Source of the DNA: Heterodontus francisci
Lineage: Eukaryota
Assembly (NCBI RefSeq): GCF_036365525.1
Contig: NC_090383.1
Coordinates: 114,206,531-114,270,530, forward strand
Direction: 5' to 3'
DNA length: 64,000 bases
Shown: positions 1 to 64,000 of the stretch, piece after piece
How the letters are laid out: each line of letters opens with the position of its first letter
Numbering within the stretch: the first letter of the stretch is position 1
The notes under the pieces: model-generated
The model's input: only the letters and a program-made list of their open reading frames with translations
What the model was told of the DNA's origin: nothing
Database searches by the model: none
Program-made: the position numbers and the translations under genes

Positions 1-1794
1 AAAACAAAGTGGCAGCCTCAAACAGAAGACACTGCAAAATGAACAGAACTTGTGTTTACATACATTGGGTGATCTCGCAAACTATGGAACTGCATCCTAA
101 AATGTAAATAAACTATTGTGCAAATTTGCATTACCTAGAACTGCACATTTCAGATACCTCACACCTCCCTCAATAATTATAGGATTATTTTAAAAGCATC
201 CAACATACGAACAAGGCATTGCCCACCTGTACTGAGGTTGCTGATCTCATGCACAGTGTAGTGTTCAGGCATCAGAAGGGTGAGGGAAAAATGGGGAAAA
301 ATCAGTCAGGCTTCCTTCATGAAAAGGGTTAGTTATATGGGTTTTGGTAAGAAAAAAAAAAATCAGGCTTGGCTCTGATACTCTCCATACTGACACTCAC
401 CATCCAGGCTCACAAAGAAATGGTCACTTGAGTGAGGCATTTGTGGAGCCACATACCAAACATAATGTTTGACATTTATCAGCGAAGGGAGAAGTAAATT
501 GGAGGGTGGGGGAGAAGGGGAAAATCCAAAACACATATGCCTGCTTTCAATGTATTTCTGAAGTACAAACAAAAAAATTGCTCCTATCCTCTGGTCCCCA
601 TTGTCCCTCTTCTACCATAGGCAGCAAACCTGCCATCACAAATCCAAACAGGAGGAAAATGGAGAGAACAAGAAACAGCTAAAAGAAATAGTAAGGAAAG
701 GCTAACATAGAAAGCTATTAAGTATAAGTAAAAAGAAAGGAACTTCACCCCCACTCTAATCTGAACCTTCCTCACTCCCTCGAAAACAGTGACTCATGTT
801 GGTTCATGGTTCCATAACAGGAGGACTCTGGTATCTCCTCCAATTGACCATTCTTCTTTAGTGGACCTAGACATTGAACGTCAGCCATACAGCGAACCAT
901 GGAGGCCACCACAGTCCACCAGTGCTTTAATCTCATGTCAGCCTTCAGATGATTATAAACCACCCAAGACTTTAGGGAAACCTCCAGAAGCATAACATGA
1001 GAGGTGGGTGCAGAACAGACAGGATCTAGGCACTCTGGCACTGATCAGAGTTGGGGCTGAGAGGAGTTAAGCTGCTTAATCCGGGCACATAAACAGGAAG
1101 GTCGCTAACCAGAGTGCAGACAATTTGGAATTCTAATGCAGCGTTACAGTCACGATAACATTTTACTTCCCACCTGTGGAAAAAAGAAAGCGTCCTTAGA
1201 CCATCCTGTGAACCACATCACATTATTCTGCAATGATGTCAAGTTTGGCACTGCTTTGAACTGCCCTTAGTTGGGATTTTATTTGGAGTGTATAAAAGAT
1301 CATTTAAAAAATAAATCTATAAACTGCTCAGCTTTGTGAAGTCATGTGAACCCCCCTGGTTAAATTACAGCCTATTACTCACTCCCAACCATTCATAATT
1401 CTGTATGCATAATTTAGAATGTAATTAAATGGAACACAATGTACTGTGACTACCAGACTCAATAATAAATATTCCTTGAATTGAGTCAAGGATGAAAGAA
1501 TTTCTTGGTACATTTCTGGTCACAATCAGTAACTACATTCAACTAGTTCATTGGACCATGTCACAGGACTATTCCAAAGACCTTCCAAGACCAGCAAAAT
1601 CAACAAATATTTCCATAGATACTTGCAAAAAGCACCAAGAGATCATTGCTCTAGTACAAATGTTCCCTGCACAATATGATTAGTTTCGGCTAGTTTTGTA
1701 GTAAAAACAGACACTACCTGGAAGATTTTCATAGAAGTCACATTAAAATCTAAAAGATACACTGCAACAATTCCCAATGTCTTCAAATTCTTTT

Positions 1795-2100
1795 TTTTTC
1801 TTGAGATACAGCACTGAAACAGGCCCTTCGGCCCACCGAATCTGTGCCGACCAACAACCACCCATTTATACTAACCCGACGGTAATCCCATATTCCCTAT
1901 CACCTACCTACACTAGGGGCAATTTACAACAGCCAATTTACCTATTACCTGCAAGTCTTTGGCAGTGGGAGGAAACCGGAGCACCCGGTGAAAACCCACG
2001 CGGTCACAGGGAGAACTTGCAAACTCCGCACAGGCAGTACCCAGAATCGAACCCGGGTCCCTAGAGCTGAGAGGCTGTGGTGCTAACCACTGCGCCGCCC
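1795..2100 (-). mobile_element. tRNA-derived SINE, HE1/V-SINE-like with CR1-type tail
   Basis: A-box-like GGCGCAGTGG and B-box-like GGTTCGATTC head, central TTCTCCCTGTG...GGGTTTT...GGTGCTCCGGTTTCCTCCCAC domain, tail GGGCCGAAGGGCCTGTTTCAGTGCTGTATCTC. Confidence 0.85.
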
Positions 2101-3879
2101 CAACCACTGCACCGGCCCTCATTCATCTCACACTTTTCCTATTTTTGACAATGTGCCCCCCCACCTTTCCTTGAAGCACTGATTCTTGCTTGGATATGGT
2201 TCTACAGGCACCAGCCATCCCCAGCACCACGTCAAGTAAGTATTGTTCACGTGAGAGGCCGGACCGTGCATGCCAATTGGTTATTTAACCAATTGATATT
2301 TCCCCCACCTGTTACTAACTCTTTAGTCCAACACTAGCACGGAGTCACACTCTCAAACTTTTTGGCAATCTCTTGCAAATACAGGCAAGCTCCTCCAAAC
2401 AATGAGCCACCATCAGGTATCCGCTGTATCAGTGCAGAAAATATGCCTCACTCGCAAACAGCTACAAAGTTAAACAAGCTAACAAATCCAGATCGATTCT
2501 GATCGGACGACTGATGGGGTGAAATCTGATGACCTCGGGGATCCCGTATTCTCTTAGTTTCCAGTCTGAAAATGTACAGCATGGGATGGCACTAATGTAA
2601 TGATCCTTCAGTTTATGAATGCAAGAATGAACAGGAATCAAAATAAACACTGTATATTGAGCTAGGCTCAAAATCCATAAAATATCATTCATCACTCTGG
2701 GGATCCTGTCAAATTAAATCGCAGGAATATCACTGTCCTGTCAGACTCGTTCTGCTTCTGCTATGATTGAACCATTGTTAAATTTACTGGTCAAGGACCA
2801 CGAGACTAGCGTCGGAGCCGATCCCTACATTTTTAACAATCATTTTTTTAAAAAGAGATATACATCTGTTTCCTGTGCCATCGCTCAGGATCAGTCAGAG
2901 GACTGTATTGTTAAGGACAGGAGCTTTCTACCATGTAACAACACACATTTATCCTGCAAGGTGGCAATGTGCCATCTGGCCACTCGCTAAAAGAACAAGA
3001 TTGCATCCATTTTGTAGTTGGCTCCTTTGGTAGAAAATAGGTGGTTGACCCTCAACGCTGATAATAAGCCTGCATGTACATTCAGATTCTTATAACGAAC
3101 TTCAGTTTGGGCCCCTCTGGCTTGAAACTTCTGCTCATTACTACGATGCCATCTCACCAATCCCTAATGCAAGCAACCTTGCCGGGTCCACATCCTAGTT
3201 GTAACAACCACACATCCCAACTGGCCTTAACCTGGTTGTCAATCCCACCCTCCATCTAGACCTGGCTCCCTCTACCCAGACCTGTCAGGCACACATTATG
3301 GTGTCTGCTCAGCCCGTAAGCATTGGTATGAAAAATTCACTAACATGCAATAGAAAATCCAAACCTACAGCAACAATATTGCATACTGTAGCATAAAGAG
3401 TGTATTCTAGATCAGTGAGGCGGGGTGGGGGGGGGGGGGGGGGAGGGTTTACGGTTGAATCATTCAATGGCCTCCTTATTTTGGCTTTTATTTTCTACAT
3501 GCTTTTTCAGGCCATAAATAAAGGAATATTTATCCTCAGAAAATTTCTCAGTGCTTCTGGAAGGATCAAAAGTCACATATCTACATATAAACAGATACAT
3601 ACAAATGTAAGATTTACAACAGAAAACAATTAGGGCAGGAGAAACTTCTTGAGTGATTTGTGAGGTTGTGGATTTCACTTCAAGGGTTAGTGATTGAAGC
3701 AGATGTTGAGTTAACATTCAAGATTAGACTGGAGAGGTGGAAGGAGGAAAAGGGGTTGAAGGGAAATGAAAATAGGGCAGGCAAATGTGACTAGAACAAT
3801 TTGCTAGTGTAGAAGGTAAATGGCAACTTGGGCTGGTTGGGCCAAATGGCCTGTTTCACATTGGGAACTTCTATGCACA

Positions 3880-4612
3880 TCTCTTTGGCCTCCTTATCTC
3901 GAGAGACAATGGGTAAGCGCCTGGAGATGGTCAGTGGTGTGTGGAGCAGCGCCTGGAGTGGCTATAAAGGCCAATTCTAGAGTGACAGGCTCTTCCACAG
4001 GTGCTGCAGAAAAATTTGATTGTTGGGGCTGTTACACAGTTGCACCTCTGTCTTTTTTCCTGCCAACTGCTAAGTCTCTTCGACTCGCCACACTTTAGCC
4101 CCACCTTTATGGCTGTCCGCCAGCTCTGACGAACGCTGGCAACTGACTCCCACGACTTGTGATCAATGTCACAGGATTTCATGTCGCGTTTGCAGACGTC
4201 TTTAAAGCGGAGACATGGTCGGCTGATGGGTCTGATACCAGTGGCGAGCTCGCTGTACAATGTGTCTTTGGGGATCCTGCCATCTTCCATGCGGCTCACA
4301 TGGCCAAGCCATCTCAAGCGCCGCTGACTCAGTAGTGTGTATAAGCTGGGGATGTTGGCCGCCTCGAGGACTGCTGTGTTGGAGATACGGTCCTGCCACC
4401 TGATGCCAAGTATTCTCCGGAGGCAGCGAAGATGGAATGAATTGAGACGTCGCTCTTGGCTGGCATACGTTGTCCAGGCCTCGCTGCCGTAGAGCAAGGT
4501 ACTGAGGACACAGGCCTGATACACTCGGACTTTTGTGTTCTGTGTCAGTGCGCCATTTTCCCCACACTCTGTTGGCCAGTCTGGACATAGCAGTGGAAGC
4601 CTTTCCCATGCG
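3880..4612 (-). mobile_element. RTE-clade LINE, 5'-truncated 3' end
   Basis: 197-aa open frame with LLYGSEAW, CLRRIL, RRLRWLGHVSRM and a C-terminal CSTCGRAC...H...C zinc knuckle, typical of RTE ORFs. Confidence 0.9.
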
Positions 4613-6139
4613 CTTTCACATGGTACTATACAAACTCTCCCAGCTGCTATTCCAAAAGTAGAATGTTAAAAGGAGTTAATATGCATCAGTAGCTGCATCC
4701 TCAGCACCACCACCTCCCCCATGAAACTTCCTTCAGCTGTCCACTTGTGGGGCAAGCACTCAATGTTGACTCTGCCCATTAGTCTCTCTCTCTTCAAAGC
4801 TGCAGTGGTGCTGATGATTTTGGTTCATAAAATGGGTTTAATCATAATTTTGGAATTATGTGGTGGTAATTATTGGATCCAACCCAAATAACAAATGGCT
4901 TAACTATTTGATACAAGTGTGCACAAAGCAGCACTGTATATTTTCAGTAGGTTTAACAGATTGGCACCAATTGAAAAACAAGCACATGTATCAAATATAT
5001 TTCAATACTATGTGTGCGACTTTTAGTTTACCATTTGAACCTACTTCCACCACAACCAGAACCAGACCTCCAATGAGCAATTGGCCATTGCTTTATGCAT
5101 CTCAAAATGCTCTCTCCAAACAGAACCCAAAATTTCTAATTGCCCTGTTGGATATTTCTCAGTTCAAGAAGAATACAACAACAAAAATCTAACAAATACC
5201 TTTACAATTTACCAAAATAATCCACCCACAGTGCAGTTACATGAACACTGAACACACATCAAAATTATACCTTGCAAATCTCAGATCTAATCTAATCTAT
5301 TCCAATCTAGCCAGTTTCAAATCCCTGATGCTGTAAACAAAGTGCTTAGCACACTGCTTCACTGTGCCATCTAAGTAAATATGATACATTTCTAACAGTT
5401 ATAAATCCAACCTTTACAATGGAATGTAATAGATAACTAGTGCTGTGGTGCCTCACAGAAGAGTGTCTCACTCTTCCCCAATTTAGTCTGCCATCTTGAT
5501 TTTTGTCAGTATCGAAGCCTGCAATTTTGAGAGCTTGCTTGTCGATAACATTCCACTTTTTCATTATTTCAGTCGCAATGATATCTCTCCAACCTTGACT
5601 CCAATATATTGCTTAGCAAATATATATCTCCCGACATGCCATTTCTCTCCCCCTCCCACCACTCGCCTGATATGGAATATCTCCCACATTCTTCCCTGCA
5701 GTGCTGCCTACTTGCTGAATAAATACTGCTCTATTGTTTACTCAAGTTTCATGATACTGATTTAAAAATAAATATTTCCCCACTGCCTGCTTTCCGTCCT
5801 AAAATTCAATGTTGCTACCAACTCACCCCATTTATAAATAAATATTTTTCAGGAAACACAAGAGAGTTGGACAAAGATTATGACAGACCCATTACAAAGT
5901 AATGCAATGGGAAGGTAGAGATCCAGCAAAAAAAAAAATCACAGTAGCAGGGAACAATTCATCATGGCGCAGAGACACTAATACATTGGCAACAAAATGG
6001 GGGAAATAACGTCCACAGAGATTAGAGCAGAACATAAAGTCAGTAAATAAACAGTTCTGGACAGAGGCACATGGATGACAGAAATCACCGATTCACAGGC
6101 AAATCGAGGAAAAACTTTAACAAAGAAAAATCAGACCAA

Positions 6140-6790
6140 GAACAACTTGCATTTATATAGTGTCACAAATGTAATAAACCTTCCCAAGGCACTTCACAGG
6201 AATGTAATCAGACGAAAACTGAATGAGCCAAAAAAGGAGACATTAAAAGAGCTTGGTCAAAGATGTAAGTTTTAAGGGGCACCTTAAAGGAGAAGAGGTG
6301 GAAACGTGTGGAGATTTTGGGACGGATATCAGCACTTCGAGCCTAATCAGCTGAAGGCACGACTGCCAATGGTGGGGTGAAGGACATGGGGATGGAAAAG
6401 AGCCAGAATTGGAGGAATGCAGATCTCTCTGAGGATCGTAGGTTACAGAAGGAGGGAAGTGGTGAGGCCGTGGAGGGATGTGAATGCAAGAAGAAATTTT
6501 AAATTGAAGCATTTGGGGACCAGGAGCTCTTGTGGGTCAGCGAGCACTGGGGCGATGGGTGAATAGGGCTTGGTGCAATAAGAATACAGGGTATGGGGTG
6601 GACAGAATTTTGGACAGGCTCATGTTGATGGATGGTGGAAGATGGGAGGCCAGCTCAAGACTGTGGTCACAGATGGAGGATGAAATCTGTGGTTAGCGAT
6701 CAGACAGGAGCTTGTGGTAGGGTCAAAGTCAGTGGCTGCAGTCTTCCCAGTCTTTAATTGGAGAAAACAGTTCATCCAGGATTGGATGTC
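6140..6790 (-). mobile_element. L2 LINE 3' fragment
   Basis: L2-type tail (reverse of CTATATAAATGCAAGTTGTT); homologous to 16150-16940. Confidence 0.7.
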
Positions 6791-6961
6791 AGGCAGAATG
6801 AGACAGGATGATTTCTTGGAAATGAGATCAGCACGCACACAGATCAATCAGCTAGAGACACAGACAAATCAGGCAGATAATAAACATCATAGCACAAATA
6901 TATCTATTTTCTCTCTCAACGATATGTTATGCCAGATCAATAAGCAAATCAGAGCATATAA

Positions 6962-7097
6962 TAAAAGCAAAATACTGCGGATGCTGGAAATCTGAAATAA
7001 AAACAAGAAATGCTGGAACCACTCAGCAGGTCTGGCAGCATCTGTGAAAAGTGAAGCAGAGTTAACGTTCCGGGTCAGTGACCCTTCTTCGGAACAA
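6962..7097 (-). mobile_element. Solo Penelope terminal fragment (other pieces at ~15884-15965, 17860-17940, 20712-20790)
   Basis: Near-identical to 32004-32145. Confidence 0.8.
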
Positions 7098-8430
7098 ATC
7101 AGGGTGACTGATTAAGATACAAAGATCAAGCAGCGAGAGCACTCACCATGAGTTCTACCAGTTATATACAAAGCAGTCCAATTATTATAAAAATAAACAG
7201 ACCCACTTCTCAAATTGCATATAAATCTGACCCATTTCTACCATTTTAAGTAAATCTGGTCCATTTACAACTGCGTATCAGACTCCGACTATTTTTATTT
7301 GTAGGTTTTTTTTAATTAGGAAAGGGCTTTGATAGGGTAGACATACAGATGATGTTTCCACTTGTGGAAAAGTCCAAAACTACAGGGCATTACAGTCACT
7401 AATAAATCCAACAAGGAATTCAGGAAAAACTTATTCAGAGAGTGGTGAAAATGTAGAACTCCATCAGATGAAGTAGATGATTCAATTAAAGATGAATTAA
7501 GGGGAAACTAGGTAAGTACATGAGGGAGAAAGGAAAAGGACATTTTGATAGAGTTAGACAGTCTGTGGGGAGGCTCATGTGGAGCATAAAGACCAGCATA
7601 AACCTATAACATTATATACAGCTCCAATTATAACTGCATATAACTGCGACCCAAAACACTTTAGAACAAACCATTTACAGCATTATTGTATATATTTTAC
7701 TCAACCCCATCCATTTAGAACACTAAAAAGCTGTGACCCTTTGCTCACATACACAGCCCTGCCCATTCAAAACAATATTGTGTGCAACTCATTTAAAACA
7801 CTGATAATGGCTCCAAACCTGCTGTATACAACACTTATTCTCAATGTAAACTGACCTGCACAACATACATACATAGAGCTGTAGCTCACCATATATTTCT
7901 CCCTCTCCCCATGAATAATGTTCTGACTCCCTCCCCAAACTTTGTATAGTGCTCAATCCCTCCTCACTATATACAGTTCTTAATACATCCGTACTGCCTA
8001 GCTGAATCCCTATATGCACAGCGATGACTCTCCCCTACGCTGCGTATATGGGGTCAGGCCTTCTGCCCCCTCCTCAATACTGTATATACAGGTTTGCGCA
8101 CCCCCCAGCCCAAACACTGTATATACAAGGTCAGGCCACCACCTTCCACCACCACCCTCCCCCAATACTGCGTACACAGGGTCAGGTCTCCAGCTCCCCA
8201 CACCACACCAGACCACCCCCCCCCCCAAATACTGTATATATAAGGTCAGGCCAACACCACCCACACCCAATACTGTGTGAACGGGGTCCAGCCCATCCCC
8301 ACCCCCCATACTGCATATACAGGTCAGGCCTCCCAACACTGCATATACGGGGTCGGGCCTCCCTCCGCCCACACCATACTGCATATACGGGGTCGGGCCT
8401 CCCTCCGCCCACACCATACTGCGTATACGA

Positions 8431-9566
8431 TCAGCCCCCCCCCTCCTACCGCGTACGCGGGGTCAGCCCCCCCTCCTACCGCGTACGCGGGGTCAGCCCC
8501 CCCCCTCCTACCGCGTACGCGGGGTCAGCCCCCCCCCCTCCTACCGCGTACGCGGGGTCAGCCCCCCCCTCCTACCGCGTACGCGGGGTCAGCCCCCCCC
8601 TCCTACCGCGTACGCGGGGTCAGCCCCCCCCCTCCTACCGCGTACGCGGGGTCAGCCCCCCCCCCCTCCTACCGCGTACGCGGGGTCAGCCCCCCCCCTC
8701 CTACCGCGTACGCGGGGTCAGCCCCCCCCTCCTACCGCGTACGCGGGGTCAGCCCCCCCCCTCCTACCGCGTACGCGGGGTCAGCCCCCCCCCTCCTACC
8801 GCGTACGCGGGGTCAGCCCCCCCCCCTCCTACCGCGTACGCGGGGTCAGCCCCCCCCCCTCCTACCGCGTACGCGGGGTCAGCCCCCCCCCCTCCTACCG
8901 CGTACGCGGGGTCAGCCCCCCCCCCTCCTACCGCGTACGCGGGGTCAGCCCCCCCCCTCCTACCGCGTACGCGGGGTCAGCCCCCCCCCCCTCCTACCGC
9001 GTACGCGGGGTCAGCCCCCCCCCCTCCTACCGCGTACGCGGGGTCAGCCCCCCCCCCCTCCTACCGCGTACGCGGGGTCAGCCCCCCCCCCTCCTACCGC
9101 GTACGCGGGGTCAGCCCCCCCCCTCCTACCGCGTACGCGGGGTCAGCCCCCCCCCTCCTACCGCGTACGCGGGGTCAGCCCCCCCCCTCCTACCGCGTAC
9201 GCGGGGTCAGCCCCCCCTCCTACCGCGTACGCGGGGTCAGCCCCCCCCTCCTACCGCGTACGCGGGGTCAGCCCCCCCCCTCCTACCGCGTACGCGGGGT
9301 CAGCCCCCCCCCTCCTACCGCGTACGCGGGGTCAGCCCCCCCCCTCCTACCGCGTACGCGGGGTCAGCCCCCCCTCCTACCGCGTACGCGGGGTCAGCCC
9401 CCCCCCTACCGCGTACGCGGGGTCAGCCCCCCCCCTCCTACCGCGTACGCGGGGTCAGCCCCCCCCCTCCTACCGCGTACGCGGGGTCAGCCCCCCCCCT
9501 CCTACCGCGTACGCGGGGTCAGCCCCCCCCTCCTACCGCGTACGCGGGGTCAGCCCCCCCCCCCCT
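8431..9566. repeat. Minisatellite, 35 copies of TCCTACCGCGTACGCGGGGTCAG + C(7-11)
   Basis: Counted directly. Units are near-identical apart from C-run length, and each carries the 12-bp palindrome CCGCGTACGCGG. Degenerate units flank the array at ~8030-8430 and ~9567-9680. Confidence 0.97.
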
Positions 9567-9727
9567 CATACTGCGTACAGGGAGTCAGCCCCCCCCCCCC
9601 AATCCAATACGGTGTACACGGGGTCAGCTCTCTTCCCCACCCCCCCCATACAGTGTACACAGGGTCAGGCCCCCCACCTCACTCTGTATGTATGTGTGTG
9701 GAGCCCCTTCGCCCTCCCCCTCAGTTA

Positions 9728-10860
<1,133 letters not shown>

Positions 10861-11440
10861 GTTGGGGGAGGAGCTACGGGGAGGGCAAGATAGGAGGGGA
10901 GGAGCTAGCGGTGGGGCTGGAAGTTGGGGAGGAGCTAAGGGGAGGGGCTGGGAGTTGGGGCGGGGCTAGTGGACACGCTGGAAGTGGGGTGAGAAGCTCG
11001 GTGGAAGAGGGGCTTGGAGTTGGGGAGGAGTTAAGGGGAGGGGCTGGGAGTTCAGGTGCGAGAGGAGGGGGAGGGCTAGTGGAGGGACTGAAAGTGGGAG
11101 AGAGGCTGGGGAGGGACAGAGTGGTATGAGGTGCTAGGTAGGTGGGGGGGTGGGTGGGCTGGGAGTGGAGGCGGGATTAGGGAGGGGCTAGGAGTTGGGG
11201 GGGCTGGAAGTGGAGGAGGGGCTGGGAGTGGAGGAGGGATTAGGGCGGGGCTGTGAGTAGAGGCAGGATTAGGGAGTGGCTGGGAGTAGAAACGGGATTA
11301 GGGAGGGGCTGCGTGGAGGAGGGATTAGGAAGGGGCCAGGAGTGGAGGAGGGACTGGGAGTTGGGGAGGAGGGACTGGAAGTGTGGAGGAACTGGGTGAG
11401 AGGCTGGGAGTGGGGAATGGGATGAGGGGCTAGGAGTCTA

Positions 11441-11800
11441 GTTTAGTTTTAGTTTAGTTTAGAGATACAGCACTGAAACAGGCCCTTCGGCCCACCGAGT
11501 CTGTGCCGACCATCAACCACCCATTTATACTAATCCTACACTAATCCCATATTCCTACCACATCCCCACCTGTCCCTATATTTCCCTACCACCTACCTAT
11601 CCTAGGGGCAATTTATAATGGCCAATTTACCTATCAACCTGCAAGTCTTTTGGCTTGTGGGAGGAAACCGGAGCACCCGGAGAAAACCCACGCAGACACA
11701 GGGAGAACTTGCAAACTCCACACAGGCAGTACCCAGAATTGAACCCGGGTCGCTGGAGCTGTGAGGCTGCGGTGCTAACCACTGCGCCACTGTGCCGCCC
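11441..11800 (-). mobile_element. HE1/V-SINE-like SINE, full length
   Basis: Same family as 1795-2100, ends in (CTAAA)n. Confidence 0.88.
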
Positions 11801-11954
11801 TATCCATCATGGATGGATCAGAAGTGGGGCGGGACTGGGGGAGAGGCTGGGAGGCTCGGAGTAGGGGAGGGCTGGGGAAGGGGCTGGGAGTGGGGAGGGG
11901 CTGGGAGTGGGGTCCTCCCTCCCAGTGTAATGATTAACAGGTCAGATTCCAGAA

Positions 11955-12332
11955 AGACCTATATAGCACCTCCACAACTATCAGATGTCCCAAAGCACTT
12001 TGCAGCCAATGAAGGACTTTTTGAACTGTAGCCACTGTTGTGATGTAGGAAACGCAGCAGCCTATTTGTGCACAGCAAGATAATGGCTAAATAGTCTGTT
12101 TTAGATTGGGGGATAAATATTGTCCAGAATATTGAGGAGAACACACCTGCGCTTCTTTGAAATAGTACCATGGGATCTTTTGTGTCCACCCAAGTGGGCA
12201 GACAGGGCCTCAGTTTAACGTCTCATCTGAAAGACGGCACCTCCACCAGTGCAGCACTCCTTCGGTACTGCGCTGCACTGTCATCCTTGATCTTTGTACA
12301 TAATTCCTGGAGTGGGACTTGAACCCACAGTG
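11955..12332 (-). mobile_element. DeuSINE-like tRNA SINE (SacSINE1 type) with L2-type tail
   Basis: Reverse strand contains GGTGCCGTCTTTCAGATGAGACGTTAAAC...GATCCCATGG, the Deu-domain-like core. Confidence 0.75.
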
Positions 12333-12984
12333 TACAACCTCCAGCGTAATCATTGACAGGTCAGTGTAAATTGTATCTCTTCTTACAGCTGTAAGGGTGA
12401 GTAAGAGACTCTATAGAAATAATGAAAGGCTGTTTCTCTTTTTTGTCACATATCAACCTCACAGATTAGTCCTGGATCGATAGGCTGGTAGAAGCCCTTC
12501 TGTTGCATGCCTATGAGTTTTGAAGCATGAAAGACAATTGTATGGGCATGTTTTATAGCCCAGGGTTGGGATTTTGTTTTCATTGAAGACACAGAGTTCC
12601 CTTTACTGCATCTCAGTGCAGTCACCAGGACTTCCCGTACCGGTGAGTTAACAATTGGAACTGATAACTTTGAGACCTTGAGCCATGGGAAGCCATATCA
12701 TTCTATTTGGGGGGGCACAAAAAATTCTCCCACTGGTTAGCCCATTATTCAAGTTGTTAGATAGAGTGTGCTAGATTCTCACTGAGTCTGCCAACAACTC
12801 ATCTGTGAAAAGGAATATCTCAATACTTTCAGAAATGAGTGGAAGAAGTTCATCTTTTACCATGCCATCCAATGCTTCATTGATGAATACATCAAATAAG
12901 GTGGGTAAGTGTGAACAACTTTCTTCTCTTTTTTGTCCACAGATGGTTTTCAGTGAGTCTCTTAACTCGCCCCAATCTTGGAGA

Positions 12985-13440
12985 TCAAGGACACAGTGCG
13001 GATAAAATCCTAGATTGAAGGCAGAGTTTGGAGAAGCTGGGGGTTACTCTCCTTAGAGCACAGAAGGTGAAGAGAAGACTCAATAGAGGTTTAAGATCAT
13101 GAATGGTTTCAATAGAGTGAATAAAGAGAAACTGTTTCCAGTGACAGATGGGCCAGTAACTGGAGGACACAGATTTAAGGTGATTAGCAAAAGAGGCAAC
13201 AGGTGAAAACATTATCTAACACAGCGAGTTGTTGCGATCTGGAATCCACTGCTTGAAAGGGTGATGCAAGCAGATTCAATAATAATAATAATAATAAGAG
13301 AATTGGATAAATACTTAAAGAGAAAACAACTGCAAGGCTGTGGAGAAAGAGCAGGAGGAGTGGGACCAATTGGAAAGCTCAACCCAGGAATTGGCAGAGA
13401 CACAATGGGCTGAATGGCCGCCTGTACTGTATTCTATGAT
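12985..13440 (+). mobile_element. CR1 3' fragment (similar short ones at ~7315-7600, 19740-20108, 30140-30490, 35595-35800)
   Basis: CR1 tail GGGCTGAATGGCC and WNPL-type motif. Confidence 0.75.
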
Positions 13441-13799
13441 TCAGTCATATAATCAACAAATAAAAAAAAAATCATTTACTTTTTTTCCCCCCATAGTGTG
13501 GCCCAAACACACGTTTGCCTCATCTGGAGAAGGTACATGATTCCATCTTGACTAAAACATCTTTATTAACTACCCAAGAAAAAGCAATAAAAATAGAAAA
13601 TGGGAAATAAAGGAACTCAGATCCTGCACAATACTTTTGTTTCTGTTTTTTTTCTCGATTCCATTTATAGATGCCAATGTATGGAGGGTAATTTTAAGCT
13701 AAATCACCCGGTGGGAAAGGAATGTGTTACAGGCTGCCACCTGTTTTATACATGACACAATTTTGTTCTCCATTCACTCCAGTTCCCAGCGAGCGGGGT

Positions 13800-15460
13800 T
13801 TTTTTAATTCATTCATGGTTGTGGGCATCACTGGCAAGACCAGCATTTATTGCTCATCCCTAATTGCCCTTGAGAAGGTGGTGGTGAGCTGCCTTCTTGA
13901 CCCGCTGTAATCCACCCACAGTGCTGTTAGGAAGGGAGTTTCAGGATTTTGACCCAGCGACGATGAAGCATGGTATGCGACCTGGAGGGGAACTTGCAGG
14001 TGGTGGTGTTCCCATACCCCTGCTGCCCTTGTTCCTCTAGGAGGTAGACGTCACAGGTTTGGAAGGTGCTGTCAAAGAAGTCTTGGCAAGTTGCTGCAGT
14101 GTATCTTGTAGATGGTGTTAAAGGCCTGCTACCCAACCTGGACCCAACGATGTGTCGGATTCGGGTTGGGTGGGGCCCTTCTTCCGGGTCCGGCTTTCGG
14201 GCTCGGGTCGGGTCGGGCCGGACACACAGGCTAAATGCTCTGCCGGTAACTATTAAAAATAAAAAACTTACCTGAGCTGGGAGTCTGGGACAAAACGGAG
14301 TCTGCACAGTGAGAGAGTGATGTCACTATGACGACATCACGCATGCGCTCCAGCTTTGTGGAGCTTCCCAGTCGGAAGGTAAGTACAGGGATGGTCGGGC
14401 CTTGTGGGGTCGGTCTCAGGTTGGGTTGGGCTCAGGGCTAAATTGGAGGGACTCAGGCTCGGGCCCACTGTGGATCGGTCGGGTTCGGGTCCGGGTCCGG
14501 GTCAGGGTCAGGTTCTTTTTCCCAACCTAAGCAGGCCTTTAGATGGTGTGCACTGAAGCCATGGCGCACCAGTGGAGGAGGGAGGGAATACTTAAGGTGG
14601 TGGATGGGAAGCCAATCAAGCGGGATGCTTTGTCCCAGATGGTGTTGAGCTTCTTGAGTATTGTTGCACCTCCACTCACCCAGGTAAGTGGAGAATATTC
14701 CATCACACTGCTGACTTGTGCCTTATAGATGGTGGACAGGCTTTGGAGAGTTGTGAGATGAGTTACTTGCTGCAGAATACTCATCCCATGAGCTATTCTT
14801 ATAGTCACTGTATTTATGTGGCTGGTCCAGTTCAGTTTCTGTACAATGGTGACCCCCAGGATGTTGGTGGGGAATTCAGCGATGGTAATGCCATTGAACA
14901 TCAAGGGGAGGTAGTTAGACTCTCTTTTGTTGGAGATGGTCATTGCCTGGCACTTGTGTGTCACAAATGCTACTTGCCACTTATCAGCCCAAGCCTGAAT
15001 GTTGTCCAGGTCTCGCTGAATGCCAGCACAGACTGCTTCAGTATCTGAGGAGTTGTGAATGGTGTTGTACACTGCGTAATAATCAGTGAACATCCGCACT
15101 TCTAACCTTATGATGGAGGGAAGGTCATTGATTAAGCAACTGAAGATGTTTGGGCCTCGGACTCTACTCTGAGGAACTCCTGGTGCAATGTTCTGGGGCT
15201 GAGATGATTGGCCTCCAACAACCACAACCTTTGGGATAGGAATGACTCCAGTCAGTGGAGATTCCCATTGGCTTCAATTTCACCAGGACTCATTGATGCC
15301 ACCCTCGATCAAATGCTGCCTTGATGTCAAGGGCAATCACTCTCACCTCACCTCAGGAATTCAGCTCTTTTGTCCTTGTTTGGACCAAGGCTGTAATGAG
15401 GTCTGTAGCTGAGTAGCCCTGGCAGAACCCAAACTGAGTATTGGTGAGCAGGTTATTGAT
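13800..15460 (-). mobile_element. CR1-superclade LINE family B, RT and 3' fragment, interrupted by a MITE
   Basis: 228-aa frame GVPQ...INDLP...FTD...WADKWQVAF...KCQAMTIS; 3' tail GGGATGAGCAATAAATGCTGG. Confidence 0.85.
14119..14541. mobile_element. Non-autonomous hAT-type DNA transposon (MITE), 423 bp
   Basis: Perfect 12-bp TIRs TAAAGGCCTGCT (14119-14130) / AGCAGGCCTTTA (14530-14541), 8-bp TSD GATGGTGT (14111-14118 and 14542-14549), subterminal CGGGT repeats; the interrupted LINE resumes on either side. Confidence 0.9.
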
Positions 15461-16149
15461 TAGGTTAAAATTGCCCTGTTGGTGTCAGCTCTGTTATTGG
15501 AGAGGAAAACCTTTTACTATAATAATGTATATTTATTTTCTTTGCACTTATTATAAGCAACATCACTCAGGCGGGAATGGGGTGTTGGTGCTTTCTCATA
15601 TTACTGTTTCCAGCCTAAAGACCAACCAAACTGTCAGTATACTGTTAAGCCTGGCTGAGAGTTCCCAGCCTGAATGCTTCTGCCTTGTCCCATTGCCACA
15701 ATGATGTGCTGCCATCTAATGGATGATTGGGTCCCTATCATGGAGTCCATTTCTGCATAACCCATATCAGTTGCCATCCCATTAAGCACAACTGCACTGG
15801 TATCATAATTAGATCTGGCCAAACAGAACTGTTGTTAATAATGGTTTGAGGCCTAAGAAAACACCAATATAGTTCAATGTTAAACAAAAACAAGAAATGC
15901 TGGAATCACTCAGCAGGTCTGGCAGCATCTGTGGAAAGAGAAGCAGAGTTAACGTTTCGGGTCAATGTTAAGTTTGATACACAGCTCCGCCATGACACAG
16001 TATTGCAAAGATGATTCCAGACGATTCTCATCAGTCATCATAGCACTTGTGGGTTAGTGTTGTGCTTCAGGTCATCCGAAATTGTGTGCTTTACTTTGGA
16101 CTCAAGATCAGAGTTCATTTCTCAGGATTATATAATAAATGGTACAATA

Positions 16150-16940
16150 AATATTGGGAAGACTGAAGCCATTGTCTTTGGTCCCTACCACAAACTTTGC
16201 TCCCTCGCCATCAACTCCATCCCTCTTCCTGGCAACTGTCTGAAGCTGAACCAGACTGTTTATAACCCCATATCTGACCACAAGACCACATATGATGACA
16301 CACCTAAGACTGCCTATTTCCACCATAGTAACATCACCTGCCCCTGCCTCAGCTCTTCCACTGCTGAAACCCTCATCCATGCCTTCATTGCCTCCAGACT
16401 TGACTATTCCAACATATTCCTGATTGACCGCCCACATTCTACCCTCTGTAAACTTGAGGTCATCCAAAACTCTGCTGCAAGCCTCCTAAATTGACCAAAT
16501 TCCACTTAGCCACCACCTCTGTGCTCACTGACCTACACTGGCTCCCAGTCAAGCAACCCTTGATTTTAAAATTCTCATTCTTGTTTTCAAATCCCTCCAT
16601 GACACCACCCCTCCCTATCTCCTCCAGCTCTTCAAACCTCTGAGATATCTGCACTTCTATAATTCTGGCCTCTTCAGCAGCCCATTTTAATCATTCCACC
16701 ATTGGTGCCTGTGCCTTTAACTGCCTAGGCCCTCAGTTGTCCCAAGCTCTGGAATTCCCTCCCTAAACCTCTCTACCTTGCTTTCCTCCTTTAAAACCTT
16801 CCTTAAAACTAAACTTTTTGACCAAGCTTTTGGTCATCTGCACTAATATCTCCTTTTGTGACTCGGTGTCATATCTTGTTTATAATGCCCGTGAAGCACC
16901 CGAGGTCATTTTATTAAAGGTGTTATATAAATACAAGTGG
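16150..16940 (+). mobile_element. L2 LINE 3' fragment
   Basis: KTEAIVFG...AETLIHAFIASRLDYSN and LHWLPV-type motifs, with an L2 tail ...TTATATAAATACAAGT. Confidence 0.85.
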
Positions 16941-17424
16941 AGAAAGTGGTGGGAAGACTGTACTGATGGGCCAAATGACCAATTCTGATTATTATAATAA
17001 AATAATTTCTGCTGGAACTTCAATATTTCCAGTCTATGAAAATTCTCTTGAAGGTAAAGGATCAACATTAGCATCAGTTGTGTGAAACAAAAAAGGTTTT
17101 ATTAGATTATTTGGTCCCATAGGTCATGTGGGAAAAAATTGAAAATAGCTGTCCCTTTTCCTCACTTCAATAAATTATTCACTCAGACACTTGTGTCCCT
17201 CACAATTTCAACTGAAGTTTCATTCCAGTGATAGAGTGAAAGTGGGAAGTTATCACATGGTTACATTAACTGTAATGTTAAAACATGTTAACTGCCCCAT
17301 TCATAGTTTGGTGTACTGGCACTCCCATATGCAGTATGTCTGTGCATGGGTGATTAATACACAGCCTTACAAGTCACTTTGCAGAATAGCTTTTCCTTTC
17401 CAAACAGTGAAAACTTGATTCAAG

Positions 17425-17430
17425 TTTATT
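17425..17430 (-). terminator. Candidate polyadenylation signal (AATAAA) for INTS9
   Basis: TTTATT on + with TGTA motifs upstream and a T/GT-rich tract downstream on the minus strand; it would give a ~2.8-kb 3' UTR. Not unique (another TTTATT at ~17684). Confidence 0.35.
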
Positions 17431-19119
17431 TACAGTAAAACATTGTACACATTGATACAACATCCCTTAAGAATGTCACGTTGGTAAAAATAGGATTTCA
17501 AAATAATTACACTGTCAAGTATTGATAATTGAGACGACTCGGCCCATCTAGCTTTCCTGGTGTCAACCAGATGCCAAAAGTAACACCTTTGATAATAATG
17601 GATACCCAGAGGGGAGTTAGAGAGCAAAGTGAGGGAATGATGAAGTAAATGAAAAATAAATCTGAAATCTAATACCACAATTATTTATTAAAGCAGCTAA
17701 TGGATTCCTGATTAGAATGTTGCTTTCCCAAGAGTTAAAATAGTGCTGAAACTACTTCAGATTTTAAATGCTAAAATTATGCTGCTTCTCATTTGTCATT
17801 CTATTACACTGGAAACCTTGCATGTCAATACACTATTGTTCCTTTTTCAACAAAACTCAGTAGTGAAAGATCATCAGCCTGAAATATTAACACTCTTTCT
17901 CTCCACAGATGCTGCCTGACCTCCTGAGTGTTTTCCAGGGTGAACCAAATTCAAATTGATGATGTTAGTTACATAGCAAACAGAATGAGTGACCTATATC
18001 ATCATCAGATAGCAGCAAGTGTTATAAATAACTACAGAGCCAAGACTACAAAACTGCAATGTTTGGGTGGAATGCCACCAGGGTTGGTGAATTGGAAGAG
18101 GTCTCATATTTACTCCACCAGCAGTACTGGTATGAAGCAGCATTTGTACAGGGTCTTTCCACAATGTACATGGGTCAGACATTCAGATTTGTAGCGGTGA
18201 ACTGTAAATTAAAAGCACACATAAAATGCTCAATAATCCCTGCTTCTCTGGACTCTTGTCAAAATTGAAGTCCCTTATCCCTGGTACTATTCCTGTAAAT
18301 CTCCTCCACATTTCTCCAAGGCCTTGACATTGTTCCTAAAGTGAGGTGCCCAGAATTGAACACAATACTCCAGCTGGGACCTAACTAGTGATTGGTAATG
18401 GTATTAGTCACTCTTTGCATGAAGAAGTGGCTTCTGGCTTTACCAGTTTTTACTCATGTCTGCTTGTCGGGCAATTATTTTTTAATTTAAAGTAGTTCTC
18501 TAGATTAATGTTTTCTATCTCCCCCATGTTATAAGCCATTATAAAGGTTCCTTCTTGCTCATCATCTTTCAAGGTGAGCTTTTACTCTTGCATTTCCTAC
18601 CAACTTTTGTTTTCTGATAGTAGAGTTACAAATTTACACTTTCATTAAAAAAAGAAAATACACTTGAAACAAAATATAAAAATCCTCAGACAACAATAAG
18701 CTATTAAAAATGTAGAAATGATCCAAGCAAGCCTGCTAATTACACTTGTGTACGGCCTCAAAGCCTACTGGACTTGTGGTCGCAATGCGCTCTAACAAAT
18801 AGTCAGTGGATTCTAAAAAGCAGTCCACTGTGTGAAGCACTTTGAGAGCATGATGAGGAGCTATGGAAATGACATTGCTAAGTCAGATGTCAATCAATGC
18901 CTATGTTTGCTATTGGACAACAATGTGGGGCGCAGTAAAAAAAAACGGTCCTTCGTCAGATGATTTCTGGTCATCATTTTATAAAATATACATTGCAAAT
19001 AGGGTAACCTAAAAAAATCAACTGGAAGCCATTTTCAGCAAGCTTGCAATGAAGGTGTCATGAGCCTGTACTTATGGGATTTGTTGCACATCAAGGACTT
19101 GAAGATCCGTGACATAGAA

Positions 19120-19550
19120 AGACTTGCATTTATACAGCTCCTTTCACAACCACAGGACGTCCCAAACAGTTTGCAACCAATAAAGTACTTTTGAAGTGTC
19201 GTCACTGTCAGATATGTGGCAGCCAATTTGCAAGCTACCACAACAGTAAAGTGATAATGAGCAAATAATGTGTTTTACTGGTATTAACTGGGGGATAAAT
19301 ATTGGCCACATCACCAGGGAGAACTCCCTTGTTCTTTTTCTACATAGTGCCCTGTGATCTTTTACATCCACCCAGGAGGTTGACAGGGGCATTTGTTTAA
19401 TGTTTCTTCAAAAAGACGGGACCTCTGACAGTGCAGCACTCCCTCGGTACTGCAATGGAGTGTCAGCCTATATTTTTGTGCTCAAGACTCTGGAGTGAGA
19501 ATAGAACCCACAACCGTCTGACTCAGAGACAAGAGTGCTATCAAGCTGAC
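19120..19550 (-). mobile_element. DeuSINE-like SINE, near full length, within the putative INTS9 3' UTR
   Basis: Same family as 11955-12332. Confidence 0.75.
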
Positions 19551-20212
19551 ATCAGCATCAGGTCATCAGCTGATTAAATCCCCCCCACATACATGTAAAA
19601 CAAAATTCTATCTGTATATCAGGGAGTGAGTTCAATGCTATTATCTAGTCTTGAGGATAAGATGAAAGTTTTAAATGTTTCAAGATTCATACTTGCAGTT
19701 ATGTCATCATCTGCTCATACCTGCCCTTGAACAGAAGATTAAGGGCTGATCTAATTGAGAGTAGTTAAGATAATGAAAGGATTTGATAGGGTAGAAAGAG
19801 AGAGAGAGACACACACACACAAACTACTTCCTCTGACTGGGGAGTCCAGAACAATGGTGCCATAACCTTAAAATTTGAGCTAGGCTGTTCAGAGGTGATG
19901 TCAGAAAGTACTTCTTTACACAAAGGGTAGTGGAAATCTGGAACTGTCTCCAGAAGCTGTTGAGGATAGAGAGTCAATTGAAAATTGCAAAACTGAAATC
20001 AAAAGATTGTTAGCTAAGGTTATTAAGTGTTATAGAACCAAGACGGAGTTAAGGCACAGAAATGGTAGTAAAGGCTCAAGGGGCTAAATGGCCTACTCCT
20101 GTTCCTACAACACTGCACAGTTCCCTCTAATGACTTGCTACATCGCGCTCCAGTCAGCGAGTCCAAAATACAAAAGCCACTGAAATAGGTCACTGAAAGG
20201 TCAGAACCTCAG

Positions 20213-20389
20213 TCACAGCTTCTGCAGAAATTTGAGGACTAAGTCTCGGAGTTTGGTGCGAAGTGGCTCATTGTTATCGCAAATAATATGCGTCGAATCT
20301 TCTTCAATTTGAACCAGAGTGTCTTCAGACTGAAGGTGGACGATGTGTCCCTCCGGCGTGTCCTCAACCTTGACATCTGTGATGCCATG
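20213..20389 (-). CDS. INTS9: INTS9 exon 17 coding part (terminal)
   Basis: [58 protein letters not shown], 177 nt. Confidence 0.97.
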
Positions 20390-23300
20390 CTGTGGAGAAA
20401 TGAGGGGACAATTTACTGAGAGCAGAGAAGAGTGCATCCAGCTACTCCACTGGTGAAAGCTGTACCCTCATCCAAACGCTATTTAAAAAAGAAAAACACA
20501 AGTGGTTGTGTGGTACACTGTGTTGGGATATCAGTGTATTGTGCCACAGGAATGGGGAAATAGGGACTGAATTCCCCTCATATCACTAAGCTCCCTCCCT
20601 CAGGATCAAACTACTTCCTGACGCTCACAAATTGTTAACATTGGTCACAGGCAGGGCCAGAGCACTGACGTGAAAAAGAATTCCTTCCAAAAAACTGCAT
20701 TCACTACGGACAAAAGCAAAATACTGCAGATGCTTGAAATCTGAAATAAAAACAGAATACTGGAAATATTCAGCAGCCCTGGCAGCATTCGCCAAGGGTG
20801 TTTACCAGGTTCTATTATCAGCCATTGGAACATAGTGAGCAAGATAGAAAAGGGGCTCCTTCAGTTAATCTGCTCAGTCTCTGGAGAATGACAGGGGACT
20901 GCCAATCTTCACCAACTCACCCTCTCCAACACAAACCATGACCCTGCCCTGGTGAATCCACATGGAGGCAGAAAGCTGGAAACTATAGGCCAGTTAACCT
21001 AAAATCTGTCATAGGGAAAAAGCTAGAATCCATTATGAAGGAGGTAATAGCAGGACATCTAGAAAATCATAATACAATCAGGCAGAGACCACATGGTTTT
21101 GTGAAAGGGAAATCATGTTTGACTAATTTAAGTTCTTTGAGGAAATGACAAGCAAGGTGGATAAAGGGGAACCTGTAGATGTGGTGTACTTGGATTTCCA
21201 AAAGGGAATCAATAAGGTGCCATATCAAAGGTCAGTACACAAAATAAGAGCTCATGGTGTAGGGGGTAACATATTAGCATGGATAGAGGATTGGTTAGAT
21301 AACAGGAAGCAGAGAGTAAGGATAAATGGGTCATTTCTGGGTTGGCAAGCTGTAACTGGTGGAGTGCCACAGGGCCTCAACTGTGTATATCAATGAGTTG
21401 GATGAAAAGTATGGTAGCTAAATTTGCTGATGACACAAAGATAAGTAGGAAAGTAAGCTGTCAAGAGGACAAAATCTACAAAGGGATTTAGATAGGTTAA
21501 GTGAGTGGCAAAAATCTGGCAGATAAGAGTATAATGTGGGAATATGTGAACTTGTCCACTTTGGCAGGAAGAATAGAAAAGCAGTATATTATTTGAATGG
21601 AGAGAGACTGCAAAACTCTACAGTACAGAGAGATCTGGCACATGAATCACAAAAAATTATTATGCAGATACAGCAAATGATTAGGAAGGCAAATGGAATG
21701 TAGGTGTTTATTGCAAGGGGAATAGAGTATAAAAGTAGGGAAGTGTTGCTACAGATGTGCAGGCCTTAGTTAGACCACATCTGGAATATTGTGTACAGTT
21801 TTGGTCTCCTTACTTAAGGAAGGATATAATTGCATTAGAAGCAATTCAGAGAAGGTTCACTCGACTGATTCCTGGGATGAAGGGGTTATCTTATGAGGAA
21901 AGGTTGAGCAGGTTGAGCCTTTACCCATTGGAGTTTAAGAAGAAAGACAGGTGATGTAACTGAAACATACAAGGTCCACTTTGGTAGGAAATGCAGAGTA
22001 TTTCTTAAGTGGTGAGAGATTGGGAAGTGTTGATGTCCAAAGGGACCTGGGTGTCCTTGTTCATAAGTCATTGAAAGCTAACATGTAGATTCAGCAAGCA
22101 GTTAGAAAAGCAAATGGTATGCTGGCCTTTATTGTAAGAGGATTTGAGTACAGGAGTAAGGAAGTCTTGCTGCATATGTATAGAGCCTTGGTGAGACTGC
22201 ACCCGGAGTATTGTATACAGTTTTGGTCTGCTTACCTAAGGAAGGATATACTTGCCATAGAGGGAATGCAATGAAGGTTCACCAGACTAATCCCTGGGAT
22301 GGCGGGATTGTCCTATGAGGAGAGATTGAGTAGACTGGGCCAATATTCTCCAGAGCTTAGATGAATGAGAGGTAATCTTATTGAAGCATACAAAATTCTG
22401 AGTGCTCGACAGGGTAGATGCAGGAAGGATATTTCCCCTGGTTGATGGGGGTGGTGGGGGGGGGGCAGTCTAGAACCAGGCGATACAGTCTCAGAATAAG
22501 AGGTAGGCCATTCAGGACTGAGATGAGGAAGAATTTCTTCACTCAGAGAGTGGTGAATTTTTGGAATTCCCTACCCCAGAGGGCTGTGGAGGTTCAGTCA
22601 TTGAGTATATTCAAGATAGAGATCAATTTCTAGACATTAAAGCTATCAAGGGATATGGGGATAGTTCAGAAAGATGGCATTGTGGCAGATCAGCCATGAT
22701 CCATTTGAATGGCAGAGCAGGTACGAGGGGCTGAATGGCCTGCTCCTGATTCCTGTGTTTTTGTGTTGTGTTCTTATTTACATACAGATGCAGAGCAGAT
22801 CATAGAATAATTCAATCATAAAACAGTTACACATATTTGTAAAAGACTTTAAACAAAGCATTTAACGGTGACATTTGGGTAAGGTTTTAACCAGAAGAAT
22901 TACCTTCTGCATTAATGTGCAGAATATATGTGGGGTTGGAGGAAGGGAGGTGTTTTACCTCAAACAGGGAGAATGGAGAATGACTTCGCTAGAGTTAGGA
23001 TGGAGCTCCTTTGGTCACAATAAAGCAATTTAGCAATTACAATGTATTAGGGTCACTGCTGTGGTGAAGGCACTACCATCAAGCCTCAACTTTACAGGCA
23101 CTTAACTTGGAGATATTCTGTGTGTCTAAGAAGTTCAACAGTATGCCTTTATGCAGCACCTTTAACATACTAAAATGTCCCAAGGCGCTTCACAGTTGCA
23201 TTGTCAGACAAACTCCGAGCCACATCGGAGATATTGGGACAGGTGACTAAAAGCTTGACATAGGTTTTAAGCAGTGATTTAAAGAAGAGAGGTTTAGGAA

Positions 23301-26300
23301 GGGAATTCCAGAGTTAAGGGTCTTGGCAGCTGAAGGCACAGTCACCAATGATGGAGCAATGGAACCAGGGATGCGCAAGAGGCCAGAATTGTTTCAGAGG
23401 GCAATGTAGATATTTACCTTCTCTAGGCTCTGTACAAATTGTTCGATGGTGATCGAACCACACAGGAGTGGTTTGGGAGGTTTGAATTCGGGAGTATCAT
23501 CATTTACCCTCTTCCTCTTCTTGCCAGTTAGCTGCTGCACTGGCTTTGGGAGTGACTGCGAGAGAGAAGATTGCAATATGATAATGCATTTCGTAAGAAC
23601 ATAACAGAGCAAGTAAGGGCCACTCAAGGTTTTGCCCCACTGCCTTAATGGATGGCATATAATCATGAATTCTACACAAATGACTCAATCTCCTAAAGTA
23701 GTAAATCAAGCACAAAATTAAGCAATTTTGCTTCAGAATCAAATTTACTTCAAAATTACATCTCTGGGAGTATTGGCTATTTCAATAATTACGTAGGCAA
23801 GTCTGCATTATTCCAGTGTGCTGTTGATAATTAACCAATGGAGCAGGCTAATTGATGGAAAAAGGAGAGAGAAAGTAACAAAGAACGAATGAAAAACATG
23901 CATTTTACAACTTTAGGATGTCCCAAAGCACTTTACACTCAATGAATTTCTTCTGAGGTGGTGTTTCTGTTGTAACGTCAAGAAACTCTGTGGCCAATTT
24001 GTGCACAGCAAGCTCCCACAAACAGTAATGAGATAAATGACCAAACAATCTGTTTTAATTATGCTGGATGAAAATAAATATTGACCAGAATGTAGGGTGA
24101 ACTCCCTGCTCTTCTTTGAAATAATGCCATGGGATCTTTTACATCTGCTCAAGAGGGATGATGGGGCTTTTAGTTTATCATCTCCTCATCCCTGATCAAT
24201 AAAGCTATACCTATGTACTTATAACTTGAGCCAGCTTTGGTAAGTGCACAGGAGCAGGAATAAAGAGCAGTTAACCATGCTGGTGGGGGAAAAGTAAGAG
24301 AGGTAACCCAAATGGCATGCTATCCTGTGGTGCTCTAGTGTGTTGTCCTGCTGGCATCATTGTTTAAATAAATCACATGGAATTGAGATTAAATCAATCA
24401 AATCCTTCAGGTCTACTGGGTTAGTGCAACTTATCTCTACATGACTGACCTGCAGTATGTGTTTATTGTCTTTGGTCTGTAGTACTGCAGACACAGTTGC
24501 CATCGAGATGCCAGGTTTGATCTCAGAAGGCACGAGGGATTCTGCAAGCTGTAAAACAGTGATGGTACAAAGGAATTAAAATAGAGGAAAAAAAAGAAAA
24601 ATCCTGCATTTATGTAGCACCTCTCACAGCCACAGGATGTCTCGAAGCACTTTTTTTTTTTGAAGTGTAGTCACTGTTGTAGGAAATACGGCAGCCAATC
24701 TGCACACAGCAAGCTGCCAAGACAGCGATGTGATAATGACCAGGTCATTCCTTTCAGTGATGTTGGTTGAGGGATAAATATTGGCTAGGACACTGGGGAG
24801 AACTTCCCCCCACCTTTTCGACATAGTGCTATGGGATCTTTAACGTTCGTGGGAGGGCAGACAGGGCTTCAATATAATGTCTCATCCGAAGGACAGCACC
24901 TCCAACAGTGGAGCCCATTTCTTTCTTTTTATGTGTGTACAAAACTTGCAAAATAAGGAGTGATTAAAACACACCCCAACATATCATAACCCAGTGTCTT
25001 GGGAACCTAGCATTTAACACATTCTACACAAAGTATCATAGCATTTGTCACATGGTCTTTAAACTGCAAGCAGATACCAGTTTGAAGAGGCAGTATGGTG
25101 GGATTTCTCCCTGACACACTTCCTGACCAGTTCCACAGGGTAAGTATTCTGATCCCAGCCATTATGTTCCAGCAAATGTCTAAAGTAGAAGCTGGCATTA
25201 GTCTTCAGTACAACTGGAGAGTCCACGCTCATCTTCGCATATGGAATAGTGCATAGTTTGAGGGAGAGGGATGAAGAGTATAACAACATACTTAAAAAAA
25301 TGTATAATGGCACCAATAGGTTAAAGAAAACACCCACTTACATCAGGCATGAGCTCAATCTTCTCATAGCGCCGTTTGAAGGGGAGGGTCAGTACTTCAG
25401 CCCTTCGGTAGGCCATTGGTGGGGGCTGGCAGTCAATCATCAGATCTGTGCGGTGGGATTGGGCAGGTGGAGGTTGGGTGTATTGCTCCGGACACACAAC
25501 ATGTAATGGCTAGAAAAACAAAACAGGAAGTTTGGGGGGGGGTGGGAAAATAAAAAAAATTAAACAACAATCTTCAGATCGCCCTCACATCTGGACATTC
25601 ACGAATAATACGAGCATGAGAGGTCAGAAAAAGAAGCCGTCTTGTCTTGCCTGGGGCTGGTCGATCTTCACATTTCCACAAGTTTTAACGTGAGAAGACA
25701 TCACAGAGCAGAGATACAACAGGGAGATGGTAGCACAGTGATAATATTACTGGACTAGTAATCCAGAGGCCTGGATTAATAATCTGGAGATTTGTGTTCA
25801 AATCCCACCACTGCAGCTGAGGGAATTCAAATTCAATTAATGAATAAATCTGGAATAAAATGAGAGTCTCAATAATGATCATGAAACTAATGGATTGTCA
25901 TAAAAACCCATCTGGTTCACTAATGCCCTTCAGGGGATGAAATCTGCCATCCTTATCCGGTCTGGCCTACACGCGACTCCAGATCCACAGCAATGTGGTT
26001 GACTCTGCACAGGCCTCTGAAATGGCGTAGCAAGCCACTCAGTTGTATCAAACTGCTACAGAAAAAAAAGCACTGTGGGTGTACCTACACCACCACCTTC
26101 TCAAGGGCAATGAGGGATGGGCAATAAACGCTGGCCTTGCCAACGACGCTCACATCCCAAGAACAAATAAAAAAAACTTTCTGCACTAGCCAAATCGATG
26201 TCAAACAACTCTTGCCTTGTCTCATATAGTTCCAGAACCTCAGAACTTTAGTTGCATTTGTATTCGCACTTTGCTCATTATAATATTGTCGCTTTGGCAA

Positions 26301-29300
26301 GCAGAATGACAGCATAATGGACTAGCCAGTGGGATGCTGGAGACAAAAAAGGGAAATAAAATCTGAGATCTTTAAAGAAACAAGTGGATGAGCAAGGATG
26401 GGCCAAATGGCCTTCATCTATCTTGCAAAGTGAAGGCAATCCTGCACCTGACAACTCATCAGGCAGCATTCCAAGCTCTTTAAGTTACAAAAGTGAATTG
26501 AAGTGTGCAATATCTTTGGCTTCGTCTGCCACATCACACATGACTTTGTTTTGTTTGTTTGTGGGGTGTGGGGGTCGCTGGCTAGGCCAGCATTATTGCC
26601 TATCCCTAATTGCCTTTGAACTGAGTGGCTTGCTAGGCCATTTCAGACAGCATTTTTCTCAAGAGTCAACCACATTGCTGAGAGTCTGGAGTCACATGCA
26701 GGCCAGAACAGGTAAGGACGGCAGATTTCCTTCCCTAAAAGGACATTAGTGAACCAGATGGGTTTTTACAACAATCGACAATAGTTTCATGGTCACCATT
26801 AGACTAGCTTTTAATTCCATATTTATTAATTGAATTCAAATTTCACTATCTGCCATGGTGGGATGCGAACCCATGTCCCTAGAGCATTCGCCTGGGTTCT
26901 TTTGTAAAACATTAATCAGGAATCTAAATTTAATTGCAATCAAACAAAATCAACTCAGGACCACCCTCATTGTCTGAAGTTTTCTCCTTAATCCTGGCTA
27001 ATAAAACATCCAAAACAAGATTTACCTCCCACCCCACCAACATCCATTTTACCTGCACCTCCTTCAACAATTTTGAAACTTGAATGAAGTTTAATCGAGT
27101 GTCAATTGGACAGTAAACACACTTCATAGCCAGTGGCTGGTATGGTGCCAAAGCGTCCAGGTAGGAGAAATCTGGTTCTAGAGGGAAAAATCAGATGCAT
27201 TCGTTTGCGATGGCTTTTAATGTAAAAGGCAGATTTTTTCACACTCGAGATAAATGATGTCAGTGATGGAAAATGGAGCTGCTCTACAATTTTGCATGGT
27301 TGATCTTTTACATCCACCTGAGTGGTCACACGGGCCTCAGTTTAACATCTCTTTGGAAAGATGGACGATGCACCCACTTACAATCTGTCTCCCAACACCG
27401 CACAATTTATCCTTCCCTTTTCGACTGGGAATAGTTGTTACCTGTGAAAATGATGGTGTTGAGGCTGGATTTGCCCCACAGCTCCAGGAAGTGAACAACG
27501 TCCCCATATCGCAGGGATGGGTGGCCTGTGAATACCACGCATGGCTGCTTAAAGTCATTGCTGAATTCCCCGTGGATGCTGGGATAATGCTTCAATTTAT
27601 TGGTCTGAATCAGCTGGAAACAGAACGAGATAGGAAAGGAGAGAGAAAAGTAAAAAAAAAATTAACAACTATTGGTAAAGCTGGAAGGATGCTGTGTGGT
27701 TTGAGTGGGTTCAGCACACTAAACGTAGTATCCTCTACTCCCCATCTTAGCCAGGTGCGTTGCTCCCAAGCTCTGCCAGATGGCGTTGGACAATAGCCTG
27801 GAAAATCTCTACCGCTCCCTCTCCGAGGGCGAAGTGCTTGGTTCGATCTTCTGCTATTCACTTCCCCAACAGGTTAAGATTGGGGTGGAAGGCAGGCAGG
27901 GGGACAGGTCATATCCCAGCATTTTGTGGGGCAAAAGCATTACAGCCCAGCTTACTGCAGCATCTGCGAACCTTGGACCACTGCATTCCAATAAAAACTA
28001 ATCTTAAGTACTAGGTCACTTTAATACCTGCATTATCTCAGGAGCGGATACTGCGCATTTCAACATCCACCATGGATTAATTAACAAACCATGCACAGCT
28101 TCTTTCTATTTACATAGATAAATAAATACACAATATTATCACATTCAAAGCGGTATCAAAGGCAGTTTTCACAGGTCCATGTGGCCAAAAAAACGGACTG
28201 TGTTTCCATTGTGTTGGCCATGTACAAAAATATACTACAGTAATGTAGATGCTGAACTAGTCATTGTACTGTGTAGTTGTATGCTTATTAAAAGCAGTAC
28301 TAAATGGTCAGATCACTCAAAGTTCAGGCTGTTCCCTTACCTCTGCATGTGGGAATGGCGGCTCTGGCAGATAGACCTTCGATTGCTTATTGTGACAAAG
28401 CCTTAAGTGGGAGATGGAAAAAAAAAAAGTTAAACCATTAAGTATTTAGAGTTTGTCATAACTGGATAATGTCGCCAAAGGGTAGAAAATAAAATGGCAA
28501 GTTGAGACATGAAGCCTAATACACAGACATGGGTAGTGTTCGTGGTTGCTTTACTCGACTGGTAATCCAGTAGTTCTTTGGTGTCATCTTCTTCCCAGAA
28601 GGTTGACTGTGATGGATCTCTACCTCTGTCTGTCCTTACACATCCAGCAGACTGGATTGATAATTCAGACAATGTTGAGTTCAAATTCAACCTCGACAGA
28701 CTGAGAATTTGAATTCAGTTTTGTTTTTAAACTGACTTCAAATTCTCAGTCTGTCAAAGTCAAATTTGAACTCAGTTAAAAACAAAACTGGAAATAAAAG
28801 TGACAAGATGTCACACCTTTGGCCTAACAAGTACAGGATACTGGCGATGGAACAAGTGCAAGTAAAAGAATAAAAAACAACCCTAAACATAACTAAAATC
28901 ACCTACAAACATATACAACAGTAACACCAAGAACGAAATGGATACTTTTAAGTGCCCAGTTCATTCAATATATAATTGTCACACACTTACCACTCAGCAA
29001 AGATCTGGGAAAACTCCAACGAGCTATTGGCTACAGGAGAGATGAAGTAGAACTGGACAGCGGAGAGTCCGGCTGAGTCGATGTACTGGTATAGACATTC
29101 CAGCAAGTCATAAATTACTCCCGAGGGATAGCATGGAACCAGGACATTCCCACCACTTCGGACAGTCACAGCTAAGGGCGGAAAAAATCCACGTGAAGGT
29201 ATTACACCGGGAAGATTTCTTTTGCCACACAGCAAGATTGGATAATTCAGCTCCATGTGTATACACTAATCTTAAAAGCTAGAAAAGCAGATTTAAAGGA

Positions 29301-32300
29301 TGGCAGAAAAAGCTATTTAGATTTTTTTTTTTATTTGCTTGGGCTTTTTTTTTTTAAATGTGAAAGTGCTTTTCTGTGCTCATCAGGTTTGGGAACTCAG
29401 TGTCAATGTCAAGCACTCTCAAGTTAGATACATCAGAGCTAGATGCAGAATAAAATTTCCTCTTTGTTGCCTCAACAATGTGCCTTAGCACCAGTTTCAG
29501 AATTGCACCACATGCTACATCAGTCAGTGCGACACATTTGCATCTCACACCAGTGTTCTTCACTGGCTCTCCTGGTCAGACAGCTCATTTCTGGCCAATT
29601 TGTGAAGAATTTTGATGATTGCTCAACAGAGACTTTGGAATTTCAGCTCATGCACGGCAAACACAGCTATCAAAAAGAGACATCGGTTTGGATTGATTTC
29701 AAACCCAAACGGGACGAGAGGACAGTGCACTGACCCACTGTACCAATCCAGCTTCACTTTGTAAAATGTTTTAGCACCATTTGTTTACTTCAGTCTGTCA
29801 GGAGTCTTCGTCCGATTGATTTTTAATAGTGTTCTGAGCATAGGCGGGTTCATTGGGAGAGAGGGGTGTTAAAAAGACATTTTCGCATTCTTTCAACAGT
29901 CAGAATATTTGATCCTCTTCAAGCTAACTTGTTGCAAGCCATTTTCCTCTTTTGAAAGCTTGGAGTTGTAATCATTCCTCAGTCACATCTTCAGCAACAC
30001 GTGTGGCAAAATAAACTTTTATATTTGCATTCATAATCGAGCATCATTGTGTCAAAATACCTCAGAAGTATTCACAGACAGCATCTGGAATTCTGTTCTC
30101 CAGAGGTTGGGGCTCTTTTCTTTCAAGAAGGGAAGGATAAGGGGTGACCCAATAGAGGTCTTGAAGATCATGAAGGGGTTTGATCGGGATCATAAATAAC
30201 CTCTACATAATAAATAAAAATAGTCACAAATAAACCAATAGGGAATTCAGGGGAAACTTCTTTCCCCACAAAGTGATTAGAATGTGGAACTCACTACCAC
30301 ATGGAATGGTTGAGGCAAATAACTGATGTCTTTAAGGGGAAGCTAGATAAGTACATGAGGGGGAAAGGAATAGAAGGATATGTTGATGGAGTTCGATGAA
30401 GGGCGAGAGGAGGCTCATGTGGAGCACAAACACCAGCATAGATCTGTTGGGCCAAATGGCCTGTTTCTGTACTGTAAAATTCTGTAAAATATTGTTTGAG
30501 GTGCACCGACTGCTATGGAGGGAGAAAAATTAGAATTTAAACATTGGCCTGGAGATGTTAAAGTACACTTTCAATACTGACAGGCCTTAAAAAACATAAA
30601 ACAAAACACACTTGGAGTGAGCACAAAATAAAATATCTTGAGCCCAGCACTGATGAAGATAGATGTTCCCAATCTCACCACACCTCCTTCCCAGTTTGTT
30701 ACCTAGGTTACTGCAGAATTCTCCCAACATGCCGTCGGGATTAGCGGTAGGGATCTGAGTCAGTCCAGTCAGGATGAGGACATCGCTATTTTTCAGAGAG
30801 GTTTGCTCCATGGGCTGAAAATAAAAATATATATATTTTTTAAAACCAATTCTTCTTTCTTGAACTGGCTGCACCTTAAGTCTAAACTTATAGGTAGTTA
30901 AATGACTACTTTCCACTCTCTCTCTTGCTAATGTATCCATCTTTCTTATTGTTTCCTCCTTTTAAGATCCTGCTTAAAACCTACATCTTTAACCACGCTT
31001 TTGGTCATTTGTCCTGATATCTCCTTCAATGACTTGGTGTCAAAAATGGTTTTATTGCTAAAGCTCTTAAGAGCCAGGAGATGTTTTCTGGTGCTTAAGG
31101 CACTTTATAAATGTTGGTATTTTTCAGGACACTGTCACTAATGACGAGGATGACGGAGGAGGAAAGGGTGGGCAGGATTTACAAGCTGGGATGTAGGGCT
31201 GAAGGAATTCTGTTCACATTATTGAACTTAGTCAATTGTGCTATTCTTCTTTGAATGCATGTGACTCTCACTATCGCATGGGCTGAAAGGGTGTCAAATG
31301 CAGCTTAGTTTTAATTTTTTTTTAACAATTACCTGCGGATGAGTGGTGAGTAGCGAGGATCCAGACACATAGGCTACTTTCTCGTAGTGCGACTGGATGA
31401 TCCAATTGGAGCTGCCCAGACAGTAGCCAGAGCTGAGCGGTGTGATCTGTACTGCACCAAAGAGCTCCTGATATTCCACAGAAAAGAAAAGAACTCAACT
31501 AGCAGCATTTTAAAAAATAATCTAATCCCCAATTTCTCTCCCCACCCTTCTCCCTACTTTCTGAAAGTAATGACCAGTTACTCTGTGAAGCAAGACAAAG
31601 TGTTAGCAGGCTATGCTACCATGGGATCGTCACAGATGTCCTCATCTGAAATTCATTTTCCTCCAGACCTCATTGGATAGTGATCAACAACTAGAGTTTA
31701 GCTGATTTTTTTCTTTGCTAGTGCAGGGATGCTGAGGACAATTGTAGCTCAGCCCACCCCCATTGCCTCCCTGGCAGAGATCAGCAATTAACCCTTGTCC
31801 CCTCATTCCTATTCAAAATATTAATAGAAGTATTTCATTTTGCCATACTTGAATTCAGGTGAAAGTTGTTTCAGTCTCCTGCAGAAATAAACATATCACA
31901 TATAGAGCCATCATATATCTGCATGCAATTCCTGTCAACTTTTCCCATGATAAGTTCCTACATCCACACTTATATTGTAAACTGGACACGCTCCAATTAC
32001 ATAAAATAAAAGCAAAATACTGCAGATGCTGGAAATCTGAAATAAAAACAAGAAATGCAGGAAATACTCAGCAGGTCTGGCAGCATCTGTGGAGAGAGAG
32101 AAGCAGAGTTAACGTTTCAGGTCAGTGACCCTTCATTAGAACTGGCAAAGGTTAGAAATGTATAGGTTTTCAGCAAATAAAGTGGGGGGGTGGGGCAAGA
32201 GATAAGAAAAGTGAAAGTGTTGATAGGACAGGGTCACAGAGAATAACTGACCAGAAGGTCATGCAGCAGAGGCAAATGGTATGTTAATGGTGTGTTGAAA

Positions 32301-35300
32301 GACAAAGCAGTAGTGCAGAGAAGGTGTTAATGGACAGAAAAATGAACAGCCCTGGCCCAAAGCACAAACATGAAAAAAAACAATGGGCAGGCACATGGTA
32401 AGAAAAATGAATGAAGAAAAAAACTATACTAAAATAAAAGAAAAAGAAAAAAATAACTGAAAATAAAAAGGGGGGCCTGTCATGCTCAAATTATTGAACT
32501 CAATGTTCAGTTCGGCAGGCTGTAGTGTGCCTAATCGGTAGATGAGATGCTGTTCCTCGAGCTTGCATTGATGTTCACTGGAACACTGCAACAAGCCCAG
32601 GACAGATATGTGAGCATGAAAGCAGTGGGGTGTGTTGAAATGGCCAGCAACCGGAAGCTTGGGGTCATGCTTTCAGACTGAGCGGAGGTGTTCACCCAAT
32701 CTGCGTTTGGTCTCACCAATGTAAAGGAGACCACATTGTGAGCAGTGAATACAGTAGACTAAATTGAAAGTAGTACAAGTAAATCGCTGTTTCACCTGAA
32801 ATTAGTTTTTGGAGCCTAGGATAGTGAGGAGAGAGGAGGTAAAAGTGCAGGTATTACACCTTCTACGATTGCATGGGAAGGGGACGAGGTGTTGGGGGTA
32901 ATAGAGGAGTGAACCAGGATGTCACGGAGGGAACGATCCCTTTGGAATGCTGACAGGGAAGGGAAAGATGCGTTTGGTAGTGGCATCACGCTGGATGTGG
33001 AGGAAATGGCGGAGGATGATCCTTTGGATGTGAAGGCTGGTGGGGTGGAAAGTGAGTAGATGGGAAACTCTGTCGCGGTTCTGGGAGGGAGGGGAAGGGT
33101 CAGGGTAGAGGTGTGGGAAATGGGCTGATCACGGTTGAGGGCCCTGTCAACCACAGTTTGGTTGGTGGGGGGGGGGGGGGGGGGCGGGGTGGGGGAGTCC
33201 TCGGTTGAGGAAAAAGGAAGACATATCAGAAGCGTTATCATGGAAGGTTGCAATCAGAGCAGATGCGTCGGTGACGGAGAAACTGGGAGAATGCTTATAA
33301 TGAATATTTGTAGTTAGCCTATCCCCAGAGATGGAGACAGACAAGTCGAGGAAGGGAAGGGAAGTGTCGGAGATGGACCGTGTAAAGATGAAAGAAGGAT
33401 GGAAATTGGAAGCAAAGTCAATAAAGTTTTCCAGTTCGGGGCGGGAGTTGGAAACAGCACTGATACAGTCATCAATGTACCGGAAAAAAGAGTTGGGGGA
33501 GGGGGCCTGAGTAGGACTGGAACAAGAAATGTCTGACATATCCCACAAAAAGGCTTAACTAGGACCCATGCAAGTACCCATAGCAACACCTTTGACTTGA
33601 AGGAAGTGAGTGGAGTTGAAGGAGAAGTTGTTCAATGTGAGAACAAGTTCAGCCAGGCGGAGGAGGGTGGTGTTGGATTGGGACTGGTTGGGCCTCTGTT
33701 CAAGGAAGAAGCAGAGAGCCCTCAAACTGGTGGGGGATGGAGGTGTAGAGAGATTGGACGTCCATAGTGAAGAGGAGGCGGGTGCGGCCAGGAAGCTGGA
33801 AATTGTCAAAATGACATAGGGTGTCAGAAGAGTCACGGATGTAGGTGGGAAGAGACTGGACCAGGGGAGAAAAGATAGAGTCAAGATAGGAAGAAATAGG
33901 TTCAGTGGGGCAGGAACAGGCTGAGACAATGGGGCTGCCAGGACAATCCTGTTTGTGGATTTTAGGAAGGAGGTCGAAGCAGGCTGTCCTGGGTTGCGGG
34001 ACTATGAGGTTAGAAGCTGTAGAGGGGAAATCTCCGGAGGAGATGAGGTTAGTGACAGTCCTGTGGACAGTAGCTTGATGTTCGGTGGTGAGGTCATGGT
34101 CCGGGGGAGATAGGAAGAAGTGTCTGAGAGTTGGCGCTGAGCCTCTGCAAGGTAGAGGTCGGTACGCCAGACAACAACAGCACCAGCCGTGTCTGCAGGT
34201 TTGATCACAATGTTGGGGTTAGACCTGAGAGAACGGAGTGCAGTTCCAATGACACCTTTCTGAAGTGCTCCAGCACCATCACTGGTGGGGTGGTGTAATT
34301 GCAGCATGACAAGTTTACAGATGCAGCATGGATTATATGGCGACGGTGGCGTAGCGGTAATGTCACTGGACTAGTGATCCAGAGGCCTGGGCAAATGTCC
34401 TGGGGACACGAGTTCAAATCTCACCACGGCAATTAATATTAATTTGGATTTGAAAGTTAGAATCAGTAATGGTGCCATGAAACTATCAATTGTCAGAAAA
34501 AAAACCATCTGGTTCACTAATGCACTTTAGGGAAGGAAATCTGCTGTCCTTACCTGGCCTGGTCTACATGTGTCTCCAGACCCACAGCAATGTGGTTGAC
34601 TCTTAAACACCCTCTGAAATGGTCTAGCAAGTTCAAGGGCAATTAGGGATGGGCAACAAATGCTGGCCTTGCCAGCAACACCCACATCCCATGAAAGAAT
34701 AAAAAAAGTTATATTAAAAAGATATATAAAAATAAGGACAGAATGTATGTGACTTTGAAATGGTGACTGGATTACATCTGTACACCCTGGTCCAATAATC
34801 CTCACCCTCAAATCCTTTTTCAATCCCTTTCAAATTGAGAATTATGTTGGGTTTTTGACTTCCCATGTGCAACATCATAAGAGATCCACTCACATATAAA
34901 AAAATTTCCATAGGCACATATATCTAGTTATCATGGGTTGTTTTACTATGTTAAAAGAAGTTATGTAAATGCAATTTGTTGCTGTCATAATTTTGAGTCA
35001 TGCTATTCTTCCAACATTTACCATTTGCAATATTAACGGTCACAATATAGTCCAGGCTCTGGCCACTAGGTGGTTCTGTGGAGTAAGTTTCTCAAGTCTC
35101 TCCCAATTCTGTCACCAACTTGTATATAAAAAAAACTTAATCTTTATCAACTGACAAAAGACATATATATATTTTTGCTAAATCTTCCCAACTGGATAGA
35201 ATGTTTTGATCAGCAAAGTCTGTCACTCAGGAAGTAAAGCAAAAACACATAAAACTTAATAATTACAAATGCCAGAAATAAAAAAAAAGCAAAATACTGA

Positions 35301-38300
35301 GGTGAAGAGTGTCACCCAAAATGTTAACCCAACTTTTCTTTCAACTGCTGACAACTTTGCTCTGCATTCTCACCCTATTGTTTCCCTCACTCAGGAAGTT
35401 TAGTAATCACTTTAATGATAAACAGATACTTACTATTTTCTGAGAGTAACCCACGAGCTGAACCTTGCTTAGGGCCAAGTTGACTTCCGGCATTGTGTAA
35501 CAACGTTTCCATGTCAAAACCTCCACAGCATCCTTTAGAGGTGCAGGTAAATGCCTGAAAACAGCAGCAGGAGAACACTTTGAGGAATAACAACAATAAG
35601 GAATTCAGGAGAAACTTCTTTACCCAGTGAGTGGTTAGAATGCAGAAATCCTGACTACAGGGAGTAATTGAGGTGAATAGTATAGATGCATTTAAAGGGA
35701 AGCTGGATAAGCAGGGAGAAAGGAATGGAAGGCTATGTTGTGTAGCATAAACACCAGCATGGATCTGGTGGGCCAAATGGCCTGTTTCTATGCTGTAAGC
35801 AATACTTTGTAAGGACTAAGTACACATATGCACGTGTACACTGAATATACTCAGTTTAAACCACTTCTTCCCAGGATTAGAGAGCGAGATGGCCAGTGGG
35901 AAGTGTGGGGACAAGGTAAATAAGTAAAATTGATAGGTAAATTGGCCATTATAAATTGCCCCTAGTGTAGGTAGGTGGTAGGGGAATATAGGGACAGGTG
36001 GGGATGTGGTAGGAATATGGGATTAGTGTAGGATTAGTATAAATGGGTGGTTGATGGTCGGCACAGACTCGGTGGGCTGAAGGGCCTGTTTCAGTGTTGT
36101 ATCTCTAAATAAATAAAAAATAATAATAATAAAAGTAGAAGAACCAAAAACTCCTACAAAGGCTTTGATGCAGGACTGTGAGACTTCAGCTCAGAACAGG
36201 TTGCATAGTCACCCCATAGCTTGAATGATCTTGCGACCAATAACATTTAACATAGTCAATGCAGCCGACAAAAATAAAAAGCAAAGCCAAATTGTTGGAA
36301 ACCAGATAACAGAGAATGCAAAGGAATTAAACAGCCAATGAAATAATTTGGTTGTCAAACATGGCTTCAAACATCTAATCTTGGCCACGATGATGAACTG
36401 AGATGCTGAACAAAGTAAAGACATTCCATACAAATGAGAGGATTCCTGCAGTTAATTCTTCAGCAGCTGAATGTTTTGAATATTTTAGAGGGACACTGGT
36501 AGTGAATTAGGCCATGTCTCTAGTTTTACCATTCTGCGGTGGCTGCAGCATGCAGCAGGAGACACCAATGAGGAAAGAGGCAGAAATAAAAATCCAAGAC
36601 ATTTATGAAGACAGCTTTCAATTGAACAACTTCTTCTAAGTGGGGTGGGGGGGGGGGGGCGCGTTGTAGTGTAATATACATAAGCTGTTGCTGGGTAGAT
36701 GTATATGGACCTTAAGTATCATCACAAGATGTGATGTCACGAGTCTGAACCCCCGTGTTGCTCGGTGTTAATGTAGATGCCTTAGAAATAAGACCCCATA
36801 AATAAACTCCTGTTACTTTGACCCAAAGTCGACTATCCTCATTTAGTATTAACAGCACATTGACCAGTATAGTACAGGGGTAAGAAAATATATGGAGCTG
36901 GAATTAATTGGCCTTCTCAAACTGGATTCAATGCACAGCTTTTACAGCTCACTTTACAGGCCTCAACCTCTCTTTCTGAAGACACTGACACGCTGTGTTA
37001 CAGCTTAGAAAGGTGCCAGCCACTATCTGGTTTTGGCCAAATGATTATTCCACATATCGACGTCTGGGCCATGACTGCTGGATGAGTATTCAATTTCTCA
37101 TCAAATAGCGACCTGGGACAATTTTCCTGTTATATTTACAGTGTTGCTAATGCATGAAATCTTTCCTCCCCTGACCCCACCTGCCAATGTCATACGACAT
37201 AGCAATCTTTTTCTTATTCACTTATGGGATGTGGGCATGGACATCACCAGCAAGGCAAGCATTTATTTCCCATCCCTAAACACCCGAGAAGGTGGTGAGC
37301 TGCCTTCTTGAACTGTTGCAGTCCATGTGGTGTAGGTGCATCCACGGTGCTGCTAGGAAAGGAGTTCCAGGATTTCGACCCAGCAACAGTGAAGGAACGG
37401 CAATATAGTTCCAAGTCAAGATGGTCTGTGACTTGGGGGAGAACTTGCAGGTGTTCTCATCTGCTTGCTACACTTGCCTTTCTAGGTGGTAGAGTTCGCA
37501 GGTTTTGAAGATGCTGTCAAAGATGCCTTGGCGAGTTGCTGCAGTACATCTTGTTGACTGTACACACTGCTGCCACTGTGCGCCAATGTTGTAGGGAGTG
37601 AACGTTAAAGGTGGTGGATGGGGTGCCAATCAGCAGGCTGCTTTGTCCTATATGGTGTTGAGTTTCTCGTGTGTTGTTGGAGCTGCACCCATCCAGGCAA
37701 GTGGAGAGTATTCCATCACACTCCTGACTTGTGCCTTGCAGAGGATGGACAGGCTTTGGGGAGTCAGGAGGTGGGTTACTTGCCATAAAAAACACCCACC
37801 CTCTGACCTGCTCTGAAAGCCACAATATTTATGTGACTGATGCAATTAATCTATATCTCCATTTGAGTTATAGACAGTTACTCAGAATCTAATGGGGCAA
37901 TGCAATATAGATTTCCACAGGCATCTCCTCACAGTAATTTCAGAGCGGTGTTGTTTTGTATCATTGCACCCCCGCCGCCGCCCCCCCCAGGAATTAAAAA
38001 GTTGACAAAAGAACACATGCAATAACAAGTAAAGAGAGAGACTGCAGGATGCTGAGGTACTTGGGTGTCCTTGTACAAGAATCACAAAAAGTCAACATGC
38101 AGGTACAGCAAGTAATTAGGAAGGCAGATGGAATGTTGGCCTTTATTGCAAAGGGAATGGAGCATAAAAGTAGGGACGTCCTGCTGCAACTGTACAGGGC
38201 ATTTGTCAGACTGCACCTAGAGTACTGTGTACAGTTTGGTCACCTTTTTTAAGGAAGGACATATTTGCATTAGAAGCAGTTCAGAGAAGGTTCACTAGGC

Positions 38301-41300
38301 TGCTTTCTGGAATGAGGAGTTTGTCTTATGAAGAAAGGTTGAGCAGGTTAGGCCTATACTCATTGGAGATTAGAAGATTGAAACATATAGGATTCTGAGG
38401 CAGCTTGACAGGATAGATACTGAGAGGATGTTTCCCCTCGTAGGGGTATCTAAAACTATGGGGCACAGTTTCAAATTAAGGAGATGAGGAGGAATTTCTT
38501 CCCTCGGAGGGTCATGAGTATTTGGAATTCTCTTCCCAGCGAGCAGTGGAGGCTGTCATTGAATTTATTCAAGGCCGAGTTACACAGATTTTTGATTGAC
38601 AAGGGAATCATGGGTTATGGGGGGCAGGCAGGAAAGTGGAGTTGAGGCCACAATCAGGTCAGCCATGATCTTAATGAATGACGGAACAGGCTCGAGGGGC
38701 TCAATGGCCTGCTCCTGCTCATGTTATGTAACATAAATGTAAAAAATGTAAATACAGCAAATTTAATATCAGCAAAAAGCTGTTAAAATTCATAGCACTG
38801 GTCACATAGCTCCACAAAACCCTCGGGAAAACCTCGTCAGAAATAAAAAGGGAAAAAAAGATAGAAAATTGTACAGTCTTAGCCAGAAATAGTTCTGCTC
38901 ATCACTGTACCTGAGCATTTCGCGGTTCTTCCAGTAGGTGGCAGACTGTGGCTTTGGCACACGTTCCATAAAGTTCACCAGCTCTTCCATGAGAAGCCTG
39001 TTCCAGAGAACAGGATGGGAGGAAAATATAACAATTGAAATGTCAATTAGAATGGAAATGTACTTAGCTGTATTGTGATACTGCTGCAGCAGGTTCAGGT
39101 AGAAGGACCCATCCCTGTTAGATTTCACCTGACCCGTGTAGCTTTCCAACACTAGTATTTCACTTCAATTTCCCAATATATTACTGGATTACTCTGCAGA
39201 GAGCCAGCATGGACTTGATGGGCTGAATGGCTTCCTCCTATTCCACAGGTCAGTCAGGGATATTCCATTTGGCATGGGATAGCAAAATAAGTGGGAAGAA
39301 GTACAAGCAGAAAAGCATATTCAAGCTAGACGTCAGAAAGGATTACTTAACAGAGAGTGGTTGTGTTTTAGAACAGCTTAACAAGGTTAAGTAGTTCAGC
39401 TCTATTGTTGGTCTTGTAAAGAAATACATTATTTGTTACAACTATTAGCATAGCAGGAGAGCAGAATAGATGGATCCATAATCTTTTTCAGCCTTGAGAT
39501 TTTCTGATGATCAGTGTTATATGGACCATGATATACTTTTAACATTCATTCTTGGGATATGGGCATCGCTGGCAAGGCTGGCATTTATTGCTCATCCCTA
39601 GTTGCCCTCGAGAAGGTGGTGGTGGGCTGCCTTCTTGAACTGCTGCAGTCTGCGTCATGAAAGCATGGCCACAGAGTTGTCAAGCAGGGAGATCCAGGAT
39701 GTTGACCCAGTGCTGATGAAGGAACAGCGATACAAATGTCCAAGTCAGGATGGCATCTGACTTGGAGGGGAATTGTACAGCATAGGAAGTTAGTCTGCCT
39801 TTCGAGCCTGTGCTGGCTCTTTGAAAAGACCTGTCCAGTTAGGCGCACTCCCCAGCTCTTTTCCCATATCCCTGCAAATTTTTTTCTCCTCAACAATATA
39901 TCCAATTCCCTTTTGAAGGCTACTATTGAATCTGCATCCACCACCCTATCAGGCAATGCATTCCAAACCCTAACAGTCATTGCATGAAAAAATGTTGCCT
40001 CAGGTTCTATTGCCAATCACCTTAAATCTGTGCTCTCTGGTTATTCAGCCTTCAGCCACTGGAAACAGTTTCTCTTTATTTATTCTATCAAAATCATTCA
40101 TGATTTTGAACACCACTATCAAATCTCCTCTTGCCTTCTTTGCTCTAAGGAGAACGACGTCACCTTCTATTCAATAACTGTAACTCTCATCCTTGGAATC
40201 ATTCTGCTAAATCTCTTCTGTATCCTCGACAAAGCCTTCACATCCTTCCTAAAGTGTGGTGCCCAGTATTGGATACAATATCCAGTTGGGGTCGAACTAG
40301 TGTTTTATGTAGGTTTAGCACAATATCCTGGCTTTTGTTCTCTATGCCTCTACATAAAGCCCAGGATCCCACAGGCTTTATTAACTACTTTGCCTTGTCA
40401 CCTTCAAAGATGTGTGCAGAACACCCTCAGGTCTCTCTGTTCTTGCACCCTCTTTAAAATTATACAAACTTGGTGGTGGAGGTGGCGTTTCCCATGCACC
40501 ACAGCCTTCAGAGGAAGATCAAGTTGGCCCTTCACAGGTTCTCCCTCGAATAGCTCCTTTGAGAAAGTTACCAGTAGGCAGTACGTGGGTTAGTACTCCA
40601 GCCAGGGTCAACATCATCAGGGGAGGATAGACGCGCAGTGGTTAGCACCGCAGCCTCACAGCTCCAGCGACCCGGGTTCAATTCTGGGTACTGCCTGTGT
40701 GGAGTTTGCAAGTTCTCCCTGTGTCTGCGTGGGTTTCCTCCGGGTGCTCCGGTTTCCTCCCACAGCCAAAAGACTTGCAGGTTGATAGGTAAATTGGCTG
40801 TTATAAATTGCCCCTAGTATAGGTAGGTGGTAGGGAAATATAGGAACAGGTGGGGATGTGGTAGGAATATGGGATTAGTGTAGGATTAGTATAAATGGGT
40901 GGTTGATGGTCGGCACAGCCTCGGTGGGCCGAAGGGCCTGTTTCAGTGTTGTATCTCTAAACTAAACTAAAATAAGGAATGAGAGAGAATAAAATAATTT
41001 TTAAAACACCTCAGAAATGCTTACCTTCCGATCTGCATTGTGGGTTCTGTGGAATATACTGTCCCAGTGAAGCCAGTGTGTTCTGTGATGTACGGCAATG
41101 CCATCATACAGTGATAATTTGATATCAGGATCACATCTACAGTGGAAAGGTCAAGCAACTCTGTCTGCAATGGAGGTTGCAAAGTATTTTTTAGAGGAAT
41201 GCAGCTACAAAGTGAAACAGACTACACTGTAAAGGACAATACTGTTTGCACACTCTGCTTAAAGAGGAAGGAGTATTTAAGGGAAATGCACTCTCCCAAT

Positions 41301-44300
41301 GTCTTTTGCATAAAAATGTTATATTCCTAAAGAAAAACCCCAATAGGGCCCCACCCTCCCATTCCTTTTGCTCTTGGTTACTCTGGTGTCATGAATGGCA
41401 AGGATAAAGCTCACGCTTTTCAGAGCAGCTTCAGTAATTTTCACCACAGTCCCAACATCAGACTGGCCAGATACTGTCCTGCAGCTGTCTAACTGCTATG
41501 AGCAAAAGAAGCAATTAATGAATGGCAGCCTGGAGAAATTGTTACTGCTAGAGAAGCCGGTGTGAATGGGAGTCCACTGCTTTGCTACTGAAGAAACCAG
41601 GATGAATCTAATGCTTCACAAGTGACATCAGACAATCACTCTTTCTCATGTCACCTCACCTACCCAGACACAATGTAATTTTATTTACCTCAGGTAGGCA
41701 GAATTCTGGTACAGAGTCAACAAACACTCGGCCAGCACAATCTTTCAGCTCCTACAGCAGAAACAGCAAATTAGTACTGTTAAAATCATATGTAAGATAT
41801 TACAAGTAAATATTGAATTGGTTATGAATGACTGAGGTAAAAGCTGCGCCATATTCGCAGAGTTTAATCCCCTTCCCACTTTGTGAAGTCAACATGGGAG
41901 CATCCCAAGGTTCCATCCTTAATCTCCTCTTCTGCCTTACCTGCATGCCGTCACTCAGTGGTGTCACCATAGGGACAGAGTCACCCCATGTGCATGCTGC
42001 CAAAACTCTACATTTGCACCTCCCTGCCACTTCCTTTGACTTCACGATAACCATTGTGCTGTCAGACATGATGAGAATCCACAAGAACTGTCTTCCAATG
42101 CATCATTTTTTATCCTGTGTCTCTTGTTAAAAATTCGGAGTACCTGATCGCAACCGGAGTGTTATAGGAACTTAGGAGTAGGCCATTCAGCCCCTCAAGC
42201 CTATTACATTATTCAGTGGGATCATGACTAATCTACATAAAAACATAAGAAATAGGCACAGGAGTAGGCCATTCAGCCCCTCAAGCCTGCCCCGCCATTC
42301 AATAAGATCATGGCTGATCTGTCCCAGGCCGCAACTCCTCTTTCGGGCCTGCTCCGCATAACCCTCGACTCCCCAAGATTTCAAAAAATCTACCTACCTC
42401 CTCCTTAAATACATTTAGTGACCTAGCCTCCACAACTCTCTGAGGTAGAGAATTCCAGAGACTCACCACCCTCTGAGAGAAGAAATTCCTTCGCATCTCA
42501 GTTTTAAATGTGTGCCCCCTTATTTTGTAACTATGTCCCCTAGTTTGAAATTCCCCCACCAGTGGAAACATATTCTCAACATCTATCCTGTCAAGCCCCC
42601 TTAGAATCTTATATGTTTCAATAAGGCCACTTCTCATTCTTCTAACCTCCAATGAATAAAGGCCTAACCTGTTTAGCCATTCTTGATTAGGCAACCCTTT
42701 CATCCCAGGAATCAGCCTAGTGAACCTTTTCTGAACTGCCTCCAATGCTAGTACATGCTTCTTTAAATATGGGGACCAAAACTGTATGCAGTACTCCAGG
42801 TGTGGCCTCACCAACGCCCTGTACATTTGTAACAAGACTTCCCTATTATTAAACTCTAACCCCCTAGCAATAAAGGCCAAAATTCCATTTGCCTTCCTAA
42901 TTACTTGCTGCACCTACATGCTAACTTTTTGTGTTTCATGTACAAGAACACCCAGATCCCTCTGTACTGCAGTATTTTGTAGTCTTTCTCGATCTAAATA
43001 ATAATCCGCCTTTTTATTCTTCCTACCAAAGTGGATGACCTCACACTTTCCCATAGTGAATCCATTCCCATCTGTATCCTAACTCCATTTACCTGCGTGG
43101 CTCCATATCCCTTAACACTCTTACCAAACAGAAAATGTTAGATTTGAAATGATTAATCGAGCTAGTATCTACTGCTTTTTGTGGGAAAGAGTTCCATACT
43201 TTTACCACCCTTTGACCGAATAAGAGTTTCCAAACTTCTCTTGTGAATAGCCTAGTCTGATTTTAAGGTTATGCCCCCTATTTACTCTATTAATTTCTTT
43301 CATAATCCTTAAAACCCCAATCATATCACCCCTTAACCTTCTATATTCCAGGGAATAAAAGGCTAGTTTAGGTAATGCATCCTCATAATTTAACCCTTGG
43401 AGCCCTGGTAACATTAAGCACTCCTTCCAAAGTCAATATATCCTTTCTAAGGTGTAGTGCCCAGAACTATACACAGTACTCCAGATGTGGTCAAAACAGG
43501 ACTTTGTATAACTGTAGCAAACCCCACCCAACCCCCCTCCAACATTTTATATTCTTGCCCTCTAGAAAGCAACAGGTGCATTTCAGGCACTTCCATTGGG
43601 AAGGAGGCAGAATCAAAAATGGAAAGGTGCCTTTATATTGCTGCTGTGTACTTCCTATTGACTGCTTATAGAGAATTTACAGGTGGAAGTGCCAGGCATA
43701 ATCTCCAGGTCTTTCTCTTTAGTGGAAATGATATACATCACTGGAGACACCAGGGAGGGGGAGAGAGAGACACACACACAAATAACTCAACATTTTCTCA
43801 CCCAAATTAAGGAAAAAGAAAAAAAAATTTGTGAATAATTATGATCAGTATTCAGCATGAATTTTCTCACACTTGGAAAGTGCACAGCTCCTACTATACC
43901 TTTTCTAGCATGGTATTTCCATCTTTTGAAATCCAGCCTGGTAGCTTAGAAAGTCTTGGGCTTAGGGAGAAAAACAAACATGGTTTAAAAAAATACCTTT
44001 GTCCCGATCAAAATGTTTTCATTTATATTGTAATGATGCTTAAAGGCCTCTTGATAAAAGCACCATTGGTCAGAGACTGGTACTTGTAATACAGCAGTGA
44101 GGTGACCAGAGTTATACTGCAGAGTGCTGAATCACACTCTGCAAAAGAATTACAGAGCTCTGTGCATGCACCCTTGTAGCCACATGCAAAGGTCTCTTCA
44201 CCAACACCTGAACACTGGTTAAAGTTTAGCATTGACCAGAAACTGAACTGGACCAGCTACATAAATACTGTGGCTACAAGAGCAGGTCAGAGGCTGGGAA

Positions 44301-47300
44301 TTCTGCAGTGAATAACTCACTTCCCAATTACCCAAAGCCTGTCCACCACCTACAAGGCACATGTCAGGAGTGTGATGGAATACTCCCCACTTGCCTAAAT
44401 GAATGCAGCTCCAACAACATTTAAGAAGCTCAACACCATCCAGGACAAAGCTGTCCACTTGATTGGCACCCTATCCACCACCTTCAACATTTACTCCTTC
44501 CACCACCGGTGCACAGTGACAGCAGTGTGTACCATCTACGAGATTCCCTGCAGCAACTCGTCAATTCCTTCGACAGCACCTTCCAAACCTGCGACCTCTA
44601 CCAACTAGAAGGACAAGGGCAGCAGATGCATGGAACGCCACCACCTGCAAGATTTAATTTGCTACATAAGCACTACAATACTACATTAAAAAGTCAAGGA
44701 GGTACTGAAAAGTGCAGACTTCAAGGTGATTTAACTGAGGTATTTAAAGCTATGAAGGTAACAGCCTACATTTGTATGAACAGACTATCTGAATAGGATA
44801 GGTTATGGAAAACAAAGTGTCATCACGTGTATAAGTTATGAAAGCATAGGATTAGGTTAGACATCAAGTGATGGATTTGCTGCAACAATTCAAAATGAAT
44901 CTAGACAAGTTCTTTGCTGTGGTTAATAGCACTATGGATAACAGGTGGGTCTGATGTAGTGTATGGACCTCACAGACACTATGATCTCCTGGAACTTCTT
45001 TTGATCACCTCTGGAAATCAGATAGGAATTCCCCAAAATTTTTATTCCCTGAAATGGTCTAGGATTTGTTAACTTATTCTTGCCTCTCCCAGGAGGTTAT
45101 ATGGCTGTTGGTAGACAAGGCCACTGGAGGGACACGATGCCGAGTTCCATCATGACTGTTTGGGACAAGATCCATGGACCATCCAGTCTTCTCTTATTCA
45201 CGCCTTCGTATGTCCCTCACACGTGAGCACAGACAGTCAGCGTCAGCAGGCTATTTGACTATAGATAGCATTACATCCAAGCCCCAAGCCTAATCCATTC
45301 ATCATTCATGTCCACATAGGAAGAGTTTCCAGATTGGAGGGTGGGGTCACTGGATATTGATTTGAAGAGCTATTAGTGTGAAGGAATCCAGCCATAGAGG
45401 GGTCATAAGGTTAAAAGCATTACTTTTCTATGAACGAGGGTTAAAATCTTTTTTAAAAAGGATTCATCTTCCTAAAAAGGTTTAAAAAAAGTTCATTTCT
45501 ATAATACTAAAAGCCTCAGTGATAAAGCTTGCCTCATTTTAGAACATAAAGGCAGTTTCTGATAAGACGGATCTGCTTATAATGTCACAAACCTCACTAA
45601 ACTGTAAAACATTGATAACATAATTTTGAAATTGTCACAAAAGCGACCATAGTGTAATGGTTGATAAGATGGTTTTATGCTGACAGCCCTAAACCACAGT
45701 CAACTGAATTTTTGACCAAACTAACCAAACCCAAAAACGGAATTATAGTCGCTTGGTAGTACAGGACTTGAGTATTGCTGAAAAAAGAGACAAAGCTTTT
45801 TGTCTCGTACACATCAGGACAGACACAAGAATGCCAAATTTCAAAGGAAGCAACAATTTACATTACATGAGAAAATGGTGGTGATTGGTCAAGGCATTGC
45901 CATGGAGAATGCACCAGGGAACTATTGTCCCCTACGCTTTTGTTTAATTCAAAATAGGCACAAAGCCTGGATATGTTCCTGTTCACTGCAGAGGACAAGT
46001 CCCTGTGTATGAATACACATACAAACATACAAATTAGGAGCAGGAGTAGGCCACTCGGCCCTTTGAGCCTTCTCCGCCATTCAATAAGTTCATGGCTGAA
46101 CTGATCACTCCACATTTCCACCTACCCCAGATAACCTTCCACCCCCTTGCTCATCAAGAATCTATCTACCTCTGCCTTAAAATTATTCAAAGACTCTGCT
46201 TCCACCGCCTTTTCAGGAAGAGAATTCCAAAGACTCACGATCCTCAGAGAAATTCTTTTCCTCATCTCTGTCTTAAATGGGCGGGCGACCCCTTATTTTT
46301 AAAGTGACCCCTAGTTCGAGATTCTTCTACAAGGAGAAACATCCTTGCCACATCCGCCCTGTCAAGACCCCTCAGGATCATATGTTTCAATCAAGTCGCC
46401 TCTTACTCTTCTAAATTCCAGTGGATACAAACCTAGCCTGTCCAATCTTTCCTCGTAAGACAGCCCCCCCCATTCCAGGTATTAGTCTAGTAAACCTTCT
46501 CTGTACTGCCTCCAATGCATCTATATCCTTCCTTAAATAAGGAGACCAGTACTGTACACAGTACTCCAGATGTGGTCTCACCAATGCCCTGTATAACTGA
46601 AGCATAACCTCCCTACTTTTGTATTCAATTCCCCTCACGATAAACAACAATATTCTATTAGCTTTCCTAATTATGTGCTGTACCTGCATACTAACCTTTT
46701 GCGATTCATGCACTAGGACACCCTGATCCCTCTGCATCTCAGAGCTCTGCAATCTCTCACCATTTCGATAATGCTTCTTTTTTCTTCCTGCCAAAGTGGA
46801 CAATTTTACACTTTCCCACATTATACTCCATTTGCCAGGTCTTTGCCCACTCACTTAACCTATCTATATCCCTTTGTAGCCCCCATATGTCCTCTTTGCA
46901 AGTTACTTTCCTACCTATCTTTGTGTCATCAGCAAATGTAGCAATCATACCTTCATTTAAGTAATTTATATAAAGCTTCCAGCAAGTGTGACGGAAATCT
47001 CACATGCCAAATGGAAAATATTAATTTTGTTGCATGGAACTTTGCCTAAGACCTTTACTGGACATTATTACAAATAACTTTAAAAAAAACAGAATGCAGC
47101 CAAAATGGTCACGAATTTGCATGTGAAAAAAAGTGAAGAATCAGCCGAAGACAGAGGTAATTACCCAGTCTAGCCATAATAATAGGGGGGTTCTCTGATT
47201 AAATTACCTAGAATGATTTTGACAAAGTTGATAGTCAAAAGCCATTGACACCCATTGACTTTGAAAGAGCCAAACCCCCACTACCAAGTACGTCTGAATT

Positions 47301-50300
47301 TCAAAAATCCTTCCAGAAGGTGCTGTTTCAAACAAAGAGGTGGTCACTTGACATGACTACCTGTGTAACTCATAGTTTGTGAGTTGTGCCTCAGAAAGCA
47401 GACAGTAGCTGAATTGCAGGGAAGCAACATCTCTCTCTCCCTCTCCAGCAAAGTCCCAGGGAAGCCTTGGCTGCAGCAAAACCTCAAATCTACAGATCCT
47501 CACAGTCAGCAACAAAGAGGACGGATAAAGCCTCTCTTCGACCTTCTGGAATCAGAGAAGCAAACCCAAATTGTGCATGTGGTTCAGCGAGAACTTCAAG
47601 ACTTTAACTTCAACTAAATACACTGGGACCCAGTGACAATGAGACCCAGTATTTAAATCCCATTAAAAAAAAAATTCATTCATGGGCTCTGGGCGTCGCT
47701 GGCCAGGCCAGCATTTATTGCCCATCCCTAATTGCCCTCGCGAAGGTGATGGTGAGCTGCCTTCTTGAACCGCTGCAGTCCATGTGAGGTAGGTACACCC
47801 ACAGTGCTGTTAGGAAGGGAGTTCCAGGATTTTGACCCAGTGACAGTGAAGGAACGGCAATATAGTTCCAAGTCAGGATGGTGTGTGACTTGGAGGAGAA
47901 CTTGCAGGGAATGATGTTCCCATGCATTTGCTGCCCTTGTCCTTCTAGTTGGTACAGGTTGTGGGTTTGGAAGGTGCTGTCTAAGGAGGCTTGGTGAGAT
48001 TCTGCAGTGCATCTTGTAGATGGTACATACTGCTGCCACTGTGCGTCGGTGGTGCAGGGAGTGAATGTTTGAGGATGGGGCACCAATCAAGCGGGCTTCT
48101 TTGTCCTGGATGGTGTCGAGCCTCTTGAGTGTTGTTGGAGCTGCACCCGTCCAGGCAAGTGGAGATTATTCCATCACACTCCTGACTTGTGCCTTGTAGA
48201 TGGTGGACAGGCTTTGGGGAGTCAGGAGGTGAGTTACCCGCCGCAGGATTCCTAGCCTCTGACTTGCTCTTGTAGCCATGGTATTTAAATGGCTACTCCA
48301 GTTCAGTTTCTGGTCAATGGTAGTCCTAGGATGTTGATAGTGGGGGATTCAGCGATGGTAATGCCATTGAATGCCAAGGGGAGATGGTTAGATTTTCTCT
48401 TGTTGGAGATGGTCTTTGCCTGGCACTTGTGTGGCACGAATGTTACTTGCTACTTATCAGCCCAAGCCTGCATATTGTCCAAGTCTTGCTGCATTTCTAC
48501 ACGGACTGCTTCAGTATCTGAGGGGTCGCGAATGGTGCTGAACATTGTGCAATCATCAGCGAACATCCCTACTTCTGACATTATGATTGAAGATGGTTGG
48601 GCCTAAGACACTACCCTGAGGAACTCCTGCAGTGATGTCCTGAAGCTGAGATGATTGACCTCTAACAACTACAACCATCTTCCTTTGCGCTAGGTACGAT
48701 TGCAACCAGCAGAGTTTTCCCCTTGATTCACATTGACTCCAGTTTTGCCAGGGCTCCTTGATGCCTTACTCGGTCAAATGCTGCCTTGATGTCAAGGGCA
48801 GTCACTCTCACCTCAACTCTTTAGTCCACATTTAAACAAGGCTTTAATGAGGTCAGCAGCTGAGTGGCCCTGGCAAAATCCAAACTGAGCAGGTTATTGC
48901 TAATCAAGTGCCGCTTGACAGCACTGTCAATGACACCTTCCATCACTTTACTGTTGATCGAGAGTAGACTGATGGGTTGGATTTGTCCTGCTTTTTGTGT
49001 ACAGGACATACCTGGGCAATTTTCCACATTGCCAGGTAGATGCCAGTGTTGTAGCTGTACTGGAACAGCTCGGCTAGGGGCGCGACAGGTCCTAGAGCAC
49101 AGGTCTTCAGTACTATTGCTGGAATGTTGTCAGGGCCCATAGCCTTTGCAGCATCCAGTGCCTTCAGTCGTTTCTTGATATCATGCAGAGTGAATTGAAT
49201 TGGCTGAAGACTGGCATCTGTGATGCTGGGGACTTCAGGAGGAGGCCGAGATGGGTCATCAACTCGGCACTTCTGGCTGAAGGTTGTTGCAAATGCTTCA
49301 GCCTTATCTTTTGCACTGATGTGCTGGGCTCCCCCATCATTGAGGATGGGGATATTTATGGAGCCACCTCCTCCAGTTAGCTCTTTAATTGTCCACCACC
49401 ATTCACGACTGGATGTGGCAGGACTGCAGAGGTTAGATCTGATCCATTGGTTGTGGGATCGCTTAGCTCTGTCTATTGCATGCTGCTTACGCTGTTTGGC
49501 ACGCAAGTGGTCCTAGGTTGTAGCTTCACCAGCTTGACACCTCATTTTGAGGTATGCTTGGTGCCACTCCTGACATGCCCTCCTGCACTCTTCATTCAAC
49601 CAGGGTTGATCCCCTGGCTTGATGGTAATGGTAGAGCGGGGGATATGCCGGACCATGAGGTTACAGATTTTGGTTGAGTACAATTCTGCTGCTGCTGATG
49701 GTCCACAGCGCCTCATGGATGCCCAGTTTTGCATTGCTGGATCTGTTCGAAATCTATCCCATTTAGCACGGTGGTAGTGCCACACTACACAATGGACTGT
49801 ATCCTCAATGTGAAGACGGGACTTCATCTCCACAAGGACTGTGCGGTGGTCACTCCTACCAATAGTCTCATGAACAGATACATCTGCGGCAGGCAGCTTG
49901 GTGAGGATGAGGTCAAGTATGTTTTTCCTTCTTGTTGGTTCCCTCACCGCCTGCCGCAGACCTAGTCCAGCAGCTACGTCCTTTAGGACTCGGCCAGCTC
50001 GGTCAGTAGTGGTGCTACCGAGCCACTCTTGATGATGGACATTGAAGTCCCCCACCCAGAATACATTCTGTGCCCTTGCCACCCTCAGTCCTTCCTCCAA
50101 GTGGTGTTCAATATGGAGGAGTACTGATTCATCAGCTGAGGCGGGGGGCAGTAGGTGGTAATCAGCAGGAGGTTTCCTTGCCCATCTTTGACCTAATGCC
50201 ATGAGACCTCATAGGGTCTGGAGTCGATATTGAGGACTCCCAGGGCAACTCCCTCCCGATTGTATATCACTGTGCCATCACATCTGCTGGGTCTGTCCTG

Positions 50301-53300
50301 CCAGAGGGACAAGATGTACCCAGGGATGGTGATAGTCATGTCTGGGACATTGTAAGATATGATTTGGTGAGTATGACTATGTCAAGCTGTTGCTTAACTA
50401 GTCTGTGGAACAGCTCTCCCAATTTTGGCATAAGCCCCCAGGGGCTCGTAAGGAGGACTTTGCAGGGTCGACAGGGCTGGGTTTGCTGCTTTCATTTCCG
50501 GCATCTAGGTCAATGCCGGGTGGCCTGTCCGGTTTCATTCCTTATCGACATTTTAGCGGTTAGGTACAATTGAGTGGCTTGCTAGGCCATTTCAGAGGGC
50601 ACGTAAGAGTCAACCACATTGCTGTGAGTCTGGAGTCACGTGTAGGCCAGACCAGGTAAGGACAGCAGATTTCCTTCCCTAAAGGACATTAGTGAACCAG
50701 ATGGGTTTTTACAACAATCGACAATGGTTTCATGGCCATCATTAGACTAGCTTTTGCTTTTAATTCCAGAATTTTTTGTGTTTATTAACTGAATTCAAAT
50801 TCCACCTTCTGCCATGGTGGGATTAGAACCCATGTCCCCAGGGGAATATCTGAGTCTCTGGATTACTAGTCCAGTGACAATACCACTACGCCCCAATAAT
50901 CTGGTTGAAACTCGTCTGGAGGACAGTAATCTCAACTGGTTCCTTTCCTTTAGGGATAATTAGATCACTCCTTCAGACCCATTCAAGTGTCTTTGGGATC
51001 TGTCTTTCTCAATTTAAGTTGAGAGTGACCATCTGAGAAGCAGGGCTGATCCAGGCTAGGATTATAATCCACTACACTGGAAAATTGCAGAGATTTTCCC
51101 TTATTTCTCATGTAGAAATTTCAGGCTATTGTGGACAAGTTTTGATACTCCCTGTAGCCTAAATCAGATTGTTAAATTGTTTCATTTCAGTACTCGATTG
51201 TTTTACAATTGTTAGTCACCACTCCCTCCCGAGTTTATGTGGTTAGCATTCTTCCCGCCTCCCATTTTGTGCTGGTACTTCTTGCCCCTGCACATCCTCA
51301 TTCATGTTACCACTCAAACAACCCCCACTCCCCCACCCCCAGTTCACACTGGCACTCCTTTCACTCCACTGTTCCAAAGGATTGAACTTCTCTGTACACT
51401 GCTAAGCACAGTTCCAGCTCTTGCAAAAATCAGGGGCTTTTTTGCCCACCCAGTACAATCCCACTGGAAAAACAGCAGCAGCATCAGGTAGGAGCAGGAC
51501 AATATTTGTGGCGCGGTGGATTTAGTGGGGAGTACATGAGAGACAGGATTTTCATATATTTTGTGTTTACAAAACACTGCAGCCATGGCCCACAGCTCCA
51601 GCAATCAGCAGTGGGAACACGGGCTGATTTTTGTTAGTTGGAGCCTGGGGTCCCTGATTTTCCACCCTTATCGTTACCCAGTTTAGCTACTGTAATTCAG
51701 AAGAGACTGGGGCTTTAACCTGGGGCGTTTCTAGTATGTACATCACAATTTTACATCAGTTGATGTGTATTTGACAAAATGAATCATCTGTGGAGCCTCT
51801 GTGATTTACAATTTTAAATGTCACCTAGAAATGTTAAGAAATTCAATCAGAGAAGCTTACCTGTGGACAAGTGGCAAAGGCAGGAAGTGGAGGGCTGAGG
51901 TCATATCTAACCCACAGTCCAGCATGATGGTGGTGGACTTGAACTTCAGGATATTGCATGGCAATGTCGGATGACCAGACAAGCAGTACTAAGGGAGGAA
52001 GCAAAAGAACAGGATTTCATTCCTCAAGGAAACATACAAACACATATGAACACAGAGAAGCAGTAATAAGAATAAATATACTTCTCCAATTAAAGGTGAC
52101 CACTTAGCCCATTGGAACTTCCTGAATTAAGTCCCCAATTGGCTGGAGCAACTTGCTGGTTATAATTTATTTTAAAAACCAAATAGATTCCAGCTAGCAG
52201 TGGTATCATTTCCCACACCTGCCTCCCCAAGACATTGAATCTTGCAGGTTATTGATCCAGTCGTTACTCAGTGGGCACCCGGTCACTTGCTTCAGTGGCT
52301 GTTAGACAGCAATCACCAACAACCTGCATTTATATAGGCACTTCACAGAATGGAAGGAAAATAAAATGGATGTCAATTCAAAGGAGGAAATATTAGACGG
52401 GGTGAGCAAAGGCTTGGTCAGGGGTGGGCTTAAAGGAAAAATGAAAGCTGGAGAGAAGCTGTTTACGAAAACTCTCTGCTGGTTGGAGTCATACCTAGCA
52501 CAAAAGAAGATTATTGTGGTTGTTGGAGGTCAATCATCCTAATCCCAGGACATCGCTACAGGAGTTCCTCAAGGTAGTGTCCTAGGCCCAACCACCTTCA
52601 GCTTCATCAATGACCTTCCCTCCATCATAAGGTAAGAAGTGGGGACGTTCACTGATGACTGCACAATGTTCAACCCTGTTCGCGATTCCTCAGATACTGA
52701 AGCAGCCGATGCCCAGATGCAGCCAGACCTGGATAACATCGAGGCTTGGGCTGATAAGTGGCAAGTAACATTCGCGCCACACAAGTGCCAGGCAATGACA
52801 CTCTCAAACAAGAGAGAATCTAACCATCTCCCCTTGATATTCAATGGCATTACCTTTGCTAAATCCCCCACTATCAACACCCTGGGAGTTACCAAGGACC
52901 AGAAACTGAACTGGACCAGCCTCATAAATGCTGAGGCCACAAGAGCAGGTCAGAGGCTAGGAATTCTGTGGCGTGTAACTCACCTCCTATCTCCCCAGTG
53001 CCTGTCCACCATCTACAAGGTACAAGTCAGGAGTGTGATGGAATACTCTCCACTTGCCTGGATGGGTGCAGTTCCAACAACACTCAAGAAGCTTGACACC
53101 ATCCAGGTCAAAGCAGCCCGCTTGCTTCCAAACAGCACCTTCCAAACCTGCGACCTCTACCACCTAGGAGGACAATGGTAGCAGATGCATGGGAACACCA
53201 CCACCTGCAAGTTCCCATCCAAACCACACAGCATCCTGACTTGGAACTACATTGCTGTTCCTTCACTGTTGCTGAGTCAAAATGCTGGAACTCCCTTCCT

Positions 53301-54181
53301 ATCAGTACTGTTGGTGTACCTACACCCCAAGGACTGCAGCGGTTCAAGAAGACCTTCTCAAGAGCAATTGGGGGTGGACAATAAATGCTGGCCTAGTCAG
53401 TGACACCCACATCCCAGGAACGAATAAAAAATGTATTCCAAAGTATGCTCTAGGCAGGGAAAAGCAAGGTCAACAGTGTGGGGAATAGGGTGTCCAAGTC
53501 AACATTTATCTCTACATTACTAAAGCATATTATCTGGTCATTATCACATTGCTGTTTCTGGGATCTTACTGTGCGCAAATTGGGGAACCCGTTTCTTACA
53601 TTGGAACCGTGACTAAACTTTAAAAGTCCTACATTTCCTGTGAAGCACTTTGGAACGTCCTGAGGTCATGAAAGGCGCGGTATAAACTCAAGTCTTTCAT
53701 AACAGCACAGAAGGAGCCCAAATGAAAGTTAACAAAAAGCAGTTGGATACAGTGATGAGGGGGGAGGGGAGGAGGGGGGGGGGGCGATACTTTGGGCCCT
53801 TTTGCATGGATGATTTAGGAGGGCACCTTCCTCATCCTTTTCGGTCTTGTTAAGGGATGAAACTCAAGAAAAAGAGGCCTTTCGGCCCATTGAAGCTAAA
53901 CCCTCCTAGCCGTCTCCCCAGAACATCCAGACGCACATTAGAACCACCGCCAAATAGTCTCTACCTCTACAAATTTGTCCAGATTATTCCACACATTAAT
54001 CGAAGTAAAGTAGCCTCTCTCCTTACAGCTGTGTTAAACTCATATTTCCATGCATGTCCTCTTGCTCCTAGTTGTCTACCTGCACTCACAACCATCCCAC
54101 AATAAGCAGACTTCCTTGAGAATACTCCCCAATCAGATTTAAAATAAAAGAAGTCCGGTTGAAATTCCTCACCAGCTTCAT
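20213..54181 (-). CDS. INTS9: Integrator complex subunit 9, complete gene, 17 coding exons, 658 aa
   Basis: Exons assembled by hand sum to 1977 nt with consistent phases and GT-AG boundaries. The peptide runs [20 protein letters not shown]...[12 protein letters not shown], co-linear with vertebrate INTS9 as I recall it (metallo-beta-lactamase/beta-CASP fold, pseudo-active-site ISNYH). Confidence 0.98.
20955..22765 (+). mobile_element. Two tandem CR1 LINE fragments (RT and 3' end)
   Basis: [15 protein letters not shown] and [15 protein letters not shown]; the homologous segment restarts at ~21975. Confidence 0.9.
23418..23555 (-). CDS. INTS9: INTS9 exon 16
   Basis: [46 protein letters not shown], 138 nt; includes a KKRKR NLS-like motif. 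Confidence 0.96.
23890..24185 (-). mobile_element. DeuSINE-like SINE, partial
   Basis: Family similarity. Confidence 0.7.
24450..24548 (-). CDS. INTS9: INTS9 exon 15
   Basis: [33 protein letters not shown], 99 nt, GTCAGT donor. Confidence 0.95.
24600..24912 (-). mobile_element. DeuSINE-like SINE, partial
   Basis: Family similarity. Confidence 0.7.
25342..25509 (-). CDS. INTS9: INTS9 exon 14
   Basis: [56 protein letters not shown], 168 nt. Confidence 0.97.
25723..26176 (+). mobile_element. tRNA-derived SINE (MetaSINE-like core) with LINE-B tail
   Basis: A/B boxes, core CTGGTTCACTAATG...GAAATCTGCC...GGTCTGGCCTACA...GACTCCAGA, tail shared with LINE-B. The family name is from recall. Confidence 0.8.
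26545..26900 (-). mobile_element. MetaSINE-like SINE with LINE-B tail
   Basis: Same family as 25723-26176. Confidence 0.8.
27053..27177 (-). CDS. INTS9: INTS9 exon 13
   Basis: [41 protein letters not shown], 125 nt. Confidence 0.97.
27442..27613 (-). CDS. INTS9: INTS9 exon 12
   Basis: [57 protein letters not shown](E), 172 nt. Confidence 0.97.
28341..28401 (-). CDS. INTS9: INTS9 exon 11
   Basis: [20 protein letters not shown], 61 nt. Confidence 0.96.
28676..28774. repeat. Inverted repeat, 46-bp arms, 7-nt loop, in INTS9 intron 10
   Basis: Arms 28676-28721 and 28729-28774 are complementary at 41 of 46 positions. Confidence 0.93.
28991..29171 (-). CDS. INTS9: INTS9 exon 10
   Basis: [59 protein letters not shown](W), 181 nt. 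Confidence 0.97.
30703..30814 (-). CDS. INTS9: INTS9 exon 9
   Basis: [37 protein letters not shown](A), 112 nt. Confidence 0.97.
31333..31467 (-). CDS. INTS9: INTS9 exon 8
   Basis: [45 protein letters not shown], 135 nt. Confidence 0.97.
32004..34250 (-). mobile_element. Penelope-like element (Neptune type), disrupted RT + GIY-YIG endonuclease + terminal repeat
   Basis: [25 protein letters not shown] and LPFLD (PLE RT); [23 protein letters not shown] (GIY-YIG with CxxC) at ~32690-32770. Confidence 0.92.
34338..34707 (+). mobile_element. MetaSINE-like SINE with LINE-B tail, full length
   Basis: GGTGGCGTAGCGG A box, GAGTTCAAATC B box, core and tail. Confidence 0.82.
35434..35554 (-). CDS. 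INTS9: INTS9 exon 7
   Basis: [40 protein letters not shown], 121 nt. Confidence 0.95.
35930..36120 (+). mobile_element. HE1/V-SINE-like SINE, 5'-truncated
   Basis: 3' half near-identical to 40631-40972. Confidence 0.8.
37210..37845 (-). mobile_element. LINE family B 3' fragment
   Basis: [19 protein letters not shown] motif and tail. Confidence 0.8.
38035..38730 (+). mobile_element. CR1 LINE 3' fragment
   Basis: [18 protein letters not shown] and CR1 tail. Confidence 0.88.
38911..38997 (-). CDS. INTS9: INTS9 exon 6
   Basis: [28 protein letters not shown](R), 87 nt. Confidence 0.96.
39770..40465 (-). mobile_element. CR1 LINE 3' fragment nested in a LINE-B fragment (~39545-39770 and ~40470-40500)
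   Basis: VRVWNALP...FKRELD; LINE-B sequence is split around it. Confidence 0.75.
40631..40972 (+). mobile_element. HE1/V-SINE-like SINE, near full length
   Basis: GCGCAGTGGTTAGCACC...GGTTCAATTC head, V-like core and (CTAAA)n tail. Confidence 0.88.
41025..41164 (-). CDS. INTS9: INTS9 exon 5
   Basis: [46 protein letters not shown](R), 140 nt. Confidence 0.96.
41689..41751 (-). CDS. INTS9: INTS9 exon 4
   Basis: [21 protein letters not shown], 63 nt. Confidence 0.95.
42165..43520 (-). mobile_element. CR1 LINE fragments (young copy 42235-43060 with a 201-aa open frame; older copy 43080-43520)
   Basis: [16 protein letters not shown]...[17 protein letters not shown]. Confidence 0.9.
43900..43960 (-). 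CDS. INTS9: INTS9 exon 3
   Basis: [20 protein letters not shown], 61 nt, taAG acceptor and GTATAG donor. Confidence 0.93.
44225..44652 (+). mobile_element. LINE family B fragment
   Basis: Homologous to 47700-48330. Confidence 0.8.
46020..46950 (-). mobile_element. CR1 LINE RT and 3' fragment
   Basis: FADDTK and [19 protein letters not shown]. Confidence 0.9.
47675..50893 (-). mobile_element. Near full-length LINE family B (AP endonuclease + RT, disrupted) with a tRNA-SINE head at its 5' end
   Basis: APE motifs (GLMPKLGEL...[22 protein letters not shown]), [11 protein letters not shown] and the family tail; 50572-50893 is a SINE head and body. Confidence 0.85.
51861..51988 (-). CDS. INTS9: INTS9 exon 2
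   Basis: ttAG|[42 protein letters not shown](S)|GTAAG, 128 nt. Confidence 0.96.
52480..53432 (+). mobile_element. LINE family B RT and 3' fragment
   Basis: 180-aa frame FTDD...[17 protein letters not shown]..., family tail. Confidence 0.85.
54173..54181 (-). CDS. INTS9: INTS9 exon 1 coding part (MKL)
   Basis: ATG AAG CTG|GTGAG at the edge of the CpG island. Confidence 0.9.
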
Positions 54182-54199
54182 CCTCCCCTTCAAGCAGCA

Positions 54200-54510
54200 A
54201 GAACCGTTTCCATGGAGAGCTTATTTTCCCCCCTCACCTCTCGCCAGGAGGTCAAATGTCAAAGTTCAAGGGGTCGGAGACGAGCGCCGGCGGGGGGGGG
54301 CTGGGTGTCTCACGCATGCGCTGACCGGCCGGCGCAGGGCAGGGCGGGATGTGTAGTCCCGCGCTGACCTCACGGGCGCCAGTCAGACTGCGGGGGGTCG
54401 GGGTCATTAACTACAAGTCCCAGCGGCCCCCGCGAGCGTGCTGGTGTCGGCCTGTGAGGGAGGGAGTGAGTGTCGGGCCCTCTCTGTGGGAGTTTGATGT
54501 TGTTAATCAT
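54200..54510. promoter_or_regulatory. Bidirectional CpG promoter with ZNF143/THAP11-type ACTACAnnnCCC motifs and an NRF1-like site
   Basis: ACTACAAGTCCCAGC at 54410-54424 (+), GGGATGTGTAGT at 54346-54357 (= ACTACACATCCC on -), ACGCATGCGC at ~54312-54321 and GC box GGGCGGG at ~54342. Confidence 0.75.
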
Positions 54511-54559
54511 GGCGGGTGTGAAGCAGACAAAGGCGCTGAGGCTCAATCCTGAAGTGCAG
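54509..54559 (+). CDS. Candidate first coding exon of an unidentified gene divergent from INTS9 (MAGVKQTKALRLNPEVQ)
   Basis: Strong Kozak (aatcATGGCG), 17 codons, then CAG|GTTTAA as a possible donor; further strong donors at ~54466 (GTGAGT) and ~54696 (GTAAGT). The product is not recognised and could be a uORF in a 5' UTR. Confidence 0.4.
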
Positions 54560-54811
54560 GTTTAAAAAAGTTTCTCGTGTGCTTTTAAAAAAAATATATA
54601 AATGAAAGAGTTACCTCTTTTTGGAAGAAAAAGGTCTGGTTATGTTTAAATGGATGAGGCTATTTCCAGTAATCACAGAGCAAGCTGAGAAGGTGGTAAG
54701 TGCTTTATTTATTTCTGCTGAGAGAGAAATGGAGGCTGTTTGTTTATTTTTATGTGTGGGAAGTGATCTTAAGTGTTGTTTTAACTTCAGGTCACTGTAC
54801 AGGATTTTATG

Positions 54812-54814
<3 letters not shown>

Positions 54815-54848
<34 letters not shown>

Positions 54849-54860
54849 GTGTGTGTGTGT
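54815..54860. repeat. Compound microsatellite (TA)16 followed by (TG)6
   Basis: Read directly. Confidence 0.95.
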
Positions 54861-56289
54861 ATCTTGCATTGAATCAACTCAGGGCTAGCGAACAGAACTG
54901 TCAAATTTTAAGGAAAATGCAGATTTATAATCAGGAAGATGACACTTGTTTAAACGCAAGCAAAGGTGCTCATGTTTTTCTTTTCCATAGTGCAATGCAT
55001 CGATATAAATAAGTGGTATTTAAAAAGAAAAGAATGAATGTTATTTGAAATGTGACATTTCTCAATATAAGGTCTCAGTGATGTTGGGAAGTTAGGATTG
55101 GTCCTCTCAAGACTCTCACAAGTGCCTTGCATGCGAGTAAGTTTCAAGTGGACTTGAACTACCTGATCTTGCTGTACTAGGGTGACTTATGACAGGTTTC
55201 CATGTGAAGTCATTAAAAATATGTGTAACTAAATTTCTCAGGTCTTCTATACTTTGCAAAGGATGATATCATGCAATGTTATCACCACTCGTTTAAAGCT
55301 GCATAAGTTATGGTAAAGATCATAGGTGGCCTGATATTCTTTCATTGTGACTTTTGACTTTCTATATTGTTGTGCATTGTGTGATTTACATCAGAGTTTG
55401 CATAGTTTTATTGTGAACCTGCCATAGCACTTAGATAGCTTGAAAGTTGAAGTCTGTGCTTGCCATCACTCTGTTATATTTAAATTGAGGCTGTGCAATG
55501 GATTGTTCCTCATTAAGTATCGATATAAAGGATCACATTCCCAATAAATGTAATTTTGTAACGTAGCTGGATATCTTGAAGCATGCTTGAAAAACTGGGT
55601 TTGATTTAAATTTGGTGCTGATTTTCTCTGGCTTATTTCATCTAGATGTTGTATATCTAAATGACAATAGCTGAATGCAGTTGAGTTCCTTATTTGTGAG
55701 GTAGCTGTACAAACTTGACTGAATGGAGTGGCAATGGTGGTCACATGTGGCTTTGTAAGAATGGCTGAAAACACTTGAGTGAACAAGTGACAAAATTAGA
55801 TCTGCCCAGAAATACCACATTTAAAGGAAAACTTTTCATCAGGCTGCATTAGAGATGTTTTTGTTTTTGTCTCTCCACGGTCTCCCTTGTGGCGCACCAC
55901 AATTCTGAGTTTCTAGCTCATGTATGAAGTTCTGTGAAGAGCAGGATGGTAACATCCTTCATGCCATCACAGAATTCCATGGTGCAGATTCCAACAGAAT
56001 CAGGGTGGCAGAAATATCTTGCCTAGAAGCAAAGTTTGTGAGAATGACTTGAGATTGGTTTGTTCCTGTAAACAGCAATAAATTATAGGAACATAAGATG
56101 AAGCCAGGGATGAGAAAAGACCATTCAATTCACTGAGTTAGTCCTTAATCATTTTAACTCGCCCAGTGAGCATCCAACTATATCTTCAATTCTGCAATGT
56201 CTTCAACTCCTATCTTATGTGGTGGATCCAAATATTTAACACCCTATGAGTAAGGAGATTTTTTTCCTAAGATCTTTCCATCTTTCAGT

Positions 56290-56590
56290 TGGAGATATTA
56301 CACTGAGGCCCTGTCTTCCCTCTCAGGTGGATCTAAAAAATCTCATGACACTATTTTGAAGAAGAGCAGGGGAGGTATCCCGGCCAATATTAATCCTTCG
56401 ATCGACATCACAAAAACAATTTATCTGGTTATTATCACATTGTTTGTGAGAGCTTGCTGTGTACAAATTTACTGCCATGTTACCTATATTACAATAGTGA
56501 TCATGCTTAAAAAGTACCTCATTAGCTGTAAAGCACTTTGCGACAACCTGAGGTTGTGAAAGATGCTATATAAATGCAATTTTGTTCTTT
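56290..56590 (+). mobile_element. DeuSINE-like SINE, partial (further fragments at ~53500-53700 + and ~57140-57390 -)
   Basis: Family similarity, tail GATGCTATATAAATGCAA. Confidence 0.7.
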
Positions 56591-59500
56591 TGAAGTGTGG
56601 TTGTCAGGATTTCACACGTTGTTGGAACTGAATTCTGACGAGTGTTTTCTGGAGCTTCAGCATAACCTCTGGATTTATACCGCTATCTTCTGGCGATACA
56701 TCTCAACATTCTGTTTGCTTTTAATTATTTCTCCACATTTTCTTGACATTGAGTTGTTACTGCAGGCTGTTTCCATAGGATACATATGTTCCAGTGATCA
56801 AAACTTGCATTTGGTGGTGTTAAATTCCATTTGCTAGTTACCTACAAAAGTATGACTTCTTCTGCAAAACCCTTATTGCAGTTCTCTTTATTTCAGTGTT
56901 GTCTGCAAATTTAGCAAGCTAACAATTTGTTCCTTTGCCGCTCCAATATCGGGTCAAAGCAAAGATTTCTGTAACCAGTTTTTACTTCCTCCAATGTAGC
57001 ACTATGCCTCTTAGGAGTACATTATTTCCTATCTTTTTGTCCAGTTTCTTATCCAGTTTCTCAGGGTTTCCATGTATTGTAGTTGAACTAGTAGTCTTTC
57101 AATTAGAAATTTGTCAAATGTTGTTTGGGAGAATGCAAAGCCTGGCACCTTTCATGTTCTCAAGATGTTCCAAAGCACTTCACAGCAATATACTTTGGAA
57201 GTATAGTCACCGTTATTTTATCAGCAAATGTGGTAATCAGTATGTGCACAGCAAGATCTCACAAACCACAAATGTGACAAATAGCTATTTTTAATTGCGT
57301 TAGTGGGAAGAGAAATGTTGGCCAGAACAACAGGGGAACTCATCCACTCTTTAAATAGTGCCATGGGATCTTTTATATCCCTGAGAGCTGCAATGAAGTA
57401 GCTGAATCCACTAAAGATGGGTAAAGGAGGAATCTGTCTTCAGATGCTGCTATTTCTGTTTTTATTTCAAGTTTTCAACCTTTAGCATTTTTCTTTTAGC
57501 GCTGTCAGCTGAATCCTGGGTTTGGCCTCTCCTTAATTACTCAGTCCGGTGCAGGCAAAGCCCATAGTTATTGTTTGGTCTTGTCTGCGAGATGCTTGTA
57601 GGATTAGAATCTCTGATTTGTGGGCTTGTGGTGGTGAGTTTAGCAGGTTGTCTGCTGCTTCAGTTTGCCATTAGCCGACTGAAATATGGTTTCCAGTGTA
57701 TTATTAAGTCTTAACATTTGGTGCAGTGATTTTACATAAAATTTAGAGCACAGAAACAGGGCATTAAGCCCATTGTGCCAGTGTTAATGCTGCACATGAA
57801 CTTCCTCCCACCGTGCCTTATTTCACCCTGGCCTATCTGAATATCCTTGTTTGCATTTAAGATATGGAAATGATTTCTCAGATAAGAATTGAACCTTGTG
57901 AAGGAAGTTCCTTTATATACAGAATGCTGGAGATGTCAACACTAGCTGATTTAGTATCTTGACTGATTTTCTCTTTCCATTTTTCTCTCTGTCAAGAACA
58001 CTAGTGTTGGGCACAGATGCCAGCAGACTTCCAGTACTTTGTCCAGTGGTTGTCTTTCAATTGTGAGCTTGAAAAACGTGTCAGCAAGCTATGTGCCCAT
58101 AGGGGCAGGACAGCTGAACTCATTCCTGTTGTCATGTGCAGTTTTCAGCAGTTGCAATCAGAACGGGGAATCCCCTTGCCAACACCGTCAAAGCAAATTA
58201 GTCAATCATGTCCTCTTTGTGGAACTTTGTCCCTAAAATGCCCTCCCTATTTGCCGACGTAACAATCACGACACAAAAAAACTCATTTTATGTAAAGCAC
58301 TTTAAGATGCTTGAGAGTTTTGTGGCGTTTCTACTGGATGTGCAAAGCCCATTTTCCACTGTACATGCACTGAAGAACCAACTGCTAGAGCTGTTGTTTC
58401 TCAGTGAAATTACTGTTTGTGTTTATCCTCTCTGTCTGTAGTGCTCTCAGACATCTTTGGAGCTTCCTGTGGGAAGAATGACTGGGCAGAACAATCAAAT
58501 AAATATCAGTGGCACCAATATACAAGAGATGGTTCCAGGAAGGAGCATGAGCAAAACAGTTACAAATGCAGTCATTCGAGGGGTTGGGGCAATATTTACC
58601 ATACAGTCCAATAGCCCTGGATACTTCGTTGCATCTGAAGTACTGGGATAAGGGACATATTATGTAACCCGGAAAAAAATTTACATGGGGAGGGAGAGCA
58701 ACATCATGGTTCATGTGGGAGCCAAAGATAAAAAAAAGTATGAATTTAAATGATCAGGAAACAAGTTTTAGGAAGAATAGGACTTAACAGGTGACAATCT
58801 CAGGACTGCTTCCCCAGCCATATGCTGAATGGAGAAAAGACTGAAGTAAGTGCAAGGGGCACCTAGACAAAAATCATGGGAACAGGTGTGGACTGTTGGA
58901 AAGATTAGCAAAACAAAGGCAATTAAAATATTGCAATGCACAGAGTGAGGGAAACAAAGTGGGAGAAATTAATTTACATGAAGATCTAGACTCAATTGCA
59001 ATAACAGAGCCCATCTGCAAATTGGCAAGAAGTGAAAAATAAACCCATTGAGATCTAATATATTTAGGAGCAATAGAAAAGATCACAAAGGAGCTGGAGT
59101 GGCTGTAAAAAAAAAAGGAAATGAATGACGTAGAGAGGACTGATATAGACAAAGTAAAGGATACAGGCAGATTCAATAAGGTTGGAGCTGAAAGATTTAT
59201 TTTTATTTTTTTAAAAGAACTTATTACAAAGTGCCAGAACCTAACAGGATGCATCCACAGACCCTAAGGAAGATACTGAGCCCTAAAGCTGATATTTAAA
59301 GGTTCTATTGTGTGGATAGTTACTGCAGATCTCCAAATTGTGGGAAGGAACTGTAAGAGGAACTCTGCAGTCAGACTAGAGAAATGAGCAAGAATGACAG
59401 GGTTAATGTTGTGGGAGATTTTAATTACCCACTTATCTATTAGGACAGAATGAGGCAGTAAGTGGAGAAAATAGGAATAGAATTCTAAAATGTATAAAAG

Positions 59501-60094
59501 ATTCCTTTCTCAAGCAGTATATTAGTGGTCCTGTTGTAGATCTAGCTTTGGGTAATGAAATAGATCAGGGAGATGAGCTGAATGTGGACGAGCACTTTGT
59601 AAATAGCGAGCCAATACAATAAAGTTCTAGATTCAACTAGAAAGGGAAAAAGTCAGTGCAAAACCTAGAACATCAGATTGGATTACGGCAGATTTTAGAA
59701 AGATGAGCACACTCACTGTGGTTTGAAGAGAAATTGGCACACAGCACCGTAGAGTAACAGTGGGATTTCCTTTTAGAGAAAGAGTTTGTAAAATTCAGAT
59801 TCATATTTTTTTAAAGGAAACTATTTGCACTTTAAGGGTGGCTTTGATAAAATAAATAATATTGAAAACCAATTAAAGTTAGAAAAAGAGAGGCTGCAAG
59901 AAGAATATTGAGAAAACTAAAGGAGAACATGAAAATATGAGGTTAAGATGTGAAGGAATCCGGCCATAATGAGGGATTAGAAGGTAAAAAAAAAATTATT
60001 TCCTTATGAATGAGGGGTTAAACAGTTTTAGAAAGGGTTCATCTTCCTAAATGGCCAAAAAGGTTCATCTCTATAATACTCGTTGGTAGAGGTG

Positions 60095-60693
60095 GAGGGT
60101 CAGAGGCTAGGAATCCTGCGGCGAGTAACTCACATCCTGACTCCCCAAAGCCATCTACAAGGCACAAGTCAGGAAGGAGTGTGATGGAATATTCTCCACT
60201 TGCCTGGATGGGTGCAGCTCCAATAACACTCAAGAAGCTCAACACCATCCAGGAAAAAGCAGCTCGCTTGATTGGCACCCCATCTACAAACATTCACTCC
60301 CTCCACCCCCCGATGCACAGTGGCAGCAGTGGGTACCATCTAAAAGATGCACTGCAGCAACGCACCAAGGCTCCTTTGACAGCACCTTCCAAACCCGCGA
60401 CCTCTACCAACTAGAAGGACAAGGGCAGCAAATGCACGGGAACACCACCACCTGTAAGTTCCCCTCCAAGTCACACACCATCCTGACTTGGAACTATATC
60501 GCCGTTCCTTCACTGTCGGTGGGTCAAAATCCTGGAACTCCCTTCCTAACAGCACTGTGGGTGTACCTACCCCACATGGGCTGCAACAGTTCAAGAAGGC
60601 AGCTCACCACCACCTTCTCAAAAGCAATTAGGGATAGGCAATAAATGCTGGCCTGGCCAGCGACGTCTACATCTCATGAATGAATTTTAAAAA
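60095..60693 (+). mobile_element. LINE family B 3' fragment nested in the solo LTR
   Basis: [13 protein letters not shown] motif and tail CCCATGAATGAAT-like. Confidence 0.8.
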
Positions 60694-60744
60694 ACTAAAA
60701 GCCTTAGTGAAAAAACTTGCCTCATCTTAGAACATAAAGACAGC

Positions 60745-61140
60745 TTTTTTTTATTCTTTCATGGGATGTGGGCGTTGCTGGCCAGGCCAGCATTTATTGC
60801 CCATTCCTAATTGCCCTTGACAACTAAGTGGCTTGCTCAGCCATTTCAGAGGGCAGTTAAGAGTCAACAGATTGCTGTGGATCTGGAATCACATGTAGAC
60901 TAGACCAGGTAAGGATGGCAGATTTCCTTCTCTAAAGGATATTAGTGAACCTGATGGGTTTTTACACCAATTGATAGTTTCACGGCAGCATTTCCATTCA
61001 GACTAGCTTTCAATTCCAGATTTTTATTGCAAATTAAATTCTAGCAGCAGCTATGATGGGATTTGAACCCATGTTCCCAGGGCATTAGCCTGGCCTCTGG
61101 TTTACTAGTTCAGTGATATTCCCACTACGCCACTGTCTCA
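60745..61140 (-). mobile_element. MetaSINE-like SINE nested in the solo LTR
   Basis: Same family; the LTR sequence resumes on both sides when compared with 45377-45750. Confidence 0.8.
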
Positions 61141-64000
61141 CTGTGTTCTGATAAGAAGGATCAGCTTCCAATGTCACAAACCATAACTCTATAAACCTCA
61201 TCACACAGTAAAACATTGATAACAGTTTTGAAAACTCACACAAGCTACCATAGTGTAATAGTTGATGAGATGGTTTTATGCTGACAGCCCTAAACCACAG
61301 TCAAGTGAATTTTTGACCTAACTAACCAAATCCAAAAACTGAATAATAATCTTGAAACACAGTTAGATGAAGAATGACAAATTGACCATCACAACGCATG
61401 CAGACTGGCTTTCTTAGAAATCAAAGAGATTTGGACTTTATCTAGAAATTAAGTTTGTACAACCTTTCTTAGGAATCAAAGAGAGTGTATCTTACCTAGA
61501 AATTAACAGTTATACAACATTATTTGGGAAATAAAGGGGGACAAACTTACTTGCAGTCAAGGTAACACCCCCATACCTAAGAAATTAGTTATGGAACTTG
61601 GAAAACAGAAATATTGTAAGCACATATTGCATTTTTAGATTTGTTGGACACACTCTAACGTCTCTCATGGTAAAGGTACAATTATTGGGATGAGGCGATG
61701 ATACTTCTGTCCCAGTTAAGGGGAGAACTATCTTGCTAACTATATAGTCTACTTGGGGATTTAAGGCAAATGTTCCTTTAATAATTGAAGGATATCATAC
61801 TTAAATGTTTTACTATAACGATATTTAGATTTAAAAATTGGATTCTCTTTTAGAAACAAGATTGTACTTTCTGTCTTTCCCAAAACTATTAACGTTGCAA
61901 TTGACTGTCTCACCAACTGTGAATTGCATGTTCAGTTCTTTGATAAACATTTATATAACTTAGAATTTATATTGTCTCACATAGTCTTCTATATTGCTAA
62001 CTCGTGAATCTGTCTCCGTACACTCTTTGGTAGGGAAGTACATCACTGAGGAGAGATTCCCATACCCTCAAAATATCTGGGTTATTATAATCTGGTTGAA
62101 ACGTGTTGAAGCTATCTGGAGGACAGTAATATTCTCAGCTGGTTCCTTTCCTTTAGGGGGAGTTAGATCAGTCCTTCAGACACATTCAAGTGTCTTTGGG
62201 ATCTATCTTTATCAACCTTAAGTGAGGGTGATCATCTGAGAAGTGTGCCAGATCTGGGATAGCCCCAAAAAGGGGCTAGGATTATAATACACTACAAAGA
62301 GTGGGATAGGAAAACCAAGAGGGCACAGTAGATAGAGAATTAGTAAGAGTGAGGTGGGACCCCTGAGAGGACAGGATTGGCAATTTGCAGATGATCAAAA
62401 ACAGGCGAGCTACCTAATAAATTATTTATTTTGGTCTATAGTAAAGAATTTGTCAGTGGCAGTGAATCCTGAATTGGTTGAGAGCAAGCTGAGTGATATT
62501 ATGAAAGATTTAAAAAAAAAGTAGATGGATTCATTAGGCTGAAGGAAGTGGATTTGGCAAGGCCCAGTGGAATGTATTCTGGTACCCTAAGGGAGGAAAT
62601 TGCAGAGGCCCTCAAAGTGATCTTTGTGTGCTGGAAGACTGGAGAGTTGCCAGTGCTGTACCCATTTTTAAAAAGGGAAACGGTGCTAATCTAAATAATT
62701 ACAGCCCAATTATTTAGGGAAAATCTTAGTGTCTCTAATTAAAGATGAAATTGCCACGCATCTAAATAAAGAGAAAATAGAAGTACTCAGCACAGCTTTC
62801 AAAAGGGATGTTCATGCTTGACAAACCTCGTAGAATACTTGCAGGACATAGCAGACGAGCGGTGGTTGTTGTGTACGTGGACTTTAGGAAATGTTTTGAC
62901 AAGGTGTTGCTTGGGCAATTGTTAGAAAAAAGTTATGGATTTAGGAGGAGGTTAGGAGAATGGATTAAAAATTGGTTAGAAGGGATAAAAAGACCCCTTG
63001 GAAGTGGGTAGTGATGTGCTGCAGTGTTCAGTTCTGGTGCCATTTCTGTTCATTGTGTTTATCAATGGTTGAGATATAGGCCCAGACAGATTGGTGTCGG
63101 AATTTGCAGATGATACCAAAAATAGAAGCTGGAATTAATTCTTCAAAAGACCAAAGGCAGCTGCAAGGGGGATATTGATAAGGTGGAGGAATAGGTTTAA
63201 AAAAAAAAGTGGCAGATGGAATTTAGTGTCACTAAATGTGAGGTGAATACGGTTAAGTAGAGAAAAAGCAGAGAATAATTATATTCTGAATCTACATATG
63301 CTTAGTGCTGCTGAAGTGCAGAGGGATTTTTTGGGGGGATTGGTTCATAGGCTATTAAAGGCAGATAGATAAAATTCTATTCCTTTTTTAATGCAGCTTT
63401 ATCAGTAGGTATAGAATAAAAGCAAAGATGAGCTATTAACAAAAACTCTAAAACCTCAGTTAGAACACTGCTGTATTGGGCTCTAAACTATGGGAAGGAT
63501 ATTGAGGCTTTAGAGAGGGTACAATGCAGATTGAGTAGGATGCTGCTTGTTATGACGAAATGCAAATACAAAAACCAGTTTGAAAAACTGGCGCTTTAAC
63601 AACAGATTACAGGTGATGTGGTAGAAGTGTTTAAAATTATGAAATTTGGGACAGGAAAGATAGAAGCAAACTGTCTGTAGTTGTTGAGAGATCCAGAGCA
63701 AGGGGCCATACATACAATAAATGTAAAAGGTTTAGAACAGACGACCTCTTCACACACATTTTCTGTGGCTGTGGAATTCACTTGCAGGATTAATAGTTGA
63801 GGCAGAAACTGTCAACTTTCAAGAGCAGATTAAATAAATGGATGAAGGAAAATGCGATTAGGACTATTTGCTTGCATGGAGATTAAATACTGACATGACC
63901 TGGTGGGGCCTCTTTATATGTAAGTTATTTAAGTAATTTTAATAATTGGATTTTAAAAAATGTTATTGTTGATGAATTATGCTAGAGACCAGCTTGGAGC

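Follow-up and report, generated by a model that had tools for sequence, protein, structure and literature searches.

LINEs and SINEs are conventionally kept apart: LINEs are coding and transcribed by Pol II, SINEs are non-coding and transcribed by Pol III, and only the tail is common to both. Published accounts likewise assign LINEs to Pol II and regard elements transcribed by Pol III as short (PMC10886601). The closest described relatives of the element analyzed here are the elasmobranch Zenon LINEs (CarCar/RhiTyp/ScyCan/SquAca/HypSab_Zenon; Stuart et al. 2026, PMC13343379), which, like it, are about 3.2-3.3 kb long, with a single APE-RT ORF, no ORF1 and an A tail, and from which it has no architectural difference. 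In the published Zenon survey, ORF1 is absent in all phyla surveyed, and poly(A) is present in all Zenon, with or without a head of the kind described below. The ORF1-less Zenon family is already catalogued in elasmobranchs. Its tRNA-like 5' head appears to have gone unremarked: the words tRNA, polymerase III and promoter occur 0 times in the main text of PMC13343379 and 0 times in the Zenon preprint, and tRNA occurs 0 times in the available part of the PMC13343379 supplement.

An elasmobranch Zenon copy and its tRNA-like head

The window is a stretch of 64,000 nt from Heterodontus francisci (contig NC_090383.1). An earlier note on this DNA had described a LINE with a tRNA-derived SINE head as its 5' end, and its head, body, junction, endonuclease frame, RT and tail all lie on the minus strand where the note had put them.

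47675..50892, minus strand: near full-length, decayed elasmobranch Zenon LINE copy (3218 nt), its 5' 400 nt colinear with the published consensuses by eye
50800..50892, minus strand: tRNA-like head, the same in 7/7 elasmobranch Zenon consensuses
about 50893-50883, minus strand: A-box-like GGCGTAGTGG, part of the tRNA-like head
50830-50820, minus strand: B-box-like GGTTCTAATCC, starting 63 nt from the A-box start
50571..50799, minus strand: body, the remaining 5' UTR, common to the short copies
50462..50570, minus strand: junction spacer, an A-rich tract of variable length followed, in the endonuclease frame, by an Arg-rich N-terminal extension
49837..50461, minus strand: AP-endonuclease domain (Pfam PF14529/PF03372), over which whale-shark gene models align
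47728..49836, minus strand: linker, RT (broken) and C-terminal part as far as the stop, mapped by tblastn using full-length relatives P0003, P0005, P0006 and P0007
47675..47727, minus strand: 3' UTR stem-loop with AATAAA (47719-47714), common to the short copies
47665..47674, minus strand: T10 tract replacing the A tail, terminator-like and copy-specific

The A and B boxes had been placed at about 50890 and 50825. The SINE core, given as ending near 50572 with the AP-endonuclease about 110 nt on, ends with CCTAGCAAGCCACTCA at 50571 on the minus strand, and the KVLLT frame begins at 50461, 110 nt past the body end. The junction is without a Zenon-type tail, in agreement with the reported lack of a SINE tail there. 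The endonuclease matches PF14529 (E 4.8e-11) and is frameshifted in this copy; the four full-length relatives carry PF00078, and the ORF stop codon is at 47728. With several frameshifts and 5 in-frame stops in 832 codons, the window copy is dead. Its 5' end is a few bases shorter than the published consensuses and its 3' end is T10-AA, not poly(A). A target-site duplication was not found at this copy, and the repeat on its 5' flank is not resumed on the 3' side.

Upstream of the endonuclease are only 431 nt, in which the longest ATG frame runs to 46 codons; this leaves ORF1 no space, as had been proposed. That 46-codon ORF starts at 50538, out of frame, and overlaps the Arg-rich extension in the spacer. 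The absence of ORF1 had been offered as a surprise, which it is not, because ORF1 is missing from Zenon in every phylum surveyed. The element has the single APE + RT ORF of Zenon and not the esterase ORF1 of canonical CR1 / HER1. Its relatives share only 25-29% protein identity with a CR1-like fragment at 42.4-43.0 kb, and in a poorly resolved RT tree without labelled references it stands apart from the window's CR1-like copy. We assign it to Zenon, a CR1-group LINE with a single APE-RT ORF, and within Zenon to the elasmobranch lineage.

The published elasmobranch consensuses (2886-3314 nt) were compared by eye over their first 400 nt. On this basis, the A box, the B box, the body and the same junction open all seven shark and ray Zenon consensuses, which span five species codes including a ray; the B box is one base short in one of them. 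The head is in 0/3 hagfish and coelacanth Zenon consensuses. Also by eye, a 39-nt stretch from the A box is identical to CarCar_Zenon-1, and a 75-nt body stretch has one mismatch to it. The same junction is seen in whale-shark gene models and one ENA ORF. When 16 database proteins were mapped on the element, four ran from body to spacer without a skip, two joined body to endonuclease with a skip, seven began in the spacer or endonuclease and three ran from body to tail; none had an alternative upstream sequence. This count leaves out P0033 (29% identity, tandem repeat), and the queries included body sequence, which biases it toward body-bearing matches. One protein, P0029, shares the out-of-frame ATG frame of the junction. 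When long relatives were sought, shark-type gene models gave four partial matches, the full-length elements were distant (23-34%), and none of 24 long matches was a full-length shark protein; the ESM Atlas gave hypothetical and endonuclease clusters only.

These comparisons show that the tRNA-like head is the 5' end of the elasmobranch Zenon family and not a local feature. The junction is not unique to this locus, full-length members with another 5' UTR and an ORF1 did not appear, and the idea of a SINE-headed, single-ORF retrotransposon amplified as a unit holds across the seven consensuses and the database proteins. A few copies with an intact ORF exist in the family (3/612, 1/1419 and 1/294, with 0/2313, 0/59 and 0/396 elsewhere); the window copy is broken. 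An ORF start at an ATG inside the body was considered and rejected because the number of nucleotides spanning the A-rich tract does not keep one frame from consensus to consensus (28, 28, 28, 24, 27 and 20 nt by eye in the six of seven that could be counted; 25 nt in the window copy).

A strict scan for A-box/B-box pairs found five heads in the window against 0.16 per shuffled window: the element, two short relatives and two copies of another SINE, which we take to be a V-domain SINE family. A loose scan did not discriminate (26 per shuffle). The element appears to lack the V domain and HER1 tail of HE1 / V-SINEs, and the window's other SINE has no BLAST match to it. Box spacing is 63-64 nt in 4/4 complete heads. 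As a structure, the head is only weakly tRNA-like: its Rfam tRNA score is 14.5 bits against a gathering score of 29, ARAGORN calls a tRNA only at a sister head (34340-34431), and the consensus fold of the head has no cloverleaf or acceptor stem, with compensatory change in 2/20 pairs. Body and spacer have no special structure (z -0.37). What appears to be conserved in the head is its promoter boxes, not tRNA structure.

Short copies and LINE fragments

Further copies in the window are either short and SINE-like or fragments of the LINE:

25731..26176, plus strand: short derivative, internal-deletion product, with 17 nt of spacer kept (to element 50554)
26562..26882, minus strand: 5'-truncated short (SINE-like) copy, 5' part ending at element 50568
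34347..34708, plus strand: short (SINE-like) copy, 5' part ending at element 50578
60753..61132, minus strand: short (SINE-like) copy, 5' part ending at element 50566
13806..15454, minus strand: two-piece 5'-truncated LINE copy (14540-15454 and 13806-14116), 82-85% identity
37250..37831, minus strand: 5'-truncated LINE copy, 84%
39541..39772, minus strand: 5'-truncated LINE copy, 82%
44227..44651, plus strand: LINE fragment, 84%
52467..53428, plus strand: 5'-truncated LINE copy, 86%
60099..60688, plus strand: 5'-truncated LINE copy, 91%

The four short copies consist of the element's 5' part fused to the LINE end, with differing breakpoints, and are 82-92% identical to the element over head and body. 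That at 25731..26176, with its join at element 47811 and a further deletion besides, is clearly an internal deletion of the LINE; the other three are compatible with such an origin. The earlier note had proposed either an autonomous SINE-headed, single-ORF retrotransposon or a SINE-LINE chimera that was itself amplified. An amplified unit is indeed what we find; the polarity is probably in part reversed, with at least one 'SINE' being an internal deletion of the LINE. By definition, tRNA-derived SINEs are <700 bp, with a tRNA-like A/B-box head, a LINE-like tail and no coding capacity, and the short copies have all of these. They also resemble SIDEs of the Persaeus type in that both ends are homologous to one LINE with varying breakpoints, but they carry A and B boxes, whereas SIDEs by definition lack both homology to tRNA and a Pol III promoter.

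Terminator words and transcription of the headed LINE

The shortest working Pol III terminators are TTTT and TVTTT (PMC8466645). On the element's sense strand, TTT occurs 10 times against 32.0 expected, TTTT once against 6.9 and TVTTT once against 5.4, with AAA, CCC and GGG as expected. Nine other LINE-like fragments in the window, summed by hand, have 104 TTT against 105 expected, 26 TTTT against 28 and 22 TVTTT against 21, and T4 is absent from 2/9 of them. Under synonymous-codon permutation the element has 7 T3+ runs against 14.2 (P 0.002), and CR1-like copies have 26 against 26. For T4+ runs the same null gives 1 against 2.8 in the element, which is not significant (P 0.19), and the CR1-like controls are likewise deficient (4 against 7.8, P 0.03); in dinucleotide shuffles the controls are low too (16 against 23.8, P 0.017). 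Across 8.6 kb of family sequence there are three T4+ runs, each of them copy-specific; the family copies are not independent, and the middle 1.6 kb is represented by one copy. At the 3' end, 8/10 family tails have AATAAA and 8/10 ends have A tails, the others being T10-AA (the window copy) and one A/C-rich run. The T stretch preceding the A tail is 0 to 10 nt long, reaching T4 or more in only 2/10 tails, with T2 and TGTT in two more.

A tRNA-type promoter head, of a sort that is otherwise usual only on short non-coding SINEs, together with avoided Pol III stop signals suggests that this common shark and ray element may be a Pol III-transcribed coding retrotransposon. We think it reasonably probable that it was an autonomous LINE with a single ORF that captured a SINE head and was transcribed from it by Pol III. 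In a common ancestor of sharks and rays, Zenon would have taken over the head and body of a tRNA-derived SINE to serve as its entire 5' UTR. TFIIIC would bind the internal A and B boxes, Pol III would transcribe the whole 3.2 kb, and selection would have removed T4/TVTTT terminators from this unit. Transcription would stop at a T stretch at or just beyond the 3' end, and AAUAAA-dependent polyadenylation might come next, on the model of mammalian T+ SINEs. Recognizing the 3' stem-loop, the RT would insert copies by target-primed reverse transcription, so that every full-length copy would carry its own promoter. Deletions from the body end to the ORF end would then yield head, body and tail units resembling ordinary SINEs.

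Protein synthesis would be the weakest step of this scheme. Since no in-frame AUG is conserved upstream of the endonuclease, translation would require a non-AUG start, a frameshift from the overlapping ORF or Pol II read-through, the last from copies inside host genes. An uncapped 3.2-kb RNA would need translating, which counts against our preferred explanation. We infer Pol III use and the translation route, and likewise the autonomy of the headed form, from sequence. Only tentatively do we extend this to the full proposal that elasmobranch Zenon may be an autonomous, coding element whose 3.2-kb Pol III RNA receives a poly(A) tail and needs neither a cap nor a standard AUG for its translation, and which may have lasted across sharks and rays as thousands of long copies, with repeated SINE birth by internal deletion.

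The same architecture could instead produce its full-length RNA from Pol II, with the SINE as Pol II promoter or passenger, Pol III serving the short derivatives only and the T-run deficit being a coding trait of Zenon. All characterized LINEs are treated as Pol II units (PMC10886601), AATAAA and a poly(A) found in Zenon of all phyla fit Pol II, a capped mRNA would remove the translation problem, and the T4 test does not reach significance. However, the long consensuses themselves keep A and B boxes in sharks and a ray, the deficit is confined to T runs and TAT/TCT words and extends through the ORF, and the window's other LINE fragments have no deficit at the TTT level, so we regard a Pol II transcript as rather unlikely. 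The T-run deficit would be left unexplained if the head were an RNase P-type processing signal cutting the 5' end from host read-through RNA, comparable to R2/RTE ribozymes. All long consensuses begin a few bases upstream of the A box, and 5' processing elements are frequent in single-ORF LINEs (PMC5786205), but the fold without acceptor stem or cloverleaf, its few compensatory changes and an Rfam tRNA score of half the cut-off make such a role very improbable.

We give as little credence to the headed form being a long non-autonomous chimera amplified in trans, with the true master's other 5' end missed, or overwritten by the abundant SINE, in consensus building. The published consensuses were automatically extended from RT seeds, ORFs are broken in almost all copies, and the long matches include no full-length shark protein. 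Against this, the seven consensuses, the whale-shark gene models and the ENA ORF share the junction with no other 5' end, the endonuclease frame is intact at its start directly after the spacer, and the few intact ORFs do exist. That a SINE and a 5'-truncated LINE merely came to lie side by side by chance, or that this locus alone suffered a deletion, would fit the missing target-site duplication, and such neighbors are common because SINE-like and LINE copies together make up 13.7% of the window. This explanation is already refuted by the junction's presence in the consensuses of five species and in independent proteins, and by its first 17 nt in a second window copy.

A successful vertebrate LINE with a SINE head as its 5' end breaks the textbook division and offers a direct route of SINE birth, by deletion of a headed LINE instead of head capture. 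Whether long Pol III RNAs are translatable, and whether Pol III has the length limit ascribed to it, could be tried on this natural case. For shark repeat annotation, the SINE and the LINE cross-mask and false tRNA calls arise. Since consensuses of the family have been published, young copies from dogfish, stingray or whale shark could serve right away to test the hypothesis.

Comparison with known systems

No DNA motif sought in published paper texts gave a match, and passages of PMC6036668 did not confirm a further possible precedent, the presence of SINE pieces at the ends of BovB. SacSINE1 / Deu-SINEs are characterized by a Deu domain and an L2-2 tail; the element's tail is Zenon-type. Other families have features in common with the element. 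TRIMp3 elements (Cassandra, Helenus, Ajax; PMC10886601) are also retroelements with an adopted small-RNA Pol III promoter, but they are non-autonomous LTR elements of 311-1263 bp without an ORF. Mammalian T+ SINEs (B2, Dip, Ves; PMC8466645) likewise combine a Pol III head, AATAAA, a variable T stretch and an A tail; they are short, non-coding and reported in mammals only, whereas a full terminator is found in just 2/10 tails of the element's family.

Bivalve HCD SINEs (PMC11481361) and ZenoSINE (PMC6685494), as described in the available parts of these papers, are short tRNA-derived elements with a Zenon 3' end. There the tail alone is common with Zenon (35-61 bp in bivalves), whereas here the LINE carries head and body. 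The RTE/Vingi bipartite SINEs (Bov-tA, AfroSINE etc.; Kojima 2018, PMC5786205) join a tRNA head to 5' and 3' LINE parts, as here, and their listed sources are RTE, Ingi, Vingi and R2 only; in them it was a deleted LINE that gained the head, and their autonomous LINE is headless, unlike the headed LINE of this locus. The lepidopteran Zenon and its Persaeus SIDEs (Wang et al. 2019, PMC6740152) also have Zenon-derived short forms that arose by repeated internal deletion, with a 5' part joined to the ORF end, 3' UTR and poly(A). Persaeus is stated to be without tRNA homology or a Pol III promoter. The 5' part of the element is a tRNA-like head, and its short derivative therefore resembles a SINE, unlike Persaeus.

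Architecture of the element

The element lies on the minus strand. Its 5′ end carries an A-box motif with a B-box motif 63 nt away, followed by a 230-nt body up to 50571 and, 110 nt past the body end, by an AP-endonuclease frame (Pfam PF14529). Downstream are RT, a C-terminal region with a stop at 47728, and a 53-nt 3′ tail. This established order of head, body, junction and single ORF bears out the earlier note, which had placed a Pol III-type head, a core, an endonuclease about 110 nt on, RT and tail in one orientation. Its claim that there is no room for ORF1 also held, as only 431 nt precede the endonuclease and the ATG frames there are all at most 46 codons long. The copy is dead, with frameshifts and 5 stops in 832 codons. 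The window looks like shark DNA, as its partial protein matches come from Heterodontus, Pristiophorus and whale-shark models.

Features of the window
50892 to 47675, minus: the element, 3218 nt
3931-4665, 16015-16494, 20966-22402, 33147-34370, 42308-43013, 46411-46987: fragments of other retroelements (RTE-, L2-, CR1- and Penelope-like by motif), serving only as composition controls
11447-11789 (-), 40633-40972 (+), 1803-2096 (-), 35930-36123 (+): second tRNA-derived SINE family
34340-34431: ARAGORN tRNA call, the head of a short Zenon-family copy and a false tRNA gene
51367-51459: second ARAGORN tRNA call

A strict scan of the window found 5 box-pair heads, against 0.16 in shuffles. In structure, the head of the element bears a weak likeness to tRNA, at 14.5 bits against an Rfam threshold of 29, and a search of the head structure for an acceptor stem found none. 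The A-B box spacing is 63-64 nt in the headed family versus 44 nt in the second SINE family, because an anticodon-like arm is apparently duplicated (head 50830-50880, most evident in the dogfish consensuses, the SquAca rows). That second family, which we take to resemble HE1/V-SINE, is younger, with two copies 97.7% identical, and ends in (CTAAA)n; within the window we found no relation to the element.

An unnamed repeat occurs at 50896-51076 and 62087-62296 (78-83% identical); the match at 50896-51076 stops at the 5′ edge of the element without resuming on the 3′ flank. Elsewhere, the first coding exon of an SH3 and kinase gene, presumably a MAP3K9/10/11-like mixed-lineage kinase, lies in a GC-rich island (9725-10492, minus), with a 32-nt minisatellite immediately downstream (~8370-9600).

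Generality of the junction and derived copies

Searches with the junction frame gave 8 matches by phmmer and 14 by profile; one tandem-repeat match was discarded before 16 distinct proteins were placed on the element. Four, namely an ORF from a 633-nt ENA contig and three whale-shark models, pass from body to spacer with no skip, two, both whale-shark models, link body and endonuclease with a skip, seven start within spacer or endonuclease, and three span body to tail. None of the 16 mapped proteins has an alternative upstream sequence, a count from body-containing queries biased towards body-bearing matches.

Zenon elements, all lacking ORF1 and carrying poly(A), are reported from five elasmobranchs (Stuart et al. 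2026, PMC13343379). Table S2 of that paper holds 10 Zenon consensuses, of which the first 400 characters per row were compared by eye, with species taken from row codes. The same head, body and junction open all seven shark and ray consensuses; the two hagfish and one coelacanth consensuses do not open in this way. These consensuses are the decisive evidence that the junction is general, and the uniqueness to this locus that the earlier note had allowed for is not found. The shark and ray consensuses thus make this locus one ordinary member of a family already known. Its 5′ sequence, size and structure support membership in elasmobranch Zenon well; the RT tree lends no support. The note had thought an ORF1-less, SINE-headed LINE unusual: the head does stand at the 5′ end in 7/7, but lack of ORF1 is a known Zenon trait (PMC13343379). 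Neither that paper nor its preprint uses the terms tRNA, polymerase III or promoter in the accessible text, and a search of largely open-access literature, outside Repbase and Dfam, found no shark LINE described as having a Pol III head.

The accessible part of Table S3 gives long copies in the hundreds to thousands and a few intact ORFs (3/612, 1/1419, 1/294). The SquAca_Zenon-2 and -3 consensuses are shorter (2886 and 3096 nt), being deleted close to the junction, and have 396 and 294 copies (PMC13343379): long deletion derivatives were amplified as well.

Four short copies fuse the head and body of the element to the final 60-140 nt of LINE sequence, their 5′ parts stopping at element positions 50578, 50568, 50566 and 50554; seven further fragments are 5′-truncated LINE pieces. 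The copy at 25731-26176 retains 17 nt of spacer past the body and rejoins the element at 47811, and is therefore an internal-deletion product of a headed LINE. The remaining three could be more internal deletions or an older SINE, and the A-rich tract behind the body may be the remnant tail of a captured SINE. A single LINE copy is split into two pieces that are collinear and overlap by 8 nt in element coordinates; the ~420 nt between them (14117-14539) are probably a later insertion.

Transcription and translation

Transcription of the entire element by Pol III would predict a sense strand free of Pol III terminators, the shortest of which are TTTT and TVTTT (PMC8466645, as far as accessible). 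It holds 10 TTT against 32.0 expected from base composition, 1 TTTT against 6.9 and 1 TVTTT against 5.4, while AAA, CCC and GGG match expectation. Nine other fragments of the window, LINE-like by motif, give observed/expected values of 104/105, 26/28 and 22/21 for the same three words; the controls comprised these fragments and CR1-like copies. Under synonymous-codon permutation the element has 7 T3+ runs versus 14.2 expected (P 0.002), and CR1-like copies 26 versus 26. The deficit of T4+ runs alone is not significant (P 0.19). Three T4+ runs occur across the family sequence, each confined to a single copy, in counts over related and so non-independent copies; by eye, no T4 lies in the initial 400 nt of the seven published heads.

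These patterns lead us to favor, with some reserve, transcription of the full-length element by Pol III as the most likely reading, in which the polymerase would pass from the head through the 3′ end, terminators being sparse. The main rival is transcription by Pol II; some T4 deficit is seen in the controls too, which counts against the Pol III reading.

Since the frame through the A-rich tract is not conserved among the accessible consensus sequences, the body is UTR. In the same sequences a conserved ATG downstream of the tract is one base off the endonuclease frame, which itself carries an Arg-rich extension found also in distant relatives. With that ATG out of frame, the endonuclease-RT protein would start by non-standard initiation or be made from copies read through by Pol II.

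Comparison with known systems

The comparison drew on the accessible parts of PMC10886601, PMC4824008, PMC7245038, PMC3747384, PMC3531059, PMC11481361, PMC6685494, 10.1101/443036, PMC6036668, PMC8466645 and PMC5499810. A 3′ stem-loop common to long and short copies is a likely RT recognition site, as predicted by analogy with other CR1-group pairs. Mammalian T+ SINEs resemble the family 3′ ends in their AATAAA, present here in 8/10, and in the T stretch preceding the A tail, 0-10 nt among the ten; in contrast, a full terminator occurs in only 2/10. Lepidopteran Zenon likewise gave rise to internally deleted elements, Persaeus, but these are stated in the accessible text to show no homology to tRNA and to have no Pol III promoter (PMC6740152).
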